Positions 1-64,000 of a DNA stretch of 64,000 nucleotides are shown here, piece after piece. Position 1 is the first letter of the stretch. Every line of letters begins with the position of its first letter. The position numbers and the translations under genes were made by a program. This DNA is from Deltaproteobacteria bacterium (lineage in GTDB: Bacteria > Myxococcota_A > Polyangia > Nannocystales > Nannocystaceae). The notes beneath the pieces were generated by a model. The model ran no database searches. It was not told where the DNA came from and worked only from the letters and a program-made list of their open reading frames with translations. The stretch lies in contig JADJEE010000012.1 of NCBI GenBank assembly GCA_016709225.1, positions 2,371,630 through 2,435,629 on the forward strand, in the 5' to 3' direction.

Positions 1-228
1 CTCACGGCGCGTGCGCGCCAGCTCGGCGCGCACGTGATCGGCCAGCCTGCGCGACGCGACCCGCAACAGCCACGCGCGCGGCTGCTGCGGGACGCCCGTG
101 TCGGGCCACTGACGCGCGGCGGCCAGCAGTGCCTGCTGCAGGGCGTCCTCGGCGGCCGCGAAGTCGCGGTGGCGACGGGCCAGCTTGGCCAGCACCTGCG
201 GCGCCAGCTCGCGCAGCAGCGTCGCCAT
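1..228 (-). CDS. ECF-type RNA polymerase sigma factor, N-terminal part only (gene runs off window start)
   Basis: Minus-strand translation from ATG (complement of 226-228): MATLLRELAPQVLAKLARRHRDFAAAEDALQQALLAAARQWPDTGVPQQPRAWLLRVASRRLADHVRAELARTRRE..., a sigma-70 region-2-like helix pattern. Absent from the ORF track because no stop lies inside the window. Starts 20 bp downstream of the YciI-like gene, the classic YciI-ECF sigma arrangement. Confidence 0.55.
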   Translation of the reverse strand, partial: MATLLRELAPQVLAKLARRHRDFAAAEDALQQALLAAARQWPDTGVPQQPRAWLLRVASRRLADHVRAELARTRRE

Positions 229-248
229 CGACCCCGCTGCGGCCGTAC

Positions 249-647
249 TCACGGCTCGACCGGCGGCGCGCTCATGACCTCGCGGATCTCGATCGGCATG
301 CGCAACGGCTTGCCGTCCTTGCCGGGCGCCGACGAGGCCTGCGCCGCGATCGCGTGGGCGCGCTCGGGCGTCTCGACGTCGACGATCCAGTAGCCGGCGA
401 GGAACTCCTTCGACTCGGCGAACGGCCCGTCGGTGACCTCGGGTGCGCCCTTGGCCCCGGCTCGCACGAGCCGCGCCTGGGCCGGTGGCGCGAGGCCCTC
501 GGCGGCGACCAGTTCGCCGTCGCGCTGCAGCGCCTCGGTCATCTCGGACATGTACCGCACGTGGGCCTGGATGGCCTCCATGGGCCACTTCATGACGTTC
601 CAGTCACCGTCGCCGCGGGGGGCATTCATCATCAGCATGAACTTCAT
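249..647 (-). CDS. YciI-like (DGPF motif) small protein, typical partner of ECF sigma factors
   Basis: 132 aa protein with the DGPF motif and overall YCII-related pattern (…EVTDGPFAESKEFLAGYWIV…). A strong GAGGAG SD sits 8 nt upstream of the ATG. Co-directional with the downstream sigma factor gene. Confidence 0.8.
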   Translation of the reverse strand: MKFMLMMNAPRGDGDWNVMKWPMEAIQAHVRYMSEMTEALQRDGELVAAEGLAPPAQARLVRAGAKGAPEVTDGPFAESKEFLAGYWIVDVETPERAHAIAAQASSAPGKDGKPLRMPIEIREVMSAPPVEP

Positions 648-764
648 GGCTTCGTCTCCTCGGGTGCTCGGCCGCCGGTGATTCGGGCGGCGTTCACGGC
701 CCTGTCGGAGCCACCACCCGCGTTCTCGACATCGCGCCGCGACTTTTTCGGAGGCCCTCGCGGG

Positions 765-2795
765 CTACAGGCACCCACTCATGTCGGGGAACGCGCAGAC
801 CCCATCGGTGCACTCGTTGGTGATCACGCCGGTACGCAGGAAGGTGTCGAGCTGGCGCTGGAACTCCGGCAGCTTGCGCAGCTTGCCGTGGGGATCTTCG
901 CAGGCGCGCTGCGGCAGGTTGCCGACCGGGTCGGGCGGCAGGCCGAACGCGTACTCGACGATGCCCGAGCCCTCGTGCGGCGCGGTCACGGTCTCGAGCC
1001 CGTAGATTTCCCGGACGCCGCTGTCGATGTGCGGCATGCCCATGGTCCGCGCCATCACGTGGGCACCGAGCGTGGTGACCTGGTGATCGCCGACGGCGTC
1101 GTTGATGAAGACCTGGTGCGCGGGCGTACCCGGCAGCATGTCGCGCAGCACGTAGGGCGCATAGCCAGCGGGCTCGGTGCGCTCCCACAGCATGTCGGTG
1201 AGCGCCAGCAGATACGTCTGCTGGCGGGTGTCGGGGTAGCTCGCGCGGATGATCTCGAAGAAGGGATCGAAGTCGGCGCTGCGGCTGAGCAGCAGGTTGT
1301 AGGGCATGCCCGGCACGCCCAGCACACCGCGCTCGACGTCGGTGGTGAGCGCCATGTACGTGGCGCCGAAGATCCCGCCCTGGCTGATGCCGTGGTAGTA
1401 GGCGCGCTCGGGATCGATGAACCCGCCGTAGTCCGGATCGGCGGCGAAGCGCCCCTTCATCATGCGCATCGCCAGCAGCGAGTTGAGCATGCCCTGGTGC
1501 TGGCGGTCGACGACGTCGGCGAAGCGGTGGAACTCGCCGGCAGCGATCAACGCACCGATCTGCAGCTCGTCGTCGGCGGCCATGCCGATGAAGTCGACGC
1601 CGAACATGATGTAGCCGTAGGCGTCCATGAACTCGAGGAAGTGACCGCTCTCGATCTGCTCCTTCTCGCCCAGCAGGCCGTGGCCGTACTGGATGAGCCC
1701 CGCGGGCGCCTGCACGGCCGCGTGCGGGATGAGCACCTCGAAGCCGAAGCTCGCGGTCGGCATCGCGGGGTTGATCACCGGCAGGCCGTCATCGCCGAAG
1801 ACGAGCTTGGCGCCGGGCCCCGGTTGATCGAGGTACATCGGCACCGTCATCTCGCCGAAGATGCGGTAGGCGATGTGGTCGGGCTCGTAGTCGTCCTCGA
1901 CGCTGGTGATGGTGTACTCGGGGCCATCGTCTCCCACCATCGCGAGCGACTCGTCGCGCATGCGCAGCATCCAGCCGGTCTGGTTGTCGCGCGACGCCGT
2001 GGTGAAGTCCCACGCCAGCTGCAGGCCGTCGCGGGCCACGCCCGCGTCCGCTAGGCGGGCGAAGATGTCGGCGTAGAGCGGTCGGCGGGCCTCGATCGAG
2101 GCCTCGTCGGAGGCGGTACCGTCGCGCAGGGCGGCGAAGCCTGCGGTCGGCGCGAGCTCGTCACCCACGCCGTTGCGCAGGTGCGAGTAGCCGACGATGT
2201 AGCGGTGATCGTCGCGCAGGCGGATCGCCGGATGCATGATGAGCAGCTTCTGCTCGGGATCGTCGGTGGTCGCGTCGAGCTCGACGAAGTGGGGGACACG
2301 CTCGCCGGTCTCGGCGTCGAGCAGGATGCTGGGGCAGTCGGCCGCCATCGAGCGCGCGATGTCCTTCGAGCTGGGGAAGCCGACCAGGCCGTAGGGCACC
2401 AGCTCCGGGAAGTGGGCCAGCATCGCGATGCCGGGCGTGAAGCCATCGGCGCGATTCCACGGATCGGCCTGGGGCCGACCGCCGTAGTAGTCCATCGGCA
2501 TCGCGTCGACCTCGAGCTGCACGCGGCGACCGGTCTGGGTCGCGTCGTCGGCCACGGTGTACACGTTGCTCGGGAACGGCAGCGGGCAGAAGCTCGGCAC
2601 CAGCGGATCGCACGCGACGTGCGGCCACTCGACCACCGGCGCGATCGGATCGCCGGTGGTGGTCGAGTCGGCGGCGCCGGTGCTGGTCTCTGCGGCGCTG
2701 GTGCTGCCACCGGCGTCGCCACATGCGGCGAGGGTGAGCGTGACGAGCAGCGGAGCGAACGAGCGACAGGACGGCATGGGCTTCCTCGCGGTCAA
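765..2795 (-). CDS. Secreted alpha/beta-hydrolase lipoprotein (serine hydrolase, GxSxG = GISQGG)
   Basis: 676 aa. N-terminal lipoprotein signal …LLVTLTLAAC followed by a Ser/Thr/Gly-rich linker. Nucleophile elbow YYHGISQGGIFGATYM. Consistent GC3-rich codon usage. Confidence 0.8.
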   Translation of the reverse strand: MTARKPMPSCRSFAPLLVTLTLAACGDAGGSTSAAETSTGAADSTTTGDPIAPVVEWPHVACDPLVPSFCPLPFPSNVYTVADDATQTGRRVQLEVDAMPMDYYGGRPQADPWNRADGFTPGIAMLAHFPELVPYGLVGFPSSKDIARSMAADCPSILLDAETGERVPHFVELDATTDDPEQKLLIMHPAIRLRDDHRYIVGYSHLRNGVGDELAPTAGFAALRDGTASDEASIEARRPLYADIFARLADAGVARDGLQLAWDFTTASRDNQTGWMLRMRDESLAMVGDDGPEYTITSVEDDYEPDHIAYRIFGEMTVPMYLDQPGPGAKLVFGDDGLPVINPAMPTASFGFEVLIPHAAVQAPAGLIQYGHGLLGEKEQIESGHFLEFMDAYGYIMFGVDFIGMAADDELQIGALIAAGEFHRFADVVDRQHQGMLNSLLAMRMMKGRFAADPDYGGFIDPERAYYHGISQGGIFGATYMALTTDVERGVLGVPGMPYNLLLSRSADFDPFFEIIRASYPDTRQQTYLLALTDMLWERTEPAGYAPYVLRDMLPGTPAHQVFINDAVGDHQVTTLGAHVMARTMGMPHIDSGVREIYGLETVTAPHEGSGIVEYAFGLPPDPVGNLPQRACEDPHGKLRKLPEFQRQLDTFLRTGVITNECTDGVCAFPDMSGCL

Positions 2796-2891
2796 GGGGA
2801 CCGCGCGAGGATAGCGAGCCGACGCGCGCTGCAGGGTACGCGCGCGCGTGCGTCTGGTCTCGCGCGTGCGGAGCAGGGTGTTCCATCGCGA

Positions 2892-3611
2892 TCAGTCACG
2901 TCGGGCCACGCGCGCGGCCCGACGCGCCCGCACGCGCTCGACGAACTCGCGCCACAGCGTCTTGGTGGGCACGTACTCGAGCCGATCACTGCGACGGTAC
3001 TGCGGCTCGATCGCGGCCACGTGGGTCTGGACGAGCACCATGCCGCGCGAGACGGTGGAGCCCGCCACGAGGCGCGGGTCCTGTTCGTCCGCATCGGCCT
3101 CGTCGGCGGCCTGGCCGGGCGGGTCACACGGTGCGTCGGCAGTCGCGTCTGCATCGCTCGCGTTGCCGGGCTCGATCGTGTCTTCATCGGCGATCCGCAG
3201 CGCCTCGGCGTCGGCGGGCGCCACCGGGGTCGTCGCTGCGTCGACCGCCGGCGCGTAGGCGAGATCGAACGGCCGCGTCGACTCGGCCTCGGGCCACGTG
3301 CTGGGCGACACCTCGCCGTGCCCCGTGCACGCGGCGAGCCCTGCCAGCGCCGCCGCGAGCAGCGGCCGTGGGCTCGCAGGCTCGGGTCGCAGCGCGATGA
3401 TGCCGTCGGCACGGGTGCGGTACTCGACGCAGATCCGCTCGCCGTCGTGCTGAGCCAGCAGCGCGCGGACCTCGGGCTCGGTCATCTCGCCCAGGCGCAG
3501 GACCGGCTTGCTGCACTGCTCACACCACGCGCGTCCGCGACCGCGCGCCGCCAGCTCGACCCCACTCGGACACGGCCCGATCACCGGCAGACGATCGCGA
3601 TGCAGCGGCAT
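2892..3611 (-). CDS. Hypothetical protein with N-terminal CxxC…CxxC zinc-ribbon-like motif, an internal hydrophobic/lipobox-like segment, and an acidic region
   Basis: Distal 239 codons of track ORF 2892..4484. Starts at M292 (MPLHRDRLPVIGPCPSGV…WCEQCSKPVL…). The upstream 291 codons overlap the TetR gene in another frame and read as low-complexity R/G/A junk. The C-terminus is a conserved-looking basic helix. Confidence 0.45.
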   Translation of the reverse strand: MPLHRDRLPVIGPCPSGVELAARGRGRAWCEQCSKPVLRLGEMTEPEVRALLAQHDGERICVEYRTRADGIIALRPEPASPRPLLAAALAGLAACTGHGEVSPSTWPEAESTRPFDLAYAPAVDAATTPVAPADAEALRIADEDTIEPGNASDADATADAPCDPPGQAADEADADEQDPRLVAGSTVSRGMVLVQTHVAAIEPQYRRSDRLEYVPTKTLWREFVERVRARRAARVARRD

Positions 3612-3718
3612 GGTGGCGGATCGAACGACACTGCACCGCGGCCCTGACACGACAACCGTCCCTGCCCGCCCTTGCACCAAGCCGTGAGGCTCGAATCGAC
3701 GACGACGGGGGCGGCGGA

Positions 3719-4306
3719 TCACGCCACCGACGGTGCGCTCGCGGTGCCCGAGCCGAGGCCACGCCCGGGGTGCACGGCGATCGCATCCCAGCACGCACGC
3801 TCGGCCTGCGCGACCACCTCGTCGTCGAGCACGAGTCGGCCCTCGGTGTGCGCGCGCATCATGCCCACGAAGGCGCCGAACACGAGCTCCATCAGCAACG
3901 TTGCGTCGAGCGGCTTCACGAGGCCCTGCGACTGCGCGAGCCCGAGCATGCTGCGCGCGAAGTCCTTCAGGTTGCGATCGAGCGCCACGCTCTCGTCGTC
4001 GAGATACGAGGCGTGGTTGTGGGTCTCGATGAACATGAACGCGTCGGGGTCGTCGCGCGCGAACGCGATGATCTCGAGCCACATCACGCGGAATTGTTCG
4101 CGCGCGCCGACGCCCTGCGGGAAGGCCTTGAACACGCGCTGCATCACCACCGACTTCCACTTGCGGTAGAGCTCGTTGACCAGCGCCTCCTTGCTCGGGA
4201 AGTAGTGATAGATCGTGCCGGCCGCGACCTCGGCACGCTCGGCGATGTGCGGCATGGCGGTGCCATGGAAGCCGCGCTCCACGAAGCACGCGAGCGCGGC
4301 GGCCAT
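3719..4306 (-). CDS. TetR-family transcriptional regulator
   Basis: N-terminal HTH (AALACFVERGFHGTAMPHIAERAEVAAGTIYHYFPSKEAL) plus a C-terminal ligand-binding domain. Track ORF 3719..4432 begins 42 codons earlier, but that stretch uses AT-rich codons (att, aaa, ttg, tca, ggt) atypical for this genome, so I start at ATG 4306. Divergent from the lipase-like gene. Confidence 0.8.
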   Translation of the reverse strand: MAAALACFVERGFHGTAMPHIAERAEVAAGTIYHYFPSKEALVNELYRKWKSVVMQRVFKAFPQGVGAREQFRVMWLEIIAFARDDPDAFMFIETHNHASYLDDESVALDRNLKDFARSMLGLAQSQGLVKPLDATLLMELVFGAFVGMMRAHTEGRLVLDDEVVAQAERACWDAIAVHPGRGLGSGTASAPSVA

Positions 4307-4375
4307 GATCGACTCGCGTCGGTCCGGCCGGGCTGGCGGTCGGCCCCGTCTTGGCTTGCCCTCCAAAATACCGAA

Positions 4376-4482
4376 TGAATGTTCGAACAATTCCGGGCGC
4401 TTTGCCAGCTCCCCGTGAATTTCCCTTGCCACGTGGGCTTCCCGGTGCTTCCCTACGCCTCAGATTTTTCGAACGAACATTC
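4376..4482. promoter_or_regulatory. Putative TetR operator pair in the divergent TetR/lipase intergenic region
   Basis: Perfect 10-bp palindrome TGTTCGAACA at 4380-4389. The 9-mer GAATGTTCG at 4376-4384 recurs in inverted orientation at 4474-4482 (…TTCGAACGAACATTC…). The region 4330-4500 is conspicuously AT-richer than the flanking coding DNA. A GGAG SD lies 8 nt before the lipase ATG at 4504. Confidence 0.35.
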
Positions 4483-4503
4483 AATCAAGAACTCTGGAGC
4501 ACC

Positions 4504-5547
4504 ATGACGACGCGATCCCTCCCCGCCCTGATGGGCCTGGCCCTGACCCTCACCTCCGTCACCGCCTGCGACCTCGATCTGCCGCCCGGCGACATCACGC
4601 AGCCGCAGTACTGGGGTGACCTCTTCCTCGCCAAGTACGCCGACGAGCTGGTGCTGAACGAGCTCGAGCCCGGTCCCACTCCGCTCGAGCAGCCGCGCGT
4701 GGTGCTGCTCATCACCGGCGTCACGATCCCCGCGGCGTGGTTCGAGCCGATGATCGCACGGCTCGAGCGCGACGGCTTCGTGCCCGTGGTCTACGAGCCG
4801 CCCGAGCTGCTGAGCGGTGACCTCTTCGAGAACTCCGAGCGGCTCGCCGATGTCATCGACCAGGTCCGCGCCGAGCACGGCGTCGACACCATCGACATCC
4901 TCGCCGAGTGCACCGGTGGTCTCATCGCGCGTCACTACGTGCAATCGCTCGGCGGCGCGCCCAAGGTCTCGCGACTCGTCACCTTCATCTCACCGCAGCA
5001 CGGCCTGCCCAAGGCTCCGTGGGCGCAGGACATCGTCGGCTGGCCCGCGCTCGACGACCTCACCCCCGGCAGCGAGTTCCTCTCGGCCGTCAACGACGCG
5101 CCGCTACCCGAGGGCCTGCCGATCACGTCGATCTACACCTGCACCGACGAGTACATCCAACCCTACGAAACCTCGATCATCCCCGGCGCCCGCAACATCG
5201 GCCTGTGCGACGGCTTCGTCGGCCACTTCCAGTTCTTCTACGACCCCGCGATCTACCTCGTCATGCACGGCGCGCTCGTCGAGCCCCTCCCCGGCGACCC
5301 CGCACCGGGCAGTGACGACGACGGTGGTGAGGCCGACGACGGTGAGGCCGACGACGGTGAGGCCGACGGTGGTGAGGCCGACGACGGTGGTGAGGCCGAT
5401 CCCGACGACGACGGTGATGATCCGGACGCGGACGCCCCCGGCGAGACGGCGCAGGGATGCAGCGTCGCCCCGCGCACGGCTGCTACGCCGACATGGCTCG
5501 CGGGCCTCGCGATCGGACTGCGTCGCCGACGTCGCATCCGCGTTTGA
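4504..5547 (+). CDS. Secreted lipase/esterase-like alpha/beta-hydrolase lipoprotein with acidic repeat linker and MYXO-CTERM anchor
   Basis: Lipobox LTLTSVTAC. Lipase-like fold pattern, with a nucleophile elbow that reads A-E-C-T-G (Cys in the Ser position). C-terminal (DDGGEAD)n repeat, then GCSVAPRTAATPTWLAGLAIGLRRRRR, a MYXO-CTERM signature. Confidence 0.85.
   Translation: MTTRSLPALMGLALTLTSVTACDLDLPPGDITQPQYWGDLFLAKYADELVLNELEPGPTPLEQPRVVLLITGVTIPAAWFEPMIARLERDGFVPVVYEPPELLSGDLFENSERLADVIDQVRAEHGVDTIDILAECTGGLIARHYVQSLGGAPKVSRLVTFISPQHGLPKAPWAQDIVGWPALDDLTPGSEFLSAVNDAPLPEGLPITSIYTCTDEYIQPYETSIIPGARNIGLCDGFVGHFQFFYDPAIYLVMHGALVEPLPGDPAPGSDDDGGEADDGEADDGEADGGEADDGGEADPDDDGDDPDADAPGETAQGCSVAPRTAATPTWLAGLAIGLRRRRRIRV
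5325..5402 (+). repeat. Tandem 15/18-bp repeat (gacgacggt(ggt)gaggcc) x5, encoding (DDG(G)EA)n
   Basis: Seen directly in the nucleotide sequence 5325-5402. In frame inside the lipase-like gene. Confidence 0.8.
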
Positions 5548-5636
5548 CGGCACCGCCCGCTCCTTGCGAACGCCGTCCCGGGTCGTCGGACGCACTTGGG
5601 TTGCCGCCCATCCGCGTCCGTGGCACCACGAGATCG

Positions 5637-6023
5637 ATGGACCTGTCCCCGCAGAACCTCGGGCGTGCTGGCGGCATCGTGGTGATCCTCCTCGGCGTGG
5701 CCGGAGTCGTGGGGGCCGGCTACATGGCGCAGGAGGAATGGGCGGCGTGGCTCTTCATCGGCACCGCGGCGTTCGGACTCGCCTTCGTGTTCGCAGGCGT
5801 GAGCGCGATCCGATCGGCCGCGCCACGCGTGGTCGAGGTGATGCCCAAGGACGAGCTGAAGCAGCTCATCGACGCCCGTCCGGTGCCGTTCTCGATCTGC
5901 GTGCGCTGTCGCGCGATCATGGATGGGGCCGCGCTCGGCTGCAGCGCCTGTGGGTCGGTCGTCGACTGCGTTCAGATCGCCACCGAGGCCGAACGCACCA
6001 TGGGTCGCGCGGCGCTCGGATAG
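5637..6023 (+). CDS. Small membrane protein with two TM helices and C-terminal CxxC…CxxC zinc-ribbon
   Basis: MDLSPQNLGRAGGIVVILLGVAGVVGAGYMAQEEWAAWLFIGTAAFGLAFVFAGV… then ICVRCRAIMDGAALGCSACGS. The upstream part of track ORF 5457..6023 overlaps the lipase 3' end out of frame. Confidence 0.55.
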   Translation: MDLSPQNLGRAGGIVVILLGVAGVVGAGYMAQEEWAAWLFIGTAAFGLAFVFAGVSAIRSAAPRVVEVMPKDELKQLIDARPVPFSICVRCRAIMDGAALGCSACGSVVDCVQIATEAERTMGRAALG

Positions 6024-6056
6024 GCGCGGCCGGTCTCCTGGCGTCGCCCAGCGCCA

Positions 6057-7757
6057 TCAATCGAAGCGGCTGCCGATGCGCAGGGTCCAGGACCCCAGCA
6101 CGCCGGTGTTGCCGGCGACCGCATCGACCACGCGCAGGGTCCACTCGCCGTTGACCGACTCGTCGCCCGAGAAGCCCACCGGCGCGGCGTGGAAGCGGAA
6201 CAGATCGGCCTGGTCCTGTGCCACGAGCACCTCGTTGCCCGCGGGATTGGTGAGGGTGACGCGGAGGTCCTGCGGGTTGGCGTGGTCGATCTGCAGGTCG
6301 ATCTCGACGTCCATGTCGACGGTCGCGAGGCCGTAGACGAGCAGCGAGCGCGACAGCCCCTGCGCGTCGCCGTCGGGGATCGCGACGTCGAGTGAGGTCT
6401 CGAAGCTGCCGTCGGCGAAGTTGCCGACCATCCACGCCGGCAGGCACAGGCCCTCGTCGCCGCGGGTGAGTCCGGCGCACATCAGACCCTGACCGAGGTC
6501 GCACGGGGCCGATGCACTGCACTCGGTCTGCTCACCGAAGCCCGCGAGCAGGGTGCAGCGGCCCACGTTCGAGGCCTCGGAGCTGCCGACGCAGGTGCCC
6601 TCGGCACAGTCCGCGTTCGAGCTGCAATCCTGGCCCTGCGAGCCGACGCCGGCGCTGCAGCGCTCGATCTCGCCGTCGCTGATCACGGCGACGCGCTCGG
6701 CAGCGTCGAGCGGGAAGTAGGCGCCGACCGAGGTGTCGCCGGCGCCGAACTCGTAGACCACGTACGCGCGCGCGCTGGTGCGGTCCCACAGCTCGGTGCG
6801 GTTGATCTCGCCCTCGTCGGCGCGGGAGAACGCGTCGTCGACATCGGTCACGTCGGTGTGGGCCGAGCTGCGTACTGCCTCGACGACCTGCGCGCGCTGC
6901 AGCTCGCTCAGGCCAGCGGGCGATTGCAGCCGCACGCGCGGGCCGCTGACGACGTCGTGGGAGCTGCGCAGGTCGTGATACTGGTCCCCGAACACGCACT
7001 GCACGGCGAACGGCGACAGCTCGTCGAAGCATGCTGGGCCCATCTCCTGCGCGAAGGCCTCGAAGCCCGCCGCACAGAAGGCCGCCGGCATCGGCGCCTC
7101 GCACAGGCGATCGAACACCGGCCCGAGCGCCTCGCCATCGGTGCAGATCGCGAGCGCCTCGGCGGGGGTGAGATCGGGGCTCTCGGGATCGGCGGCCGAG
7201 TCGGCGACCTGCGCGTTCATGCAGGCGAGGATGTTGTTGGCGACGGTCTCGTCACAGCCGGCGGGCGCCGGGGGCAGCGGCGCGCAGTCACCGTTCTCGC
7301 AGGTCGACGACAGGCGATAGGCCCCGCGACCCCGCGCGTCGTGGGTGCCGACCACCACGAGGTACTCGCCGGCAGCGAGCGTGAGGCCGGTGATGCGGGA
7401 CTGTCGACCCCAGCCCGCGTCGTCGTCGAAGGCGATCGCGGTGTCGCCGAAGGCCTCGCCCTGGCGGGGGCCGAACACGAACAGCGTGGTGTCGAGCGCC
7501 TTCGCGGTGCCCTGTCGCGTGATCTCGATGCGCACGCGTGCGCCCTCGCGGACCGAGAGGTGATAGCCGTGGAACTCGAGGTCCTCGGTGAAGCGACCGG
7601 TGCGGGCGGCCTCGAGCTCGAGCGTGCCGAGGTCCTCGACGTGATCGATGGCGTCGCCTTTGCCATCGCCCAGCTCGGGGATCACGGCGTCGCTGCGATC
7701 GTCGGCGCTGCAGGCAAACAGGGAAACGGCGGCGAGTGCGGTGATGGAGGCGCGCAT
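6057..7757 (-). CDS. Secreted lipoprotein with N-terminal pre-peptidase C-terminal (PPC)-like domain, Cys-rich central region and C-terminal proprotein-convertase P-domain; no recognisable subtilase catalytic motifs
   Basis: Starts at M93 of track ORF 6057..8033 (MRASITALAAVSLFACSADD, lipobox). PPC-like GYHLSVREGARVRIEITRQG…LFVFGP. C-terminal P-domain pattern …DVAIPDGDAQGLSRSLLV…VDMDVEIDLQIDHANPQDLRVTLTNPAGNEVLV…WTLRVVD. No D-T-G, H-G-T or G-T-S-M-A blocks seen. Confidence 0.8.
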   Translation of the reverse strand: MRASITALAAVSLFACSADDRSDAVIPELGDGKGDAIDHVEDLGTLELEAARTGRFTEDLEFHGYHLSVREGARVRIEITRQGTAKALDTTLFVFGPRQGEAFGDTAIAFDDDAGWGRQSRITGLTLAAGEYLVVVGTHDARGRGAYRLSSTCENGDCAPLPPAPAGCDETVANNILACMNAQVADSAADPESPDLTPAEALAICTDGEALGPVFDRLCEAPMPAAFCAAGFEAFAQEMGPACFDELSPFAVQCVFGDQYHDLRSSHDVVSGPRVRLQSPAGLSELQRAQVVEAVRSSAHTDVTDVDDAFSRADEGEINRTELWDRTSARAYVVYEFGAGDTSVGAYFPLDAAERVAVISDGEIERCSAGVGSQGQDCSSNADCAEGTCVGSSEASNVGRCTLLAGFGEQTECSASAPCDLGQGLMCAGLTRGDEGLCLPAWMVGNFADGSFETSLDVAIPDGDAQGLSRSLLVYGLATVDMDVEIDLQIDHANPQDLRVTLTNPAGNEVLVAQDQADLFRFHAAPVGFSGDESVNGEWTLRVVDAVAGNTGVLGSWTLRIGSRFD

Positions 7758-8008
7758 GTCGAGCTCGACCGGCCGCTGTGCAACCTCGGCGCCGCGGTCT
7801 GTCACGGACCCGCACGCGGGATCTCGGGGGCTTTCGCTGGACGCGTGACTCCGACGTGACCCACGCGGGCCGGCCCGGCCGGCCGTGGCCACGAGAGTCG
7901 CCACCCCACCCGAGCGGCCGCCAGGGGCCCGCCCGAGGCCGTCGCGCACATGGGCGGCGCTGCCACGGATCGATTTGGCCGCGGGTTGCACGTGCAGGTC
8001 GAGACCCC

Positions 8009-8557
8009 ATGACACGCGCCACGCATGTTCCATCGTTGCTGATCCTCACCGCGCTCGCGGGCGCATGCGCCTTCGAGTCCACCGCAACCGCGCATCGCGT
8101 GCCGGTGCCGGTGTTGGTCGGGCCAGTCGAGCAGATCGGCGGCGCACCGCGTCCGAGCAGCGCCGACGACGGCCCGCAATTCGACATCAAGGTCGATCGC
8201 ACGGTGACCGCCTCGAGCAGCTCGCAGACCAGCGGCAACGTCACCGTCACCACCACCACCGCGACCGCCTCCACCGCCGGTGCCGGCCTGGTCGACGCCC
8301 GCGTGCGACTGGCCGCCAACGGCGCCAAGAACCGCCTGGTCCGCGTCGACCAGCTGCGCGTGAACTCGTACAGCGGGTTCTTCTACTCGGCGGCGTGGAT
8401 CAGCAGCCGCGTGCGCATCAAGGGCCACGTCGGCCGCGATGTCGTGCTGCCGGATGCGCCCGCGCTCGCGCCGGGAATCGAATCGCCGCCGGGTGACACC
8501 ACGAACTCGAACGCGGCTGCAACGACGACACCCGCTGCGAACTCCAACCTGCGCTGA
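8009..8557 (+). CDS. Small lipoprotein (first of three consecutive small lipoprotein genes)
   Basis: Starts at M78 of track ORF 7778..8557: MTRATHVPSLLILTALAGACAFEST (lipobox). 182 aa, T/S-rich. The C-terminal SAAWISSRVRIKGHVG block resembles a block in the next gene. Confidence 0.65.
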   Translation: MTRATHVPSLLILTALAGACAFESTATAHRVPVPVLVGPVEQIGGAPRPSSADDGPQFDIKVDRTVTASSSSQTSGNVTVTTTTATASTAGAGLVDARVRLAANGAKNRLVRVDQLRVNSYSGFFYSAAWISSRVRIKGHVGRDVVLPDAPALAPGIESPPGDTTNSNAAATTTPAANSNLR

Positions 8558-8574
8558 CACCAAGGCCCCGGACC

Positions 8575-9090
8575 ATGACCCGCCGCATCTGTGCTCTCAC
8601 GTCGATCTCCTGCGTCGTCCTCGCGCTCCTCGATGGCTGCGCCGGAGGACGCTCCAACCTCCGCTTCGACGACACGCGCTACCCCGTGTCGCTGTCGCCG
8701 ACGGTGCTCGGCTCCGACGGCGTCGTGTTGTTGCCCGCACGCCGCGAGGTCGTCGGCAAGCTCGAGATCGAGACCAAGGTCTACGGCCTGCTGTGGGCAG
8801 CGGTGCCGCTGACGCCCAACAAAGATCTCTCGACACAGGTCAACGATCAGATCGAGCGCGCCGGCGGTCAGGCGGTCGTGAACCTGCGCGTCACCAGCCG
8901 GCAGTGCGGCCTCAACAGCGCGTGGGTGCTGAGCACGGTGCCGCTGTGGCCGGGGTGCAGCAAGGTCTTCGTGCAAGGCGACATCATCCGCGAGCGCGCG
9001 CCCGAGGCCGTGGTCGAGATCGAAGCGCCGCCCAGCGAACCCGCGGCCAGCGAACCGATCGCGCACGCCCACCCCATGACCCTGCCGTGA
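8575..9090 (+). CDS. Small lipoprotein
   Basis: MTRRICALTSISCVVLALLDGCAGG lipobox. 171 aa. …NSAWVLSTVPLWPGCSKVFVQGDII. 17 bp after the previous gene. Confidence 0.7.
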   Translation: MTRRICALTSISCVVLALLDGCAGGRSNLRFDDTRYPVSLSPTVLGSDGVVLLPARREVVGKLEIETKVYGLLWAAVPLTPNKDLSTQVNDQIERAGGQAVVNLRVTSRQCGLNSAWVLSTVPLWPGCSKVFVQGDIIRERAPEAVVEIEAPPSEPAASEPIAHAHPMTLP

Positions 9091-9110
9091 ACTCCGCGAG
9101 GAACTCCATC

Positions 9111-9491
9111 ATGAAGACGTTCGCATCTCTGCTCGCCACCTCGACCCTCATGCTCGCGTGCAAGCTGGCGCCACCGGCCCCGCCGTACCTCAGCACCGAG
9201 GAACTCGCCGTGGTCGTCGTGCGCCCCAGCCAGGACATGGCGATCCGCATCGCGCAGTACTGCGAGCCGGTCGCCGCGGTGACGGCCTTCGGCGACAACC
9301 ACCTGCGCCAGAACGCGCACACCCGCGGCGCCAACCTCGTCGAGGTGCTGTACGACGCCGGTGGCAGCACCGCGGTGCTACACAGCTGCCCGCTGGGCTT
9401 CGACGCCGGCGAGGGCACCTTCGAGAGCAACGACGCGGCCGCGCGCGGGTCCTCCTCGAGCGTGACCACCCAGACGGTGACGTTGCACTGA
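9111..9491 (+). CDS. Small lipoprotein
   Basis: Last 126 codons of track ORF 8439..9491: MKTFASLLATSTLMLACKLAPP (lipobox). The remainder of that ORF is R-rich junk overlapping the previous genes. Confidence 0.65.
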   Translation: MKTFASLLATSTLMLACKLAPPAPPYLSTEELAVVVVRPSQDMAIRIAQYCEPVAAVTAFGDNHLRQNAHTRGANLVEVLYDAGGSTAVLHSCPLGFDAGEGTFESNDAAARGSSSSVTTQTVTLH

Positions 9492-9582
9492 AAAGCGCTC
9501 CGCGCTCGGACGTTGGCGCGCACCCGGAGCCCGCATCGGGCCACGCACACCCGCGGCGATCATCGCAGATGAATGCGAGAGG

Positions 9583-10884
9583 ATGCCGCCGGCTCTCGAT
9601 CCCGACGCGCTCGCACTGCCGGTGCTGCAGGACCCTGCCTGCGCCGCCTACGTGCGCGAGCTGTTGCGCACGCGCTGGACCGACGGCCACGACGAAGACG
9701 CCGTGGCACGCGTGCAGGCCCGCATCGACGCACGCACGATCGTCTTCGTCGCCGTCCACCACGGCAACTTCCCCAGCCTCGAGTTCCTGGCGCCGGCGCT
9801 GCGCGAGCGCGGGCACACGACGCTGGCGATCTATCTGCAGGGCGACGCACACGGCGAGGGCTTCGACCACACCGAGTGCTGCGGTGGTTCGCTCTCGCGG
9901 CTGGCGGCGCTGCTGCGGTCACTGCCCGACGGCACCGCGATCTATCTGCAGGCCCATGCCCGCTGGGTGTGGCTCGGGCAGCTGGTCGCCGCGGTCGCAC
10001 CGCGACTGCGGCTGGTGCAGGAGATCTGGGACTGGATGGATCAGTTCGCGCCGGCCGCACGCGCGCAGGACTTCGTCGACGACGGCGTGTTCACCCACGC
10101 CGAGCTCGCGCTGATGCGTGGCGCCGAGGCGTGGGTGCGTGACCACGCGTATGCCGTCGTGCACAAGCACGGTGGGCGCGAGCAGCCGCCGTGGCCCACC
10201 GGCGCCGCGGCGCGCGAGTGTCGGATCATGCCGTGCCCGCCGCGCGCGTGGTCGCGGCCGCCGCTGCGCCGCGAGCCCGGCCCGTGGCGGATCGTACACG
10301 TGGGACAGATCAAGTCGCAGCACGCACCGGTGCGGGCGTTCGGCGACCTGCAGCTCGCATCGCTGTTCCAGCGCTGGACCCGTCAGGGCCTCTACGTGAG
10401 CGCGTACCCCGGGGTCGCACCGGCCGCCGATGCACTCGTCGACTACGAGGCGCTCGCGCGCCGCGATCGGGCCTTCGCGCTGCATCGACACCGCTCGATC
10501 GGTGAGCTGGTCGGCGCACTGCACGGGGCCCACGACTACGGCCTGCTGCTGTATCCGTTCCCGCGCGAGCTCGCGGTCGGTCGTGCGCACCTGCGTACGG
10601 CGCTCGCGAGCAAGCTGTTCACCTACGTCGCCGCCGGCCTGCCGGTGTTGGTGAGTCCGGAGCTGGCGTACATGGCCGAGCTGGTCGAGCACCACGGCAT
10701 CGGCCTGGTCGTCGAGGCGCGCGATCACGATCGGTTGCGCGAGCGCCTCGACGTCGTCGACTACCCGGCACTGCAGCGCGCAGTCCGGGCCGCGCAGTCC
10801 GAGTTCCACATCGAGCGCTTCGTCCCCGCGCTGGTCGAGCTGCTCACCGCCTGCGGACCCGTCGCCGCCGAAACACCACCATGA
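9583..10884 (+). CDS. Glycosyltransferase, GT-B fold (GT1/GT4-like C-terminal domain)
   Basis: ATG at 9583 with a GAGAGG SD. C-terminal half has the Glycos_transf_1 pattern …HVGQI…RAFALHRHRSIGELVGALHGAHDYGLLLYPF…ASKLFTYVAAGLPVLVS…GIGLVVEARDHDRL. Its stop overlaps the next start (ATGA at 10881). Confidence 0.8.
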   Translation: MPPALDPDALALPVLQDPACAAYVRELLRTRWTDGHDEDAVARVQARIDARTIVFVAVHHGNFPSLEFLAPALRERGHTTLAIYLQGDAHGEGFDHTECCGGSLSRLAALLRSLPDGTAIYLQAHARWVWLGQLVAAVAPRLRLVQEIWDWMDQFAPAARAQDFVDDGVFTHAELALMRGAEAWVRDHAYAVVHKHGGREQPPWPTGAAARECRIMPCPPRAWSRPPLRREPGPWRIVHVGQIKSQHAPVRAFGDLQLASLFQRWTRQGLYVSAYPGVAPAADALVDYEALARRDRAFALHRHRSIGELVGALHGAHDYGLLLYPFPRELAVGRAHLRTALASKLFTYVAAGLPVLVSPELAYMAELVEHHGIGLVVEARDHDRLRERLDVVDYPALQRAVRAAQSEFHIERFVPALVELLTACGPVAAETPP

Positions 10885-12062
10885 CCGCTCGTCGACCGCA
10901 ACGCATCGCGATCGCGCTGCCCCGCGACAATGACTTCTACCGCGCCCTCGCTGCGCAGATGTGCCGCGGCTTCGAGGCGTGCGGCCTCGAGGCCACCAGC
11001 GTGCTGCGTCTGCTCGCCGCGGACGACATGCGGGACTTCTGCGCCAGCGTGCGCCCCGACGTGTTGCTCGAGATGAACCGCTCGCGCGCGATGGCGGAGT
11101 TCGTGCCCGACGACGTCGTGCACCTGACGTGGGTCGTCGACCTCGGCGGTCGCGCGGTCGATGACTTCGCGGGCTCGGCGTACACGTATCTCTTCAGCGA
11201 CGCGTGGCTGCCCCACTTCACGCTCGACGCGCCGCATCGTTGGCTCGGCCCCGGCGCGTGCCCGCAGGACTACCCGCAACGCGCCCACACCTCGAACCAA
11301 CGCCTGGCGTTCCTCGGCCACATCCCGAATCCGTGGACCCCGGAGGAGCTCGCGCGCGACGTCACCGGCGGGGCTGGCGTGTGCGACTTCGGCAGTCTGC
11401 TGCCGGCGATCGAGCGGCTGCTGCGACCCGACGATCCGCACCAAGCGCTGCTCGGCGTCGAGGACTTCCTACGTCGCATCGACGGGGCCTGCTATGCGAT
11501 CGGCGGCCACCCCTTGGTGATCGACGACGCGCTCGCCTACGACATCACGTGCCGCGTGGTGCGGCACCTCAACCGCACCGAGCTGGCCGACGCGGCGCTC
11601 GCGATGGCATCGCGGCGCGGCCTGCAGGGCGACGCGCTCGCACGGTGGCTCGGAATCTGGGGCACGCCCAACTGGTCGCGGTGGCCTCGCTTCGCGCCGC
11701 ACTACCACGGCTGGCTCGCCACGCCGGCGCAGATGTCCGAGGTCTACACCGGCACGGAGATCGTGCTGCACGAGGGCACCGGCGTGCACTTTCGATCGAT
11801 GGATGCGATGAGCACCGGCGCGCTGGTGTCGTTCCGCGAGGGTGATCTCGGCAGCCATGTCGACGCGATCCACCTCGGCTTCGAGCCGCACGTGCACTTC
11901 GTGCCGTTCCACCTGCACGAGATCGACGACGCCCTCGCGCCGTACCTCGCCGACCCCGTGCGCGCGCAGGCCATGCGCGACGCCGCGGCCGCGCGCATCC
12001 GCGACGCCCACACCTGGCGCCACCGCGCGCAGGGAATCCTCGACGACCTCGCGAGCCTGTGA
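10881..12062 (+). CDS. CgeB-like / GT1-related glycosyltransferase-family protein
   Basis: 393 aa. C-terminal …TGTEIVLHEGTGVHFRSMDAMSTGALVSFREGDLGSHVDAIHLGFEPHVHFVPFHLHEIDDALAPYLADPVRAQAMRDAAAARIRDAHTWRHRAQGIL resembles spore-maturation CgeB / Glyco_trans_1_2 family C-termini. Translationally coupled to the genes on either side. Confidence 0.7.
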   Translation: MTARRPQRIAIALPRDNDFYRALAAQMCRGFEACGLEATSVLRLLAADDMRDFCASVRPDVLLEMNRSRAMAEFVPDDVVHLTWVVDLGGRAVDDFAGSAYTYLFSDAWLPHFTLDAPHRWLGPGACPQDYPQRAHTSNQRLAFLGHIPNPWTPEELARDVTGGAGVCDFGSLLPAIERLLRPDDPHQALLGVEDFLRRIDGACYAIGGHPLVIDDALAYDITCRVVRHLNRTELADAALAMASRRGLQGDALARWLGIWGTPNWSRWPRFAPHYHGWLATPAQMSEVYTGTEIVLHEGTGVHFRSMDAMSTGALVSFREGDLGSHVDAIHLGFEPHVHFVPFHLHEIDDALAPYLADPVRAQAMRDAAAARIRDAHTWRHRAQGILDDLASL

Positions 12063-12066
12063 CCCG

Positions 12067-14646
12067 ATGAACGCACCCGTAGCCACCGACACCCCGGTCG
12101 AGCCGACCGCCGCCGACGCGCGCTGGTCCGAGGCGCGGATCCTCGAGGCACTGCTCGACGCCGGGCTACCGCTGCCCGAACTCGACGCGGTGGTGCTGGC
12201 GATCCCGCAGCCCGCCGCCGCGATCGTGAGCCTGCGACGACTCGCACCGAACCTGCGCGCGATCGTGGTGCTGTCGTCGACGGCCAGCGATCTGCCGCTC
12301 GTCGGCGCGACCTCGCTGGTCATCGGTGACGCCGACACCCAACGCGACGACGGCCTCGCACTGCTCGAGACGCTGCTGCGTGCAGGCGTGCGTGCCGCTC
12401 GGGTCGCGTGGATCGACGACCCCGATGCCGGCGATGACGACGTTGCGACCGCGTTGGTGCGTGCGCTCGGTTGGCGTGGTCTGGAGCCGTGGCTCGACAC
12501 GATCGCGCCGGAGGACGCTCGTGCGCACGCGGTGCTCGGCGCATGGGCCGAGCGACTCGAGCTCGAGCAGAGCTCCGTGGCGGCGCTGCGACTGTGGCTG
12601 CTGCTCTACGCGCACACGCGCTCGGGCGCGATCGCAACCCGCGTCGCCATCGCCTACGACAAGCTCGGCGCACCCCAGCACGCTGCGCGATGGCTGCCGC
12701 GTGCCGATGCACCGCCCGCAGCGATCGACGAGCTGGTCGCCCAGGCACGCGCCGACGCGGCCGTGCAGGCCCAGGCCGAGCAGGCCCAGCGCGACGCCAA
12801 CCTCGCGGCCCTGCGCGAGCGCTGGCCGGCAGCCGCGGAGGCCCTCGCTGCCGCGTCGTGCAGCGGTCTGGACATCCTGTGCACCGATGCCCTGCCGTGG
12901 CGCTGGTCCAGCGCGGCCGGGGTCCGGCGCGATCCGTATCCGTTGGTCGTGAGCATCGACGACGACGGCATGCGCGAGCGCGTTCGCGTGCACGCGCATC
13001 CCGAGTCGCCGGCCCGACTGCGCGCGCAGATGACCGCGCGCGTCGGCGCGGCGGGACGGCACGCGATGGTCGGCCTCGCCGACTGGGCCGCGGTCTTGAA
13101 CCTGGTGGGCAACCGCGTCACCACCACCCTGCCGGGCTGGACGCAGCAGGTCTACGGCTTCGCCGACGACACCGCAGTCCTGCGACGACTGCTGGGCGCG
13201 ATCGATCTGCGCGCCGTGCTCGCGTCGGGCGTGTTCGCGGCGGTGTTCGTGGGCGATGACGCCACTTCGCAGGCCCTGCGATTCTTCGCGAGCGAGCGAC
13301 TGCGACCGGTACCGAGGATTCGCGTGGGCTGTGATGCCATCGATCCCGCGCTCGCGCGACTCGATCGCGAGCGCATCGAGGGTTGGCACCGAACGACTGC
13401 GGCGCTCGCCGACCACCACCGCGACACCGCCGCCCGCGCGCTCGCGAAGCTCGACGCCGGCGCACCGCTGCGCGTGTGGCTGTGGTCGTCGATCCACACC
13501 ACGGTACTGCGCCACGTCGGCGCGGGTCTGATGGCCGGCTTCGACGCGCTCGGCCACACCGCGCAGCTGCAGATCGAGCACGACCCGCGCGACAACTACG
13601 ACCTCCCCGCGGTCGCCGATGCATTGGCGGCGTTCGATGCCGACCTCGCGATCCAGCTCGATCACATCCGACCCGAGTACGGCCCGCTGCTGGCGCCCGG
13701 TCTCCCGGTCGCCGCGTGGGTGCTCGACGAGCTGCCGCCGCTGTCGGATCCTGCGCTCGTCGCCAAGCTCGGCGCGCTCGACCTCACCTTCGCGTGGAGC
13801 GCTCCACTGGCGCGTGCCTACGCCGAGCGGGGCCATCCCCACAGCGCCAAGCTGCTGTTCGCGGTCGACCCTGCCACCTACCACGCCCGCGATGTGCTGC
13901 CCGCCGAGGACGCGATCGCCTACGCGACCCATCTGACGCTGCCGTTCGAGCCACGCTGGGCCCCTGGCATCTACGCCGAGCTCGAGCGCGTGCTGCAGAC
14001 GATGCCACAGCTGCCGTCGGGCCTGGTCGAGCTCGCACCCGTGATCGAGCGGCTGCTCGCGCGCACCGGCGTGATCGTGCCGGAGCCGCTCGCGAGCACG
14101 TTTGCCTACGACGCCCTGCTGGTCGCGCGCCACGTCGAGCGCACCCGCGTGGCCGACGAGATCCTCGCGGCGGGTCTGCCCCTGCGACTCTACGGCCGCG
14201 GGTGGAATCGCATCGAGCGCTTCGCAGCCCACGCCCACGGCGAGATCGCGGCCGGGCCCGACCTGCGCGCGATGTACCAGCGCCACAAGGTCGTGCTGCA
14301 CATCAACACCCGCTGCAACCTGCATCCCCGCGTGCTCGAGGCCGCGGCCAGCGGCGGCTTCGTGCTCGCGCGCTCCGACGGCGACTTCGACTGGGCCGAT
14401 GGCGGGGTCCACGACGCGCTCGAGATCGGCCGCGAGCTGTGCCTGTTCGACGACCCCGCCGACATGCTGGCCAAGCTGCGCCGGGCCCTCGTCGACGAGC
14501 CGTGGCGACGCGAGTTCGCGCGGGCGGCCCACGACCGCGTGCACGCCGATCACACCTACGTGCAGCGGGCGCGTACGATCGTCGACGCGCTGCACGCCCG
14601 CCTGCGCGCCGTGGCCGGCGATCCGACCACGCACGACCCCGCGTAG
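12067..14646 (+). CDS. Large (859 aa) protein with C-terminal CgeB-like glycosyltransferase domain and ~600-aa N-terminal region of unknown function
   Basis: Starts at M76 of track ORF 11842..14646 (ATG 12067, 5 bp after the previous stop). C-terminus LRLYGRGWNRIERFAAHAHGEIAAGPDLRAMYQRHKVVLHINTRCNLHPRVLEAAASGGFVLARSDGDFDWADGGVHDALEIGRELCLFDDPADMLAKLRRALVDEPWRREFARAAHDRVHADHTYVQRARTIVDAL is a strong CgeB/Glyco_trans_1_2 signature. Confidence 0.8.
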   Translation: MNAPVATDTPVEPTAADARWSEARILEALLDAGLPLPELDAVVLAIPQPAAAIVSLRRLAPNLRAIVVLSSTASDLPLVGATSLVIGDADTQRDDGLALLETLLRAGVRAARVAWIDDPDAGDDDVATALVRALGWRGLEPWLDTIAPEDARAHAVLGAWAERLELEQSSVAALRLWLLLYAHTRSGAIATRVAIAYDKLGAPQHAARWLPRADAPPAAIDELVAQARADAAVQAQAEQAQRDANLAALRERWPAAAEALAAASCSGLDILCTDALPWRWSSAAGVRRDPYPLVVSIDDDGMRERVRVHAHPESPARLRAQMTARVGAAGRHAMVGLADWAAVLNLVGNRVTTTLPGWTQQVYGFADDTAVLRRLLGAIDLRAVLASGVFAAVFVGDDATSQALRFFASERLRPVPRIRVGCDAIDPALARLDRERIEGWHRTTAALADHHRDTAARALAKLDAGAPLRVWLWSSIHTTVLRHVGAGLMAGFDALGHTAQLQIEHDPRDNYDLPAVADALAAFDADLAIQLDHIRPEYGPLLAPGLPVAAWVLDELPPLSDPALVAKLGALDLTFAWSAPLARAYAERGHPHSAKLLFAVDPATYHARDVLPAEDAIAYATHLTLPFEPRWAPGIYAELERVLQTMPQLPSGLVELAPVIERLLARTGVIVPEPLASTFAYDALLVARHVERTRVADEILAAGLPLRLYGRGWNRIERFAAHAHGEIAAGPDLRAMYQRHKVVLHINTRCNLHPRVLEAAASGGFVLARSDGDFDWADGGVHDALEIGRELCLFDDPADMLAKLRRALVDEPWRREFARAAHDRVHADHTYVQRARTIVDALHARLRAVAGDPTTHDPA

Positions 14647-14660
14647 TATCGTCACCCGCG

Positions 14661-15728
14661 ATGCTCTTCCCGCGTCGCGCCTCGCTCGGTGTGTCCCTCG
14701 TCGTGCTCGCGTGCGGTTCGCCCTCGGGCGGTGACACCGGCACCAGCTCCGGCGACGGCAGCACCTCCTCGACCGGCAGCGACGCCAGCGACAGCGGCAC
14801 CTCCGACCCGGGCACCAGCGGCAGCTCCGGTGCCGCCGATGGCTCGAGCAGCACCGGCACCACCGGCGATCCCGACGCGTGCTGGACCGACCTCGCGTTC
14901 GGCGAGCAAGAGGTCTTCTACGACGGCTTCGCCGACGGCAGTGAGGGGCTCGCGTTCGGTGCCGACGGCAAGCTCTACGCGACCACGATCGCGGGCACCG
15001 ACGGCACGCTGTGGCAGCTCGACGCCGATGGCAACGCCGTCGACTTCGCCCACGTGCCCTACGCCCTCGGACTCGCGCCGCGACCCGAGGGCGGCTTCGT
15101 GGTCGCGTCCATCGGGGTCAACATGCAGCCCGACGGCGCTGTGTATCGCGTCGACGCCGACGGCACCGCCACACAGTGGGCGACCGGCATCGACAGCCCC
15201 AACTTCGTCACGCTCACGCCCGACGGCGGCGCGTTGGTATCCGACGATTTCGACACCCGCATCTTCCACGTCGCCGCCGACGGCACCGTCACCGTCGCGC
15301 TCGAGATGATCGAGTCACCCAACGGCATGGCCTACAGCCCCGACGGCAGCCACCTCTACGTCGCGACCACCTTCGCCGACGATCCACCGATCACACGCTT
15401 CGAGGTCGACGCGCAGGGGCTGCCCGTGGCCGGCACCGGGGTCGAGATCCTCCGCATCGGCCCGGTCTCGACGCCCGACGGCATCGCGGTCGACGAGGCC
15501 AACATGGTCTACGTCGCCGCCAACTTGAAGGGCGAGATCTGGCGGGTCGACGGTGGGTCGACCGAGGTCGTGCCCGGCGAACTGGTGAGCGATGGCCTCG
15601 GCTCGCCGGCGAGCCTCGCGTTCGGCCACGGCGCCGGCTTCGACCCGTGTTCGATCTACGTCACGCAGCTGTTCGGCGCGAGGATCCTGCGGGTCGGCAT
15701 CGGCACACGCGGCCTGCCGCTGCCGTAG
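14661..15728 (+). CDS. SMP-30/gluconolactonase/LRE-like beta-propeller lipoprotein
   Basis: Last 355 codons of track ORF 13383..15728: MLFPRRASLGVSLVVLACGSPSGG (lipobox), S/T/G-rich linker, then repeated …DGS.LYVA…/…PDGIAVDEANMVYVA…/…PNGMAYSPDGSHLYVA motifs typical of the SGL family. Confidence 0.8.
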   Translation: MLFPRRASLGVSLVVLACGSPSGGDTGTSSGDGSTSSTGSDASDSGTSDPGTSGSSGAADGSSSTGTTGDPDACWTDLAFGEQEVFYDGFADGSEGLAFGADGKLYATTIAGTDGTLWQLDADGNAVDFAHVPYALGLAPRPEGGFVVASIGVNMQPDGAVYRVDADGTATQWATGIDSPNFVTLTPDGGALVSDDFDTRIFHVAADGTVTVALEMIESPNGMAYSPDGSHLYVATTFADDPPITRFEVDAQGLPVAGTGVEILRIGPVSTPDGIAVDEANMVYVAANLKGEIWRVDGGSTEVVPGELVSDGLGSPASLAFGHGAGFDPCSIYVTQLFGARILRVGIGTRGLPLP

Positions 15729-15772
15729 CGCGGGAGTCCCTGGACGCCTCACCGCGCGTCGCGTCGCGTGCG

Positions 15773-18613
15773 TCACCGCAGGTCGTCGTGCTCGCGCAGC
15801 CACGCCTGCACGGCGGCCAGATCGAGCGGCGTCTTCTCGGGATGCTCGCGGTAGAGCGCGAGGGCTTCGCGCGCCAGCGACAGCGCTCGTGCTCGCTCGC
15901 GTGGCTGCGTCCAGAGCACACGAGCGAGGGCCCAACGCGTGGCCGCGAGCTCGTCGCTCGGCAAGGGCTCGCTGGCTTGCAACGCCAGCGCGCGCTCGAG
16001 CACAGGGCGAGCCGCGGCCACCTGACCCGCGCGCAGCTGCGCCTCGCCCAGCAGCGTCAAGAACGACGCGAGCTTGATGTGCTGCGGGCCGAACTTGGAC
16101 TCGTAGATCGCGATCGCCCGCGAGGCGTGCTCGCGGGCGTCATCGAGACGCGCGAGCTCGATCTCGGTCGCCGCGAGGTACGACAGCGCGCGCGCGAGGT
16201 CGGGGTGGTTGGGCCCCAGCGCGGCCTCACGCAGCGCACACACGCGGAGATAGCCCTCGCGCGCGGCATCGAGGTTGCCCAGCGACATCTCGTCGCTCGC
16301 GAGGTTGCCGAGCGCCATCGTCGTGATCGGATGCTCGGGCCCGTATACCCGCGACGCGAGCTCGTAGGCCCGCTGATCGAGATCGCGGGCACTCGCATGC
16401 TCCCCGCGCGCATCCTCGGTGACACCCAGCGACAGCAGCGACGACACCAACTCCGGGTGATCGGGCGGCAACGATCGCTCGCGGATCAACAGCGCACGCT
16501 CGATCAGCACGCGGGCCTCGTCGTAACGACCCACCTGCACCAACGCCGTGCCGAGGTTGTCGATCGCGAAGGCGGTGTCGGGGTGGTCGGCACCGAGCGC
16601 TGCTTGGCTGTCGTCCGCGAGTCGCCGCATGATGTCGAGCGCGATCGTGGTGTCGCCCAGCTGCAATCGGATCGCCGCGAGCAACGTGTCGGCGCGAGAT
16701 GCCTCGGGACTGCCGACGATGGTCGTCTCGCGGGAGCTCTGCGCCGCCAGCTCGGCATACGCGTGCGCGAGCGGCAGCTCGCCCATCTCCATCAGCGAGA
16801 GCGCCAGATGCGAGAACAGGCGCGTGCGGAGATACGAATCCTGATCGCCGGCTCGCATGCGATGCAGCTGCGCCCGCTCGGCCCACGCGAGCCCGTCCTC
16901 GAAGCGCCGCATCCGCGCGCCGATGAGTGCGAGCAGGCTGGCCGCCGCATGCGCGGCCTCCTGCTCGAGGCCGGCACCGGCGGCGCGGTAGTACGCGTCG
17001 AGCATCATGGCCTCGGCGCGCGGCAGCTGCCCGACCTCGCCAAGCTGCAACGACAGCCGCATGCGGCTCTCGACCACCAGCGGTACCCAGGCGAGTCGAT
17101 CGGCCTGCGCGACCGCGGACTCGAGCGACTCGAGCATCTCGTCGATGCGGCCGGTCAGCCGCGTAGCGGCGGCGCTGGCGAGGTGTTCGCGAATCGACGC
17201 GATCTCGTCGTCGGCACCTGCAGGCTGCGCAGGCTGTCGTAGCAGCGCATCGTCGTCGAGGCAGGTGGCGACGCTGGGCAGCGAGAGCGCGGCACCGGCC
17301 GCCAGCCGTAGCATCGCGGTATCGGCAGTCGGCAGGCGGTGCACCAGGCCCGCGAGCACGAGCTGGCGGTTCGCGAGGCAGGCATCGGCGCGCGCGACGA
17401 GCTCGCGATCCCAATCACGCGCGAGCTCGGCATGACCACACACCTCCGCGCGCGCGGTCGCGAGTTCCGCGGCGTAGGCATCGAGCCGCGCTTCGACCCG
17501 CTCGTCGGTGGCGGCGGCGTAGCCCGCCCCGGTCGCCAGCAGGCCCTCGCGCACCGCCGTGCGCACGCCGTCGTCGACGCCCGGCCACACCGCGACGATC
17601 GACTCGCCCGCCTCGGCGCAGCCGGCCGCACGGCGTCGTTCGTCGAGTTCCTGCCAGCCCCACCGCATCGACGCCACCGCGACCACGACCCCGAGCGCAC
17701 CGAGGGCCATGCGACGGCGCCTGCGCGTACGCAGCTGGGCGAGCGCGTCGAGCAGCGCATCCATCGACGCAAAGCGACGGGTGGGGTCGGCCTCGAGCCC
17801 ACGCGCGAGCACCCGACGCAGCGCGGGCTCGGGCTGCGCGACCATGGGGTGCTCGCCGCGATCGGGCTCCTGCGTGACGCGGCTGTTGGGTCGCACGCCG
17901 CACAGCGCCTCCCAGGCGCTCACGCAGAAGGCGTACTGATCGGAGCGGGCATCGGCGGTGGCCCCCGCGAACAGCTCGGGCGCCATGTACCCCGGCGTGC
18001 CCGCGATGCGAGCACCAGTTGCGTTGGACTCGGCCGGTGTCGGCGCGCTGCCGTTCGATTCGTACCCATCGACGCCGCTGGCGAGCGCGAGGCCGAAGTC
18101 CAGCACGCGCACGCGCCCATCGTCGCCGAGCATCGCGTTGTCGAGCTTGAAGTCGCGATGCACGATCCCGACCGCGTGCGCGGCCGCGAGCGCACGACCG
18201 GCCTGCACGAGCAGCTGCAGCACCGCGCGGGGGCGCCGATGCGCCGCGCGCAACCATGTCCGCAGCGTCTGCCCCTGCACCTGCTCCATCGCCACGAACA
18301 GCTGCCCCTCGTGCGTGCCGACCTCGAAGACCGCGACGACATTGGGGTGGTTCAGCTGCGCCAGTGCCCGCGCCTCGCTACGCAGCTGCTCGGGGTCAGC
18401 CGCGTGCGCGTGCAACAGCTTGATCGCGACCCCCCGGTCCAACAGCGGATCGAACGCCGCGTAGACGCTGCCCATCCCACCACGCCCGAGCGTGGCGACG
18501 ATGCGATAGCGACCGATGCACTGCAGCGGCGTGCTCGGATCGAACAGCCGCTGCTGTACGATCGCCTGCGTCGCTGCGGTGTCGATGCCCGGGGCCTGCT
18601 CGCGCGTGTCCAT
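15773..18613 (-). CDS. Ser/Thr protein kinase (Hanks-type) with long C-terminal TPR array
   Basis: Starts at M292 of track ORF 15773..19486 (MDTREQAPG…). The upstream 291 codons are R/G-rich junk. Kinase motifs GRGGMGSVY, AIK, HRDFKLDNAML, DFGLA, GTPGYMAPE; then a TM-like segment and ~600 aa of TPR-like repeats (…ALGNLASDEMSLGNLDAA…). Confidence 0.85.
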   Translation of the reverse strand: MDTREQAPGIDTAATQAIVQQRLFDPSTPLQCIGRYRIVATLGRGGMGSVYAAFDPLLDRGVAIKLLHAHAADPEQLRSEARALAQLNHPNVVAVFEVGTHEGQLFVAMEQVQGQTLRTWLRAAHRRPRAVLQLLVQAGRALAAAHAVGIVHRDFKLDNAMLGDDGRVRVLDFGLALASGVDGYESNGSAPTPAESNATGARIAGTPGYMAPELFAGATADARSDQYAFCVSAWEALCGVRPNSRVTQEPDRGEHPMVAQPEPALRRVLARGLEADPTRRFASMDALLDALAQLRTRRRRRMALGALGVVVAVASMRWGWQELDERRRAAGCAEAGESIVAVWPGVDDGVRTAVREGLLATGAGYAAATDERVEARLDAYAAELATARAEVCGHAELARDWDRELVARADACLANRQLVLAGLVHRLPTADTAMLRLAAGAALSLPSVATCLDDDALLRQPAQPAGADDEIASIREHLASAAATRLTGRIDEMLESLESAVAQADRLAWVPLVVESRMRLSLQLGEVGQLPRAEAMMLDAYYRAAGAGLEQEAAHAAASLLALIGARMRRFEDGLAWAERAQLHRMRAGDQDSYLRTRLFSHLALSLMEMGELPLAHAYAELAAQSSRETTIVGSPEASRADTLLAAIRLQLGDTTIALDIMRRLADDSQAALGADHPDTAFAIDNLGTALVQVGRYDEARVLIERALLIRERSLPPDHPELVSSLLSLGVTEDARGEHASARDLDQRAYELASRVYGPEHPITTMALGNLASDEMSLGNLDAAREGYLRVCALREAALGPNHPDLARALSYLAATEIELARLDDAREHASRAIAIYESKFGPQHIKLASFLTLLGEAQLRAGQVAAARPVLERALALQASEPLPSDELAATRWALARVLWTQPRERARALSLAREALALYREHPEKTPLDLAAVQAWLREHDDLR

Positions 18614-18690
18614 CCCGGCGTGTGACCGACGGTGACGAATGGGAGGGCCTGCTGTCCAGGCCTGCGCGCAACCGCACCACCGGCGGGCCG

Positions 18691-19677
18691 CTAGCCGGGG
18701 TCGTCGGCCAGCGCGGGCGCGGCCGGGTCCTCGACGTGGGCGGCACACCCGGCGAAGCCGCGGCGCAGCGCGTCGGCATCGAGGGCGTAGCCGACCACGA
18801 CCATGCGACCGTGGCGCGGCGTGGCGTCCCACGGCGCGCCGAAGGTGATCTCGACCAGGTCCGCGACGCCCTGCAGGATCATCCGCTCGTCGACGCCGGC
18901 GACCGCGAGGATGCCCTTGGTGCGGAAGATGCGACCAGCGAAGGGCGCGAGCTCGGTCTCGATGAACTCGGCGAAGCGATCGCCGTCCACATCGCCGTCG
19001 AGGCTGAGCGAGACCGACTCGTAGACGTGGCGCATCCGCTTGGGCGCCGGCCCACGGTAGACGGGCAGCTCGCCGTCGCGTGCGGCGAGCAAGGCGTCGA
19101 GCGAGCCCGGGGCCGCGATCTCGCCGCGCGCGCTGGCGACCACCACCGCCGCGCCGTTGTGCGCCGCGATCACGCGGGTGGCGTCGGCAATCGCGACGTG
19201 GTCGCACGCGTCGGTGCGCGAGAGCACCACGACGTCGGCATAGCCGACCTGTTCGACCGCGAGGTCGTGGCGCTCGAGCAGGTTCACGCGCGTGGCATCG
19301 ACCACGGTGATCACACCGTCGAGGACGAACGCGCCCGAGCGACCGCCGCTGGCAATGGCGGTGACGACACCGGCGGGTGAGGCCGCGCCAGAGGTCTCGA
19401 TCAGAATCCGACGCGGCGGGGTCGCGGTGGCCGCGAGCTCGTCGAGTGCGTGCACGAGCTCGGCCTGCGTGCTGCAGCAGATGCACCCGCCGGTGATCTC
19501 GACGAGCGTACGCACCCGCGCCGCGAGCAGCTCGCCATCGATGCCGATGTCGCCGTGTTCGTTGACGATGACCGCGACCTCACCGCGAGCGAACCCGCCC
19601 AACCACGCGTTGACGAGCGTGGTCTTGCCGGCGCCGAGGAAGCCGGTCACGACCGTCACGGGCACGGGCAGCGACAT
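18691..19677 (-). CDS. COG0523/CobW-family GTPase (putative metallochaperone)
   Basis: Starts at M119 of track ORF 18691..20031: MSLPVPVTVVTGFLGAGKTTLVN (P-loop), GCICCS metal-binding motif, and a C-terminal CobW_C-like domain. Confidence 0.85.
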   Translation of the reverse strand: MSLPVPVTVVTGFLGAGKTTLVNAWLGGFARGEVAVIVNEHGDIGIDGELLAARVRTLVEITGGCICCSTQAELVHALDELAATATPPRRILIETSGAASPAGVVTAIASGGRSGAFVLDGVITVVDATRVNLLERHDLAVEQVGYADVVVLSRTDACDHVAIADATRVIAAHNGAAVVVASARGEIAAPGSLDALLAARDGELPVYRGPAPKRMRHVYESVSLSLDGDVDGDRFAEFIETELAPFAGRIFRTKGILAVAGVDERMILQGVADLVEITFGAPWDATPRHGRMVVVGYALDADALRRGFAGCAAHVEDPAAPALADDPG

Positions 19678-19772
19678 CCCTCGCGAGTGTGGCACGCGCG
19701 ACGCGACGCGCGAAATCCCGCGCGCGCGAGGCCATCGCGCTGGTGCCGGCGACACCCCGTGGTCGTCGCCGT

Positions 19773-20525
19773 ATGATCGCGGCCATGGCAAACGGCAGCG
19801 CTCATCGGGGTGTGGCGTGCTTGGTGGCGTGGCTCGTGGCGTGCGCACCACCGACGTCGCCCAGCTCGAACGCCGCTCCGGTGGAGCCCGCGACACCGAC
19901 CTCACCGGCGGCGCCGGTCGAGCCCGCCACGCCGACGTCGCCCGTCGAACCGGCCACGCCGGCCGCACCGGCCACGCCGGTCGAGCCCGCCGCGCCGGCG
20001 ACACCGGTGCGTGCCGACGAGACGCCGCCACCCGGCTTCACGCCGATCCCCGCCTCGCGCAAGGGCGCCTTCCCGGGTGTGGCGTTCACCGAGGTGCGGG
20101 CGTTCGCATTCGATCTGCATGTCGACGAGCGCTCGGTATGCGGCATGCCGCTCGATGCCGACGGCACACCGTGCGAGACCGTCGAGGGACCCGGCGTGGT
20201 GCTGACCGAAGCGCAGACCAAGACGCTGCTCGCGATGCTGTCGAGCAAGAGCACGTTCGGGTCGGGCTCGTCGTGCTTCCTGCCGCACCACGGCTTCGTG
20301 TTCTACGACGCCGCCGGCACACCGGTCGCAGAGCTCTCGCTGTGCTTCATGTGCGCGATGATGGTCGCTCTGCCCTCGCTGCCGAAGATGAAGCCGGTCC
20401 AGGGCACCGATACCTACGGGCTCAACGAGAAGTCGACCGCACGACTGCGGGCGCTGTGCCACGAGCTGGGCCTGCCGATGTGCGACGCGAAGAGTCCGGC
20501 GGAGTTCTCCGGCACCGCTCGCTAG
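19773..20525 (+). CDS. Lipoprotein with proline-rich tandem repeats (PVEPATPTSP)n and Cys/His-rich C-terminal domain
   Basis: Starts at M29 of track ORF 19689..20525: MIAAMANGSAHRGVACLVAWLVACAPP. Repeats AAPVEPATPTSP x4-5. C-terminal CGMP…CFLPHHGF…CFMCAMM…LCHELGLPMCD. Confidence 0.7.
   Translation: MIAAMANGSAHRGVACLVAWLVACAPPTSPSSNAAPVEPATPTSPAAPVEPATPTSPVEPATPAAPATPVEPAAPATPVRADETPPPGFTPIPASRKGAFPGVAFTEVRAFAFDLHVDERSVCGMPLDADGTPCETVEGPGVVLTEAQTKTLLAMLSSKSTFGSGSSCFLPHHGFVFYDAAGTPVAELSLCFMCAMMVALPSLPKMKPVQGTDTYGLNEKSTARLRALCHELGLPMCDAKSPAEFSGTAR
19871..20010 (+). repeat. Tandem ~27-30-bp coding repeats (ccggtcgagcccgccacgccgac…) encoding PVEPATP units
   Basis: Directly visible in the nucleotide sequence, in frame. 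Confidence 0.7.
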
Positions 20526-20534
20526 CGCGCCGCT

Positions 20535-20981
20535 TCAGGGGAGTTCGGCGTCGATCGACTCGCCATCGAGGTAGTACCAACGCACGCCCTCGCGCACGAA
20601 GGTGCTGTGCTCGGTGAAGCTGACGTCGCGACCGTCCTGACGCAGCGCGGCGGTGAAGGTGACGCTCGCGCGACCGGCCGCGTCGTCGCGCTCGTGCGCG
20701 TGCACGGTCAGCCCCACGAACTCGGTCGCGCGACAGTAGGCCACCAGCTCCTGCTTCCACGCGCGCCGATCGGCTTGGGCGTGCGGACTCTCGGGATGGG
20801 TGGTGTCGATGAGGAAGTTCGCGTCACCCGTCGCATACGCGCTGTAGCGTGCTCGCATCAACGCCGGCGGCGTGGCCGGACGGCCACGGTGGTAGACGCC
20901 ACAGCACTGCTTGAGCTTGGCACCGGAGCCGCACGGGCACGGCGCGTTGGGCGAGGGCTTCACGCCGCGCGAGCTTAGCAA
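20535..20981 (-). CDS. YchJ-like SEC-C motif protein (UPF0225)
   Basis: …NAPCPCGSGAKLKQCCG… SEC-C metal-binding motif near the N-terminus plus a YchJ-like body. 148 aa. Confidence 0.8.
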   Translation of the reverse strand: MLSSRGVKPSPNAPCPCGSGAKLKQCCGVYHRGRPATPPALMRARYSAYATGDANFLIDTTHPESPHAQADRRAWKQELVAYCRATEFVGLTVHAHERDDAAGRASVTFTAALRQDGRDVSFTEHSTFVREGVRWYYLDGESIDAELP

Positions 20982-21058
20982 TGAACGGCGGTGACGAGAC
21001 CTGCCCGCGCCGCGGGGCCGCGGCGCTGCGGCGCTGCCGGGGTGCTATCGTCGGCGCC

Positions 21059-21463
21059 GTGGCACAGCTCGACCTGGTGACGCTCATCGTCGAGGAGTAC
21101 GACCCTGCGATCCGATTCTTCGTCGGTGCGCTCGGCTTCGATCTCGTCGAAGACTCGCCCTCGACCACCAACGACGGTCGCGCCAAGCGATGGGTGGTGG
21201 TGCGCCCGCCCGGCGGTCAGACCGGCCTGCTGCTCGCCCGCGCCGACGGCGATCGTCAGCGCGACGCGATCGGCCAGCAGATGGCCGGCCGCGTGGGCCT
21301 GTTCCTGCGCGTCGACGACTTCGAGGCCAGCCATGCCCGCATGCGCGCCGCGGGGGTCGAGTTCGTCAGCGAACCACGCGACGAGCCCTTCGGCCGGGTC
21401 GCGATCTTCGTCGACATCGCCGGCAATCGCTGGGACCTGCTGGGCCCGCGGCCCGGTCGCTGA
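21059..21463 (+). CDS. VOC/glyoxalase-family protein
   Basis: Track ORF 20981..21463; I prefer the GTG at 21059, giving VAQLDLVTLIVEEYDPAIRFFVGALGFDLVED…, the canonical VOC first beta-strand. The ATG at 20981 would overlap the divergent ychJ-like start. …GVEFVSEPRDEPFGRVAIFVDIAGNRWDLL is a typical C-terminus. Confidence 0.7.
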   Translation: MAQLDLVTLIVEEYDPAIRFFVGALGFDLVEDSPSTTNDGRAKRWVVVRPPGGQTGLLLARADGDRQRDAIGQQMAGRVGLFLRVDDFEASHARMRAAGVEFVSEPRDEPFGRVAIFVDIAGNRWDLLGPRPGR

Positions 21464-21475
21464 CGCAGATCACCG

Positions 21476-22018
21476 TCACGCATGTGCAGCGGCGGCCTGC
21501 TCGACGAGGCAGGCCCGCAGCGCGTGCTTGGCCCGGTGCAGCAAGACATCGACGTGGCCACGGGTGAGCCCGAGCGCAGCCGCGACATCCTCACCGCCCT
21601 GCTCTTCGAGCAGGCGCAGCGTGACGACCGCGCGTTGCGTGTCGCACAGCCGCGCGACGCAGGCCTGTACGCGCACGTGCTCCTCGGCGCGGGCGATCCA
21701 CAGCTCGGCATCGTCGATGTCGCCGCTGGGCTCGGCGCCATCGATCGGCAGGTGGGGCTTGGCGAGATGATGCCGGCGTCGACGGTTGCGCGCGGCGTTG
21801 CGCACGATGCCGGCGAGGTACGGCCGCAGTGCTTCGTCGTCGTCGAGCTCCAGCTCACCCTGGGCCAGCATCGACAGCAGCGTGCACAGGCCGTCCTGCA
21901 CGCAGTCGACCGCGTCCTCGGGGGCGAGGCCCTCGCGGCGGGCGACCGCGGCCAGCGCGGATCGATCCACGAGGATCAGCCGCTGCAGGAGCGCGAGGGG
22001 ATCGAAGGACGCAGTCAT
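21476..22018 (-). CDS. ECF sigma factor (sigma-70 regions 2 and 4)
   Basis: 180 aa. …AVDCVQDGLCTLLSML… (region 2) and …AALGLTRGHVDVLLHRAKHALRACL (region 4 HTH). No co-directional anti-sigma gene downstream. Confidence 0.8.
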   Translation of the reverse strand: MTASFDPLALLQRLILVDRSALAAVARREGLAPEDAVDCVQDGLCTLLSMLAQGELELDDDEALRPYLAGIVRNAARNRRRRHHLAKPHLPIDGAEPSGDIDDAELWIARAEEHVRVQACVARLCDTQRAVVTLRLLEEQGGEDVAAALGLTRGHVDVLLHRAKHALRACLVEQAAAAHA

Positions 22019-22092
22019 CCGTGGGTGTGAGGTGCCCAGGCCCCCGCGATCTTACGCCGGTAAGATCGAACGCGCCCGCGACCTCCCCGGGC

Positions 22093-22416
22093 ATGTCCCC
22101 GCTGCTTCCCGACACCGTCGATGCGACCTTCCCCGCCGCCGCCGCCGCCGCACCCACGACCGCGCTCTACTTCTCGGCGACCTGGTGCGGCCCCTGCCGC
22201 AGCTTCGGCCCGCTGCTCGAGCGCGTGATCGCCACCATGGGCGATCGCGTCGCGCTCGTGAAGGTCGACGTCGACGCGTCGCCGGAGCTCGCCGTGAAGT
22301 ACGGCGTGCGCAGCGTGCCGACCGTGGTCGTGCTGCGCGACGGTGAGATGGTGGCACGCAACAGCGGTACGCTGCCCGAGGGCGGCGTGCGGCGTCTGCT
22401 CCACGCAGACGGCTGA
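22093..22416 (+). CDS. trxA: Thioredoxin
   Basis: 107 aa. WCGPC active site. Typical thioredoxin length and fold pattern (…VDVDASPELAVKYGVRSVPTVVVLRDGEMV…). Confidence 0.9.
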   Translation: MSPLLPDTVDATFPAAAAAAPTTALYFSATWCGPCRSFGPLLERVIATMGDRVALVKVDVDASPELAVKYGVRSVPTVVVLRDGEMVARNSGTLPEGGVRRLLHADG

Positions 22417-22431
22417 CGGTCGCGGCGTGAC

Positions 22432-23463
22432 TCACACTTCGGCGATCTCGGCGTGGTTCGTGCGGCGCTTCGGTGATTGTGTGGCACCGAGCAGCGCCGC
22501 GAAGCGTCGCGCCATGGCGGCCGCGCGCCGCGGACTCGGCCACCCGAGCCCCGGTGGTGTCGCCGCCGCGGCTGCAGCAGCGCGCGTCGGCAACGACGCC
22601 AGCGCCTGCGCACGCGCGGCTTCCACCTGCGCGCGCTGATCCGACGGCAAGCGTGCGAGCAGCCACGCGTGCACGTCGAACGCCAGCTGACCGTGCCGAC
22701 ACTCGTCGTCGGCGATCGTCGCGAACACCCGACGCAGCTGCACATCGGTGAGCGCCTGCACCTGGGCAGCCGCGAGCACGGCTGCGAAGGCCTCGTCGAC
22801 GCAGCCCTCGACGGCGTTGTGCAACGCGACGGCGAACAGGTCGTCGTGGCACGGCCCGGCTTCGCAGCGCGGCACCGTGGCGCCCTCGCGTGCGGCCAGC
22901 CGCGCCATCGCGTGCGCATGCCGACGTTCGTCGCGCGCCGCTGCGACGCAGCGCGACCGCAGCCCCACCGGCGCCCGGTGTCGCGCGAGCGCCCGCGCGA
23001 GCTCCTCGAAGGCCTGCACCGACGCGGCCTCGAGGTGGGCCGCGAGCGCGAACCACCGGCCACGCCCGTCGCCCGCCACGGTCGCCGCGCGGTGCCCCTG
23101 CGGTCGCCGGCCGCAGGTCGGCTCGACCTGCTGCGACTCGATGCTCTCGACGCGGCAGCTCACCGTCACCGCGGTCTTCTCCGGCGACCATGGATCGACG
23201 ACCTCGTCGGGGTCACCGGTGCTGCACGCGGTGATGTAGGTCCCGTAATCGTCGTCCACGTCGAACAGCAGGTGGCACGCCGCCTCGCAGCGCGCGTCGT
23301 CGTCGAGCTCGGCCTCGCGAACCTGCTGCACCTGCGCGGCGGTGAGGGTCCCTTGGTGCTCGGTGGTCACGGTGGTCTCGACGGTCTCGAGCCCACCGCA
23401 GCAGCCGTCCGCCAGCACCGCGGCGACCAACGAGGCGAGGTGTGGGAGATGCGTTCGCGCCAT
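22432..23463 (-). CDS. Ferritin-like-domain lipoprotein
   Basis: Starts at M17 of the track ORF (MARTHLPHLASLVAAVLADGC lipobox). C-terminal half has paired E…ExxH-type di-iron-like motifs (…EELARALARH…, …DECRHGQLAFDVHAWL…). Confidence 0.65.
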   Translation of the reverse strand: MARTHLPHLASLVAAVLADGCCGGLETVETTVTTEHQGTLTAAQVQQVREAELDDDARCEAACHLLFDVDDDYGTYITACSTGDPDEVVDPWSPEKTAVTVSCRVESIESQQVEPTCGRRPQGHRAATVAGDGRGRWFALAAHLEAASVQAFEELARALARHRAPVGLRSRCVAAARDERRHAHAMARLAAREGATVPRCEAGPCHDDLFAVALHNAVEGCVDEAFAAVLAAAQVQALTDVQLRRVFATIADDECRHGQLAFDVHAWLLARLPSDQRAQVEAARAQALASLPTRAAAAAAATPPGLGWPSPRRAAAMARRFAALLGATQSPKRRTNHAEIAEV

Positions 23464-23533
23464 GGCAGCCGAGGTGGTGCCCCGCCAGGCGAAACGATCA
23501 CCGGTGCGCACGAGATTCTTCGCAATGCCCTAG

Positions 23534-24463
23534 CTAGCAGCCGATGCGTTGGGTCGCGAACACCACGTCGTCCACGAAGAACGACAGCCGGCGAGCGGAG
23601 GGCTCGCCATGGTTCGTGAAGCGCAGCGCGTTCCAACCAGCGGCTGCCCAGCTGCCGCGAAAGCGGATGTCGGTGACCGCGATCTGCGGCTCACCGTCGA
23701 CCCAAACCCGCGCTTCGCCGTCGTCGAGGCCGGGTCGGTCGAGCCGCACGAAGGCCTCGACGCAGCGCCAGCGCCCGACGTGGGCGGCATCGAACCACGG
23801 CGTGCGACCGCGGCGGGCCCACAGCCGCTGCAGGCCGCCGCGCCAGTCGTTGCGACCGTCGCAGCCCAGGCGGCCCTCGGCGTCGATGCAGCTCCAGCCC
23901 AGCGGTTCGAGCAGCGCCGGCGCCTCGGAGCGGATCGCGATCTCGGCTGCGATCGCCCACCGCGTGGGATCCATCGCGATGACCTCGCCGAGATCACCGG
24001 GCGCGTCGCGGCCCCAGTCGTCGTCGGTGCGCACGCGGTAGCGAACCCATAGCTCGTCGAAGCGCCGGTCGGCAGCGGCGACCGCCTCGGCGCGCCCGGC
24101 CGGCTCGGGGCCCGCACCGACCCGCAGCGTGACCCAGCCACCGAAGCCGACGTGGGCGGCTCGCGTCACCCGCAGCACGCGGTTGCCTGCGTCGGCGCCG
24201 TGCGATGGATCGGGCTCGATCGCGAAGCCGTCGTCGAACACCAACCACTCCGCGAGCTGCAGCCGCGGATCGTCGATGGCGTCGAAGTCCTGGCAGGCGA
24301 TCCATGCCGCGGGCGCGGCCTCGGAGCAGCCCTCGGCGACATGCTCGTCCGTGGCCACGGCCACCTGCTGCGAGGGCGCCCGCATGTCCCCACGCGTCGA
24401 CGGGCCACACGCCGTGCACGCGACGACCAGCCAAGATCCCCCACGCACGCGGTGCCGCGCCAC
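23534..24463 (-). CDS. Hypothetical secreted lipoprotein (beta-rich jelly-roll-like)
   Basis: Start chosen at GTG 24463: (V)ARHRVRGGSWLVVACTACG, a signal peptide with Cys. Upstream ORF codons are R/G junk. An ATG at 24385 is the alternative start. Confidence 0.55.
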   Translation of the reverse strand: MARHRVRGGSWLVVACTACGPSTRGDMRAPSQQVAVATDEHVAEGCSEAAPAAWIACQDFDAIDDPRLQLAEWLVFDDGFAIEPDPSHGADAGNRVLRVTRAAHVGFGGWVTLRVGAGPEPAGRAEAVAAADRRFDELWVRYRVRTDDDWGRDAPGDLGEVIAMDPTRWAIAAEIAIRSEAPALLEPLGWSCIDAEGRLGCDGRNDWRGGLQRLWARRGRTPWFDAAHVGRWRCVEAFVRLDRPGLDDGEARVWVDGEPQIAVTDIRFRGSWAAAGWNALRFTNHGEPSARRLSFFVDDVVFATQRIGC

Positions 24464-24504
24464 CTCGCGAACGCTACCCGATCCCCGCGTCACTGCGGGG
24501 CCGA

Positions 24505-25722
24505 TCACTCGCTGGCGTAGGGTGCGAAGCGCTGCTCGCTCTTGCGGCCGCGATTGAGCTCCGCGAGCTCGTCGGCGGGATAGGCGTCGGCGCTGCCGGC
24601 CGGGAGATGCTTGCGCACGAACGCGACGATGCTCTCGCGTGCGCGGGTGCCCGCGCCCTTGCGGACCTCGTCGATGCGCGGCACCTCGGCGTCCTCGAAG
24701 CCCGGCAGCGCCACACGCATGCGCTCGTCGCAGTCGTCCCAGCGGTCGAACAGCGTGCGACGCCGCGATCGCGCGTCGCGATCGGGCGCGCCCCACACGT
24801 CGAGGAGATCGCGGTACAGCGCCGCGAGTCGACGATCGATCTGCGCCTCGGCGTGCGCCACGGCGATCGCCAAGCGCAGCTCGAACGTGCGCTCGAGCAG
24901 GAGCTGCTTGTCGCGCGACCACAGCTCGCGCTTTTGTCCCTTGCGCACGAGCGTGTACAGATCGGGGATCTTCAGGCCACCGGGCGCGGCCTTGACGATG
25001 TGATCCTTGAAGCGCACGCGGCCGTCGGGCAGGAGCTTGGCCGTGAAGTGACCGGCGGGCTCGCGGTAGGCGTAGTTGCCTCGACGATCGCGCGCGAAGC
25101 CGGCTTCGGCCAGCGTGCGCGGCTTGCCATCGCTGCGCCGCCGGTCCCCCTCGGGCTCCCCACCGATGCCTTCGTCGGCGCCCGGCGAGGCCCCGAGCGC
25201 CGCCGCGCTCGAGCCCGACAGCCGCGGGCTCGGCAGCGTCACCTTGCCGGCCGTGGCTTGATCCCGCAGACCGCTCAGCGCGAGCGCGTGCGGCGAGGCC
25301 CGCGTGCCGGCGCGATCGGAGGGCGGCGCCGCCTCGGACGGCGCGGGCACGGCCGCCGGTGGACTCGGCTTCGGATCCGTCGGCGCGCCGCGATCAGGAC
25401 GATCACGACGATCAGGACGATCAGGGGATCGCGATCCACGGGGCGTCGTCCCGGTCGCCGCCGCGCTGGGCCCCGGTGTGTCGGCCGTGGGGCGCGGCGC
25501 GGGGGCCTCGGCCTCGGGCGGCGGTGCGGCCGGGCGCGCACCAGCGGGCTGCGACGGATCCCAACGGACCACCTCGATCGGCGCGAAGGACTCCGATCCG
25601 CCCACGAGATCCGGCAGCAGCGGCGGCGCATCGACGCGCGACACCAGCACGAACGCCAGGCCGTGCACCGCGAGCGACACCACCACGAGCACCGTGTGGC
25701 GGACTGGAGACGACGACGCCAT
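24505..25722 (-). CDS. Membrane-anchored protein with proline-rich linker and conserved C-terminal domain of unknown function
   Basis: N-terminal TM helix VLVVVSLAVHGLAFVLV. Pro/Ala-rich segment with a DRPDRRDRPDR repeat. C-terminal domain rich in conserved R/D/W. Confidence 0.6.
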   Translation of the reverse strand: MASSSPVRHTVLVVVSLAVHGLAFVLVSRVDAPPLLPDLVGGSESFAPIEVVRWDPSQPAGARPAAPPPEAEAPAPRPTADTPGPSAAATGTTPRGSRSPDRPDRRDRPDRGAPTDPKPSPPAAVPAPSEAAPPSDRAGTRASPHALALSGLRDQATAGKVTLPSPRLSGSSAAALGASPGADEGIGGEPEGDRRRSDGKPRTLAEAGFARDRRGNYAYREPAGHFTAKLLPDGRVRFKDHIVKAAPGGLKIPDLYTLVRKGQKRELWSRDKQLLLERTFELRLAIAVAHAEAQIDRRLAALYRDLLDVWGAPDRDARSRRRTLFDRWDDCDERMRVALPGFEDAEVPRIDEVRKGAGTRARESIVAFVRKHLPAGSADAYPADELAELNRGRKSEQRFAPYASE

Positions 25723-25803
25723 GGACCGCGCGCGCGAGCATAGCTCGCCGCTGCGGCGGGCGCCGCGACGTCACCTTGCCGGAGCCGAAGGCGCGTCGTC
25801 CGT

Positions 25804-26526
25804 TCACCGCAACAGCTCCGCCAAGCAGCCGTCGATCGCCGCCCACGCACGGGCCGCGGCGATGGGATGGAACGCGAGTCCGTGTTCGGGCGCGGCCGCC
25901 TTCGCGAACGTGAAGGCGTGCATGGCATGCCCGTACGCACGCAGCTCCCAGTCAGCCCCGGCGGCGGTCAGCTCGGCCGTGATCGCGAGCACGTCGGCGG
26001 GTGGTGCGACGGGATCCTCCCAGCCGTGCAACAGCAGCACCCGCGCATCGATCGGCCGCTGCTCCCCGAGCGACGGCGGCGCGAGGGCCCCGTGCACGCT
26101 GATGACACCGCGCAGGCCCGCCGGCTGCGCGCGGACCAGGTCGAGCACGCACAGACCACCGAAGCAGAAGCCCAGCGCGGCGCAGCGCGAGCCATCGATC
26201 GCGGGATGGCGGCGCGCGGCGTCCAACGCCCCGAGCAGGCGCGCGCGCAGCAACCCGCGATCGGCGAGCAGCGGGTTCATCAACGCGTGGTTGTCGCCCA
26301 GCGGGTCGCCGCGCACGCCCTCGCCGTAGACGTCGAACGCAAACACGGCGTGGCCGCCACCCGCGAGGCGATCCGCGATCTCGCGGATGCCGTCGTGCAG
26401 TCCGCTCCAGTCGTGGGCCAGCAACACGGCGGGTCGCGGCGGGCCCTCGGGCCACGCGACGTAGGCCTCGAAGCGCCCGTGGTCGATGCGATGTCGATGG
26501 GTCTCGCGGTGGATCGCCGGGGACAT
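25804..26526 (-). CDS. Dienelactone hydrolase-family protein
   Basis: …AVLLAHDWSGLHDGIREIADRLAGGGHAVFAFDVYG…GFCFGG… (G-x-C-x-G nucleophile elbow typical of DLH) …LLLHGWEDPVAP…YGHAMHAF. Confidence 0.8.
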   Translation of the reverse strand: MSPAIHRETHRHRIDHGRFEAYVAWPEGPPRPAVLLAHDWSGLHDGIREIADRLAGGGHAVFAFDVYGEGVRGDPLGDNHALMNPLLADRGLLRARLLGALDAARRHPAIDGSRCAALGFCFGGLCVLDLVRAQPAGLRGVISVHGALAPPSLGEQRPIDARVLLLHGWEDPVAPPADVLAITAELTAAGADWELRAYGHAMHAFTFAKAAAPEHGLAFHPIAAARAWAAIDGCLAELLR

Positions 26527-26601
26527 GTGCGCCCCAGCTGAGCACGGCACGCGCGCCGACGATTGAACGAATCGGACGCCCGCGACGGCCGGTGGCCGGC
26601 G

Positions 26602-27432
26602 CTACAGATAGAATGCCACCGGCGCATCGAGACCGAGCGTGTCCTGCACGAGCACGGATCGCCCGGCGCGTCGGTAGGCCCCCGGCGTGGTCGCGAGGCG
26701 TCGACGCCAGCTGCGGATCTGGTGCGCTTGATCGCTGTAGCCGTCGAGCGACTCACCACGCCCGTGCTGCACCGCGAGCACGCTCGCGTGCAGCCGCTCG
26801 AGATCCATCAGCGCCTTGGGTGCGACGCCGAGGTGACGGCGCAGCCATCGGTCGAGCTGGCGCACGTGCGTGTCGGCGGCCGCAGCCGCGTCGGTGACCT
26901 TGGCCCCCGCGCGCAGGCACGCATGCGCCCTGGTGATCGCCGCGAGCTCCGGTGGTGCCGCGACGCGCTGGGCGAGCGCGAAGAACCACGCGTCGAGGGT
27001 CGCAGCGCGCTCGGCTTGGCTGCCGGCGGCCAACATCGACCCGCGCAGCCGCGCGGCCGCAGCGTCGCCGATCACCGCGCCGAGATCGAGCAACGCGGCG
27101 GCCGACGCACCGCTGTGCGGCAACAAGCGCGCGAGCCCGACCGGCGTCAGCATCACCATCACGAAGTCGGTGCATTCGGACGGCCACCAGCACCGCGCGC
27201 GCGACTGCAGCCCGAGCAGCGAGGTCGTCGGCACCGGGCGGCCGCACTCGTCGGCGTTCGGACGCCCGAGATCGATCGACAGCACCGCAAAGGGTACCGG
27301 CCCGGTTCGCACCGGACGCCCTCGGTGCGCCCCCTCGAGGTCGCGCACGAACCAGTAGCCGGCGATCCACCCGCGCAGCGGTCCCGCCGGCGCGACGATC
27401 GACAGCGGCGTCGGCGGTGTGCGCAGATCCAT
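26602..27432 (-). CDS. AraC-family transcriptional regulator
   Basis: Starts at M203 of track ORF 26602..28038 (MDLRTPP…). C-terminal HTH_18-like …THVRQLDRWLRRHLGVAPKALMDLERLHASVLAVQHGRGESLDGYSDQAHQIRSWRRRLATTPGAYRR. Confidence 0.7.
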   Translation of the reverse strand: MDLRTPPTPLSIVAPAGPLRGWIAGYWFVRDLEGAHRGRPVRTGPVPFAVLSIDLGRPNADECGRPVPTTSLLGLQSRARCWWPSECTDFVMVMLTPVGLARLLPHSGASAAALLDLGAVIGDAAAARLRGSMLAAGSQAERAATLDAWFFALAQRVAAPPELAAITRAHACLRAGAKVTDAAAAADTHVRQLDRWLRRHLGVAPKALMDLERLHASVLAVQHGRGESLDGYSDQAHQIRSWRRRLATTPGAYRRAGRSVLVQDTLGLDAPVAFYL

Positions 27433-27670
27433 CGCGTCGCGATCGTAGCCCGTGCCGGCATCGATCGTCGCGGGGCAACACGCGCACGTCCGCGCGCCTT
27501 GCTCGGCGGTCCAGCGCCACGGTTCCTTGCGTCGGCCGGGCCGACGCGCGCGCAGATCGTTCTCCTCGGCCCCATGGCCGGCGTCGCTATCTTCGAGCGA
27601 CACCGAGCACGCGATCGCTCGCTGCCCTGCGCGCGATCGCCATGTTCCCCGCCCGAGGAGCACAGACGTG

Positions 27671-28780
27671 ATGCACCCCCAAACCTCCCCGACCTTCGAT
27701 CGCACCGTGATGCGTGCCGTCCTCACGGTGACGCTGTCGACCACGGCCGCCTGCTTCAACCCGGGGGCGAAAAGCTCCTCGGACACCGGCACGGAGGGCT
27801 CGTCGAGCGGCACGTCGACCACCGACGGCAGCAGCTCCGGATCGAGCGCGACCGACACGAGCACCACGCACGATGGCAGCAGCAGCGGCGCGGCGGATAG
27901 CAGCAGCGGTGGCGACGACACGTCGAGCTCGAGCACGACGGCGCAGACGGACTCCGGCTCGTCGAGCAGCGGCGAGCCGGTCGCGGTCTGTGGCGATGGT
28001 GTGCTCGACCGCGCGACCGAGCAGTGCGACGATGCCAACGACGTCGCCGGCGATCTCTGCGACGCCGCCTGTCACTTCGAGAGCCTCACGTTCTCGTTCA
28101 CCGGCGCGAGCGAGAGCTTCGAGGTCCCCGCGTGGGTCGACGAGCTGCGCATCGAGGCCTGGGGCGCGCAGGGCGGTGGCGCACGCTGTTGCGACGACAC
28201 GCACCAAGACGACGGCGGGCTCGGTGGCTACGTGGCCGCAACCTTGCCGTCCCTCGCCGGCGAGACGCTGACGATCGCGGTCGGCGGGCAGGGCACCTCC
28301 GAGGGCGCCGGTGGCTTCAACGGCGGCGGCAACGGTGGCCTGTACGCAGCCGGCGGTGGCGGTGCTTCGGATGTCCGCATCGGCGACGATCTGATCGCGC
28401 GCCTCGCCGTCGCGGCCGGGGGCGGCGGGGGCAACTGCGGCTGTCCGGACCACGGAGCCGGCGGCGCGGGCGGTGGCCTCGACGGCGACCCCGGCCTGAG
28501 CTACGGCGGGTACACGGCGGCAACCGGCGGCACACAGAGCGCAGGCGGTAGCCCCGGTGATGTCGCGACGGCGGGGGATCTCGGCGTCGGCGGTGGTCCG
28601 TTGATGGACTCGTATCACATCGCCGGCGGCGGCGGCGGTTACTACGGCGGCGGTGCGGCCTACGCCGCCGGTGGCGGTGGCGGTTCGTCGTACTACGGCG
28701 CCGCCCTCGATGCCTCGACCACCGCGGGCCTGCGCGCGGGCGATGGCGAGCTCGTGATCACGCCGCTGTCGGCGTTGTGA
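27671..28780 (+). CDS. Glycine-rich secreted lipoprotein with Myxococcus cysteine-rich repeat
   Basis: Starts at M74 of the track ORF (MHPQTSPTFDRTVMRAVLTVTLSTTAAC). S/T/G linker. CGDGVLDRATEQCDDANDVAGDLCDAAC matches the Myxococcus Cys-rich repeat. Long GGxGG/GGGGY glycine-rich domain follows. Confidence 0.75.
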   Translation: MHPQTSPTFDRTVMRAVLTVTLSTTAACFNPGAKSSSDTGTEGSSSGTSTTDGSSSGSSATDTSTTHDGSSSGAADSSSGGDDTSSSSTTAQTDSGSSSSGEPVAVCGDGVLDRATEQCDDANDVAGDLCDAACHFESLTFSFTGASESFEVPAWVDELRIEAWGAQGGGARCCDDTHQDDGGLGGYVAATLPSLAGETLTIAVGGQGTSEGAGGFNGGGNGGLYAAGGGGASDVRIGDDLIARLAVAAGGGGGNCGCPDHGAGGAGGGLDGDPGLSYGGYTAATGGTQSAGGSPGDVATAGDLGVGGGPLMDSYHIAGGGGGYYGGGAAYAAGGGGGSSYYGAALDASTTAGLRAGDGELVITPLSAL

Positions 28781-28910
28781 TCGCGGGCGCTGACGCCACG
28801 TTGGGCGGTGGCCGCACGGGCGCGTGCCCGCGCGCATGCGTGGGTCGCCGCGTCGTCGCGCGGCACCGCGGTTGCACTCGCGGCCCACCTTGCCGAAGCT
28901 GCACCCGCCG

Positions 28911-31298
28911 ATGCCCGCGACCGCGACGCCCCCGCGCACCCCATGGGTCCGACGCTTCGTCCTGGCGATGCTGCTGTGCTCGTGCGTCGCGCAGCGCGAG
29001 CGTCAGCTCGAACGGCGCTTCGGCGCGCTCGCGGTGCGCGATCGCAGCATCGATCACGTCGACGCGGGCGCCATCGACTACACCACGCAGGTGCGCCCGA
29101 TCCTCGAGGCGCGCTGCGTGGTCTGCCACGCCTGCTTCGACGCACCGTGCCAGCTCGATCTCGGCTCGCCCGAGGGCATCGATCGTGGCATCAGCAAGCA
29201 GCGCGTCTACGAGGCCACACGCCTGCTGAACATCGACCCCACGCGGCTGTTCGAGGACGAGCAGAGCACGACGGCGTGGCGCGAGAAGCACGACTTCCGC
29301 CCGGTGCTCAACGAGCACGACCAGAGCGAGAAGGCCAATCGCGAGGCCAGCGTGTTGTTCCGCGCGCTCGAGCTCAAGCGCAAGCATCCGCTGCGCGCGG
29401 GCGCGACGCTGTCCGACGACATCGACCTCGACCTGCACCGCGATCAGCAGTGCCCGACCGAAGCCGAGTACAGCCACTTCGCGCAGAAGCATCCCCAGTG
29501 GGGCATGCCGTTCGCGCTGCCGGGCCTCGATGATCGCGAGCACGAGATCGTCACGCGGTGGATCGCCGAAGGTGCCCGCAGCACGCCCACACCCCCGCTT
29601 CCCGCGTCGCTGCAGCAGCAGGTCGAGCGCTGGGAGGCGTTCTTCAACGCCGACGACGCCAAGACGCGTCTGACCAGCCGCTATCTCTACGAGCACCTTT
29701 TCCTCGCCCACCTCTACTTCGGCGAGCCACAGGGTGCGCCGCAGTTCTTCGAGCTGGTGCGCTCCAAGACCCCGCCCGGTCAGCCCATCGAGCGCATCTC
29801 GACGCGGCGGCCCTACGACGATCCCGGCGTCGCGCGTCCATTCTACCGCCTGTGGCCCGTGCACGAGTCGATCATCTCGAAGCTGCACCTGCCCTACCGC
29901 CTCGACGAGGCGCGACGCGAGCGCTGGACCAAGTGGTTCATCGACGCCGACTACACGCTCGACGCGGTGCCCGACTACCGCAACGGCGCCAACCCCTTCG
30001 CGACCTTCGCTGCGATCCCGGCGCGCTCGCGCTATCGCTTCCTGCTCGACGAGGCCGAGTTCACGATCATGGGCTTCATCAAGGGCCCGGTGTGTCGTGG
30101 GCCGGGCGCGATCAATGTCATCGAGGAGCAGTTCTGGGTCTACTTCGTCGACCCCGAGCTCGACACCCAGCTGAACGACGCCGGGTTCCTGGCGCGCAAC
30201 GCCAGCGCGCTCGCGTTGCCGGCCGAGGCGGGCTCGAATGCGCGGCCGCTGGCGACCTGGCTGCACCAGAGCAAGGACGAGGAGCGCTGGGCCAAGGCCC
30301 GTCAGCGCGCGTTGCGAGAGGACTTCGCCGAGCGTCGCGCGGACCTCGGGATGTTGTGGGACGGCGACGGTGACAACGCCAACGCGGTGCTCACGGTGTT
30401 CCGCCACTTCGACAGCGCAGCGGTGGTCAAAGGGATGGTTGGTGACGCCCCCAAGACCGCGTGGGTGATCGACTACCCCGTCTTCGAGCGCATCCACTAC
30501 CTGCTCGTGGCCGGCTTCGACGTCTACGGCAACGTCGGGCATCAGCTCGCCACGCGCACGTACATGGACTTCTTGCGCATGGAGAGCGAGATCAACTTCC
30601 TGCAGCTCCTGCCACCGAGGGCGCGCAGCAGCGAGCGGGCGTACTGGTACCGCGACACCCACGAGCGTCCGTACCGCGAGCTCGTCGATCGCTTGATGAA
30701 GACCGACATCACGACCGGCATCGAGTACGCGACCGATCGACCCAAGCAGGAGCTCTACGCCGCGCTCGCCCGCCACTTCGAGAAGCTCCTCGAACGCCGC
30801 TACGATCTCGACGAGGCACCCGACGACATCGCGACCCCACTGGCCGAGCTAGGCCAGCTCCACGGCGCGCGACTCCAGCACGCCGTGCAGGCAGCGCTGT
30901 TGCTGATCCCCGACGCACCCGCGGGCTCGCAGATCATCAGCATCATCCGCAACGACGGCCACACCAACATCGCGTCACCGTTCTTCGAGGAGAACCGACG
31001 CGTGCCGGCCGAGGACACCCTCACGATCGCCCGCGGCTTCGTCGGTACCTACCCGAACGCGTTCTGGGAGGTCGAGCGCGCGCGACTCGGCGAGTTCGTG
31101 CGGCGCTTCGCGGCGGTCGACGGCGAGGCCGACTACGCGGCCCTGCAACACGACTTCGGCAAGCGTCGCACCGACCCCGACTTCTGGCAGACCAGCGATC
31201 GCGTCGCGGAGATCTACCGCAACGACTCGCCGATCGAGTTCGGCCTGCTCGACCTCGCCCGCTACGAGCGCCCCGCGAAGCTGTCGCGGGGCCGCTAG
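28911..31298 (+). CDS. cti: Fatty acid cis/trans isomerase (Cti family), periplasmic haem-c enzyme
   Basis: Starts at M30 of the track ORF (signal MPATATPPRTPWVRRFVLAMLLCSCVA). CVVCHACFDAPCQLDL haem-binding CxxCH near the N-terminus plus extensive similarity in pattern to the Cti family (~790 aa). Confidence 0.8.
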   Translation: MPATATPPRTPWVRRFVLAMLLCSCVAQRERQLERRFGALAVRDRSIDHVDAGAIDYTTQVRPILEARCVVCHACFDAPCQLDLGSPEGIDRGISKQRVYEATRLLNIDPTRLFEDEQSTTAWREKHDFRPVLNEHDQSEKANREASVLFRALELKRKHPLRAGATLSDDIDLDLHRDQQCPTEAEYSHFAQKHPQWGMPFALPGLDDREHEIVTRWIAEGARSTPTPPLPASLQQQVERWEAFFNADDAKTRLTSRYLYEHLFLAHLYFGEPQGAPQFFELVRSKTPPGQPIERISTRRPYDDPGVARPFYRLWPVHESIISKLHLPYRLDEARRERWTKWFIDADYTLDAVPDYRNGANPFATFAAIPARSRYRFLLDEAEFTIMGFIKGPVCRGPGAINVIEEQFWVYFVDPELDTQLNDAGFLARNASALALPAEAGSNARPLATWLHQSKDEERWAKARQRALREDFAERRADLGMLWDGDGDNANAVLTVFRHFDSAAVVKGMVGDAPKTAWVIDYPVFERIHYLLVAGFDVYGNVGHQLATRTYMDFLRMESEINFLQLLPPRARSSERAYWYRDTHERPYRELVDRLMKTDITTGIEYATDRPKQELYAALARHFEKLLERRYDLDEAPDDIATPLAELGQLHGARLQHAVQAALLLIPDAPAGSQIISIIRNDGHTNIASPFFEENRRVPAEDTLTIARGFVGTYPNAFWEVERARLGEFVRRFAAVDGEADYAALQHDFGKRRTDPDFWQTSDRVAEIYRNDSPIEFGLLDLARYERPAKLSRGR

Positions 31299-31350
31299 CG
31301 GAGCTCGGACGCCACCTCGGTTCACGAAGTGGCCCGCGCTCGGGCGACGG

Positions 31351-31770
31351 TCAGCAGGCGATGTGCCGGCAGTTCCAGGTCTTGCAGACCCAGCCAGCCG
31401 AGGTCTCCTTGCACGATGCGTCGCAGATCGTGCACGTGCCGTGGTCCTCCGGCGGAAGCTCCTGGGGGTCGAGCGTCGCCTGCAAGTCGCTCGCGCCCAC
31501 GTTCGGGTTGTCACGCGAAGGCGAGCTGTCGAGCTCGACCGCGAAGTCTCCCTCTTCGGTGCGCAGCGTGCCCGAGGCTCGGTCGGCGCCCAGCCACAGC
31601 TCGCCGTCGACGAACTCGTCGAACGTCGTGACGATCGAGAGTCGGGTGGGCGCGTCGTCGCCGTCGTCGACGAGCTCGTCAGCGTCGCGGTCGAAGGTCG
31701 GCGCCTGCTCGGCGTCGCACGCAGCCGCCAGCACGGTCGTGATTGCAAGGATGGTCATCAGGGCTTTCAT
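31351..31770 (-). CDS. Small secreted protein with acidic core and Cys-rich C-terminal knot (6 Cys in last 30 aa)
   Basis: MKALMTILAITTVLAAAC (signal/lipobox) …HGTCTICDASCKETSAGWVCKTWNCRHIAC. Convergent with cti. Confidence 0.6.
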   Translation of the reverse strand: MKALMTILAITTVLAAACDAEQAPTFDRDADELVDDGDDAPTRLSIVTTFDEFVDGELWLGADRASGTLRTEEGDFAVELDSSPSRDNPNVGASDLQATLDPQELPPEDHGTCTICDASCKETSAGWVCKTWNCRHIAC

Positions 31771-31949
31771 CGCTCAGCTCCTCTTCGGTGCATCGCGGCA
31801 CCGATCGCGAGCCATGAGTGGATGCGGCCCTTGGCTTCCGTCACCGGCCGGATGGCGCGAGCCTCCGTCGTGATCACGGACACGCTCCGGTGAGCGCGCG
31901 CGCGGCCCAGGCGGTGGCTCGTCACGACGCCCGAGCCGTGCGACCGGCG

Positions 31950-32183
31950 TCACGCGATCGCGGCGCGCGGGCTGGACGGCATCACCGCGAGGAGGATCAA
32001 GTACAGCAGCACGCCCTTGCCGAACAGCAGCGCAAGGGCCACGAAGCCGAGGCGGAACAACACCGGGTCGGCACCGAAGCGCTCCGCGAGGCCGGCGCAG
32101 ACGCCAAAGAGCACGCGATTGTCACGCGAACGAACGAGCGGGCGGGTCACGAAGGGGTTCAATCCAGGGTGCGGCGTCGCCAT
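31950..32183 (-). CDS. PspC-domain small membrane protein
   Basis: Last 77 codons of track ORF 31950..32606: …LVRSRDNRVLFGVCAGLAERFGADPVLFRLGFVALALLFGKGVLLYLILLAVMP, the PspC signature. The upstream ORF part is R-rich junk. Confidence 0.6.
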   Translation of the reverse strand: MATPHPGLNPFVTRPLVRSRDNRVLFGVCAGLAERFGADPVLFRLGFVALALLFGKGVLLYLILLAVMPSSPRAAIA

Positions 32184-32236
32184 TCCCTCGCCCCCACGCG
32201 GGTGTGACGGCGATCGCCGACGGCACGTGCCACGCT

Positions 32237-33508
32237 TCAGCTGAGGTCGGCGAGGTCGGCCATTGCCTTGGCGACCTGCGGCCGCACCTCGGGCGGGAAG
32301 ATCGCCCGGTAGTGGACGAAGGTCTCGCGCGATAGACCGCGTAGTACCGGCGACGCGTCGAGCAGCCGTTCGAGCCGGCCACCGCTGCGGACCATGAGGG
32401 TGGCGTCCTCGATGTACGCATCGATCTCGACGCGATCGATGCTCGCCTGATCGCCGTCGATGGCGGCGCTGCGCATGACCTCGGCGAGGCGCTCGCGGGC
32501 CTGCTCGACGGCGACGTCCTTGCGCAGGCGCAGCGTCTTGAACAGCCGTCGCTCGCGCAGCCGCGTGGCCAGCTCGGCGAGCTGACGATCGTCCGAGTCG
32601 CTCCACGCCCGTAGCCCCGACTCGAGCGCGTGATCGTCGAGATCGAGATAGCCCGCGACGTCGATCGGCTGACCCGCCAGCAGCGCGGCCAGCGGGGCCG
32701 GCGTGCCGCGCTGCGGGCCGAGCCGCGCGAGCCGACGAAACAACGACCGCAGCACCGCCTCGGCGGCGCGCACCGCCTTGTGCAGGTAGACCTGGCGATA
32801 CATGTACAGCCGCGCGAGGAAGAAGCCTTCGACCGCGGTGAGGCCCTTTTCGCCGTCGACCGTGAGGGTGACCGCGCTCGCGCCGGGAGCGTGATCGAGG
32901 CGCAGCGAGCCCAGCAGCCAGTCGAGATCGAGCAGGCCGTAGCGCACGCCGGTCATGTGCGAGTCGCGGAGCAGGTAGTCGCAGCGATCGACATCGAAGG
33001 TGCCCGACACGGCGCGCGCGAGGTGGCCGATCGGATGCTCGCCGTGGATCAACCGCTCGACCTTGGCGGGCATCGTGGGATCGATGCTGCGCAGCACCGC
33101 GTTCACCTCGGAGCCGCGATCGAGCAGGATGCGCGAGGTCCAGTCCTCGTGGGCCAGCGCGCCCGGGACCACCGCCTCGAAGGTGTGGCTGTAGGGTCCG
33201 TGACCGAGGTCGTGCAGCAGCGCCGCCGCGAGTGCGACGCGCGCGTCGTCCGGCTCGATGCGCTCGCGCTGCGGGATGTCGCTCGACAGCCTTGCGACCC
33301 GCTGGAGGTAGCGCTTCATGACGTGCGCCGAGCCGATCGCGTGGGCGAAGCGCGAGTGCTCCGCACCCGGGAACGCCAGCGAGGCCGCACCGAGGCTGCG
33401 GATCCTGCGGAGGCGTTGCACCTCGCGGGTGTCGAGCAGTCGCACCACCACCGACTCGACCTCGCCATCGAACGCGATGAGGCCGTGGACCGGATCGCGC
33501 AGGATCAT
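32237..33508 (-). CDS. HD-domain phosphohydrolase (COG1078-like, dNTP triphosphohydrolase-type)
   Basis: Starts at M44 of the track ORF (MILRDPVHGLIAFDG…). HSRFAHAIGSAHV and LLHDLGHGPYSH HD-motif blocks. Pattern typical of COG1078 over 424 aa. Confidence 0.85.
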   Translation of the reverse strand: MILRDPVHGLIAFDGEVESVVVRLLDTREVQRLRRIRSLGAASLAFPGAEHSRFAHAIGSAHVMKRYLQRVARLSSDIPQRERIEPDDARVALAAALLHDLGHGPYSHTFEAVVPGALAHEDWTSRILLDRGSEVNAVLRSIDPTMPAKVERLIHGEHPIGHLARAVSGTFDVDRCDYLLRDSHMTGVRYGLLDLDWLLGSLRLDHAPGASAVTLTVDGEKGLTAVEGFFLARLYMYRQVYLHKAVRAAEAVLRSLFRRLARLGPQRGTPAPLAALLAGQPIDVAGYLDLDDHALESGLRAWSDSDDRQLAELATRLRERRLFKTLRLRKDVAVEQARERLAEVMRSAAIDGDQASIDRVEIDAYIEDATLMVRSGGRLERLLDASPVLRGLSRETFVHYRAIFPPEVRPQVAKAMADLADLS

Positions 33509-33697
33509 CACTGCATCACTACCTGGTTTGTTCGCTTTGGACCATGCCGGTGTCGGGCCCCGACGCCCGACTGGGGTTCCAGTGCGCGCTGGCTCGGGAC
33601 ACACGAAGGTGTGCGCATGGGCGCCGTCGTGCCGCAATCAGGCCCGCATCGGCCGCTTCGCGCTGGGGCTGCCGTGCTATGCTGCCGCGAGCTGAAG

Positions 33698-36600
33698 ATG
33701 GCGACCTGCGCGAAGTGTGGTTTCGTGATGGACGCGCGGCGGCCGACGCCGCCCAGCTGTTCGCGCTGCGGTTCGCCGATGGCTGCGGCTGCGGGCAGCT
33801 CCGGTCCACCCTCGGTCGGCCTCGAGGATCTCGATGGCGTCGGCGCGCCGCCGGCGTTCGGCGGAGAGGGCCACATCGGCACCACCTCGGGCTCGACGCT
33901 GTTCGGACTGATCCCCGACGACGCCCTCGACGCCCCGGTCACGCGGCCGCACGGCGCGAGCTTCGACGACACCTTCGGTGAGCTCGACCTGCCGATGCCC
34001 GGCGACGATCTCGAGCTCGATCTGCTGTCGGGGACACCGGTCGGCCCGACGCCGCAGTCGTCGCGTGTGACCCCGGCCGTGGCGACCCCCGCAGCTCGCT
34101 CCGCACCGGCACCGATGCCGCCGCCGCGCAGCGGTCCATCGCGGGACACCATCGACGCACCGGCGCCGCGCTTGTCGAGCGCGGCCCCGCCACCGGCACC
34201 GGCACGCAGGCCCGCCGCTGCACCGCCCTCGCCACCGGCCTCGCCACCGGCCTCGCCACCGGCCTCGCCACCGGCCGCTGCGCGACGCCCGGACGTGCCC
34301 ACGCCGTTCGACCTGCCGGCACCGGTCGATCGCGCCGCCACGCCTGCCTTTCGTCCGCCGTCGGATCTGCCCGCGCCGGTGGAGCGCGGCACGTCGAGCA
34401 CCTTCAAGGTGCCCTCGGTGGATCTGCCGGCGCCGTCGCGTCCGGTGCCCACGGCGTTCCGCGCCCCAGAGCCTCCGCCGTTTCGCGGGCCACCGAGCCC
34501 ACCCGGCGGCACGCGACCGTCCGACGGCGCGCCCCGCTTCGGCACCGACAACAACATGATCTCGATCGCCGAGCTCGACTTTCCATCGAGCAGCGACGCC
34601 GATCTACCCGCGCCCGCGGGCGTCACCGATCTGCCACGCCCCGCGGGCCTCATCGATCTGCCCAAGCCCAGCGAGGCCAACCTGCCGCAATCCGCCGAGG
34701 GTGGGCTGCTGCGGCCGGCCGAGGGCGGAATGCTCACCTCGGCCGAGGGCGGCCTGCTCACGCCGGCCGCGCTCGACGTCGAGCCCGCACACATCCTGCC
34801 GACCGCGGCCGAGCAAGCGCTCGTGCCCGCGGGCGAGCTCCCGGCACCGAAGCAGGGTGGCAGTGCCGCGGCGAGGGCCGCCGGCGCGAAGGCAGCCGCC
34901 GACGTGGCCGCGGTGGGTGTCGATCCCATGGGTGCCCGCCGCTCGCCGGCACCGCGTGCCGTGAGGGGCGAAGGTGGTCGACGTCCGTTGATCCTCGCCG
35001 CGGTCGGCGTCGGTCTCATCGGTCTGCTCGCCGGCGGCGCGTGGGCGGCCGGCGTGTTCGACCCGCCGAGCGACGAGGTGCCGGTGACGCGCGGCGGTGC
35101 CGGCTCCAAGCCCAAGCCCAAGCCCAATGCGCCGGTGGCCCCGGCCGGCAAGGCGGTCGAGCGCGCACCCGAGGTGTTGGGACAGCTCGCCCTCGACACG
35201 CCCGCCGGCTACGCCGCGGCGATCGATGCCGCGGCCGCCACCGGTGATCCGGTCGGTCAGGCCGAGGCGGCGCTGTTGCTGCACCTGCGCTTCGGCCCCG
35301 ATCCGCTGCGCAGCGGCCAGGCCGCCGGTTGGCTCGAACCCTACGCAAAGCAGGGCGAGCCCTTCGTGCAACGCGTGCTCGGGCTCGCCGCGCTCGCGGC
35401 CGGCGCGTTGCCGCAGGCCGAGTCCGCCTGTGCCGACGACGGCCCACGCACGCGCGTGTGTCGAGCGATGATCCGCATCGCACAGCGTCGCTTCACCGAC
35501 GCGGTCACCGAGGCGGACGCCGTGCTCGCGACCACGCCCTCCGAGGTGATCGCGACCGTGCTGCGTCACGAGGCCCAGGCCGCGATCGATGCCAGCGCGG
35601 AGCTGCCGAAGATCGAAGCGTCGCTCACGAAGCTCCCGCACCACCCCGACCTGCTCGTGGTCGGCATCCATGCGGCGGTCGACGCTGGTGCGCTGCGAAA
35701 GGCCCACGCGTGGCTCGCCGAGCTTGGCCCCGCCGATCCGAGCAGCAAGTCGGCCAGCGCGCTGCGGCTGCGACTGCGCGCCGAGCTGGCGCAGGCCGCC
35801 GGCGCCACCGCCCAGGCGGCACGACTGTACGAAGAGGTCGCGGGCCTCGTGCCCGACGACACCGCGTCCTCCATCGCGCGGGTGCGATCGCTGATCGCAG
35901 CCAACCGCGTGCTCGAGGCCGAGACCGCGCTGCGGCCATTGCTGCAGTCGCGCCCCGACGACGCCGCGGTCGCGATCTTGGCGGCGACGGCGAAGCTCGA
36001 GGCCGGCAAGGGCGACGACGCGCTCGCGGCGGTACAGGCGATCGAAGCCAAGTGGCCGGGCCGTGGCGACACCGCGCTCGTGCTCGGCCAGGTGCAGGCC
36101 ATGCGCCTGCAGAGCGAGGCCGCACAGACCTCGTTCGCCTCGGCGCTGCAGCGCGACCCCACGCTCGTGCAGGCGTCGATCGAAGAGGCGCGCCTGCTGG
36201 CGACACTCGATCGACTCGGCGACGGCATCGCCAAGCTGGACACCGCCCGCAAGCACGCCAGCGACCGTGGCGATCCGGCCGCGGTCGCGCAGGTGCTACG
36301 GGCCAAAGCCGCCCTGCTCGACAAGGGTGGCCAGCAGACCGCCGCGCTGGCGGCCTACGATCAAGCCCTCGAGGCACGACCGAACGACAACGCCGCCCAG
36401 CTGGCGCGTGGGCTGCTGCGCCTGCAGCTCGGGCAGCACGACGCCGGCCGCAGCGATCTGCTCGCGGTCTACGAGCGCACCGGCAGCTTCGTCGGGCTCA
36501 CGGCACCGCTCGGCCGCATCTTCGTCCGCGAGGGCACCTACGACCAGCTCGAGGCGCTGGTCGGTGACAGCCTCGACGATCCCGACGCACCGACCGAGAT

Positions 36601-37363
36601 GCTCATCGTCGGCGCGCGACTGCGCCTGTCGCAGGGCAAGACCGACGACGCCAAGGCGTTGCTGCAGCGCGTGCTGGCGGTCTCGCCCAACGACTGGGAG
36701 ACCCACTTGCTGATGGCGCAGGCGCTGCTCGACGCGCAGGAGAAGGAGGAAGCGCTGGCCGAGATCGACCGCTCGATGCCCGCGACCCCGAGCGCCGAGC
36801 GACACCTGCTCCGCGGCAAGATCCTCGAGCATCTCGGACGCTACCCCGAGGCGCGGCCCGACTACCTCAAGGCGCTGCAGATCGATCCCGATCTCGACGA
36901 GGCGCGGTTCCTGTACGGACGGCAGCTCTCGCGCGCCGGTGAATCGCGGGCCGCCGTCGAAGAGCTCGGCACCGTCACCTCGCACACCGATCGCTTCCCG
37001 GCCGCGTACGTCGATCTCGGACGGTCGTGGCGCGAGCTCGGCGAGGGTGGCAAGGCGATCGCCGCACTCGATCGCGCACTCGAGCTCGACGCCACGCTCT
37101 ACGAGGCCTACTACCTCCGGGGTCGCGCATACTTCGATTCGAACGAGATCGCCAAGGCGGCGACCTCGTTCGAGTCGGCGTGCGCGGAGGCGGCGTCGCA
37201 CGAGTATTGGTACCCCGAGGCGCTGGTATTCCTCGGCCGCGCACAGGCTCGCAGCGGCAAGACCAAGGCTGCGCGCGAGGCCTTCGAGAAGTTCCTCGCG
37301 GTCGCGCCCGCCAACCATGCCAGCCGTGCCGAGGCCGAGCGTCAGCTCGCCGACCTCCGATAG
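33698..37363 (+). CDS. Large (1221 aa) zinc-ribbon / proline-rich / single-TM / TPR-repeat protein
   Basis: Starts at M357 of track ORF 32630..37363 (the upstream part is antisense to the HD gene). MATCAKCGFVMDARRPTPPSCSRCGSPM zinc ribbon; ~400 aa Pro-rich low-complexity region with DLPAP and PPASPPAS repeats; TM helix RPLILAAVGVGLIGLLAGGAWAAG; then ~800 aa of TPR-like repeats. Confidence 0.8.
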   Translation: MATCAKCGFVMDARRPTPPSCSRCGSPMAAAAGSSGPPSVGLEDLDGVGAPPAFGGEGHIGTTSGSTLFGLIPDDALDAPVTRPHGASFDDTFGELDLPMPGDDLELDLLSGTPVGPTPQSSRVTPAVATPAARSAPAPMPPPRSGPSRDTIDAPAPRLSSAAPPPAPARRPAAAPPSPPASPPASPPASPPAAARRPDVPTPFDLPAPVDRAATPAFRPPSDLPAPVERGTSSTFKVPSVDLPAPSRPVPTAFRAPEPPPFRGPPSPPGGTRPSDGAPRFGTDNNMISIAELDFPSSSDADLPAPAGVTDLPRPAGLIDLPKPSEANLPQSAEGGLLRPAEGGMLTSAEGGLLTPAALDVEPAHILPTAAEQALVPAGELPAPKQGGSAAARAAGAKAAADVAAVGVDPMGARRSPAPRAVRGEGGRRPLILAAVGVGLIGLLAGGAWAAGVFDPPSDEVPVTRGGAGSKPKPKPNAPVAPAGKAVERAPEVLGQLALDTPAGYAAAIDAAAATGDPVGQAEAALLLHLRFGPDPLRSGQAAGWLEPYAKQGEPFVQRVLGLAALAAGALPQAESACADDGPRTRVCRAMIRIAQRRFTDAVTEADAVLATTPSEVIATVLRHEAQAAIDASAELPKIEASLTKLPHHPDLLVVGIHAAVDAGALRKAHAWLAELGPADPSSKSASALRLRLRAELAQAAGATAQAARLYEEVAGLVPDDTASSIARVRSLIAANRVLEAETALRPLLQSRPDDAAVAILAATAKLEAGKGDDALAAVQAIEAKWPGRGDTALVLGQVQAMRLQSEAAQTSFASALQRDPTLVQASIEEARLLATLDRLGDGIAKLDTARKHASDRGDPAAVAQVLRAKAALLDKGGQQTAALAAYDQALEARPNDNAAQLARGLLRLQLGQHDAGRSDLLAVYERTGSFVGLTAPLGRIFVREGTYDQLEALVGDSLDDPDAPTEMLIVGARLRLSQGKTDDAKALLQRVLAVSPNDWETHLLMAQALLDAQEKEEALAEIDRSMPATPSAERHLLRGKILEHLGRYPEARPDYLKALQIDPDLDEARFLYGRQLSRAGESRAAVEELGTVTSHTDRFPAAYVDLGRSWRELGEGGKAIAALDRALELDATLYEAYYLRGRAYFDSNEIAKAATSFESACAEAASHEYWYPEALVFLGRAQARSGKTKAAREAFEKFLAVAPANHASRAEAERQLADLR
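34229..34276 (+). repeat. Perfect 12-bp tandem repeat (tcgccaccggcc) x4 encoding (SPPA)n
   Basis: Directly visible in the nucleotide sequence, in frame within the TPR protein gene. Confidence 0.8.
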
Positions 37364-37393
37364 CGCCCTCGACAGGGCGACACCGACGGCTCG

Positions 37394-38113
37394 CTACGCG
37401 AGCTGCACGTCGGTGTCGTACTCGCGCGTCACTTCCTTGCGCTCCGGATCGACCATGAACACCCGCGCCTTGCCGGTGTGTCCGTCGAACTCCGTGAGCA
37501 GCCAGATCTCGACGGCCCAGTTCTCGGTGTTCGCCAGGCACGGCGGCGCCCAGCCGATCACCACCGCCCCACCGAGTCCGTCGGTGCGGCGCGAGGCCGC
37601 CGCCTTCTGGTAGTTGGGACTGCGCGTGACGGTCTTGATGGCCTGGTCCGCGATCGTGCCGCCGACCTGCTTGCGCCAGTGGCTGAGGAACCGGAAGTCC
37701 TCGATCTTCGAGGTGCCGGCCCGCAGCACCGCGACGTAGGACTCGCTGGCGTCGATCTCCCCGTAGTCGGGCAAATCGAACTCGGGATAGAGATTGGTCT
37801 CGCCGATCTCGTCGTCGCGATCCTCGACGACCGCCTCGACGCGCTCGCGGTCGCGCTCGTCGTACGAGGCGAGCACGCGCAGCAGATAGAACTGCGACGG
37901 TAGCTGGTGATCCCAGTCGAGGATCGCCCGCACCGAGGCGAAGGTCTTGCCGCCGAACGCCGACAGCTGGGGCAGCGCACCCGCCAGCTCCTGCAACATG
38001 GTCGGGTCGGGCGCGTGGCCCTGATCGATCACCCGCGGATGCAGCTTCAGCTGCTCGAGGATCGCGCGCCGCACGAGCTCGATGTCACGTTGCCGCTCGG
38101 CGCCTGTGCTCAC
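37394..38113 (-). CDS. Hypothetical cytoplasmic protein (239 aa), start overlaps hisG stop
   Basis: Clean ORF with genome-typical codon usage and no signal peptide. 4-bp overlap with the upstream hisG suggests translational coupling. Confidence 0.6.
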   Translation of the reverse strand: MSTGAERQRDIELVRRAILEQLKLHPRVIDQGHAPDPTMLQELAGALPQLSAFGGKTFASVRAILDWDHQLPSQFYLLRVLASYDERDRERVEAVVEDRDDEIGETNLYPEFDLPDYGEIDASESYVAVLRAGTSKIEDFRFLSHWRKQVGGTIADQAIKTVTRSPNYQKAAASRRTDGLGGAVVIGWAPPCLANTENWAVEIWLLTEFDGHTGKARVFMVDPERKEVTREYDTDVQLA

Positions 38114-38760
38114 GCGACCTCCTGTCGTGCCGTCGCGGCCGCACGGATCGCCGCCACCGCAGCCGCGATGACCGTGGGCCGCAGCTTCGACGCCGCGGGG
38201 TGCACCACGAGGCGGCCCGTCACGTCCACGATGGTCTCGACCTCACGCAGCCCATTCTGCCGCAGGGTCTCGCCGCTCTCCACCAGATCGACGATCTGAT
38301 CGGCGAGTTCGGTCACCGCGGCGAGCTCGACCGAGCCGGACAGCTCGATGACCTCGGGGTCGATGCCGCGCCCCGCGTAGTGCCTGCGCGCGACCTGGGG
38401 ATACTTGGTGGCCACCCGCACGCTCGTGCCGCGCCGCAGCGTCGCCGGCCGCGCGGTCGGCTCGGCAACCACCAACCGGCAGCGACCGATGCCCAGATCG
38501 ACTGGCTCGTAGAGGTCCCGCCCCTGCTCGAGCAGGGTGTCGAGGCCCGCGATGCCCAGCTCGGCCACGCCGTACTCGACGTAGGTCGGCACGTCGATCG
38601 GCTTGACGAGCAACACCCGGTGCCCGCCCGGCAGATCGATGCTGAGCCGGCGGTCGTCGGCCGCGAGCGCGCGCGTATCGAAGCCGGCCGCCGCCAGGAT
38701 CGAGGCCGCGCCGCGGAGAATTCGCCCCTTGGGCAGCGCGAACGTCAGACCGTCGACCAC
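38110..38760 (-). CDS. hisG: ATP phosphoribosyltransferase, short form
   Basis: 216 aa. …LTFALPKGRIL…LLVKPIDVPTYVEYGVAELGIAGLDTLLE…RVATKYPQVARRHYAGRGIDPEVIELSGSVELA… is the canonical HisG pattern. The short form implies HisZ dependence (hisZ is not in the window). Confidence 0.9.
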   Translation of the reverse strand: MVDGLTFALPKGRILRGAASILAAAGFDTRALAADDRRLSIDLPGGHRVLLVKPIDVPTYVEYGVAELGIAGLDTLLEQGRDLYEPVDLGIGRCRLVVAEPTARPATLRRGTSVRVATKYPQVARRHYAGRGIDPEVIELSGSVELAAVTELADQIVDLVESGETLRQNGLREVETIVDVTGRLVVHPAASKLRPTVIAAAVAAIRAAATARQEVA

Positions 38761-38860
38761 GGAGGTCTTTGGAGACTACCACCGTTCGCCGGCCGCGGCG
38801 CTGGACGAGCGGGCCTCGCGGGGCCCGACCCCGACCCGATCGTGGCCACGGCCAGCCCGT

Positions 38861-40126
38861 TCAGCCCTTGGCGCCGTGGAACCGGCGGATGTTGGCGCCC
38901 AGCCCACGCAGCCGCTTCTCGATCGCCTCGTAGCCGCGATCGAGGTGGTAGACCCGGCGGATCTCGGTGGTGCCGTCGGCCACGAGCCCCGCGAGCACCA
39001 GCGACGCGGATGCGCGCAGGTCGGTCGCCATGACCTCGGCGCCGGTCAGCCGTGGACCGCCGCGCACGACCGCGCTGTGACCGTGCACGGTGACGTCGGC
39101 GCCCATGCGCGCGAGCTCGGGCACATGCATGAAGCGGTTCTCGAAGATCGTCTCGGTGATCAGGCTCTGCCCGGCCGCACAGGTCGCGAGCACCATCATC
39201 TGCGCCTGCATGTCGGTGGGGAAGCCCGGGTAAGGTCGTGTCGAGATGTCGACCGGCGACAGTCGCTCGGGCCCGATCACGCGCAGGCCGGCGTTCTCCA
39301 CCCGGCACTCGACGCCGGCCTCCTCGAGCTTCGCGATCGTCGCGTGCATGTGATCGACCGGCGCATCGAGCAGCATCACGTCGCCGCGCGTGACGGCGGC
39401 CGCGACCGCGAACGTGCCGGCCTCGATGCGATCGGGCACCACCGCGTGATCGAAACCGTCCAGCGCGTCGACGCCCTCGATCTCGATCGCAGTGCCGCCG
39501 GCACCGCTGATGCGAGCACCCATCTTGACGAGCACCCGCGCCAGCTCCTCGACCTCGGGCTCGCGCGCGACATTCTCGAGCCGCGTGACACCCTTGGCCA
39601 ACGTGGCCGCCATCATCACGTTCTGCGTGCCGCCGACGGTCACGGTGTCGAACACGAAGTTCGCACCGCGCAGTCGCTTGGCCTTGAGCTCGACGTAGCC
39701 GTGCTTGATCGCGATCTTCGCCCCGAGCGCCTCGAGCCCCTTGAGGTGCTGGTCGATGGGCCGCGCACCGATCGCACAGCCACCCGGCAGCGACACCCGA
39801 CAGAACCCGTGCCGCGCGAGCAACGGCCCCATCACGGTGACCGACGCGCGCATGGTCTTGACCATCTCGTACGGCGCCTCGCGCGGACCTTCGCCGACGC
39901 CGGCGGGGTCGATCTTCAGCGTTCGATCACCGGTCACCTCGCAGCCGAGGTGGCCGAGCAGCTCGGACATCGTCGCGATGTCGGACAGTCGCGGGAGATG
40001 CCGGATCGCACACTTGCGATCGGTCAGCAGCGCCGCGCACTGGATGAGCAGAGCGGCATTCTTGGCGCCGTGGATCGTGACCTCGCCCTTGAGGCGCTGG
40101 CCACCGTGGATGACGATCTTGTCCAT
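38861..40126 (-). CDS. murA: UDP-N-acetylglucosamine 1-carboxyvinyltransferase
   Basis: Starts at M67 of the track ORF ([34 protein letters not shown]…). Near-complete pattern match to MurA, including [76 protein letters not shown]. Confidence 0.95.
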
Positions 40127-40157
40127 GCTGTTGGCTTCGGGGTCGCGTCGGTCGGGC

Positions 40158-41228
40158 TCACGGCGAGGGCAGACGCACGGTGCCGTCGTCGGGGTTCTCG
40201 CGGCGCGCGCGGGCATCGGCGCGGCGCAGGGTCTCGGCGTCGGCGAGCTGGGCGAGCGCGTCGTCGATCGCCGCGCGTGCGTCGGCATCGATGGCGACCC
40301 CGAGCTGCGGCAGCGCGCCGGCACAGGCGTCCTGCGCCTGCAGCTCCCACGTGCGCACCACCGGTGCGAAGCTGCGATCGGCGGTCGGCTGCGGGAAGCG
40401 ATGGTTGACGCGCGTGCGTGACCACAGCGGGCGGCCGTGATCGAGCGAGACCAGCGTCATGCGATCGGTCTCGATGCCTTGGCCCTCGTGGCCGTCGTCC
40501 CAGTGGCTCTCGACCAGCGCCACGCGCTGCCCCGCGATCTCGTAGACACCGGCCAGGCGCTCGCGCCACGGCATCGAGATGCACGCACGATGGTGATTGT
40601 CGGGCCCGCCGCCACCGGTCTGGGGATCGACGCACGGCGAGCGGTTGCACTTCCCTTCGACCCGCAGGCCGTTCCAGTGCTCGTCGACCGCAACGGTGCG
40701 CGCAGGCAACAGCGGCCAACCCAGCGCGAACGCGTCTTCCATCGGATCCCAGGTCCGCGGCATGCAGGCCGCCGTCGGGGCCGCCGGCCCGTAGAACGCC
40801 GCGCTCGCCGACGCATCGCGCACCTGGCCGCGCCGCTCGGCCCGAAGGCCGCGGTAGTACAGCTCGAGCGCAGCGGTCTCACCGGCCGGGATCGCGACTC
40901 CGTCGGCGACGTGATCGTCGTGATCGGCATCGCGACCGAGCGCGAGCCACGAGACCGAGTCCTGCTCGTGCATCTGCGCAGGCGTATAGGACGCGGACAG
41001 GCGCAGCACCTGCGGACAGTCGCGTGCCGGGGCCTGCCACGCCAGGTTCGCGGCGGCGTCGGACACCGGCTCGACCTCGAGCCCCAACGGCGCCAACGCC
41101 TCGCGCAGCGCCGGCAACGCGTGATACGTCGAGCCCGGCGCCTCGGCGCACGCGGAGCTGACGAGGCACATCGTCACGAAGATCTGCAGCGACGCACGCA
41201 CGGGCAGGCCGCAGGAGCATCGCCCCAT
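40158..41228 (-). CDS. Hypothetical secreted protein
   Basis: N-terminal signal-like [30 protein letters not shown]. 356 aa. Immediately upstream of murA on the same strand. The start could instead be the internal M20. Confidence 0.5.
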
Positions 41229-41323
41229 CGCGCGCGCTTGGGCAAGTCCGCCACCACCCTCGCACCGTGGGGCCGCGTCGAAAACTTGCGCACTGCGTCG
41301 CAGTTGTGTCTTTGGCGTGGGTC

Positions 41324-41920
41324 ATGCTCCGCGCGATCACCCACCGCGTCATCACTGCTCCCGCGCTCGCCGCCGTCTTCGCGAGCTCGCTGGTCGGCGG
41401 TCTCGTCGTCCCCACGCAAGCATCGGCGAGCAACAACAGCCTCACCACGCCGATCACCGGCGCCTCACTCGATGCGATGTGGCCCATCGCCGTCGAGGTC
41501 GAGATCGTGCGCGTCGACGGCGACGGCGAGACCGTGCCGCGCACGCGATCGCGGGCCGTGCTCAGGCGTCAGCGATCGATCGTGCCCGATGGACACGAGC
41601 TGCAGCTGCACAGCGCCGTGCGAACCGATCGCGGCCGTCGAGAGTTCGCACTGAGCGTCACCGCCCATCAGCACCCAGGTGATGCGGTCGAGCTCGAGTG
41701 GTCGCTGCAGGTGCGCGATGCCGAGTACCGCAAGCTAGATGCGCCCTCATACTTGCTCCATCGTCTGCAGCTCTCCAACGTGCTGGAGCTGGCCGAGCCG
41801 ACCCTGAAGATCGCGCGCGCGGACATCGTCTCGGTGCGACGCGAAGGCCACACGCAGCGGCTCGAGATCGACGGAGAACTCCACGAAATCCGCATCTTTG
41901 CCCGCTCCATGCGCGGTTGA
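41324..41920 (+). CDS. Hypothetical secreted protein
   Basis: Starts at M20 of the track ORF (MLRAITHRVITAPALAAVFASSLVGGLVVPTQASA signal peptide). 198 aa. Divergent from the previous gene. Confidence 0.5.
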   Translation: MLRAITHRVITAPALAAVFASSLVGGLVVPTQASASNNSLTTPITGASLDAMWPIAVEVEIVRVDGDGETVPRTRSRAVLRRQRSIVPDGHELQLHSAVRTDRGRREFALSVTAHQHPGDAVELEWSLQVRDAEYRKLDAPSYLLHRLQLSNVLELAEPTLKIARADIVSVRREGHTQRLEIDGELHEIRIFARSMRG

Positions 41921-42041
41921 CACAGGCCACCGGCGTGCTATTGCTTGGCCCGCCGAAAGCCCCGCTGCGGTACCTTCGTTCGGGCTTCGCGGCAACCACC
42001 GACCCACCCGCCGCACCCTCTTCTGCGGGAGAACCGAAACG

Positions 42042-42893
42042 ATGCGCAATACCCTGTCTCGACTGGCCCCGTCCTCGCTCTTCGCGTGCGCACTCGTGAT
42101 GGTGCTTCCCCTCGGCGGCTGCAAGCCCGAGTACCCGAAGTGCAAGAAGGACAAGCACTGCAAGGTCGACCTCGGTGAGAAGTGCGTCGACGGCCAGTGT
42201 CAGAACTGCGCCACCGACGACGACTGCAAGGGCAAGGCGCCCGGTGGCGGTGACTGGACCTGCTATCAGTTCCGCTGCACCGATCCGAGCACGATCCCCG
42301 CGGGCGCCGGTGGTGCCGGTGCGTTGGGCTCGCCCTGCACGGCGACCAACGAGTGCGGCGGTGGCCTGGTCTGCGCCGAGGGCAAGTGTGCCAACTGCAC
42401 CGACGACCTGCAGTGCTCGCCGGGCACCTGCGATCTCGGCACTGGCACCTGCACCACGCCTGGCGGCGGCGGTGGCACGGCGTGCCAGACCGACGACCAG
42501 TGCGCGATGGACGAGATCTGCGACAACGGGCAGTGCGCCTTCTCGGGCGACACCCCGGCCGGTCCGAACCCCTGCTCGGTGGAGGCGGTCTTCTTCGACT
42601 TCGACAGCCCGAACCTCTCGAGCGAGGCGCAGGACCAGCTCAAGGGCCTCTCGGAGTGCATGAAGCAGCAGAACCGGCTGGTGTACCTCGAGGCCCACGC
42701 CGACCAACGCGGCACCGAGGAGTACAACATCATGCTGACCGACAAGCGCGGCAACGGCGTGAAGAAGTTCCTCGAGGACCTCGGTGTCACCGCGTCGAAC
42801 ATGCAGGTGGTCTCGAAGGGCGACCTCGAGGCGACCGGCACCGACGCCGCGTCGATGCAGAAGGATCGTCGCGTCGAGTTCGTGTGGCCGTAG
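42042..42893 (+). CDS. pal: Peptidoglycan-associated lipoprotein (Pal/OmpA-C family) with Cys-rich N-terminal extension
   Basis: Starts at M49 of the track ORF (MRNTLSRLAPSSLFACALVMVLPLGGC lipobox). ~130 aa of C-x4-6-C repeats (CKVDLGEKCVDGQCQNC…). C-terminal OmpA-like domain FDFDSPNLSSEAQDQLKGLSECMKQQNRLVYLEAHADQRGTEEYNIMLTDKRGNGVKKFLEDLGV…RRVEFV. Confidence 0.85.
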   Translation: MRNTLSRLAPSSLFACALVMVLPLGGCKPEYPKCKKDKHCKVDLGEKCVDGQCQNCATDDDCKGKAPGGGDWTCYQFRCTDPSTIPAGAGGAGALGSPCTATNECGGGLVCAEGKCANCTDDLQCSPGTCDLGTGTCTTPGGGGGTACQTDDQCAMDEICDNGQCAFSGDTPAGPNPCSVEAVFFDFDSPNLSSEAQDQLKGLSECMKQQNRLVYLEAHADQRGTEEYNIMLTDKRGNGVKKFLEDLGVTASNMQVVSKGDLEATGTDAASMQKDRRVEFVWP

Positions 42894-42915
42894 TCTGCGA
42901 AGGGGAGTGTTGAAC

Positions 42916-43755
42916 GTGCGAATCCGTCTCGGTGCTCCATTCGTTCTCGCGCTCGCGCTCCCCCTGCTGCCCACCGGCTGCCTCGCGCTCAAGGCCGATC
43001 AGGACGAGATCGCCCGCGAGGTGGCCAAGCTGCGCAAGGAGGTGGCGCAGAGCCAGGAGACGCTGCAGCGCGCGTCGTCGCTCTCCGACGAGCTCGAGAA
43101 GAAGCTCGCGCAGGTCGAAGAGGTGCTGCGCAGCAACCAGGCCGGCCTCGGTGCCCGCGTCGACGTGCTCGAGACCGACACCCAGGACCTCCGCGGTCGG
43201 GTCGAGAACGCCGAGAACGTCGCGAGCGCGGTGCAATCCGAGCTCAAGGAGGTCCGCTCGGATCTCGACGCGCGCCTCAAGCAGCTCGAAGAGAAGCTCA
43301 ACGAGGCCACCAACATCCCCGAAGGCAAGTCGGAACTCTACGCCGAGGCCGATCGGCAGATGAAGGCGAAGAAGTACAAGAACGCCCGACGGCTGTGGCG
43401 CACCTACGAATCGCGCTACCCCGAGGACAGCAAGCTGGCCGAGGTCAAGTTCTTCATCGGGCTGACGTACTTCTCGGAGCGCGACTACAAGGCCGCGCTC
43501 GGCGAGTTCTACAACGTAATCCAGCAGTCGCCGGACTCCTCGGTCATCCCCGACGCGCTGTACTACTCGGGCCTCGCGTTCGCGAAGCTCGGTCAGTGCA
43601 CCAACGCGATCGCGTACTTCGACGCACTGCGCCAGAAGAAGACCAAGGCCCCCGAGGACTACAAGAAGAAGGCCGGCGAGCAGATCGATCTGCTCAAGAA
43701 GGACACCGGCGAGATCTGTCTCGACAAGGACAAGGCGCCCGCGAAGCCCAGCTAG
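42916..43755 (+). CDS. cpoB: YbgF/CpoB-like Tol-Pal system protein (coiled-coil + TPR)
   Basis: GTG 42916 is preceded by AAGGGGAG SD at 42899-42906. Signal/lipobox LALALPLLPTGC, coiled-coil (…ELEKKLAQVEEVLRSNQAGL…), then TPR-like (…FFIGLTYFSERDYKAALGEFYNVIQQSPDSSVIPDALYYSGLAFAKLGQ…). Confidence 0.8.
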   Translation: MRIRLGAPFVLALALPLLPTGCLALKADQDEIAREVAKLRKEVAQSQETLQRASSLSDELEKKLAQVEEVLRSNQAGLGARVDVLETDTQDLRGRVENAENVASAVQSELKEVRSDLDARLKQLEEKLNEATNIPEGKSELYAEADRQMKAKKYKNARRLWRTYESRYPEDSKLAEVKFFIGLTYFSERDYKAALGEFYNVIQQSPDSSVIPDALYYSGLAFAKLGQCTNAIAYFDALRQKKTKAPEDYKKKAGEQIDLLKKDTGEICLDKDKAPAKPS

Positions 43756-43756
43756 G

Positions 43757-43798
43757 CGCGGCGTCCGGCCCTCGCACGAAGGCCGGCGCCGCTGCAGC
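43757..43798. terminator. Putative bidirectional hairpin between convergent cpoB and cytochrome-c peroxidase genes
   Basis: gcggcgtccggcc…ctcgcacgaa…ggccggcgccgc is a 12-bp imperfect inverted repeat with a 10-nt loop. No U-tract, as is usual in high-GC taxa. Confidence 0.3.
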
Positions 43799-43800
43799 CG

Positions 43801-44967
43801 CTACAGCAGCTGCATGTACGCGATGATGTCCGCGCGCTCGTCCATCGACAGCGGCGGCAACCCGACGATCTGGAAGTAGTCGGAGTAGTGGGCCATCAGC
43901 TCGTCGAGGTCCGCGGCGGAGTTGTCGTGGAAATACGGCGCGGTGTCCTTGGCGCCCCACACCGTGGGGATGCGGAAGAAGTTGGCCTCGGCCGGATCGC
44001 CCGTGACGAGCGCGCGGCCCGGATCGGGCGAGTCGATCACGGTGGTGGTGCCGTCGCCATTGTCGACCACGAAGCTCTGCACCGGGTTGCCGGCCTTGTT
44101 GAGCTCCGACACGAACGCGGTGAAGAACCGCGAGCCCGGGGGCAGCGGCGCGAGCAGGAACTCCGAGGTCTGGTTCAGCATCGGGCCGGCGTGGCAGTGC
44201 CCGCAGACGCCGCCCGCGCTGGGCACGAACCACGCGCGCCCGCGGATCTGCGCCGGCGTGTTACCCGGCGGCAGCGTCGGCTCGGGGCCACCGTTGGCCC
44301 AGTGCTTGAGCTTGTTGTTCGAGAAGAACTTGTTGGTCTGCTGGAACTCCGCGATCGCGGTCAGCTCGGCGAAGGTCGGCTCGCGGCCAGGCTCGGCGTG
44401 GGCATGGATGGCGCCGTTGGCCTGGTCCTGCAGCGTGGTGAAGCGACCGTCGGCCATGAAGATGGTGTCGAGCGATGGCACGTTGTTGGTGGTGGGCACG
44501 CCGCGGGCAAAGGTCGCGTGGGTCGCCGATGGATCGGCGGCGAGCGACCAGTTCGCCGGCAGCGGGATGTCGATCAGCACCGTCGCGTCGGTGAGCAGGC
44601 GATCGTAGGACTCGCCCAGGCGATCGTCGCTGTCGAGCGCGCGAAACAGCGGCCCGTCGTCGTCGCACTCGAACGCGTCCTGCACCTGCTCGGGCGACAG
44701 CGCGCCGGTCGAGCTGGTGTGGCACGTGCGGCACGTGCGTCCGTTGCCATCGAAGGTCTCGTCTTCGAACAGCTTCTTGCCGTTGGGTTTCTTCGCGGCC
44801 TGTGGCGAGGTCGCGGCGGCGAGCCCGACGTCGGCCACCGGCGGGTCGTCGGGCTCGACGAGCGAAGCGGTGGGCGTGGGCCCATCACCACCTTCGTCGC
44901 AGGCGACAGGCAGCAGCAACATGCAGGCGGCGAGGAGCGAGAGCGGAGCAGAGCGGTCGGCGTGCAT
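43801..44967 (-). CDS. Di-haem cytochrome c peroxidase / MauG-family lipoprotein
   Basis: Starts at M48 of the track ORF (MHADRSAPLSLLAACMLLLPVACDEGG lipobox). Two CxxCH motifs (CRTCH near the N-terminus and CGHCH at ~290) in the CCP/MauG arrangement. Confidence 0.8.
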   Translation of the reverse strand: MHADRSAPLSLLAACMLLLPVACDEGGDGPTPTASLVEPDDPPVADVGLAAATSPQAAKKPNGKKLFEDETFDGNGRTCRTCHTSSTGALSPEQVQDAFECDDDGPLFRALDSDDRLGESYDRLLTDATVLIDIPLPANWSLAADPSATHATFARGVPTTNNVPSLDTIFMADGRFTTLQDQANGAIHAHAEPGREPTFAELTAIAEFQQTNKFFSNNKLKHWANGGPEPTLPPGNTPAQIRGRAWFVPSAGGVCGHCHAGPMLNQTSEFLLAPLPPGSRFFTAFVSELNKAGNPVQSFVVDNGDGTTTVIDSPDPGRALVTGDPAEANFFRIPTVWGAKDTAPYFHDNSAADLDELMAHYSDYFQIVGLPPLSMDERADIIAYMQLL

Positions 44968-45144
44968 CGTCAGCCACGATGGACCTCGCCGTCGCGGGTG
45001 GTCAAGCGCGGCCCACGGACACGAACGCCGTGACACGGGCGTCGACGCGACGCGATGCGCGATCACGAACTCGCGCATGCGATGGCCACCGCCGTTCGGT
45101 GGTTTCAATCACACTTTGCGGCACCACGCTCGGTGATGGCCGGT

Positions 45145-46467
45145 TCAGCCGCGGAAGTAGGCGCGGCCGGCCAGCACACCGATGACCCCGCGTGCGCGCA
45201 GCTGCGTGCTCTGCAGGCGGATCATCTCGTCGGGGTTGCCGGGGCGCACGGCCTCGATCTGGAACTGCACCTGCGGGAACGGCTCGAGGCTCTGCAGGTA
45301 CTCGAGCGAGTACTTGCGGGCCTCGTCCTCGTCGCGGGCGAGCACGCTGAAGCCGGTGGTGTAGCCGTGGGCGTCCTCGGGCCAGTGCTCGAGGGCCGAG
45401 GGCGACTGCGCGCGCGCGGTGACGGTGAAGGTCGTCATCTCGGGCGCACGCCCGTGGTCGGCCTCGTTCAGGGTCTCGAGCATGTGCGCGGTGATCCAGT
45501 CGCGCTGGCCGGCCATGCGCGCGACCTCGCGGGCCTCGCCGTAGCGCTGCCGCGACCACAACGCGTCGAACACCTCTTCGGACACCAGGCTCGCATAGCT
45601 CGGCGAGAGATGAGCCGAGTCGATCGCCGCCAGCCGATCGATGGCGCCGTAGAGCAGGCCCAGCGCCTTGTCGAGATCCGCATCGGGCTGCGCCAGCGTC
45701 CACGCGCCGAACACCGCCAGCGTCAGCGGGCTGTTCGGGTCGGACTCGTGGGCGTTGCGCATCGACGCGAACGCCTCCTCGGGCTGACCCATGCGGTACT
45801 GCGTGATCGCGAGGTTGTACCAGCCGCTGCCGTGGGTGCGGTCGATCGAGAGCGCGGTCTGGAAGCGATCGATCGCCTCCTCGAACTCGTCGAGATCCGA
45901 CAGGCAGATGCCGTGCTCGACCAACATCTCGACCGACAGCGGGTCTTCGTCGAGGTAGGCCTCGTAGACGTCGGCGGCCTCCTCGAGCCGACCGCTGCGA
46001 CGCAGCAAGGCACCGAGGGCGGCATTGGCCTCGAAGAGGGTCGGGCCATCGCCGTCGACCTCGATCGAGCGGCGATAGCACTGCTCGGCCGCGGACTCGT
46101 CGCCCAGGCGCTCGAGCACGGCGCCGAGGTTGTAGTGCTGCAGCGAGCCGGTCGCGTCGACCTCGATGGCCTTCACGAAGGCGTCGCGGGCATCGGTCAG
46201 CTGGCCGCGAAGGTCGTAGACGTTGCCCAGCGCGATCAGCACGTCGGCCTCGCGGGGCAGCTCGTCGGCGGCGCGCTCGGCCAGGGTCAGCGCGTGGTCG
46301 AGGTCACCGGTGTCGCACAGGCCGCGGATCCACATGCAGTAGAGCGGCAGGCGATCTTCGTCCGGTAGCTCGGGCTCCCAGGAGCTGCGGAGCATCCGTA
46401 CCGCGGAGTTGGAGGCGCCCTCGTCCAGGAGCGTGGCCGCGGCGTCTAGCTGAGCGCGAAGCGACAT
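45145..46467 (-). CDS. TPR-repeat protein (cytoplasmic)
   Basis: Starts at M58 of the track ORF (MSLRAQLDAAATLLDEG…). Multiple TPR-like units (…ALGNVYDLRGQLTDARDAFVKAIEVD…HYNLGAVLERLGDESAAEQCYRRSIEVD…). Confidence 0.75.
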   Translation of the reverse strand: MSLRAQLDAAATLLDEGASNSAVRMLRSSWEPELPDEDRLPLYCMWIRGLCDTGDLDHALTLAERAADELPREADVLIALGNVYDLRGQLTDARDAFVKAIEVDATGSLQHYNLGAVLERLGDESAAEQCYRRSIEVDGDGPTLFEANAALGALLRRSGRLEEAADVYEAYLDEDPLSVEMLVEHGICLSDLDEFEEAIDRFQTALSIDRTHGSGWYNLAITQYRMGQPEEAFASMRNAHESDPNSPLTLAVFGAWTLAQPDADLDKALGLLYGAIDRLAAIDSAHLSPSYASLVSEEVFDALWSRQRYGEAREVARMAGQRDWITAHMLETLNEADHGRAPEMTTFTVTARAQSPSALEHWPEDAHGYTTGFSVLARDEDEARKYSLEYLQSLEPFPQVQFQIEAVRPGNPDEMIRLQSTQLRARGVIGVLAGRAYFRG

Positions 46468-46704
46468 CAGGCAGCTCCAAGATTTTTTGCACGGTCGGGC
46501 CCACGAGGCAATTGCCGAAACGGTGCGGGTCCTCGCGGGGCGATGCGGCGCACACCGACCTCGCCTGCACCAGGGCTCGTGGGCGCTCGTCCGCGGCGTC
46601 GCGCGACGACGAGCGCCGGGTTGACAGATGCGATGCAAACAGCGGCCGCGCGAGCCCGGTTCGGGCGCCCAGGGCGCCCGGACGGTTCCGCGCGGCCCGC
46701 TCGA

Positions 46705-48285
46705 TCAGCGACGCACGCGGCGACGAGCGGCCCATGCACCGAGCACGAGCAGCGCCCACGCCGGGGAGCCGAAGCGTGCGCCGGGATCGACCGCACACGA
46801 CTGCTCGCCCTCGACCCCGCGACCCCACACGTCGCCGCCACCGATGCCGTCGTTGGCGTCGGGGTCGACGCCCGCGGCCTGCTCGTCGATCCGGGTCAGA
46901 CGGATCGCGTCGAACACCACGCGCCGACCGAGCGAGTTGGACTCACCGGTGGCATCGGCGAGCGTCAGCGAGCCCCCGCTGCCGCCGTCGAAGTTGAACG
47001 TGCCCAGCGACACCCAGCCGTTCTTCGTCGACTGGTTCATCACCACGGTCGCGAGTCCACCGGCGTGCTGGAGCTTGTACTTGGCCTGCTTGCTGGTGTT
47101 GTTCGGCGTCGGCACGTTGGCCTCGACGCGGTACGTGCCGGCCTCGGCGAAGTCGAACAGCACCTCGGCGTAGTTGGTGACCGTGGTCTTGGTGGTGCCG
47201 GTCCACACCGAGTCACCGCCCTGACCGCCCTGGACCTTGCGCCACCACTGCGAGGGCCCGTGGAAGACGTAGCAGGCGTCGCCGTCGTCGATGGTGCCGC
47301 CGTCGGCCGCGATCAGACCGCAGCTGGGACAGTCGGCCGCGCAGGTGCTGCTGTCCTCGCTGCCACCGCAGGTGCCGTCGCCACAGCTGTCGCCGTTGCC
47401 ACCCCAGGCCAGCAGCGCCTCGAGATCGCCGTTGAAACGGTTGGTGTCGGTGTTGCCGTTGACGCCGGCCGTCGAGCCGCTGTCGGTGTATTGGTGGAAG
47501 GTCCACTCGCTCCACTGCGACGGCAGGTTGGGGCAGCCGTTCGTATAGTGGGCGATCCACAGCGGGTAGTCGGCGAACGCGGACGACTTGACGTAGTCCT
47601 GCCAGAAGAAGCGGCCGGTGTAGATGATCGGCTTGACGCCGGTGGCCGCCTCGACGCGGTTGACCCACTTCGTCACCGCCGCCGCGACCGCGGTCGACGA
47701 CAGACCGCCATGGCTCTCGACGTCGATCACCGGCGGCAGGTCACCCGGCTGCAGCGGGCCCATGTGCTCGAGCAGCAGATCGGCCTGCGCCTCGGCGTTC
47801 TGGCCGGGCTCGAAGTACTGGTACACGCCGACCCGCAGACCCGCCGCGCGGGCCTTGGACCAGTTCGCGTCGAAGAACTGATCGAAGGTGTTGAGCCCGT
47901 GCGAGACGCGGACGAACGCGAACTCGACCCCGTCGTTGGCGACCGAGGTCCAGTTGACGTTGCCCTGCCACTTGGAGATGTCGATGCCCTTGACCGTGCC
48001 CCCGCTGGCGCACACCGAGGCGGCGCTGGGATCGATCTCGGTCGCGAGCTCGTCCGGTGAGCTCTGGCCGGCGGCCTCGACCTCGCCGGCGCGCAGGGCC
48101 GCCGCGAGCTCGTAGTCGCGCAGGCCGTCGCCCATGGCGCGGTCGTCGTCGGGGTGTGCCGGGGCGGCGGTGGCCGTCGCAGGCAGGCCCACGAGGGCCA
48201 GGGTGATGCCGAGGTTCAGGACGCTGGCCGCTACCGCGGCCCACACCGTGCGGCGCTCTCGCCCGATTCGAAGTCGCTCTCGCAT
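46705..48285 (-). CDS. GH25-family muramidase (lysozyme) with Cys-rich linker, C-terminal beta domain and MYXO-CTERM
   Basis: Signal peptide. GIDISKWQGNVNWTSVANDGVEFAFVRVSHG…VGVYQYFEP…PPVIDVES…KPIIYTG…YPLWIAHY…WTFHQYT is the GH25 signature. CGDGTCGG…CAADCPSCG linker. C-terminal …SCAVDPGARFGSPAWALLVLGAWAARRRVRR = MYXO-CTERM. Confidence 0.85.
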   Translation of the reverse strand: MRERLRIGRERRTVWAAVAASVLNLGITLALVGLPATATAAPAHPDDDRAMGDGLRDYELAAALRAGEVEAAGQSSPDELATEIDPSAASVCASGGTVKGIDISKWQGNVNWTSVANDGVEFAFVRVSHGLNTFDQFFDANWSKARAAGLRVGVYQYFEPGQNAEAQADLLLEHMGPLQPGDLPPVIDVESHGGLSSTAVAAAVTKWVNRVEAATGVKPIIYTGRFFWQDYVKSSAFADYPLWIAHYTNGCPNLPSQWSEWTFHQYTDSGSTAGVNGNTDTNRFNGDLEALLAWGGNGDSCGDGTCGGSEDSSTCAADCPSCGLIAADGGTIDDGDACYVFHGPSQWWRKVQGGQGGDSVWTGTTKTTVTNYAEVLFDFAEAGTYRVEANVPTPNNTSKQAKYKLQHAGGLATVVMNQSTKNGWVSLGTFNFDGGSGGSLTLADATGESNSLGRRVVFDAIRLTRIDEQAAGVDPDANDGIGGGDVWGRGVEGEQSCAVDPGARFGSPAWALLVLGAWAARRRVRR

Positions 48286-48449
48286 GTCCGCATCTCGTCT
48301 CTCTGCCCCAGCCCAACATCACCTTAGGGGGGCGCGACGACGAGCGACAGCTCAGTGAGGGCGCGACTACGCAGGCCTACGTACGAAGATCGCATGTAGG
48401 CAACGGCCGCGGTGAACCGCGACCGCAATTGCAGCACGCGGTCGGCCGA

Positions 48450-50090
48450 TCAGCCGCGGCGTCGCTGCACACGACGTCGGCGTGGCCACACGATTGGCAG
48501 CAGCAACCACCACGCCGACGCGCGTGCGTCGAGATCGCTGCGACAGCCACAACCGCCGGCGTCGTCGCCATCGGCGAAGCCCGGCGGCAGCGCACTGTCG
48601 TCGCCGCTGTCGACCCCACCGCTGCTGTCGCCGCTGGGCAGGCCCTCGGTGCCCTCGCTCGGCGACCCGTCATCGGTGTCGTCGCCCGCGGTCGGATCGG
48701 TGGTGCCGCCGGTGTCGTCGCTCGCGGGCGGATCGAGCCGCGTGAGCCGCACCGCGTCGTAGACCAGCTTGATCTCGCTGGCCGGCGGATCGCCGGTGTT
48801 GTCATCGAGCTCGATGGCCTGGTCGTGACCACCGGCCTCGAACACGAACTCGCCCAGCTGCGCCCAGCCATCGTCGGACGCGGCCGCTGCGACCTGATCG
48901 ACGATCATGTCGTTGCTGCCGCCGGCGTGGGTGATGTGGTAGCGGGCCCGCGTCGACATCGCGAACTCGGGCACGAGGTGGGCCTCGACGCGGTAGGTGC
49001 CGGCGTCGGCGAAGTGCAGCTCGATGCGACCGAAGTTCGACTTCGTGTCGTAGTCGGTGGCCATCGTCCACGCCAGATCGCCGCCTTCACCGACGCTCTC
49101 GTGACGCCAATACTCCTGCGGTCCGCCCAGCTGATAGCAGGCGTCGCCGTCGTCGATGGTGCCGCCCAGCGCATCGACGATGCCGCACGCGGTGCAGTCC
49201 TCCGGGCACACGTCGGCGTCCTCGTCACCGGTGCACTTGCCGTCGCCGCACACCGCGGGCGCGGCGAACAAGCCCGAGAGCGCGGTCAGATCGCCGTTGA
49301 AGTCGTTGCGATCGACGTCGCCGCTGATGCCCGCGACCGAGCCGCTGCTGGTGTACTGGTGGAAGTACCAGTCGTCCCACTGATCGGGGATGTTCGGGCA
49401 ATCGGTCGTGTAGTGGGCGATCCACAGCGGGTAGTCGGCGAACGCCGGCGACTGCACGTAGTCCTGCCAGAAGTAGCGACCGGTGTAGATGATCGGCTTC
49501 ACGCCGGTCGCGGCCTCGACGGTCGCGATCCACTGCGCCACTGCGTTCGCGACCTCGGCCGGCGGCAGGTTGCCGTGGCTCTCGACGTCGATCACCGGCG
49601 GCAGATCCTCGGGCCCGAGCGGGCCCATCATCTCGAGCATGATGTTGGCCTGCTCGACGGCATCCTGACCCGGCTCGAAGTACTGGTACACGCCGCCGTA
49701 GATGCCGGCCGCGCGCGACTCGGCCCAGTTCTCGTCGAAGAACTCGTCGATCGTGTTGATGCCGTGGGTCGCCCGCATGATCGCGTAGACGATTCCGGCG
49801 CCCGCGACCGAGTTCCAGTTGATCGAGCCCTGCCACTTCGAGACGTCGATGCCCGGCAGCGTGGTGCCGTCGGCACAGGTGGTCGCGGCGAAGGGGTCCT
49901 GCGGCGCGAGCAGCTCGTCGGCGCCGACGGCATCACCGGCGCGCTGCAGGCCCGCGCCCATCGTGCCCACCGGGCGCAGCTCGGCGGCCCCTGCGATCCC
50001 CGCGACCGTCATCGCCGACAGCGATGCGACTGCGGTCACACGCCCGACGCGACCCGCACGCCCCACTCGAAATCCCTGTCGCTCGCCCAT
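48450..50090 (-). CDS. GH25-family muramidase paralogue with same architecture and MYXO-CTERM
   Basis: Starts at M (complement of 50088-50090) within track ORF 48450..51617. GIDVSKWQGSINWNSVAGAGIVYAIMRATHG…VYQYFEPGQDAVEQANIML…PPVIDVESHG…KPIIYTGRYFWQDY…YPLWIAHYTTDCPNIPDQW…FHQYTSSG. CGDGKCTGDEDADVCPEDCTACG linker. …GCGCRSDLDARASAWWLLLPIVWPRRRRV tail. Confidence 0.85.
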   Translation of the reverse strand: MGERQGFRVGRAGRVGRVTAVASLSAMTVAGIAGAAELRPVGTMGAGLQRAGDAVGADELLAPQDPFAATTCADGTTLPGIDVSKWQGSINWNSVAGAGIVYAIMRATHGINTIDEFFDENWAESRAAGIYGGVYQYFEPGQDAVEQANIMLEMMGPLGPEDLPPVIDVESHGNLPPAEVANAVAQWIATVEAATGVKPIIYTGRYFWQDYVQSPAFADYPLWIAHYTTDCPNIPDQWDDWYFHQYTSSGSVAGISGDVDRNDFNGDLTALSGLFAAPAVCGDGKCTGDEDADVCPEDCTACGIVDALGGTIDDGDACYQLGGPQEYWRHESVGEGGDLAWTMATDYDTKSNFGRIELHFADAGTYRVEAHLVPEFAMSTRARYHITHAGGSNDMIVDQVAAAASDDGWAQLGEFVFEAGGHDQAIELDDNTGDPPASEIKLVYDAVRLTRLDPPASDDTGGTTDPTAGDDTDDGSPSEGTEGLPSGDSSGGVDSGDDSALPPGFADGDDAGGCGCRSDLDARASAWWLLLPIVWPRRRRVQRRRG

Positions 50091-50213
50091 CGCCGCCGCC
50101 CCTCCCAGAAGGACCCGAGGGCCCCCCATGAGAGGTACCCGGTTGCTCGCCCGGTGAGGGCGACGATATCGCCGCGTACGCAGGCCGGCGTAGGCGTTCA
50201 CGCGCATCGCCCT

Positions 50214-50247
50214 CGCGCACGCGCACGCGCACGCGCACGCGCGCGCG
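50214..50247. repeat. Simple repeat (GCGCAC)4(GC)n, 34-nt perfectly alternating pyrimidine/purine tract (Z-DNA-prone)
   Basis: cgcgcacgcgcacgcgcacgcgcacgcgcgcgcg, read directly. Lies in the intergenic region upstream of the second GH25 gene and of the divergent small secreted protein gene. Confidence 0.8.
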
Positions 50248-50402
50248 GGGGCGGGGACTCCGCCACCGGTGCCCCGCGTGGCCCCGGCCGACCAAGCTCT
50301 CGCCAGTTTGAGCTGCGAACCCGCCTTCGGACGCCGATCTTGCGCCAGGTCACGTTTCGCCGATCGCTTGATCGTGCCGCCACGACGACTAAGATCTGGC
50401 CC

Positions 50403-50996
50403 ATGTTCGCGTCGTCTCGTCTGCGCGCCCGCTTCGTGGTCCCTGGCTTGTTCGGTCTCTCCCTCGCGGTCTCGGGCCTCGTGTTGCCCGTCGCCCACGC
50501 CGAGGACGACGACGTGATCGCGGCCGAAGACGAAGACGCGCCCAAGGACGCCGCGGCGATCAAGATCGAGCTCAAGCAGGAGAGCGGCAAGGTCCTCAAG
50601 TACGACGGCGCCGTGCTCGACTGGGGCGCCGACGGCAACGTCGAGTTCAAGGCCGACAACCACGTGCACGACGTCGCGCTGCGGGTCGATCGCGGCGAGG
50701 GCGAGGGCAAGACCATCCAGCTGACGGTCGGCTACACCCGCGATGGCAAGTCCATCATCGAAGACCACACGGTCTCGTCCGAGATCAAGAAGCGCGAGGT
50801 CATCCGCATCGAGGGTGGCATCGCGATCGCGATCACCGTGACGCCGAAGCCGAGCAAGGCCACGCCGCCGCCGGAGGAGACCAAGCCGAGCGAGAAGCCC
50901 GACGAGACGCCCGACGAGCCCAGCGAGCCGCCCGCGCCCAAGAAGCGCAAGATCGAGGGCGGCGACAGCGACGACCCGCTCGACGGCCTGCGCTGA
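50403..50996 (+). CDS. Small secreted Lys/Glu-rich protein with Pro/Glu/Lys-rich basic C-terminal tail
   Basis: Last 197 codons of track ORF 48429..50996 (the rest is antisense to the GH25 gene): MFASSRLRARFVVPGLFGLSLAVSGLVLPVAHA signal peptide, then a charged beta-rich domain (…KIELKQESGKVLKYDGAVLDWGADGNVEFKADNHVHDV…) and a PKPSKATPPPEETKPSEKPDETPDEPSEPPAPKKRKIEGG tail. Somewhat lower GC than the neighbours. Confidence 0.6.
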   Translation: MFASSRLRARFVVPGLFGLSLAVSGLVLPVAHAEDDDVIAAEDEDAPKDAAAIKIELKQESGKVLKYDGAVLDWGADGNVEFKADNHVHDVALRVDRGEGEGKTIQLTVGYTRDGKSIIEDHTVSSEIKKREVIRIEGGIAIAITVTPKPSKATPPPEETKPSEKPDETPDEPSEPPAPKKRKIEGGDSDDPLDGLR

Positions 50997-51065
50997 TCCA
51001 TCGGCCCCGCAACGCCAACGGGCTCGGCACCACACCCACGTGGTCCCGAGCCCGTCGTCGTTTTC

Positions 51066-51087
51066 GGTGCGTGCGTGCGTGCGTGCT
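51066..51087. repeat. Simple repeat (GTGC)5, alternating purine/pyrimidine
   Basis: ggtgcgtgcgtgcgtgcgtgc, read directly. Lies between the convergent ends of the small secreted protein gene and the Cys-rich lipoprotein gene. Confidence 0.8.
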
Positions 51088-52264
51088 ACCGGCCGGCGGC
51101 CTCGAGCTTGGCGAGCCGCTGCTCGAGACTGCCGAGCTCGCGCTGCAACGCCGCCTTGTCCTCGCGCAGCTGCTCGAGCTCGGCGTGTAGCGCCTGGATC
51201 GACGCCAGCGCGACACCATCGGCGTCGACCTGGAAGATGAGCCTGTCGGTCTTGCCCACGCCGAAGGCGGCGTGGAAGTCCTGCGCCATCGGGCCGATGT
51301 GCCGGATCGCCTCGTCCTCGAAGCGGTAGCTCCACGTCGTGATCGGCATCGCGAGCACACGCTCGAGCACGTTCTTCGGATCGACGGCCGCGAAGTTGTG
51401 CTTGCGATTGCGATCGCTGATCGGACACACCTGCCCGCAGAACTCCTGGCCGGGCTCGATCGGCACGCCGCCGCAACACTGCAGGTCTTCGCAGCAGGCT
51501 TCGCCCATCGCACAGCTCTCGCCGTCGCCGACGCACATCCCGCCGCAGACCTCGCCCAGATCGCACGCGGGCGGTTCGTCGCCGTTGGGGCACTGCCACA
51601 TGCCGTCGGCGCAGCACGACGCCGTGCCGATCAGGCAGAAGGGCATCGCGTCGGGGTCGCAGCAGCTCGGCGGCGGCGGACAGGGCTCGCCCTCGACGTC
51701 ACAGGCCCCCTGCTCGGGGCATGACCACTCGCCATTGCCGCAGCAGGAAGCCGGGCCGCCCATGCACGCCGGCGGATCGCCGACGCAGCACTGGGGCTGC
51801 TCGCACACGACGCCGACGTCGCAGGTCGGATTGCCACCCTCGTCGTTGCACGCCCACGTGCCGTCGACGCAGCAGCTCGATCCTTCGATGCACGGCGGCG
51901 CCTCTTCCGGCAAGCAGCACACGTCGGGACCCGTCGTGTTGCCGCCGCTGCTGCTGCTGCCGTCGCTGCTCCCGCTGCTGCTGCTGCCACCGCTGCTCCC
52001 GCTGCCACTGCTGCCACCGCTGCTGCTGCTGCCATCGGTGGTCGCCGTCGTCGTCGCGGTCGTGCCGGTGTCATCGGTCGTCGTCGCGGTGCTCGACGCC
52101 GAGGTGTCCGCGGTGGTCGCGGTCGTCGATGCGGTGGTCGAGGTCGAACCGCCCGAGGCCGAGCTCGAGCTCGAGCCCGAGGGATCGGTGTCGCCGGTGA
52201 CATCGTCACCACAACCCGCGACGAGACACGCCGACGCAAAACCAATGGAGATCAACTTGCGCAT
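51086..52264 (-). CDS. Cys-rich secreted lipoprotein with C-terminal Peptidase_S74-like (phage tail-spike/endosialidase intramolecular chaperone) domain
   Basis: Starts at M92 of track ORF 51086..52537 (MRKLISIGFASACLVAGCGDD lipobox). Long S/T/G linker. ~170 aa with >30 Cys in CC/CxxC arrangements. C-terminus …DRNRKHNFAAVDPKNVLERVLAMPITTWSYRFEDEAIRHIGPMAQDFHAAFGVGKTDRLIFQVDADGVALASIQALHAELEQLREDKAALQRELGSLEQRLAKLEAA matches the S74 chaperone-domain pattern (DKN…K…D…WxY…GxIAQD…DxxGV…ALxAEL-coiled coil). Confidence 0.75.
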   Translation of the reverse strand: MRKLISIGFASACLVAGCGDDVTGDTDPSGSSSSSASGGSTSTTASTTATTADTSASSTATTTDDTGTTATTTATTDGSSSSGGSSGSGSSGGSSSSGSSDGSSSSGGNTTGPDVCCLPEEAPPCIEGSSCCVDGTWACNDEGGNPTCDVGVVCEQPQCCVGDPPACMGGPASCCGNGEWSCPEQGACDVEGEPCPPPPSCCDPDAMPFCLIGTASCCADGMWQCPNGDEPPACDLGEVCGGMCVGDGESCAMGEACCEDLQCCGGVPIEPGQEFCGQVCPISDRNRKHNFAAVDPKNVLERVLAMPITTWSYRFEDEAIRHIGPMAQDFHAAFGVGKTDRLIFQVDADGVALASIQALHAELEQLREDKAALQRELGSLEQRLAKLEAAGR

Positions 52265-52591
52265 GGTCCACCAAGCCCTTCCCGGCCCGCGGATGAACGC
52301 CATCCACGAGGTCCGCTCGGGTGAACGGCCGCGACGCGGGCAATCCTTCGCCGAGGATTGCTCGCGCCTTGCGGGACCGGTCGGAACCGACGTCCGGTGG
52401 CATCGCGACCTGCCGTAAGGTGACGTCCCGACGGACGTGCACGTCGGTGCACAAGCGCGGACGTTGGCGGCGAGTGACGCGTGCCCGCGGCGTGCTAGGC
52501 TCGCTGCGGAGCGCCCGCGTTGGGGTGTTTCGAGCATCGGGTCCCATTGGGGGGCCGAGCAGGGCCGGACCGGCCAGGTGGGGTGGAGACG

Positions 52592-53947
52592 ATGGTCGCG
52601 ATGGATCTCGTGCGTGCAACCATGGTGGGTTTGGTCGTCGCATCGGCGTGCGGCGGTACCGGCGGCGGCGATGGCAGCGGTGACGGCTCCGGTGGTTCGT
52701 CATCGGCGTCGACGCACGGCGACGACAGCAGCGCCGGTGGTTCGTGCGTCGAGGGGTGTCCAGCCGGCAGCGATTGCGTCGACGGCACCTGCGTGCCCTG
52801 GTGCGACTGCGCCGATCCATGCAACTGCGGCTGTGCCGTGGCCGCGGACGACTGCCCGTCGATCGAGTGCTCCGTCGACGGTGACTGCGGCGAAGGCCAG
52901 GTCTGCCTCGACGGCCTGTGCAACCCGGCACCCCCGGACTGCGCGTCGCGTCCACAACCTGGCCCCGCGGAGCCGCTCGCGCTCGGCGAGGGCGACGGCG
53001 TCGTCACGGCGCTGGCCTTCGTCGAGATCGATGCCGGCGCGCCGCAGCTGCTCGTCGCGCGCGGCGACGCCGTGTTGGCCGCGAGCGACACCACCGTGAC
53101 ACCCCTGCTCACCGCCGGGCCGGTGCAGCGCCTCGCAGCCGCCGACCTCGACGGCGATGGCGTGGCCGAGCTCGCCGTCGCCGGCATCGCGCCGGCGCCG
53201 ACACTGCAGGTGTTCCGCCGCGATGCGGACGGCACCACGTGGACCGCCTTTCATGAAGACGCGCTCGGCGGGCACGCCATCGACGTGTTGGTCTTCGGCG
53301 ATCACGACGGTGACGGCATGATCGATCTGTTGGTGCAGACCGAAGCCGGTATCTCGTCGCTGCCGGGCCTCGGCGGCGGCGGTCTCGCGGACGCGGTCGC
53401 GCTGGGTGCCGCACAGGCGCAGGGCCGCATGGCCGCCGGCGATTTCGACGGCGACGGCAGCGTCGACCTCGCATATCCCGTGGCCATGGGCTACGGCATC
53501 ATCGTCGGCGGTGCGGGTGGCGAAGCCGGCCTCGAGGGGGTCGGTGCCGCCTCGCCGTCGGTCGGGATGTTCGCTGACGACTTCGACGGTGACGGCGTGG
53601 TCGATCTGCTCGACGTACGCGCCGACGCGAACCTGCGCCTGTGGGACCCCGCGTTCGGAAGCCGTGGCAACGCCGACGACTTCGATCTCACCGACGTCGT
53701 CCACGTCGGCGTCGCGCGCATCGACAGCAACGAACGGGCCGACGTGTTCGCGATCGCCTCCGACGGCTCGCTGGCGACGCGCTTCGGCTGGGACGTGCGC
53801 CCGGAACTCGAGCTGGTGCCGCTGGCGTGCGACGAGGTCGACGCCTCGCTGACGCCGCCCTCGGTCGTCGCGGTCGGACGCGACGCCGACGGGGTGCTGT
53901 GGCTCGCGACCAGCGATGGCAGCACGGTCGAGCGACGCCGCTGGTGA
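52592..53947 (+). CDS. FG-GAP/VCBS-repeat lipoprotein with Cys-rich N-terminal module
   Basis: MVAMDLVRATMVGLVVASACGG (lipobox; ATG 52592, alternatives 52601/52622). CVEGCPAGSDCVDGTCVPWCDCADPCNCGC… Cys-rich. Repeated DLDGDGVAEL / GDHDGDGMIDLL / GDFDGDGSVDL / DDFDGDGVVDLL FG-GAP calcium-binding motifs. Confidence 0.75.
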   Translation: MVAMDLVRATMVGLVVASACGGTGGGDGSGDGSGGSSSASTHGDDSSAGGSCVEGCPAGSDCVDGTCVPWCDCADPCNCGCAVAADDCPSIECSVDGDCGEGQVCLDGLCNPAPPDCASRPQPGPAEPLALGEGDGVVTALAFVEIDAGAPQLLVARGDAVLAASDTTVTPLLTAGPVQRLAAADLDGDGVAELAVAGIAPAPTLQVFRRDADGTTWTAFHEDALGGHAIDVLVFGDHDGDGMIDLLVQTEAGISSLPGLGGGGLADAVALGAAQAQGRMAAGDFDGDGSVDLAYPVAMGYGIIVGGAGGEAGLEGVGAASPSVGMFADDFDGDGVVDLLDVRADANLRLWDPAFGSRGNADDFDLTDVVHVGVARIDSNERADVFAIASDGSLATRFGWDVRPELELVPLACDEVDASLTPPSVVAVGRDADGVLWLATSDGSTVERRRW

Positions 53948-53976
53948 ACCACCGCGGCGATATGCTCGCGCGCCCC

Positions 53977-55212
53977 TCAGCGTGACAGTCGTGTGATGCC
54001 GGCCGGCAAGCTCGCGAACACCGAGCCGACATCGCCCGCGCGCGCGCTGCTCTGTCCGTCGCTGCCCGCTCGGCCGGGCTGGCCCGCGCTGCCCTCGGCG
54101 CCATCGATGCCGTGCTTGCCCGCCTTGCCGCCGCTGCCCTGGCCGTTGCCGCTGAAGCCACCGTCGCCCGCACGGCCCGCACGGCCGGCCTCACCCGCGC
54201 GACCGGCCGAGGCATCGAGCGCGATCATGCTCGCGAGCTCTGGCAGTGACGCGTCGTAGATCACCTCGAGCACACCGCCGTTGCCGCCGTTGCCACCGCT
54301 GCCTCCGTTGCCGCCGCGGCCACCATTGCCGCCGGTGCCACCGGGGTTGCCTCCGCCGCCGCTGCCTCCGCGACCACCATTGCCACCGGCACCACCATCA
54401 CCGCCGTCGCCCCCACCGGCGACGATCATCACCGGCTTCGAGGCGTCCATGAGCACGAGGTCGTCGACATCGCCCTCGATCTTCACGAGCACCATCCGAT
54501 CGTGGTGTGGCGTCTTCACGAGCGTGGCGTAGGCGGTGATGCGCGGCCCATCGGCACCGTCGCCGCCATTGCCACCGTCGCCACCGTCGTCGCCGATCGC
54601 ACCATCGGCACCCGGCGCGCTGTCACCTCCGCCGTCGCCAGACTTGCCCATCGAGCCTGTCGCACCACCGCGACCGCTGCTGCCGAACTCGCCGAACGAT
54701 CCAGCGTGGGTGATGCAGTCGTAGCTCGGCTCGAAGCGCAGGGTCGAAGGCGCGACCTTGCGCTCGCGGGGATAGCTCGCCGTGATGGTGAAGCCGCTCA
54801 GCTCGTTGGCGAGCATGTCGCTGCCCGGCACGAATGCGCCGGTCTCGAGATCGACCTCGCCGCCCTCGGCGGTGAACCCGAACTCCTCGAAGTCGAGCTT
54901 GCCGGCGTGCTTGCCCTCGTCGGCCAGCGACCAGGTCTCGAGCCGCTTGTGCTTGCCCTTGCGGCGCTTGTGCTGCGCGTCGGCGTACACCGCCAGCTGG
55001 ACGCCACCGCGGGCACAGATGCCCTTGGCGTCGCGCAGCCCCAGCGTGATCTTCGAGACCTCCCAGTGATCGAGCTTGGCGGCGTTCTTCTTCGCCGCAT
55101 CGACCACCATCGTGATGATGCTGCAGCCCGCCAGCGGAGCCGCGAGCGCGGTGACGAGGGACGCGGCGAGCAGCTTCGTGGGGAGCTTCGTTCGGAGCTT
55201 CGTTCGGTGCAT
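53977..55212 (-). CDS. Glycine-rich lipoprotein ((GGxGG)n / GNGG repeats)
   Basis: Starts at M52 of the track ORF (MHRTKLRTKLPTKLLAASLVTALAAPLAGCS lipobox). N-terminal globular part. Long GGDGGDGGAGGNGGRGGSGGGGNPGGTGGNGGRGGNGGSGGNGGNGG tract. Confidence 0.7.
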   Translation of the reverse strand: MHRTKLRTKLPTKLLAASLVTALAAPLAGCSIITMVVDAAKKNAAKLDHWEVSKITLGLRDAKGICARGGVQLAVYADAQHKRRKGKHKRLETWSLADEGKHAGKLDFEEFGFTAEGGEVDLETGAFVPGSDMLANELSGFTITASYPRERKVAPSTLRFEPSYDCITHAGSFGEFGSSGRGGATGSMGKSGDGGGDSAPGADGAIGDDGGDGGNGGDGADGPRITAYATLVKTPHHDRMVLVKIEGDVDDLVLMDASKPVMIVAGGGDGGDGGAGGNGGRGGSGGGGNPGGTGGNGGRGGNGGSGGNGGNGGVLEVIYDASLPELASMIALDASAGRAGEAGRAGRAGDGGFSGNGQGSGGKAGKHGIDGAEGSAGQPGRAGSDGQSSARAGDVGSVFASLPAGITRLSR

Positions 55213-55559
55213 GGCGGGGCCTCTTGGCGTCCCCTCGAGAGCAGGCGGTGTTCCAGGCCCGGGGAGTGCCCCGTGGAGAGCCGCGATACCCGTGGGATCG
55301 CGCAGGCTTGTGCGGCGCACGAAGGGCCCGGGCCGCGAGCTGGGTCGACGCGGATCGATCCGCACACGACCCCTGCGATGACCCGATCCGCGTCGCGGCG
55401 CGACCGCACCGCACCGCGGGCGGTGTCACGTTCGCCCATGGCGTCAGCGCACGATGGTCAGGCCGAACTCCCGCTCGATGCAGGGCGCGCGGGTGAGCGG
55501 GGGTTCGTCGCGACTGCAGAGCCCCGTGCCGCTGCTGGCGTGATAGCCTGTTGGTGCGA

Positions 55560-57386
55560 ATGCTCCGCGTCGCGCTCGCCGCTTGTGCCCTCGCGCTGGC
55601 CTGCGTTCGACCGAGCAGCGCACCGCCCTCGGGTTCGCAAGCCGTGCCGGCGGGGCGCGGGCGGGCGATCGGCATCGTGACCGGCGCTCCGTGGATCGGC
55701 GGCGGCCCGCCGGACCACCGACCGTGGCGGGCGATCACGGCGCTCGACCGTCGATTCGACCTCGTGCCGCTCGACCTCGATGGTCCGATGGAAGCCAGCG
55801 TCGGCGTCGTCGTCGTGCCGCAGCTCTCCTCGCTCACTCAGCCGCAGCTCGAACGCCTCGCGGAAGCCATCGACGGCGGCGTGCCGGCGATCCTCGTCGC
55901 CGATCCGATACCGATCGTCGACCTCCGCCTCGGGCCGAGCGAACCGATCGCCGGCAGCGCGGGGTCGAGCCTGTCGGGCGACACGTCGGGCCCGACCAAA
56001 GGCAATGCCGTCGGGTTTCTCGCACGACTGGGCGTCGCGTGGCGGCCCGGTGACGTCGTGGTCGATGCCGAGGGCATCGCGGACGCGCCGCTCGAGCTGG
56101 TGACCGCCGACGCCAAGGCGCCGCTGGTCGGACCGCTGGTGCTGTCGTTCTCCGGTGACCTCTCCGCCACCGGCGATGCCATCGCGTGGACGCCCCTCGT
56201 GACGACGCGGCGTCCGACGCGGACCGCCGCGAGCGACGACTACGTCCAGCATCATCCGTTGTTCGGGCCGCAACTCATCCGCTCGAGCGAGGAGGCACCC
56301 GTGCCGCGCAAGAGCACCGATGCGCAGGTGCGCACGATCGTGGCCCGCGTCGACGCACCCGGCGGCACGACCCGCGCGCCGGTGATCGTCGCCGCCGACC
56401 TCGACGTCTTCGGCGACGCGCGCATCGACCTCGAGATCGACCACGAGCGAGTTGTCAACGAACGCCTGCTCGCCGGCCTCGTCGGCCAGCTCGTGGGCGA
56501 TGGCGACGACCCCGTGGCACCGGTCGTCGGCGCGCCGTTGTTGGATCCGGCGACGCGCGCCTCGGTCGTCGCGATCGAGGTGCGCTCGCAATACGATCGC
56601 AGGCTGCCGGCGGAGCTCGGCAGTCACCAGGAGCGGCTCCTCCAGTGGCTCCGGTTGGAGCACCGCGAGAACGCGTGGATCATGCATTCCGGCCTCGCCG
56701 AGCCCGCCGAGCCGGCACGCGTGGACGCGCTGCTCGACGCGCTCGCGACGGCGCGCTGGGAGCCCGCGCCAGCAATGTCCACGGTACTGCGAGATCCGAG
56801 CGCCGATGGCACGTCGGACGCGATCCGGATCGTCGCGCGCGATGCCGACGGCGCGACCGTCCTCGACGTGCTCGTCGCCGGCAACGGCGACCCACGACTC
56901 GCGCATCCGACCTTCGCCTCCGAGCCACGCGCCGTCCGGCTGGCGCTCGCGGCGAACCCATCGGTGCGGTCGTTCGCCCGCGGCGTCGATCTCGGCCCGA
57001 CGCCCCCGCAGATCGCGTCGGCATCCGTGACCACCTATCGCATCGACGCGGCGCGAGGGCTCCTCGCCGACGTCCAGACACACCCCGCGAACGCTGCGGC
57101 ACTCGCCGCGTTGCTCGGCGCTCGCTTCTTCCCGATCCATCGATCGACCCAAACGACGGCCCTCGAGCTCGCCGCGCGCGGGTTCAACCTCACGCAAGGC
57201 GGGAAGCTCTGGGGCAGCGTCGGCGAGATCGAGCTGAAGCTCGCGAGCGGCAAGACGATGCGCGTCGTGTTCGGCGCCTCCGGCGACGACGGGCGCGCCA
57301 CGCTCGTCGAGGGACGCGACGACGACGCGCTGTGGATCTACGCCGTCGACGAGGCGATCGTGCAGCGCGTGCTCAGCGGGAGCTGA
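55560..57386 (+). CDS. Hypothetical lipoprotein (possibly GldG/DUF4350-DUF4340-like auxiliary component)
   Basis: The track ORF begins at TTG 55551; I prefer ATG 55560 (MLRVALAACALALAC lipobox). 608 aa, no TM, Ala/Asp/Leu-rich, codon usage typical of the genome. The family assignment is tentative. Confidence 0.65.
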   Translation: MLRVALAACALALACVRPSSAPPSGSQAVPAGRGRAIGIVTGAPWIGGGPPDHRPWRAITALDRRFDLVPLDLDGPMEASVGVVVVPQLSSLTQPQLERLAEAIDGGVPAILVADPIPIVDLRLGPSEPIAGSAGSSLSGDTSGPTKGNAVGFLARLGVAWRPGDVVVDAEGIADAPLELVTADAKAPLVGPLVLSFSGDLSATGDAIAWTPLVTTRRPTRTAASDDYVQHHPLFGPQLIRSSEEAPVPRKSTDAQVRTIVARVDAPGGTTRAPVIVAADLDVFGDARIDLEIDHERVVNERLLAGLVGQLVGDGDDPVAPVVGAPLLDPATRASVVAIEVRSQYDRRLPAELGSHQERLLQWLRLEHRENAWIMHSGLAEPAEPARVDALLDALATARWEPAPAMSTVLRDPSADGTSDAIRIVARDADGATVLDVLVAGNGDPRLAHPTFASEPRAVRLALAANPSVRSFARGVDLGPTPPQIASASVTTYRIDAARGLLADVQTHPANAAALAALLGARFFPIHRSTQTTALELAARGFNLTQGGKLWGSVGEIELKLASGKTMRVVFGASGDDGRATLVEGRDDDALWIYAVDEAIVQRVLSGS

Positions 57387-57500
57387 GCCGGCACGAGGCT
57401 CCCGCACCCCCTTCGAGGGCCGAGCATTCGCCCACCGGGCTCGGACGAGGCCGACTGTGCGCTGAGCCGTCTTGCCCGGCTCGTGCGACCTCCTACGGCG

Positions 57501-60500
57501 ATGCCCACGCGCCCGCTTCCGTGGTTGTTCCCGGCCCTCGTCGTCGCGCTGCCCGCGGTCGCGCACGCGCAGGACGAACCGATCGTCTACGTGCGCTGCC
57601 CCCACACGACCGAGCCGCTGCAGTTGCCGACCGGCACGACGATCTTCGGCATCGACATCTACGACATCCTGCCCGACGTCACGCACTTCTTCGGGGGCTT
57701 CGCAGCACCGTGCGATCTGGTGCTGCGCGAACCCGAGGGCACCGAGACCGTGCTGTACGACTGCACCGCGACCTCGACCGACGAGGCCGGTTGCGCGGCG
57801 ATGGACCCGGCGGTCTCGTTCGACGGCGAGACCATCGCGTTCTCGGTGTTTCGCGGTCCGCTGGTGCCCGGCGAGGAGAGCTTCTCCGAGGCGATCGGCG
57901 GCGACGGGGCCTTTCACGACCTGCCCGGGCGCAACCTCGCGACGACCGAAGCGCAGCTGCACCTGGTCGATGTCGCGAGCGGCGAGGTGACTGCGCTGCC
58001 CCACGTGGCGGGCGCGATCGATGCCGGCCCCGCCTGGCTGCCCGACGGACGCATCGCGTTCACATCGACGCGCGACGGCAACCGCTCGACGATGGTCTTC
58101 GGCACCAACAGCGCCGCGCCGGGTTCGCGGATCTGGTCGATGGATCCCGACGGCCGCAACGTCGATTTGGCGAGCCATCACTCGCTGTCCCAGGAGCAGC
58201 ATCCGCTCGTGCTCGCCGACGGACGCGTGGCCTACTCGAGCTGGCAGATCTTCGGCGGCATCACGTTCCGCTACACCAACGGCAGCCCGGGCGGCTTCGG
58301 CACCATCGGCAACCACTTCAACATCTTCGTGCAGTCACCCGACGGCGCCGAACCGTTCGCGTTCTATGGGCAGCACTGCGGCGACCACTCGCCGATCACC
58401 TCGGCCAATGTCGATCACAAGGCCGCGCACTTTCTCACCCAGGACTCCGCCGGCCGCGTGTGGTTCAACGACTACTACCGCGGCAACAACAACGCGCTCG
58501 GAAACATCGTCGGCGTGATGCCCGAGCCCGAGGGGCAAGAGGGCATGCTCGACCACGAGGCGCCCCTGCCGGATCTGTACGCGCCGCGCGACATCATCCG
58601 ACTCGCGACGTGGTCGAGCAGCTCGGACAGCTTCGCGGCGCTGATGCCTGCGCCCGCGTACGTCCATCCCGAGTACGCCGATCCGCTGCCGTGGGCGGGC
58701 AAGCTCGGCCACCCCACGGCGCTACCCGACGGTGGCCTCGCGGTGGTGTGGGGCAAGGGCGCGTGCAGCACGGTCGCAGACAACGGCGTGTTCGCGTCGT
58801 TGGGCCTGCCCACGCCGCCGAACACCTCCGGCTCGGGGGGTGGCAACGCGGCCAACGTGTTCACCCAGCTCGGCCTCGACACACCGGGCTGTGATGCGGG
58901 CATCTACGAGGTCACGACGATCCCATCGCTGCATCCGAGCGACCTCGAACAGATCGTCGATTCGAAGCAGTATCACGAGATCATGCCGCGCGCGGTGGTC
59001 CCCTACGCGGCGATCCACGGCATCGAACGCCCGGCCGAGATCCCGCGCGCCGATCGGGCCACATCGCGCCCAGACCTTCCTGTCGGCACGCCGTTCGGCC
59101 TGCTCGGCGCCGCGTCGATCCTCGACCGCGAGACCCACCCCGTGGGTGGCATCCACTTCCAGGGCGAGCACCAGTTCCACCTGCAGGGCACCGACACGAT
59201 CGACTACGGCGACGACGATCTGTGCGGCGTGCGGATCCTCGGCGTGATGCCCAACCGCGGCGACAACACCTACGAGCAGATCGCCAACGTCGCCGGGGAG
59301 CGCGTGCTGATCCTGGGCGAGTTCGGCGTGCGCAACACCGACGAGGGCGGCGCCGCGCTGATGGATCCGAGTGGCAACCCCGACACGAGCTTCCTCGTGC
59401 GCTTCCCGGCCAACATGCCGTACTTGATGCAGGGCATCGATTGCGACGGCCGCACGCTCAACACCGACCAGAGCTGGCAGAGCCTGCGCCCCGGTGAGAT
59501 GAAGACCTGCGGTGGATGCCACGTGCACTCGAAGGAATCGCGCGTCGGGTTCGACGAGACCTTCGCCGGCCTCCCCGACTACCCCATCATCACGCTCGGC
59601 GAGGGCACCGTGCCCCTGCTGGCCGGCGTCACCGCCGACGGTCCCGCGGTGCGGGAGGTCGAGGGCTACGGGCTGCAGATCGACTTCGAGCGCGACATTT
59701 CGCCGATCTTCGACGCCCACTGCAGCAGCTGCCATGGCGGCGCGACGCCGGCGGGATCGCTGGCGCTCGATCTGCCGGGTATCGAAGAGGGCTCGACGTG
59801 GTGGTGCCTCGTCGAAGACGGCGGGCAGTCATGCGTGCCCGAGGCGCAACGCATGAACACCGGCGCCGGTGGCAGCAGCACCTCGTTCCGCCGGCCGCAG
59901 CTCACCCGCTACGTGCGCGCGTTCAACTCGCTGGGGAGCTTGCTGTACTGGAAGGCCGCCGGCCAGCGCACCGACGGCAACACCGATGCGACCTTCGACG
60001 ACGCGAGCCCGGCGGAGGATCGCGACCTCGACTTCGGTCCCGCCCACGAGACCACGATCACGCCCGAGGAGCTGGGCCTGCTCGCACGTTGGATCGAGAT
60101 CGGTGCACCTGGCGGCCCCGAGGAGCTCACCGACACGCAGCGCCCCACCCTCACGCTCGCGGCGCTGTACGAGAACGACGCCGTCACGGCGTTGCGCGTC
60201 GGCACCGTCGACGTCCCCAGCGGCATCGATGTCGCGTCGCTGCTGGTGTGCATCGTCGACGGCGCGGGCAACTGCACCACCATGCTCGCCGAAGGCGGCG
60301 CGATGCCCCACGACGTGCTCGAGATCCCGCTCGACACGCCTCTGGACGATCCCGAGGTCGAGGTGCTGGCGCGCGTGCGCGACCTGGCGGGCAACGAGAC
60401 CGAGCTGCGACGCACCGTGCGATGGCTGCTCGACTCGCCGCTGCCGCCCGACCCCGCGGGCACGACCGGTGGCGCGGACGAGAGCGGCTCGGGTTCGGCC

Positions 60501-60689
60501 ACCGCCGACGGCACCGCTGGCGGAGCTTCGGCCGGCACGGCCAACGACGAGAGCGGCGCGGGGCTCGATGGCGGCGGCGGTGGTGGCGGCAGCGGCTGCG
60601 GCTGCACGCAGTCGCGCGGCAGCAGCGGGTGGTGGCTCGCGCTGGTCTGCGTCGTGCTGCGGCGCCGTCGCGCAGCCGCTCGCGCGTGA
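57501..60689 (+). CDS. Secreted TolB-like beta-propeller protein with two CxxCH haem-c motifs and MYXO-CTERM
   Basis: Starts at M7 of the track ORF (MPTRPLPWLFPALVVALPAVAHAQDEP signal). PD40/TolB-like motifs (WLPDGRIAFTSTRDGNRS, LADGRVAYSSW). Then CGGCHVHSKESRVG and DAHCSSCHGGATPAGSLALD. C-terminal …GGGGGGSGCGCTQSRGSSGWWLALVCVVLRRRRAAARA. Confidence 0.8.
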   Translation: MPTRPLPWLFPALVVALPAVAHAQDEPIVYVRCPHTTEPLQLPTGTTIFGIDIYDILPDVTHFFGGFAAPCDLVLREPEGTETVLYDCTATSTDEAGCAAMDPAVSFDGETIAFSVFRGPLVPGEESFSEAIGGDGAFHDLPGRNLATTEAQLHLVDVASGEVTALPHVAGAIDAGPAWLPDGRIAFTSTRDGNRSTMVFGTNSAAPGSRIWSMDPDGRNVDLASHHSLSQEQHPLVLADGRVAYSSWQIFGGITFRYTNGSPGGFGTIGNHFNIFVQSPDGAEPFAFYGQHCGDHSPITSANVDHKAAHFLTQDSAGRVWFNDYYRGNNNALGNIVGVMPEPEGQEGMLDHEAPLPDLYAPRDIIRLATWSSSSDSFAALMPAPAYVHPEYADPLPWAGKLGHPTALPDGGLAVVWGKGACSTVADNGVFASLGLPTPPNTSGSGGGNAANVFTQLGLDTPGCDAGIYEVTTIPSLHPSDLEQIVDSKQYHEIMPRAVVPYAAIHGIERPAEIPRADRATSRPDLPVGTPFGLLGAASILDRETHPVGGIHFQGEHQFHLQGTDTIDYGDDDLCGVRILGVMPNRGDNTYEQIANVAGERVLILGEFGVRNTDEGGAALMDPSGNPDTSFLVRFPANMPYLMQGIDCDGRTLNTDQSWQSLRPGEMKTCGGCHVHSKESRVGFDETFAGLPDYPIITLGEGTVPLLAGVTADGPAVREVEGYGLQIDFERDISPIFDAHCSSCHGGATPAGSLALDLPGIEEGSTWWCLVEDGGQSCVPEAQRMNTGAGGSSTSFRRPQLTRYVRAFNSLGSLLYWKAAGQRTDGNTDATFDDASPAEDRDLDFGPAHETTITPEELGLLARWIEIGAPGGPEELTDTQRPTLTLAALYENDAVTALRVGTVDVPSGIDVASLLVCIVDGAGNCTTMLAEGGAMPHDVLEIPLDTPLDDPEVEVLARVRDLAGNETELRRTVRWLLDSPLPPDPAGTTGGADESGSGSATADGTAGGASAGTANDESGAGLDGGGGGGGSGCGCTQSRGSSGWWLALVCVVLRRRRAAARA

Positions 60690-60851
60690 CCACGGACACG
60701 CGCCACGACGAGCGTGGTTCGTGATCGACGTGACGGTCGATCGCGGCGACGCCGAACGGACCGATCGCGGTGCGGCTCGGCGACGACGCAGCGGCGCTCG
60801 CACGGTTGAGTCGTGGCTCTGTGCAGGCAGTGATGACGTCGCTGCGTCGAG

Positions 60852-61343
60852 CTACACGTGGATCCCGTCCACGGCGAGCGCCTCGACGAGGAGTGCCTTG
60901 CCTTGCGTCAGCCGCTGGGTGTCGCTCAGGCCATTCGGCGAGTGAAGACCCCAGACCTTGGGGAGCCCGACGGTGTGCGCGGGCATGAGGAAGATGTCGA
61001 AGTAGTCGTACCTCTCCTCGTGCCACGCAGTCGACTGCATGTTGTCGGCAACGTGGACGCGGTGATTCCACTCGTTCGCAAACGCCGACCAATATACTTC
61101 TTGCGATTCGTAGTCCTGGAAGAGATATGCGATCGTGGTCCCGTACTCCGCGTTGGTGACGTGAAATGCCTTGGTCCCGACCTCGTGTGCGCTGTTGCAC
61201 CACGGATAGATGACCCCGTGCCAATCTGCGACCTCGCGTGGGCCGATGATGATGCTGAGCCCGGGATTCTCTTGATCGACGATGTTGATCGTGAACTCGT
61301 GTCCGTTGCCGATGATGCGCGCGCCTGTGTTCCAGATTCCCAT
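60852..61343 (-). CDS. Hypothetical cytoplasmic protein encoded in a lower-GC (~57%) island; no recognisable family
   Basis: Starts at M48 of track ORF 60852..61484 (MGIWNTGARIIGNGHEFTINIVDQENPGLSIIIGP…). Uses many A/T-ending codons (atc, aat, gaa, tat, ttc, att) unlike the rest of the window. No signal peptide. Trp/His/Tyr-rich. Confidence 0.55.
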   Translation of the reverse strand: MGIWNTGARIIGNGHEFTINIVDQENPGLSIIIGPREVADWHGVIYPWCNSAHEVGTKAFHVTNAEYGTTIAYLFQDYESQEVYWSAFANEWNHRVHVADNMQSTAWHEERYDYFDIFLMPAHTVGLPKVWGLHSPNGLSDTQRLTQGKALLVEALAVDGIHV

Positions 61344-61476
61344 GGCTTCCTCCTGCGCCGTACGCGGGGGTCCGCGCGTTGACTCGACGACGCAGCCGTG
61401 GGTGCCGTTCGGCGTCGTATCGATCCTCGCGCCACCCGCGAGACAACTCACAGGTCCCGCAGCTCGATCGTCAGGT

Positions 61477-63501
61477 TCACCCAACGCGCCCGATCATCGC
61501 CTCGCCGACCAGCCACGAGGTGGACACTCCGTACGAGCCCTCGGCCCGCAGAAGAACTTTGGCACGGCACCGCTGCCGGGTCGGTTGGTGATCGATGTGG
61601 GCATGAACCTGCACGATCTCGCCTGCGCGAGCAAATGCGATGGCCTGCGTCGACCCGCCCTCGATCGGATGGCGCGTGATCCTGCGGCCGCAACGCATGA
61701 CGAGCTCGAGTGACGCGGACTCGGGCGCGGGTGCCCATAGCGTGAGCTTGCCAATGACGAATGCCGACGAAGCGTCTCGGCTCGGGAGGAACACCGAGAA
61801 GTCGAACGTAGCCGGCGGCTGCGCGGGCTGACGGATTGTCCGCGCTGGCGGTGGCGGCGACACGCACTCACCGGGCGTCATCTCGCCGTTGCGCAGGCAT
61901 ACGCGTGCCAACGGTATCGTCCGCTGTCCCGGTGATACGCCGACGACGGCACCGCGGCACACATGCTCACGAAGACCGGTGTCGGGCTGGATGTGCGCCG
62001 ATAGCCGGACCCATTCGCCGGCATCGAGCGCCACGAACTCATGCTCGACGATCTGAGACTCGACCACTGGCAGTCCAGATTGTGGGCAGCTGGTCAAGAC
62101 GACCAAGTGGTCGGGTGCCGGGGTGCGGCCTGCGGTGACGCCCAGGTCCCACCTGCTGCCGTCCTTCTCGATGTCGACGGACCAAGCATGCGGGCCGATC
62201 ACGGCGCGTGGCGGGCAAGCGCCCGGTTCGCTCGCATCGCGATCGAAGCACACGTCTACGCGGTCGCGAACTGCGGGGGTCAGGCCCGGATCCACGAGCA
62301 GTGTCGTCACGCGACAGCCGATCCCGGATCCGTAGTATCCGACGCGGATGAACAGACGTTGATCGATCGCCACCGTGCCGCCAGCGCGTGGCAGTGCGCC
62401 CGCGGGGATCACTTCCCTCGCTTCGGTGGTGAGCCCTTCGTAGGGTGCATTCGAGCAGGTGGCGTTGACCACGAGTCGCGCGCTCGGTCTGGTGTCGACC
62501 GTCAACCGTGCCGTCGAATGCAATGCAAGAACCTCCGAGGACGCTTGGGGCTCTTGGGACTGCCACACGACCCGCAACCCTTCGATGCCGAGCGCACCGG
62601 GCTCGGGCATGGTGACCTGCGGATCGGCTGCGACATCGACGAACTCGATGTTCCCGTAGGTATCCGTGGCCATCGCACCAACCTCGTCGGCGCCGGCGAC
62701 GAGCGCGGCCTCGGCGAGCGCCGCCAGCTGCTGCCCAGGCACATCGTGGTCGGCCACCAGGATCAGTTGCGCACCGAGATCGCTCGCGCGCGTGGCCGCG
62801 AGGTGCGGCGCGATTGCTGCGATCGCCGCGTCGATCTCGCTGGTATGCAGCGCGGCGTCATCGACACCGACAGTCATGCCGCTTCGCGTGACCCGCATCG
62901 CGATGCCCGCGCCCTGACGGCCTCGGACATCAACGGTGGGCAGTCGCGCCAAGTCGGCGTCGGATAACGCCCAAGGGCTCTGCCACAGCCAGTGGTCGGC
63001 GAGCGCCGCAGCCAGGTCTGGCTCGGCGCCCTGGCGCACCATCTGGTCGTAGGCGGCGAACGTGCTGAGGTGCGACCCGGAGAGCTCGAAGCGGACAGGG
63101 TCGGCAAGTCCGAAGTGACCCAGCTCGCAGGGCTCGTAGGCCGCCCGCCGTGCCTTCGCAGATCCAGCCCCGTTCGCGAAGGCCTGCCTGGCAGCGACGA
63201 GTGAGGCCTCGAAGTCCGCGCACGTCGAGCGCAGCGCGGCGTCGTGCCGGTCGAGGTTGAGAGGGACGTGAAGATGCTCATCCGAGAGAAAGGCCACGGG
63301 CAGTCCGGGACAGGCCTCGTAGGCGATCCGGCCGGCTCGACCCTCGTTGGGGCTCGGACCGAACCACAGCGGGTGTGCCTCGCGCCATGACTCCAGACTC
63401 GCGACACCGGCGCGCAGCGTCGCGTTGGAGCAGGGCTGTGACGGCTGGCAGGCCGCAGCCGCCACGACCGCGCACGCGAGCCATCGTCTCCACCCGATCA
63501 T
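61477..63501 (-). CDS. Large (674 aa) hypothetical lipoprotein
   Basis: MIGWRRWLACAVVAAAACQPSQPC (lipobox). Continuous ORF with moderately lower GC (~62%). Contains scattered Cys pairs. Co-directional with the small low-GC gene downstream. Confidence 0.7.
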   Translation of the reverse strand: MIGWRRWLACAVVAAAACQPSQPCSNATLRAGVASLESWREAHPLWFGPSPNEGRAGRIAYEACPGLPVAFLSDEHLHVPLNLDRHDAALRSTCADFEASLVAARQAFANGAGSAKARRAAYEPCELGHFGLADPVRFELSGSHLSTFAAYDQMVRQGAEPDLAAALADHWLWQSPWALSDADLARLPTVDVRGRQGAGIAMRVTRSGMTVGVDDAALHTSEIDAAIAAIAPHLAATRASDLGAQLILVADHDVPGQQLAALAEAALVAGADEVGAMATDTYGNIEFVDVAADPQVTMPEPGALGIEGLRVVWQSQEPQASSEVLALHSTARLTVDTRPSARLVVNATCSNAPYEGLTTEAREVIPAGALPRAGGTVAIDQRLFIRVGYYGSGIGCRVTTLLVDPGLTPAVRDRVDVCFDRDASEPGACPPRAVIGPHAWSVDIEKDGSRWDLGVTAGRTPAPDHLVVLTSCPQSGLPVVESQIVEHEFVALDAGEWVRLSAHIQPDTGLREHVCRGAVVGVSPGQRTIPLARVCLRNGEMTPGECVSPPPPARTIRQPAQPPATFDFSVFLPSRDASSAFVIGKLTLWAPAPESASLELVMRCGRRITRHPIEGGSTQAIAFARAGEIVQVHAHIDHQPTRQRCRAKVLLRAEGSYGVSTSWLVGEAMIGRVG

Positions 63502-63657
63502 GTCGTCGGTCCGTCCTCAGTTGCGAAGATGCCGCGCACGAGCCTCCGGTTCGCACGAGTGGCGGCGCGAGATCCAGGGCCCGTCGATTCCTCCCGCGAT
63601 CGCACGCGACTGGAGCGAATGATCCGCGAAGACGCCCACGCTCCTGGATGGCGACGC

Positions 63658-64000
63658 TCAGCCCTCGGGCTCGCAGACCGAGCCGCCCTCGATCTGAGCG
63701 TTGGTGCGGAAGGTGTTGAGGTACTGCCAGTGCGGCGGCTCGTGCTGCGGGATGGTGCCGTCCTCGCGCACGTTCGTGACGTGGTAGGTGTGCTGGTTCC
63801 AGATGCGGCGGGCTTGGATCCACCGATCTTGGGCGTCGCGGTACACCTGCACGGTCGGGTGCGCGTCGTTGTGATTGGTGACCACGACGATCTCGGCCGA
63901 GCCGTCGTTGTCGACGTCGGCGACCACGGGGTACTCGATGATCGTGATGCTGCCGCGCGGTGCCATCAGCTGCACGTCACCGCTGAGACCGTCGAAGACC
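63658..64000 (-). CDS. FG-GAP/VCBS-repeat protein, C-terminal fragment (gene continues beyond window end)
   Basis: The minus-strand reading frame is open to position 64000 (…VFDGLSGDVQLMAPRGSITIIEYPVVADVDNDGSAEIVVVTNHNDAHPTVQVYRD…). DVDNDGSAEIVV is an FG-GAP motif. The track lists only the part from an internal GTG. Confidence 0.6.
   Translation of the reverse strand, partial: VFDGLSGDVQLMAPRGSITIIEYPVVADVDNDGSAEIVVVTNHNDAHPTVQVYRDAQDRWIQARRIWNQHTYHVTNVREDGTIPQHEPPHWQYLNTFRTNAQIEGGSVCEPEG

What the first reader, a model, noticed from the sequence alone, without database searches (positions are those of the whole stretch)
9583..14646. Operon of three CgeB/GT1-like glycosyltransferase genes with no sugar-nucleotide genes: candidate uncharacterised surface-glycosylation module
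Three consecutive genes (433, 393 and 859 aa) each end in a GT-B/CgeB-like C-terminal domain. They are translationally coupled (ATGA overlap at 10881; 5-bp gap at 12062/12067). The third carries a ~600-aa N-terminal region with no recognisable domain. The possible pseudo-receiver start ILEALLDAGLPLPELDAVVLAIP…IVVLSS is speculative. The trio sits directly after three small lipoprotein genes (8009-9491) and before an SMP-30-like lipoprotein and a Ser/Thr kinase. There are no flanking nucleotide-sugar biosynthesis, flippase or polymerase genes, so this does not look like a standard EPS or O-antigen locus. In Bacillus, CgeB-family proteins mature the spore surface; in a myxobacterium this could modify spore coat, lipoproteins or a fruiting-body matrix.
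Basis: partly seen in the sequence, partly recalled or inferred. Interest (0 to 1): 0.6.

Follow-up and report, generated by a model that had tools for sequence, protein, structure and literature searches.

The report
Conserved three-glycosyltransferase module, sugar genes unlinked
Three adjacent genes in this myxobacterial genome encode soluble sugar-transferring enzymes that recur as a set in related bacteria, usually beside genes for an unusual seven-carbon sugar, so they probably attach that sugar to a still unknown, most likely protein, target.

Summary
The three genes are real and tightly packed: 9583-10884, 10881-12062 and 12067-14646, with an ATGA overlap and a 4-nt gap. Two are CgeB-like (Pfam PF13524). 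The first belongs to a different GT-B family, closest to streptococcal Gtf3.

A confident AlphaFold model of the 859-aa protein (pLDDT 92.5) shows a complete GT4-like GT-B fold from about residue 466. The true N-terminal extension is therefore about 460 aa, not 600. It holds a small four-stranded alpha/beta domain (not a receiver), a TPR-like helical region and a region weakly related to the N-terminal domain of Maf flagellin glycosyltransferases.

The Gtf3-like gene sits beside at least one CgeB-like gene in all 11 distinct loci examined. In 8 of those 11, the pair lies next to a GmhA / heptose-kinase / GmhB / nucleotidyltransferase / dehydratase / E1-TPP operon. This window and two other loci lack that operon. 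No sugar, flippase or polymerase gene was found anywhere in the 64 kb.

Best reading: a soluble, cytoplasmic module that transfers a heptose-derived sugar, probably onto a protein. The link to the neighbouring lipoproteins or to spores is unsupported. This is an uncharacterised variant of known enzyme kinds, of moderate interest.

The parts
9583..10884 (+). GT1, 433 aa: soluble Gtf3-like GT-B glycosyltransferase, annotated 'hypothetical protein' in GenBank (MBK6922627.1)
   Evidence: ORF and gene call. The precomputed Pfam hit is PF26337 Gtf3_C, weak here and unmarked in many orthologues. A 50-sequence family profile hits Gtf3 structures 9hu9 and 9htx at E 4.6e-5 over the motif H..SKL..YlaAGLPvlv, with H336, S343, K344, Y348, G352, L353 and P354 invariant. 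No TM segment or signal peptide.
10881..12062 (+). GT2, 393 aa: stand-alone CgeB-like (PF13524) glycosyltransferase, translationally coupled to GT1 through an ATGA overlap
   Evidence: PF13524 at 58.7 bits. It is 30% identical to the C-lobe of GT3. Across the whole length the GT2 family aligns with GT3 residues ~466-859. H297, H303, R305 and G313 are invariant, and Asp308 stands where GT3 has Glu758.
12067..14646 (+). GT3, 859 aa: large multidomain CgeB-like glycosyltransferase (MBK6922629.1, 'glycosyltransferase family 1 protein')
   Evidence: PF13524 at 86.3 bits over residues 702-839. AF2 model with a 58-sequence alignment: pLDDT 92.5, pTM 0.88. About 45 cluster representatives share the full architecture.
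12124..12471 (+).
   Evidence: AF2 secondary structure shows E41-45, E65-70, E81-85 and E113-117 with flanking helices. No Response_reg hit. It is poorly conserved (20-33% outside the closest relative) and missing from the L008 orthologue. Relatives carry a VGxxxG...LVVEPD motif that is degenerate here.
12514..12774 (+). GT3 residues 150-236: TPR-like helical repeat region
12784..13461 (+). GT3 residues 240-465: region weakly related to the N-terminal domain of Maf flagellin glycosyltransferases (NLxxLxxxxPxLAxxL motif, beta-hairpins, four-stranded alpha/beta unit, long helix)
   Evidence: N245 is invariant in 58 family members. Pfam Maf_flag10_N matches 6 of 58 family members, best E 5.8e-6, but does not match the window protein itself. 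A profile of this region has a single PDB hit among 177,635 sequences, 5mu5 (Maf), at E 0.15 in two collinear stretches.
13462..14631 (+). GT3 residues 466-855: complete GT-B (GT4-like) catalytic module, including the PF13524 stretch 14170-14583
14661..15728 (+). SGL/SMP-30-like probable lipoprotein, 355 aa, 14 nt downstream of GT3; probably co-transcribed but not a conserved partner
   Evidence: PF08450 at E 1e-20. Ser/Thr/Gly/Asp-rich linker at residues 18-70. Absent next to the module in every other locus.
8009..9491 (+). Three small probable lipoprotein genes (8009-8557, 8575-9090, 9111-9491) with no known domain; neighbours, not shown to be part of the module
   Evidence: Translations with signal-like N-termini and Cys. 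No Pfam family. Conserved only in the Nannocystaceae locus L005/L008, where three other genes lie in between.

Best explanation
The three genes encode a conserved, soluble, cytoplasmic glycosyltransferase module. The module probably builds a short glycan from a nucleotide-activated, heptose-derived sugar on a protein acceptor (Ser/Thr O-glycosylation).

GT3 is the likely initiating enzyme. Its GT4-like GT-B catalytic half is fused to a TPR-like region and a Maf-N-like region, which would recognise the acceptor, as the TPR domain does in FlmG and O-GlcNAc transferases. GT1 (Gtf3-like) and GT2 (short CgeB-like) would add further sugars.

In this lineage the sugar-synthesis operon has been separated from the transferases, so it should lie elsewhere in the genome.

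Shown: the gene structure, the family assignments, the fold of GT3, the recurrence of the module and its linkage to heptose genes in relatives. Inferred: the identity of the donor in this organism, a protein as the acceptor, and the division of labour among the three enzymes.

For: (2) Module. A GT1 orthologue sits beside at least one CgeB-like gene in all 11 distinct loci examined. Seven of them carry the full large + short + Gtf3-like set.

(3) Donor. In 8 of 11 loci the module lies beside an operon of GmhA-like, heptose-7-P-kinase-like, GmhB-like, sugar-1-P nucleotidyltransferase, two SDR dehydratase/epimerase and E1 alpha/beta genes, with or without aminotransferases. The GT3 stretch 733-781, within the PF13524-matching part of the C-lobe, is 86-90% identical between the window and heptose-linked orthologues, against 43-45% overall.

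(5) All three proteins lack TM segments or signal peptides. No lipid-carrier transferase, flippase, polymerase or exporter accompanies the module in any locus.
Against: No acceptor gene is conserved next to the module.

Cultured myxobacteria have no flagella (general knowledge), so the flagellin analogy cannot hold here.

GT4-like enzymes also act on small molecules and lipids; the best structural matches include BshA, MshA and PimA.

The heptose operon is absent from this 64-kb window and from loci L008 and L019, so the donor in this organism is inferred. All NCBIfam hits to the sugar enzymes fall below the curated cut-offs.

The canonical first Glu of the GT4 EX7E motif is Cys750 in GT3.
Confidence: 0.42

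Rival explanations
1. The module makes a carbohydrate polymer or oligosaccharide (a surface or spore-associated glycan, an LPS-core-like decoration, or an intracellular polysaccharide such as mycobacterial methylmannose polysaccharide), not a protein-linked glycan.
Against: No initiating phosphoglycosyl transferase, flippase, polymerase, chain-length regulator or outer-membrane exporter appears in the window or in any of 11 loci. All three proteins are soluble. The TPR-like and Maf-N-like extension is not typical of polysaccharide transferases.
Confidence: 0.25
2. The module glycosylates a small molecule or lipid (a secondary metabolite, a thiol/osmolyte-type compound or a glycolipid) with an unusual amino or branched heptose-derived sugar.
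Against: No PKS, NRPS or other scaffold genes lie next to the module in any locus. The module occurs in many lineages with different neighbours. The window has no biosynthetic cluster around it.
Confidence: 0.15
3. One reading: the trio modifies the adjacent small lipoproteins (8009-9491), the SGL lipoprotein, or the spore coat or fruiting-body matrix of a myxobacterium.
For: The lipoprotein trio and the GT trio are neighbours here and in the Nannocystaceae locus L008. lipo182 and the SGL protein carry Ser/Thr-rich tracts. The SGL gene starts 14 nt after GT3. Cytoplasmic heptosylation before Sec export has a precedent in the autotransporter heptosyltransferases (PMC4358343, listed).
Against: The lipoproteins and SGL are absent beside the module in the 9 other distinct loci. 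In L008 three unrelated genes separate them, and flanking genes are also shared, so common descent explains the proximity. The transferases are cytoplasmic whereas lipoproteins are exported. No sporulation or developmental gene is nearby.
Confidence: 0.1

Closest known systems
CgeB of Bacillus subtilis (name-giving member of Pfam PF13524, Glyco_trans_1_2)
   Same: GT2 and the C-terminal part of GT3 match PF13524 well above the cut-off. CgeB is a soluble, putative GT-B protein O-glycosyltransferase proposed to act on Thr112 of the crust protein CgeA (PMC13577073).
   Different: CgeB is 317 aa, is thought to use a UDP-sugar, and is specific to endospores. GT3 is 859 aa with a 460-aa extension. 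The relatives here are linked to heptose genes. No cgeA-like gene or endospore context exists.
FlmG of Caulobacter crescentus, and O-GlcNAc-transferase-type enzymes (TPR + GT-B)
   Different: No pseudaminic-acid pathway is present, there is no flagellin in myxobacteria, and there are extra alpha/beta domains. Sequence relatedness to FlmG was not tested.
Maf (motility accessory factor) flagellin glycosyltransferases, structure 5mu5
   Same: The region around GT3 residues 240-465 shares the N-terminal NLxxLxxxxPxL motif and a VYxVEPD strand with the degenerate Rossmann-like N-terminal domain of Maf.
   Different: The catalytic MAF_flag10 domain (PF01973) is absent from GT3 and from all 58 relatives scanned. 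Catalysis here rests on a GT-B module instead. The similarity is weak.
Gtf3 / GtfC of streptococcal serine-rich-repeat adhesin glycosylation (PF26337; 3qkw, 3rhz, 4w6q, 9hu9)
   Same: The GT1 family shares the C-terminal motif (H..SKL..YLAAGLPV) at E 4.6e-5. Both are soluble enzymes of about 330-450 aa.
   Different: Only about 65 residues align. GT1 is about 100 aa longer. No serine-rich adhesin, GtfA/B or accessory Sec genes are present.
Bacterial autotransporter heptosyltransferases (TibC, Aah)
   Same: A precedent for cytoplasmic protein O-glycosylation with a nucleotide-heptose before export (PMC4358343).
   Different: It is a different enzyme family. No sequence or structural match was seen in any search, and no autotransporter gene is nearby.

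Membership tests
Pfam PF13524 Glyco_trans_1_2 (CgeB-like) | HMM score above the gathering cut-off of 25 bits | tested here: met
   GT2 scores 58.7 bits and GT3 86.3 bits. GT1 has no hit, so GT1 is not a member.
GT-B fold, GT4-like glycosyltransferases | Two Rossmann-like lobes with the active site in the cleft, and structural similarity to solved GT4 enzymes | tested here: met
GT-B fold, GT4-like glycosyltransferases | EX7E motif in the C-lobe | tested here: inconclusive
   The second Glu is present (E758, nearly invariant; it aligns with the VEAMAAG Glu of PimA). The position eight residues upstream is Cys750, not Glu. GT2 has Asp at the E758 position.
Gtf3/GtfC family (PF26337 Gtf3_C) | Significant match to the family model or to solved members | tested here: inconclusive
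   The precomputed hit is 'weak' for the window GT1 and unmarked for many orthologues. The family profile against the PDB gives Gtf3 at E 4.6e-5, but only over 65 residues. The single sequence gives E 0.07.
Maf flagellin glycosyltransferases | Central MAF_flag10 (PF01973) catalytic domain | tested here: not met
   No PF01973 hit in GT3 or in any of 58 family members.
Maf flagellin glycosyltransferases | Maf_flag10_N (PF20157) N-terminal domain | tested here: inconclusive
FlmG-type modular protein O-glycosyltransferase | N-terminal TPR acceptor-binding domain plus C-terminal GT-B domain | tested here: met
FlmG-type modular protein O-glycosylation | Binds and glycosylates a protein acceptor (flagellin) with a nonulosonic acid | not testable with these tools
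   No flagellin or nonulosonic-acid genes lie in the window. This needs biochemistry.
Wzx/Wzy- or ABC-dependent EPS / O-antigen / capsule locus | Initiating phosphoglycosyl transferase, flippase or ABC exporter, polymerase/co-polymerase and an outer-membrane export protein nearby | tested here: not met
   None was found among the genes called or scanned across the 64-kb window or in the related loci.
Nucleotide-heptose-linked glycosylation module (defined here by synteny) | GmhA / heptose kinase / GmhB / nucleotidyltransferase operon adjacent to the transferases | tested here: not met
   Present in 8 of 11 distinct loci but absent from this window: tblastn with all eight L009 sugar proteins found nothing. 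Whether the operon lies elsewhere in the genome could not be tested.
Response-regulator receiver (pseudo-receiver) domain | (beta-alpha)5 fold, Response_reg HMM match and the conserved Asp pocket | tested here: not met
   No PF00072 hit at E<=1. The model shows only four strands. The domain is absent in one orthologue.

The most novel reading that the evidence does not exclude
The trio would represent an uncharacterised and fairly widespread cytoplasmic protein O-glycosylation system. In it, a TPR/Maf-N/CgeB fusion enzyme starts a glycan made from a new heptose-derived sugar (6-deoxy, amino and possibly two-carbon-branched), and a Gtf3-like enzyme extends it. In flagellated lineages the system may decorate flagellin. 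In non-flagellated Nannocystaceae it would have been kept, detached from its sugar operon, and redirected to other targets such as Ser/Thr-rich exported lipoproteins.
Probability: 0.2. Interest if true: 0.65.

Novelty: new variant of a known kind. Interest (0 to 1): 0.4.

Why it matters
Each protein belongs to a broadly known enzyme class. GenBank already calls two of them glycosyltransferases, so the gene trio alone is not a surprise.

What the analysis adds is a recurrent, unstudied module. It combines a Gtf3-like enzyme with CgeB-like enzymes, one of which is fused to TPR-like and Maf-N-like domains. About 45 cluster representatives at 50% identity share that architecture. In most lineages the module is genetically tied to a nucleotide-heptose pathway that includes an E1-type thiamine enzyme and aminotransferases.

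If the module proves to be a protein glycosylation system, three things follow:
- It would add a new sugar and a new enzyme architecture to bacterial O-glycosylation.
- It would give the poorly understood CgeB and Maf-N domains a second experimental handle.
- It would raise the question of what a non-flagellated myxobacterium glycosylates with it.

Tried and rejected
- Word-indexed homologue searches for GT3 returned only five proteins, both with the single sequence and with a nine-sequence alignment. The second search was wasted. The exhaustive representative search was needed.
- The first AF2 run, on six sequences, was unusable (pLDDT 50.7).
- The afdb50 fold library was unavailable. I therefore obtained no UniProt names or organisms for structural relatives.
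- Promoter and terminator scans of 7600-16000 found nothing, so operon boundaries rest on spacing alone.
- Pseudo-receiver idea: rejected.
- Lipoproteins, SGL or the kinase as conserved partners: rejected. They are absent from other loci apart from one 31%-identical kinase paralogue in L014.
- A conserved fourth gene, such as the HTTM-like membrane protein of L012/L016: rejected. It is shared only between those two close relatives.
- Literature searches for heptose-containing flagellin glycans or for this enzyme combination found nothing relevant.
- Cluster look-ups did not give the taxonomy of the FliW-linked loci L010, L012 and L016.
Full report
**Observation**

The window is about 71% G+C throughout. 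ORFs of 433, 393 and 859 aa lie at 9583-10884, 10881-12062 and 12067-14646 on the + strand. Public gene calls on identical contigs give exactly these genes, and their codon-position GC is that of real genes: GC3 0.88-0.91 against GC2 about 0.5.

- GT1 and GT2 overlap by ATGA.
- GT2 and GT3 are separated by 4 nt, not 5.
- The next gene, an SGL/SMP-30 lipoprotein, starts 14 nt after GT3.
- Upstream lie three small proteins with signal-like N-termini and a Cys, and no known domain.
- Downstream on the other strand lies a Pkinase-TPR protein.

Exact-sequence look-up places the window in an uncultured 'Deltaproteobacteria bacterium' MAG (MBK6922624-30, 3.67-Mb contig). The same proteins also occur in a Nannocystaceae MAG. 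GenBank names GT3 'glycosyltransferase family 1 protein', GT2 'glycosyltransferase' and GT1 'hypothetical protein'.

**What the three proteins are**

GT2 and GT3 match Pfam PF13524 (Glyco_trans_1_2, the CgeB family) at 58.7 and 86.3 bits. They are paralogues: 30% identical over the C-lobe, and alignable over the whole of GT2 against GT3 residues ~466-859.

GT1 shows no detectable sequence similarity to them. It has only sub-threshold Glycos_transf_1 matches and a precomputed Gtf3_C (PF26337) assignment. A profile of 50 orthologues finds the solved streptococcal Gtf3/GtfC structures at E 4.6e-5. The match covers a C-terminal motif whose residues H336, S343, K344, Y348, G352, L353 and P354 are invariant in the family. 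None of the three has a signal peptide or a membrane segment.

**Structure of GT3**

With only six homologues the model was useless. The exhaustive search found 1,627 representatives at E<=1e-3 and 73 at E<=1e-30. About 45 of these share the whole 830-920-aa architecture.

A 58-sequence alignment gave a model with pLDDT 92.5 and pTM 0.88. Residues 466-855 form a complete GT-B fold:

- Foldseek: BshA at E 5.7e-8, then MshA, GlgM, PglA, SdgB, TarM and Gtf3.

So the 'unknown' part is about 460 aa, not 600. It consists of:

- A four-stranded alpha/beta domain (residues 20-135). It is poorly conserved, missing in one orthologue, and has no receiver-domain match.
- A region (residues 240-465) that begins with the family-invariant N245 in an NLxxLxxxxPxLAxxL motif.

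Pfam's Maf_flag10_N model matches 6 of 58 family members, though not the window protein. A profile of that region has exactly one hit in the whole PDB sequence set, the Maf structure 5mu5, at a weak E of 0.15 but in two collinear stretches. The Maf N-terminal domain is described as a degenerate four-stranded Rossmann-like domain of unknown function (PMC11339370). The catalytic MAF_flag10 domain is absent.

**Genomic context elsewhere**

I examined 11 distinct loci that carry a GT1 orthologue (the window, L005/L008, L007, L009, L010, L011, L012/13, L014/15, L016/17, L018 and L019).

- All 11 have a CgeB-like gene next to the GT1 orthologue.
- Seven carry the full large + short + Gtf3-like set.
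- In eight, the transferases lie beside (mostly diverging from) an operon of a GmhA-like isomerase, a heptose-7-phosphate-kinase-like PfkB protein, a GmhB-like phosphatase, a sugar-1-phosphate nucleotidyltransferase, two SDR dehydratase/epimerases and a pyruvate-dehydrogenase-E1-like alpha/beta pair.
- Some loci add two DegT aminotransferases or B12-radical-SAM enzymes.

This is a nucleotide-heptose pathway with downstream tailoring. The NCBIfam matches are all below the curated cut-offs, so the exact product is unknown.

The window, its Nannocystaceae relative L008, and L019 lack the operon next to the transferases. tblastn with the eight L009 sugar proteins finds nothing in the 64 kb. A Pfam survey of the rest of the window shows unrelated genes: CobW, a cis/trans fatty-acid isomerase, HisG, a MurA-like protein, Pal/CpoB-like proteins, two GH25 lysozymes and others.

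GT3 residues 733-781, within the PF13524-matching part of the C-lobe, are 86-90% identical between the window and orthologues from heptose-linked loci, against 43-45% overall. From this I infer the same donor, and I predict that the operon lies elsewhere in this genome.

No acceptor candidate is conserved. The three lipoproteins recur only in L008, separated from the trio by three unrelated genes and embedded in otherwise shared synteny. SGL and the kinase do not recur, and no fourth gene is shared. FliW and a sigma factor lie about 9 kb from the module in two relatives.

**Mechanism proposed**

The enzymes are soluble. No lipid-carrier, flippase, polymerase or export gene appears in any locus. 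The closest characterised families are protein-directed: CgeB with CgeA Thr112 (PMC13577073), Gtf3 with serine-rich adhesins, and Maf and FlmG with flagellin (PMC7591256). GT3 has a TPR-plus-GT-B layout.

Together these features favour cytoplasmic protein O-glycosylation. In this scheme GT3 recognises the acceptor and initiates, and GT1 and GT2 extend, using a nucleotide-activated heptose derivative. I give this 0.42.

- A polymer or oligosaccharide product: 0.25.
- A small-molecule or lipid acceptor: 0.15.
It has only adjacency and Ser/Thr-rich tracts in its favour.

**Comparison and novelty**

GT2 and GT3 are members of PF13524, and GT3 is a GT4-like GT-B enzyme. The first Glu of the EX7E motif is replaced by Cys750. 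GT1 is Gtf3-like but not securely a member of that family. GT3 is not a Maf, because the catalytic domain is absent. It is not in an EPS or O-antigen locus, and it has no receiver domain.

The combination appears unstudied: a Gtf3-like enzyme, CgeB-like enzymes and a TPR/Maf-N fusion, usually tied to a heptose pathway. The literature searches found no description of it. I rate it a new variant of a known kind, with interest 0.4.

Noticed in passing
L011:38-9905 (also L014:1-9802, L009:1-7499, L007:628-8110): A conserved 8-10-gene sugar operon joins a GmhA/heptose-kinase/GmhB/nucleotidyltransferase core to two SDR enzymes, a pyruvate-dehydrogenase-E1-like alpha/beta TPP enzyme and two DegT aminotransferases. 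This may be a route to a new amino or two-carbon-branched higher-carbon sugar. All NCBIfam hits are below cut-off.
   Followed up: partly
L012:20460-21368 and L016:20031-21374; L010:14028-17908: FliW and a sigma-70-family factor lie about 9 kb from the transferase module in two relatives, and ParA/MinD-like plus HDOD genes lie near it in a third. This hints that some carriers are flagellated and that flagellin could be a target there.
   Followed up: partly
window 46705-48285 (-) and about 48450-50900 (-): Two tandem paralogous genes each encode a GH25 lysozyme domain fused to a Golvesin_C domain.
   Followed up: no
window 28824-31298 (+): A full-length fatty-acid cis/trans isomerase (Pfam CTI, 855 bits), an enzyme best known from Pseudomonas and Vibrio (my recollection), is present in this Nannocystaceae-like genome.
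   Followed up: no
L008:9600-10004: In the Nannocystaceae STL-MYX3 orthologue, GT3 lacks about the first 125 residues. Two tiny ORFs of 40 and 69 aa occupy that space, which suggests decay or a frameshift of the N-terminal alpha/beta domain.
   Followed up: no
L019:14469-18539: In this locus the module has no heptose genes. Instead it is flanked by an RMNT_CmcI-type methyltransferase, a class-I methyltransferase and a PhyH dioxygenase, which suggests a methylated glycan in that lineage.
   Followed up: no
L010:11343-13370 and L018:6371-8380, 3372-4535: B12-binding radical-SAM enzymes, and in L018 a SPASM radical-SAM enzyme, are inserted among the transferase genes.
   Followed up: no
window 14712-14870 (SGL residues 18-70) and 8192-8287 (lipo182 residues 62-93): Long Ser/Thr/Gly/Asp-rich low-complexity linkers follow the lipobox Cys of the SGL protein and lie within lipo182. 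They are plausible O-glycosylation sites, but such linkers are common.
   Followed up: partly
L014:17355-19757 (-) and window 15773-18613 (-): A Pkinase-TPR protein 31% identical to the window's kinase lies just downstream of the trio in L014. It may be coincidence, given how many such kinases myxobacteria carry.
   Followed up: no
window 57483-60689 (+): A 1068-aa protein has PD40 beta-propeller repeats and a hydrazine-synthase-alpha-like middle domain.
   Followed up: no

Follow-up and report, generated by a model that had tools for sequence, protein, structure and literature searches.

The 392-residue protein encoded on the minus strand at 52264..51086 of the window (the whole 64,000-nucleotide stretch of DNA analysed here) ends in a Peptidase_S74/ICA domain, and directly before the predicted cleavage serine of that domain it carries an invariant eight-cysteine module on a lipid tether. 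This arrangement defines a family of more than 110 clusters, most of them from Myxococcota, that is sizeable, coherent and uncharacterised. The gene is real and chromosomal and encodes a predicted membrane-anchored lipoprotein of myxobacterial type. With a probability of roughly 60%, we consider that the ICA domain drives trimerisation and cleaves the chain before S283, and that the product is a lipid-anchored, acidic cystine-knot trimer. Its architecture, that of a cystine-module lipoprotein, makes the locus a new variant among the chromosomal secreted proteins that end in S74, and it does not overturn current knowledge of these proteins. The features of the gene, in the order in which they are read on the minus strand, are as follows.

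52211..52264, minus strand: signal peptide and lipobox, residues 1-18, MRKLISIGFASACLVAGC (read from the sequence)
51929..52210, minus strand: S/T/G/D low-complexity linker, residues 19-112 (from composition)
51545..51919, minus strand: three tandem CC repeats, residues 116-154, 159-195 and 201-240 (regular expression and self-comparison)
51419..51535, minus strand: fourth eight-cysteine module, residues 244-282, adjoining the predicted cleavage site (family alignments)
51089..51418, minus strand: Peptidase_S74/ICA domain, residues 283-392, 110 aa (Pfam PF13884)
51401..51418, minus strand: predicted autocleavage centre S283-D-R-N-R-K288, SDxxxK (HMM and alignments)
51092..51232, minus strand: C-terminal long helix, residues 345-391 (AF2 pLDDT 90-98; heptads from the sequence)
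51007..51067, minus strand: hairpin between convergent genes (RNA folding), terminator-like, with no T-run

Gene and transcription unit

The open reading frame runs from an ATG at 52264-52262 to a TAG at 51088-51086. A second in-frame ATG lies upstream at 52294 and would yield a protein of 402 aa (ten additional residues); the public protein P0001, which is 98% identical to the window protein, was called from the equivalent of this upstream ATG. Lookup returned no exact-sequence match for the window protein, and P0001 was used as its stand-in. Either start gives a signal peptide that closes in the lipobox L-V-A-G-C18. No second copy of the S74 domain or of the cysteine region was found elsewhere in the 64-kb window. 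The GC content around the gene is uniform, and the many spurious long open reading frames that overlap it are what a GC content of 70% would lead one to expect.

Upstream, an FG-GAP lipoprotein gene (52520-53947, plus strand) is divergent from the window gene, and downstream a gene for a 192-aa protein (50420-50996, plus strand) is convergent with it. RNA folding identified the hairpin between the two convergent genes at 19-79 nt past the stop codon, with a folding energy of -46.2 kcal/mol and a z-score of -3.6, and none of 200 shuffled sequences folded as well. Given the divergent gene on one side and the convergent gene and hairpin on the other, the window gene is most likely monocistronic. 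A consensus promoter and terminator scan did not flag the hairpin and returned no promoter; the two weak sites that it reported lie inside the neighbouring gene.

Lipobox, linker and mature part

A preliminary description of this DNA had read the N-terminal part of the protein as a lipobox and an S/T/G linker followed by a region with more than 30 cysteines, and this layout was borne out by VAGC with its cysteine at position 18, a linker of 94 residues and 32 cysteines. The VAGC tetrapeptide agrees with the lipobox pattern [LVI][ASTVI][GAS]C, and C18 is the residue predicted from this motif to be lipidated. Conservation was assessed in three family alignments of 20, 119 and 115 sequences (A1, A2 and A3, respectively). 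The lipobox cysteine is at least 90% conserved in A1, and a lipobox-like motif is present in 88 of 119 family sequences.

The linker consists largely of serine (32), threonine (24) and glycine (18), which together make up 74 of its 94 residues (79%), with nine aspartates, eight alanines and neither lysine nor arginine. It is presumed to serve as a flexible tether, and the linkers of homologues are alike in composition and variable in length. The mature part of the window protein is strongly acidic and free of K and R. Across the family, the body between the lipid cysteine and the catalytic serine holds 1.5 K+R and 15 D+E per 100 residues, and the ICA part holds 12.6 K+R per 100 residues. The scarcity of K and R, combined with the expected disulfides, suggests that the mature part may resist proteases, and K/R-poor, disulfide-rich mature products of this kind suggest an adaptation to a protease-rich exterior.

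The C-terminal S74/ICA domain

The assignment of the C-terminal 110 aa to S74/ICA, which had already been proposed in the preliminary description, is solid. Pfam PF13884 matched residues 283-334 to positions 1-53 of its 58-position HMM at E=2.2e-11, with 44.3 bits against a gathering score of 22, and the homologues tested with Pfam gave the same result. Matches in PHROGs belonged to tail fibre and virion structural families. A tblastn search of 50,697 phage records found 24 that match at 35-45% identity, annotated as tail fibre or as 'chaperone of endosialidase'.

The serine-lysine dyad was found at the expected site. S283 aligns with position 1 of the PF13884 HMM, and the scissile bond is predicted from the sequence to be I282|S283. 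Residues S283, D284 and K288 are invariant in all three alignments, and the +5 spacing of the dyad (S283/K288) equals that of MYRF (S578/K583) and of the SDxxxK motif of the MAT fibres considered below. The last 47 residues of the chain form one helix with an uninterrupted 3-4 heptad pattern from I356 to L387 (I356, L359, L363, L366, K370, L373, L377, L380, L384 and L387). This helix has coiled-coil matches in both Pfam and the PDB and is predicted to form a trimeric coiled coil, although the trimeric state itself is one that we infer.

An AF2 model of residues 105-392, built with the 119-sequence alignment, reached a mean pLDDT of 89.4, and a core model of residues 236-392 reached a pLDDT of 90.2 with a pTM of 0.68. 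Comparison with the PDB by Foldseek placed the MyRF ICA domain (7dc3) first, with a probability of 1.00 and a TMt of 0.51-0.54, followed by the phage ICA domains 3gw6 and 3gud. A fold search of BFVD returned matches that were nearly all Peptidase S74/ICA proteins (best E=8e-5). The predicted fold of the window protein is thus an ICA fold with a terminal long helix. PDB searches by single sequence and by family profile returned coiled-coil or low-complexity matches only, with no ICA structures among them. The invariant dyad, the clean heptad helix and a model that matches MyRF and phage ICA domains before all others support the assignment.

Cysteine modules

All 32 cysteines of the cysteine-rich region lie within residues 116-280, a span of 165 residues, and are organised as four modules of eight. 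The three tandem CC repeats follow the pattern CC-x7-C-x5-CC-x6-C-x6/8-C-x5-C, with eight cysteines each, and were modelled by AF2 with block-mean pLDDT values of 77-96. Neither Pfam nor NCBIfam has a model that matches them, the NCBIfam models for Cys-rich repeats of Myxococcus gave no match either, and the window protein as a whole is likewise without an NCBIfam model. The same CC repeat is found in other secreted proteins, where it occurs beside Kunitz, Kazal and Hint domains, and it is an undescribed eight-cysteine repeat common to bacteria and diatoms. The short cysteine spacings of the window protein are of the form C-x3-C; the CxxC motif mentioned in the preliminary description is absent.

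The fourth module differs from the CC repeats and reads C-x6-C-x5-CC-x4-CC-GVPIEPGQEF-C-x3-CPI, with a pLDDT above 90. Its eight cysteines (C244, C251, C257, C258, C263, C264, C276 and C280), together with G266, P268, G272 and P281, are invariant in A1; in A2 and A3, each of these 12 residues is either invariant or conserved to at least 90%. The spacing C244-x6-C251-x5-C257C258-x4-C263-x12-C276 fits the ICK framework, for which we used C-x3-7-C-x3-6-CC-x1-4-C-x4-13-C with connectivity I-IV, II-V and III-VI. Comparisons of the module with ICK toxins gave non-significant matches (Foldseek E 0.5-3, profile E 0.13-0.8), and the local fold matches were weak, with a TMt of 0.69-0.75 over 38-40 residues at E 0.5-3. 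The ICK peptides that resemble it in this non-significant way (J-atracotoxin-Hv1c, purotoxin-1 and double-knot toxin) have a similar cysteine spacing and vicinal cysteine pairs, whereas the window module has eight cysteines and a second half (GVPVPPGxEY/F) that resembles the strand preceding S74 in other proteins (GVxLxPGxGSW). The resemblance of the fourth module to knottins, which is one of cysteine spacing, may therefore be taken only as a lead. It is also the sole basis for the word 'toxin' in the preliminary description, which we have not retained.

Family and spread of host-encoded S74 proteins

A homologue search with residues 113-392 returned 939 proteins at E<=1e-3, with named sources in Myxococcales, Nannocystaceae, Polyangiaceae, Enhygromyxa and Plesiocystis pacifica SIR-1. 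Almost all of the best 120 of these 939 hits have the eight-cysteine module, and these 120 come from Myxococcales, Nannocystaceae, Plesiocystis, Enhygromyxa and Nannocystis. The usual name given to homologues by PGAP is 'tail fiber domain-containing protein'. The fusion seen in the window recurs in Myxococcota, and Nannocystineae from the sea and from soil commonly have members of the family. Carriers that can be cultured include Plesiocystis pacifica SIR-1 (PPSIR1_41674), Enhygromyxa salina DSM 15201 and Nannocystis. Our literature search on S74 in myxobacteria or in lipoproteins found nothing relevant.

The commonest architecture in the family is a lipobox followed by an S/T/G-rich linker, the eight-cysteine module and the ICA domain. 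Among the 88 lipobox-bearing members, 38 have exactly eight cysteines in the body and 69 have an even number. Larger members add further cysteine modules, amongst them CC repeats, a 'CGPAPGAP' module and additional types, so that the window protein can be regarded as an expanded member of the family.

The S74 subtype of the window protein is far more widespread than this family. A scan of one genome per species for the motifs HIGPMAQD and DADGV found it in at least 564 species-level genomes, from phyla that include Verrucomicrobiota, Planctomycetota, Chloroflexota, Acidobacteriota, Gemmatimonadota and Bacteroidota. In those other phyla, the S74 proteins are long and secreted, and the stretch around the serine reads ...GVxLxPGxGSWSSxSDRNxKEN. 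An eight-cysteine module, ...CCxGVPVPPGxEY/FCxxxCPxSDRNxK, takes the place of GVxLxPGxGSW in 19 of the 80 loci of the genome-collection scan, and these 19 (L005-L022 and L024) are all Myxococcota-type or unclassified by record title. From this comparison of motifs, the second half of the eight-cysteine module would be the ordinary pre-S74 strand to which disulfides have been added. Other Cys-rich pre-S74 variants were seen at L036, L058, L069 and L082, and a Chloroflexia MAG (L070) encodes a Cys-rich S74 variant of 214 aa.

Host-encoded S74 proteins are therefore already documented and routinely annotated, and they are not exotic. The preliminary description had treated the borrowing of a phage folding device as unusual, a view that does not agree with the number of genomes given above or with the characterisation of such proteins in Bdellovibrio (PMC10769870). 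What is distinctive in the window protein is its body, in which cystine modules stand in place of a fibre.

Comparison with known systems

The chromosome of Bdellovibrio encodes 13 fibres of the MAT (mosaic adhesive trimer) type with a terminal S74 domain, and for Bd3182 self-cleavage at S782 was shown experimentally and was blocked by the substitution S782A (PMC10769870). MAT fibres such as Bd3182 and the window protein are alike in being chromosomal, secreted and non-phage, in their SDxxxK S74 end, in the combination of variable N-terminal modules with a constant C-terminal device, and in their occurrence in predatory bacteria. [quoted passage not shown] Neither the beta-rich domain nor the long fibre of the MAT family was found in it, and the S74 end is all that the two have in common.

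The ICA domains of phages (K1F endoNF, 3GW6; GA-1, 3GUD; T5 pb1) share with the window protein the Pfam family, the fold and the Ser-Lys dyad at the start of the domain. They chaperone a virion triple beta-helix or fibre, whereas the window gene has no phage context and no beta-helix, and its domain is short at 110 aa. The beta-helix or fibre body and the virion-gene context that characterise phage tail spikes and fibres are both missing. Thus, the surface 'fibre' of the preliminary description has no counterpart in the protein, the structured part of which consists of ~165 aa of small disulfide modules.

The best structural match is the ICA domain of MYRF/MrfA (7DC3), in which the domain is likewise reused outside virions and in a membrane-tethered protein. 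The MYRF dyad S578/K583 corresponds to the catalytic dyad of endosialidases; in MyRF, the coiled coil mainly drives trimerisation, and cleavage takes place in the trimer only. For S74/ICA domains in general, trimerisation via the C-terminal coiled coil is known to place Ser and Lys in position, and the bond ahead of the Ser is cut in the trimer only. In MYRF, the ICA domain is followed by the membrane anchor, and an N-terminal transcription factor is released. In the window protein, by contrast, the anchor is N-terminal, the ICA domain itself would be released, and no DNA-binding domain was detected with Pfam or NCBIfam, the chain ending with the ICA helix.

Proposed assembly and its alternatives

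In the assembly that we propose, the lipoprotein would be exported by Sec and would receive an acyl chain on C18. The ICA domains of three chains would then trimerise via their heptad helices, which would gather three adjacent eight-cysteine modules while the 32 cysteines of each chain oxidise in the periplasm. The S283/K288 dyad would cut I282|S283 only once the trimer is formed, and cleavage would free the 110-aa ICA chaperone. The mature product would be a lipid-anchored, acidic, K/R-free trimer with three S/T/G tethers bearing stacked cystine-knot-like modules, and its most likely location would be in or on the outer membrane. Nannocystineae are predators with poorly known surfaces, and as a guess, made by analogy with the tips of the Bdellovibrio MATs, the mature knot could be a protease-resistant surface module for binding, recognition or adhesion.

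The clients of the known ICA domains are triple beta-helices or fibres. The absence of such a client from the window protein is a point against the proposed assembly, and another comes from MyRF, where the ICA domain scarcely touches its stalk, so that the domain in the window protein may only trimerise and cleave and not chaperone the knot. Current understanding of the S74/ICA domain is that it chaperones triple beta-helices, and its placement immediately behind a cystine-rich module of 40 residues would broaden the range of structures that it can assemble. The family would also offer a compact system for studies of trimer-gated autoproteolysis.

The S74 domain could alternatively be a permanent trimeriser, with cleavage absent or inefficient and the full-length lipoprotein, held together by a distal coiled-coil trimer, as the functional form. 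This reading draws on the heptad helix being the best-conserved structural feature besides the dyad and on the role of the coiled coil as the chief driver of trimerisation in MyRF. However, in alignments of up to 119 sequences S283, D284 and K288 never change while the residues around them do, which is hard to explain without catalysis, and all tested SDxxxK domains cleave. We consequently regard a permanent trimeriser as unlikely.

A bolder form of the trimer-and-release proposal, which we offer as a doubtful speculation, is that the ICA domain here does not chaperone a fibre at all and is a single-use assembly-and-release device for a covalently disulfide-locked, knottin-like trimer on lipid tethers, and that in paralogues linked to ECF sigma factor genes the trimerisation-gated cleavage doubles as an envelope signalling step. 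If true, such a trimer would constitute a new class among bacterial surface structures, and the ECF-linked signalling cleavage would be a bacterial counterpart of the MYRF logic.

Genomic neighbourhood and homologue loci

The sole recurrent neighbourhood among 25 family loci was an ECF block, present at five of them (L004, L005, L006, L008 and L009). On one strand and in this order, the block encodes a secreted protein of 370 aa, an ECF sigma factor, a single-pass anti-sigma-like protein of 286 aa and the S74 lipoprotein. Within the best aligned segment, this lipoprotein is 53-57% identical to the window protein. At one homologue locus, genes for metal resistance lie a few kb off, outside the conserved block.

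The position of these five homologues, directly downstream of the sigma/anti-sigma-like genes and on the same strand, would suit a MYRF-like release switch in which cleavage is the signal and either the freed ICA trimer or the altered tethered part acts on an envelope sigma/anti-sigma pair. For the window protein we judge this improbable. The ECF block is missing from the 64 kb of the window and from most family loci, an adjacent ECF sigma factor is more simply understood as the regulator of that gene, and the ECF-linked proteins carry an extra N-terminal cysteine domain that the window protein does not have. No neighbours common to the window and the 25 family loci were found, and the genomic context gives no functional clue for the window copy.

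Beyond the convergent gene, at 1-4 kb from the window gene, lie two GH25+Golvesin_C genes (48450-50090 and 46705-48285, both on the minus strand), and the preliminary description had suggested that the window protein belongs to the same lytic arsenal. It could, for example, be a targeting subunit of these muramidases or a toxin delivered with them in predation, a proposal that would draw on this proximity, which is kept in the near-identical contigs L001-L003, and on the resemblance of the modules to knottins. The GH25 proteins match phage endolysin families in PHROGs, as any GH25 does. However, the plus-strand gene at 50420-50996 and the strong hairpin intervene, and the window gene and the GH25 genes are therefore not co-transcribed. 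In tblastn searches with the window neighbours, GH25, the FG-GAP protein and a Gly-rich protein were found, among the loci searched, only in L001-L003, beside the 98%-identical copies. None of the 85 further loci fetched has GH25, according to tblastn for 84 of them and to the called genes for L086; among the 85 are all 25 of the more distant Myxococcota-type family loci (24 covered by tblastn, with L086 as the 25th). Additionally, the closest distinct homologues, P0002 (60% identity), P0003 (57%), P0017 and P0019, are located among unrelated housekeeping genes. With GH25 confined to near-identical contigs and the homologues among unrelated genes, the lytic reading lacks comparative support, and we consider it very improbable.

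We would give slightly less credence still to a periplasmic thiolate metal binder, similar to metallothionein, in place of a disulfide-bonded protein. The 32 cysteines, the strong acidity and the metal-resistance genes at the one homologue locus could be cited for it, but those genes are outside the conserved block, the compartment to which the protein would be exported is oxidising, the number of cysteines per module is fixed and even, a compact fold was confidently predicted for each module, and histidine and methionine are not enriched.

The preliminary description was right that the gene is chromosomal with no phage genes nearby: none was detected within ~10 kb by Pfam on the neighbours or among the called genes of the near-identical contig L001, and capsid, terminase and tail genes are absent from the neighbours, where GH25 and FG-GAP genes sit with others of chromosomal type. 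The idea that the gene is the relic of a decayed prophage tail fibre, or a mis-called frame in GC-rich DNA, for which the 35-45% identity to phage homologues and the overlapping spurious frames might speak, is effectively refuted by the conservation of the family, with hundreds of homologues at identities down to ~40%, a conserved lipobox and invariant cysteines and dyad, in addition to confident AF2 models and flanks of uniform GC free of phage genes.

Cysteine-rich repeats and charge of the S74 lipoprotein

The three tandem 8-Cys units (CC repeats) of the 392-aa S74 lipoprotein, which ends in a Peptidase_S74/intramolecular chaperone (ICA) domain, follow the consensus CCDPxxEPxCxEGxxCCxDGxWxCNDxxGxxTC, for which no model was found in Pfam or NCBIfam.

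Window 51545-51919, (-): CC repeat region of the S74 lipoprotein, 8-Cys repeat, ~40 aa per unit

The repeat was seen again in just 37 representative clusters out of 1.84 billion, with up to nine copies per protein, and the domains fused to it in other proteins include Kunitz_BPTI, Kazal and Hint.

Public proteins listed with the CC repeat: P0121, P0123, P0124, P0126, P0131, P0133, P0137, P0163, P0165

Diatom proteins of Fragilaria crotonensis and Synedropsis also carry it, and altogether the CC repeat looks like an undescribed extracellular repeat common to bacteria and stramenopiles.

The part of the S74 lipoprotein predicted to remain after cleavage (residues 19-282; window 51419-52210) contains no Lys and no Arg and 38 Asp+Glu. 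Across the family alignment of 119 sequences, the mean K+R content per 100 aa was 1.5 in this predicted remainder, compared with 12.6 in the ICA domain.

The start of the S74 lipoprotein differs among public records of the cluster represented by P0001, a 98% identical protein (P0156, MBK6922661.1 and others). Annotated lengths in this cluster are 402, 404 and 405 aa, as opposed to an NCBI call of 225 aa in which signal peptide and linker are missing and the Cys region is truncated.

Genomic surroundings in the window

Two paralogous muramidases and two lipoprotein or lipoprotein-like genes flank the S74 gene.

Window 46705-48285, (-): GH25 muramidase fused to a Golvesin_C domain
Window 48450-50090, (-): paralogous GH25 muramidase, also fused to Golvesin_C
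Window 52520-53947, (+): FG-GAP-repeat lipoprotein, divergent neighbour of the S74 gene
Window 53977-55215, (-): Gly-rich lipoprotein-like protein, next gene past FG-GAP

Both muramidases end in a Cys, a hydrophobic stretch and an Arg-rich terminus. Because these tails give sub-threshold MYXO-CTERM matches (TIGR03901 at 17.8 bits, cut-off 20, plus a tail match to NF045523), both proteins are probably surface-sorted enzymes.

The FG-GAP lipoprotein has its own Cys-rich stretch at the N-terminus, and the Gly-rich protein shows GGxGG runs and a collagen-repeat match below threshold; the two genes are kept in near-identical contigs only. Window 51007-51085, (-), holds a (CACG)4-like run immediately 3' of the S74 stop codon and then, between the convergent genes, a long hairpin rich in GC (-46.2 kcal/mol, z=-3.6), which has no T-run and was therefore missed by the consensus terminator scan.

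S74 proteins in other loci

In five homologue loci (L004, L005, L006, L008 and L009), the S74 lipoprotein gene ends a conserved same-strand block. Ahead of it come the genes for an uncharacterised secreted protein of 370 aa, then for an ECF sigma factor and for a single-pass, anti-sigma-like protein of 286 aa; none of these three genes lies within the window.

L004 locus 7299-11260: ECF block

The S74 proteins linked to this block have one further Cys module, 'CGPAPGAP', at the N-terminus.

Outside Myxococcota, an uncultured Chloroflexia MAG (L070) encodes a short S74-domain protein (214 aa, 14 Cys) with a knottin-like module immediately ahead of ...CPISDRAKK, an occurrence that either arose independently, came by transfer or is an artefact of binning. 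The long secreted S74 proteins of loci L023-L084 (Verrucomicrobiota, Planctomycetota, Acidobacteriota and others) have two motifs in common, one N-terminal and directly after the signal peptide (..AQGTAFTYQGRL..) and the other at the predicted cleavage site, leading up to it (NQFxARAxGGxxFYS...GVxLxPGxGSWSSxSDRNxKEN). These long proteins may be fibres like the S74-terminated mosaic adhesive trimers (MAT) of Bdellovibrio.
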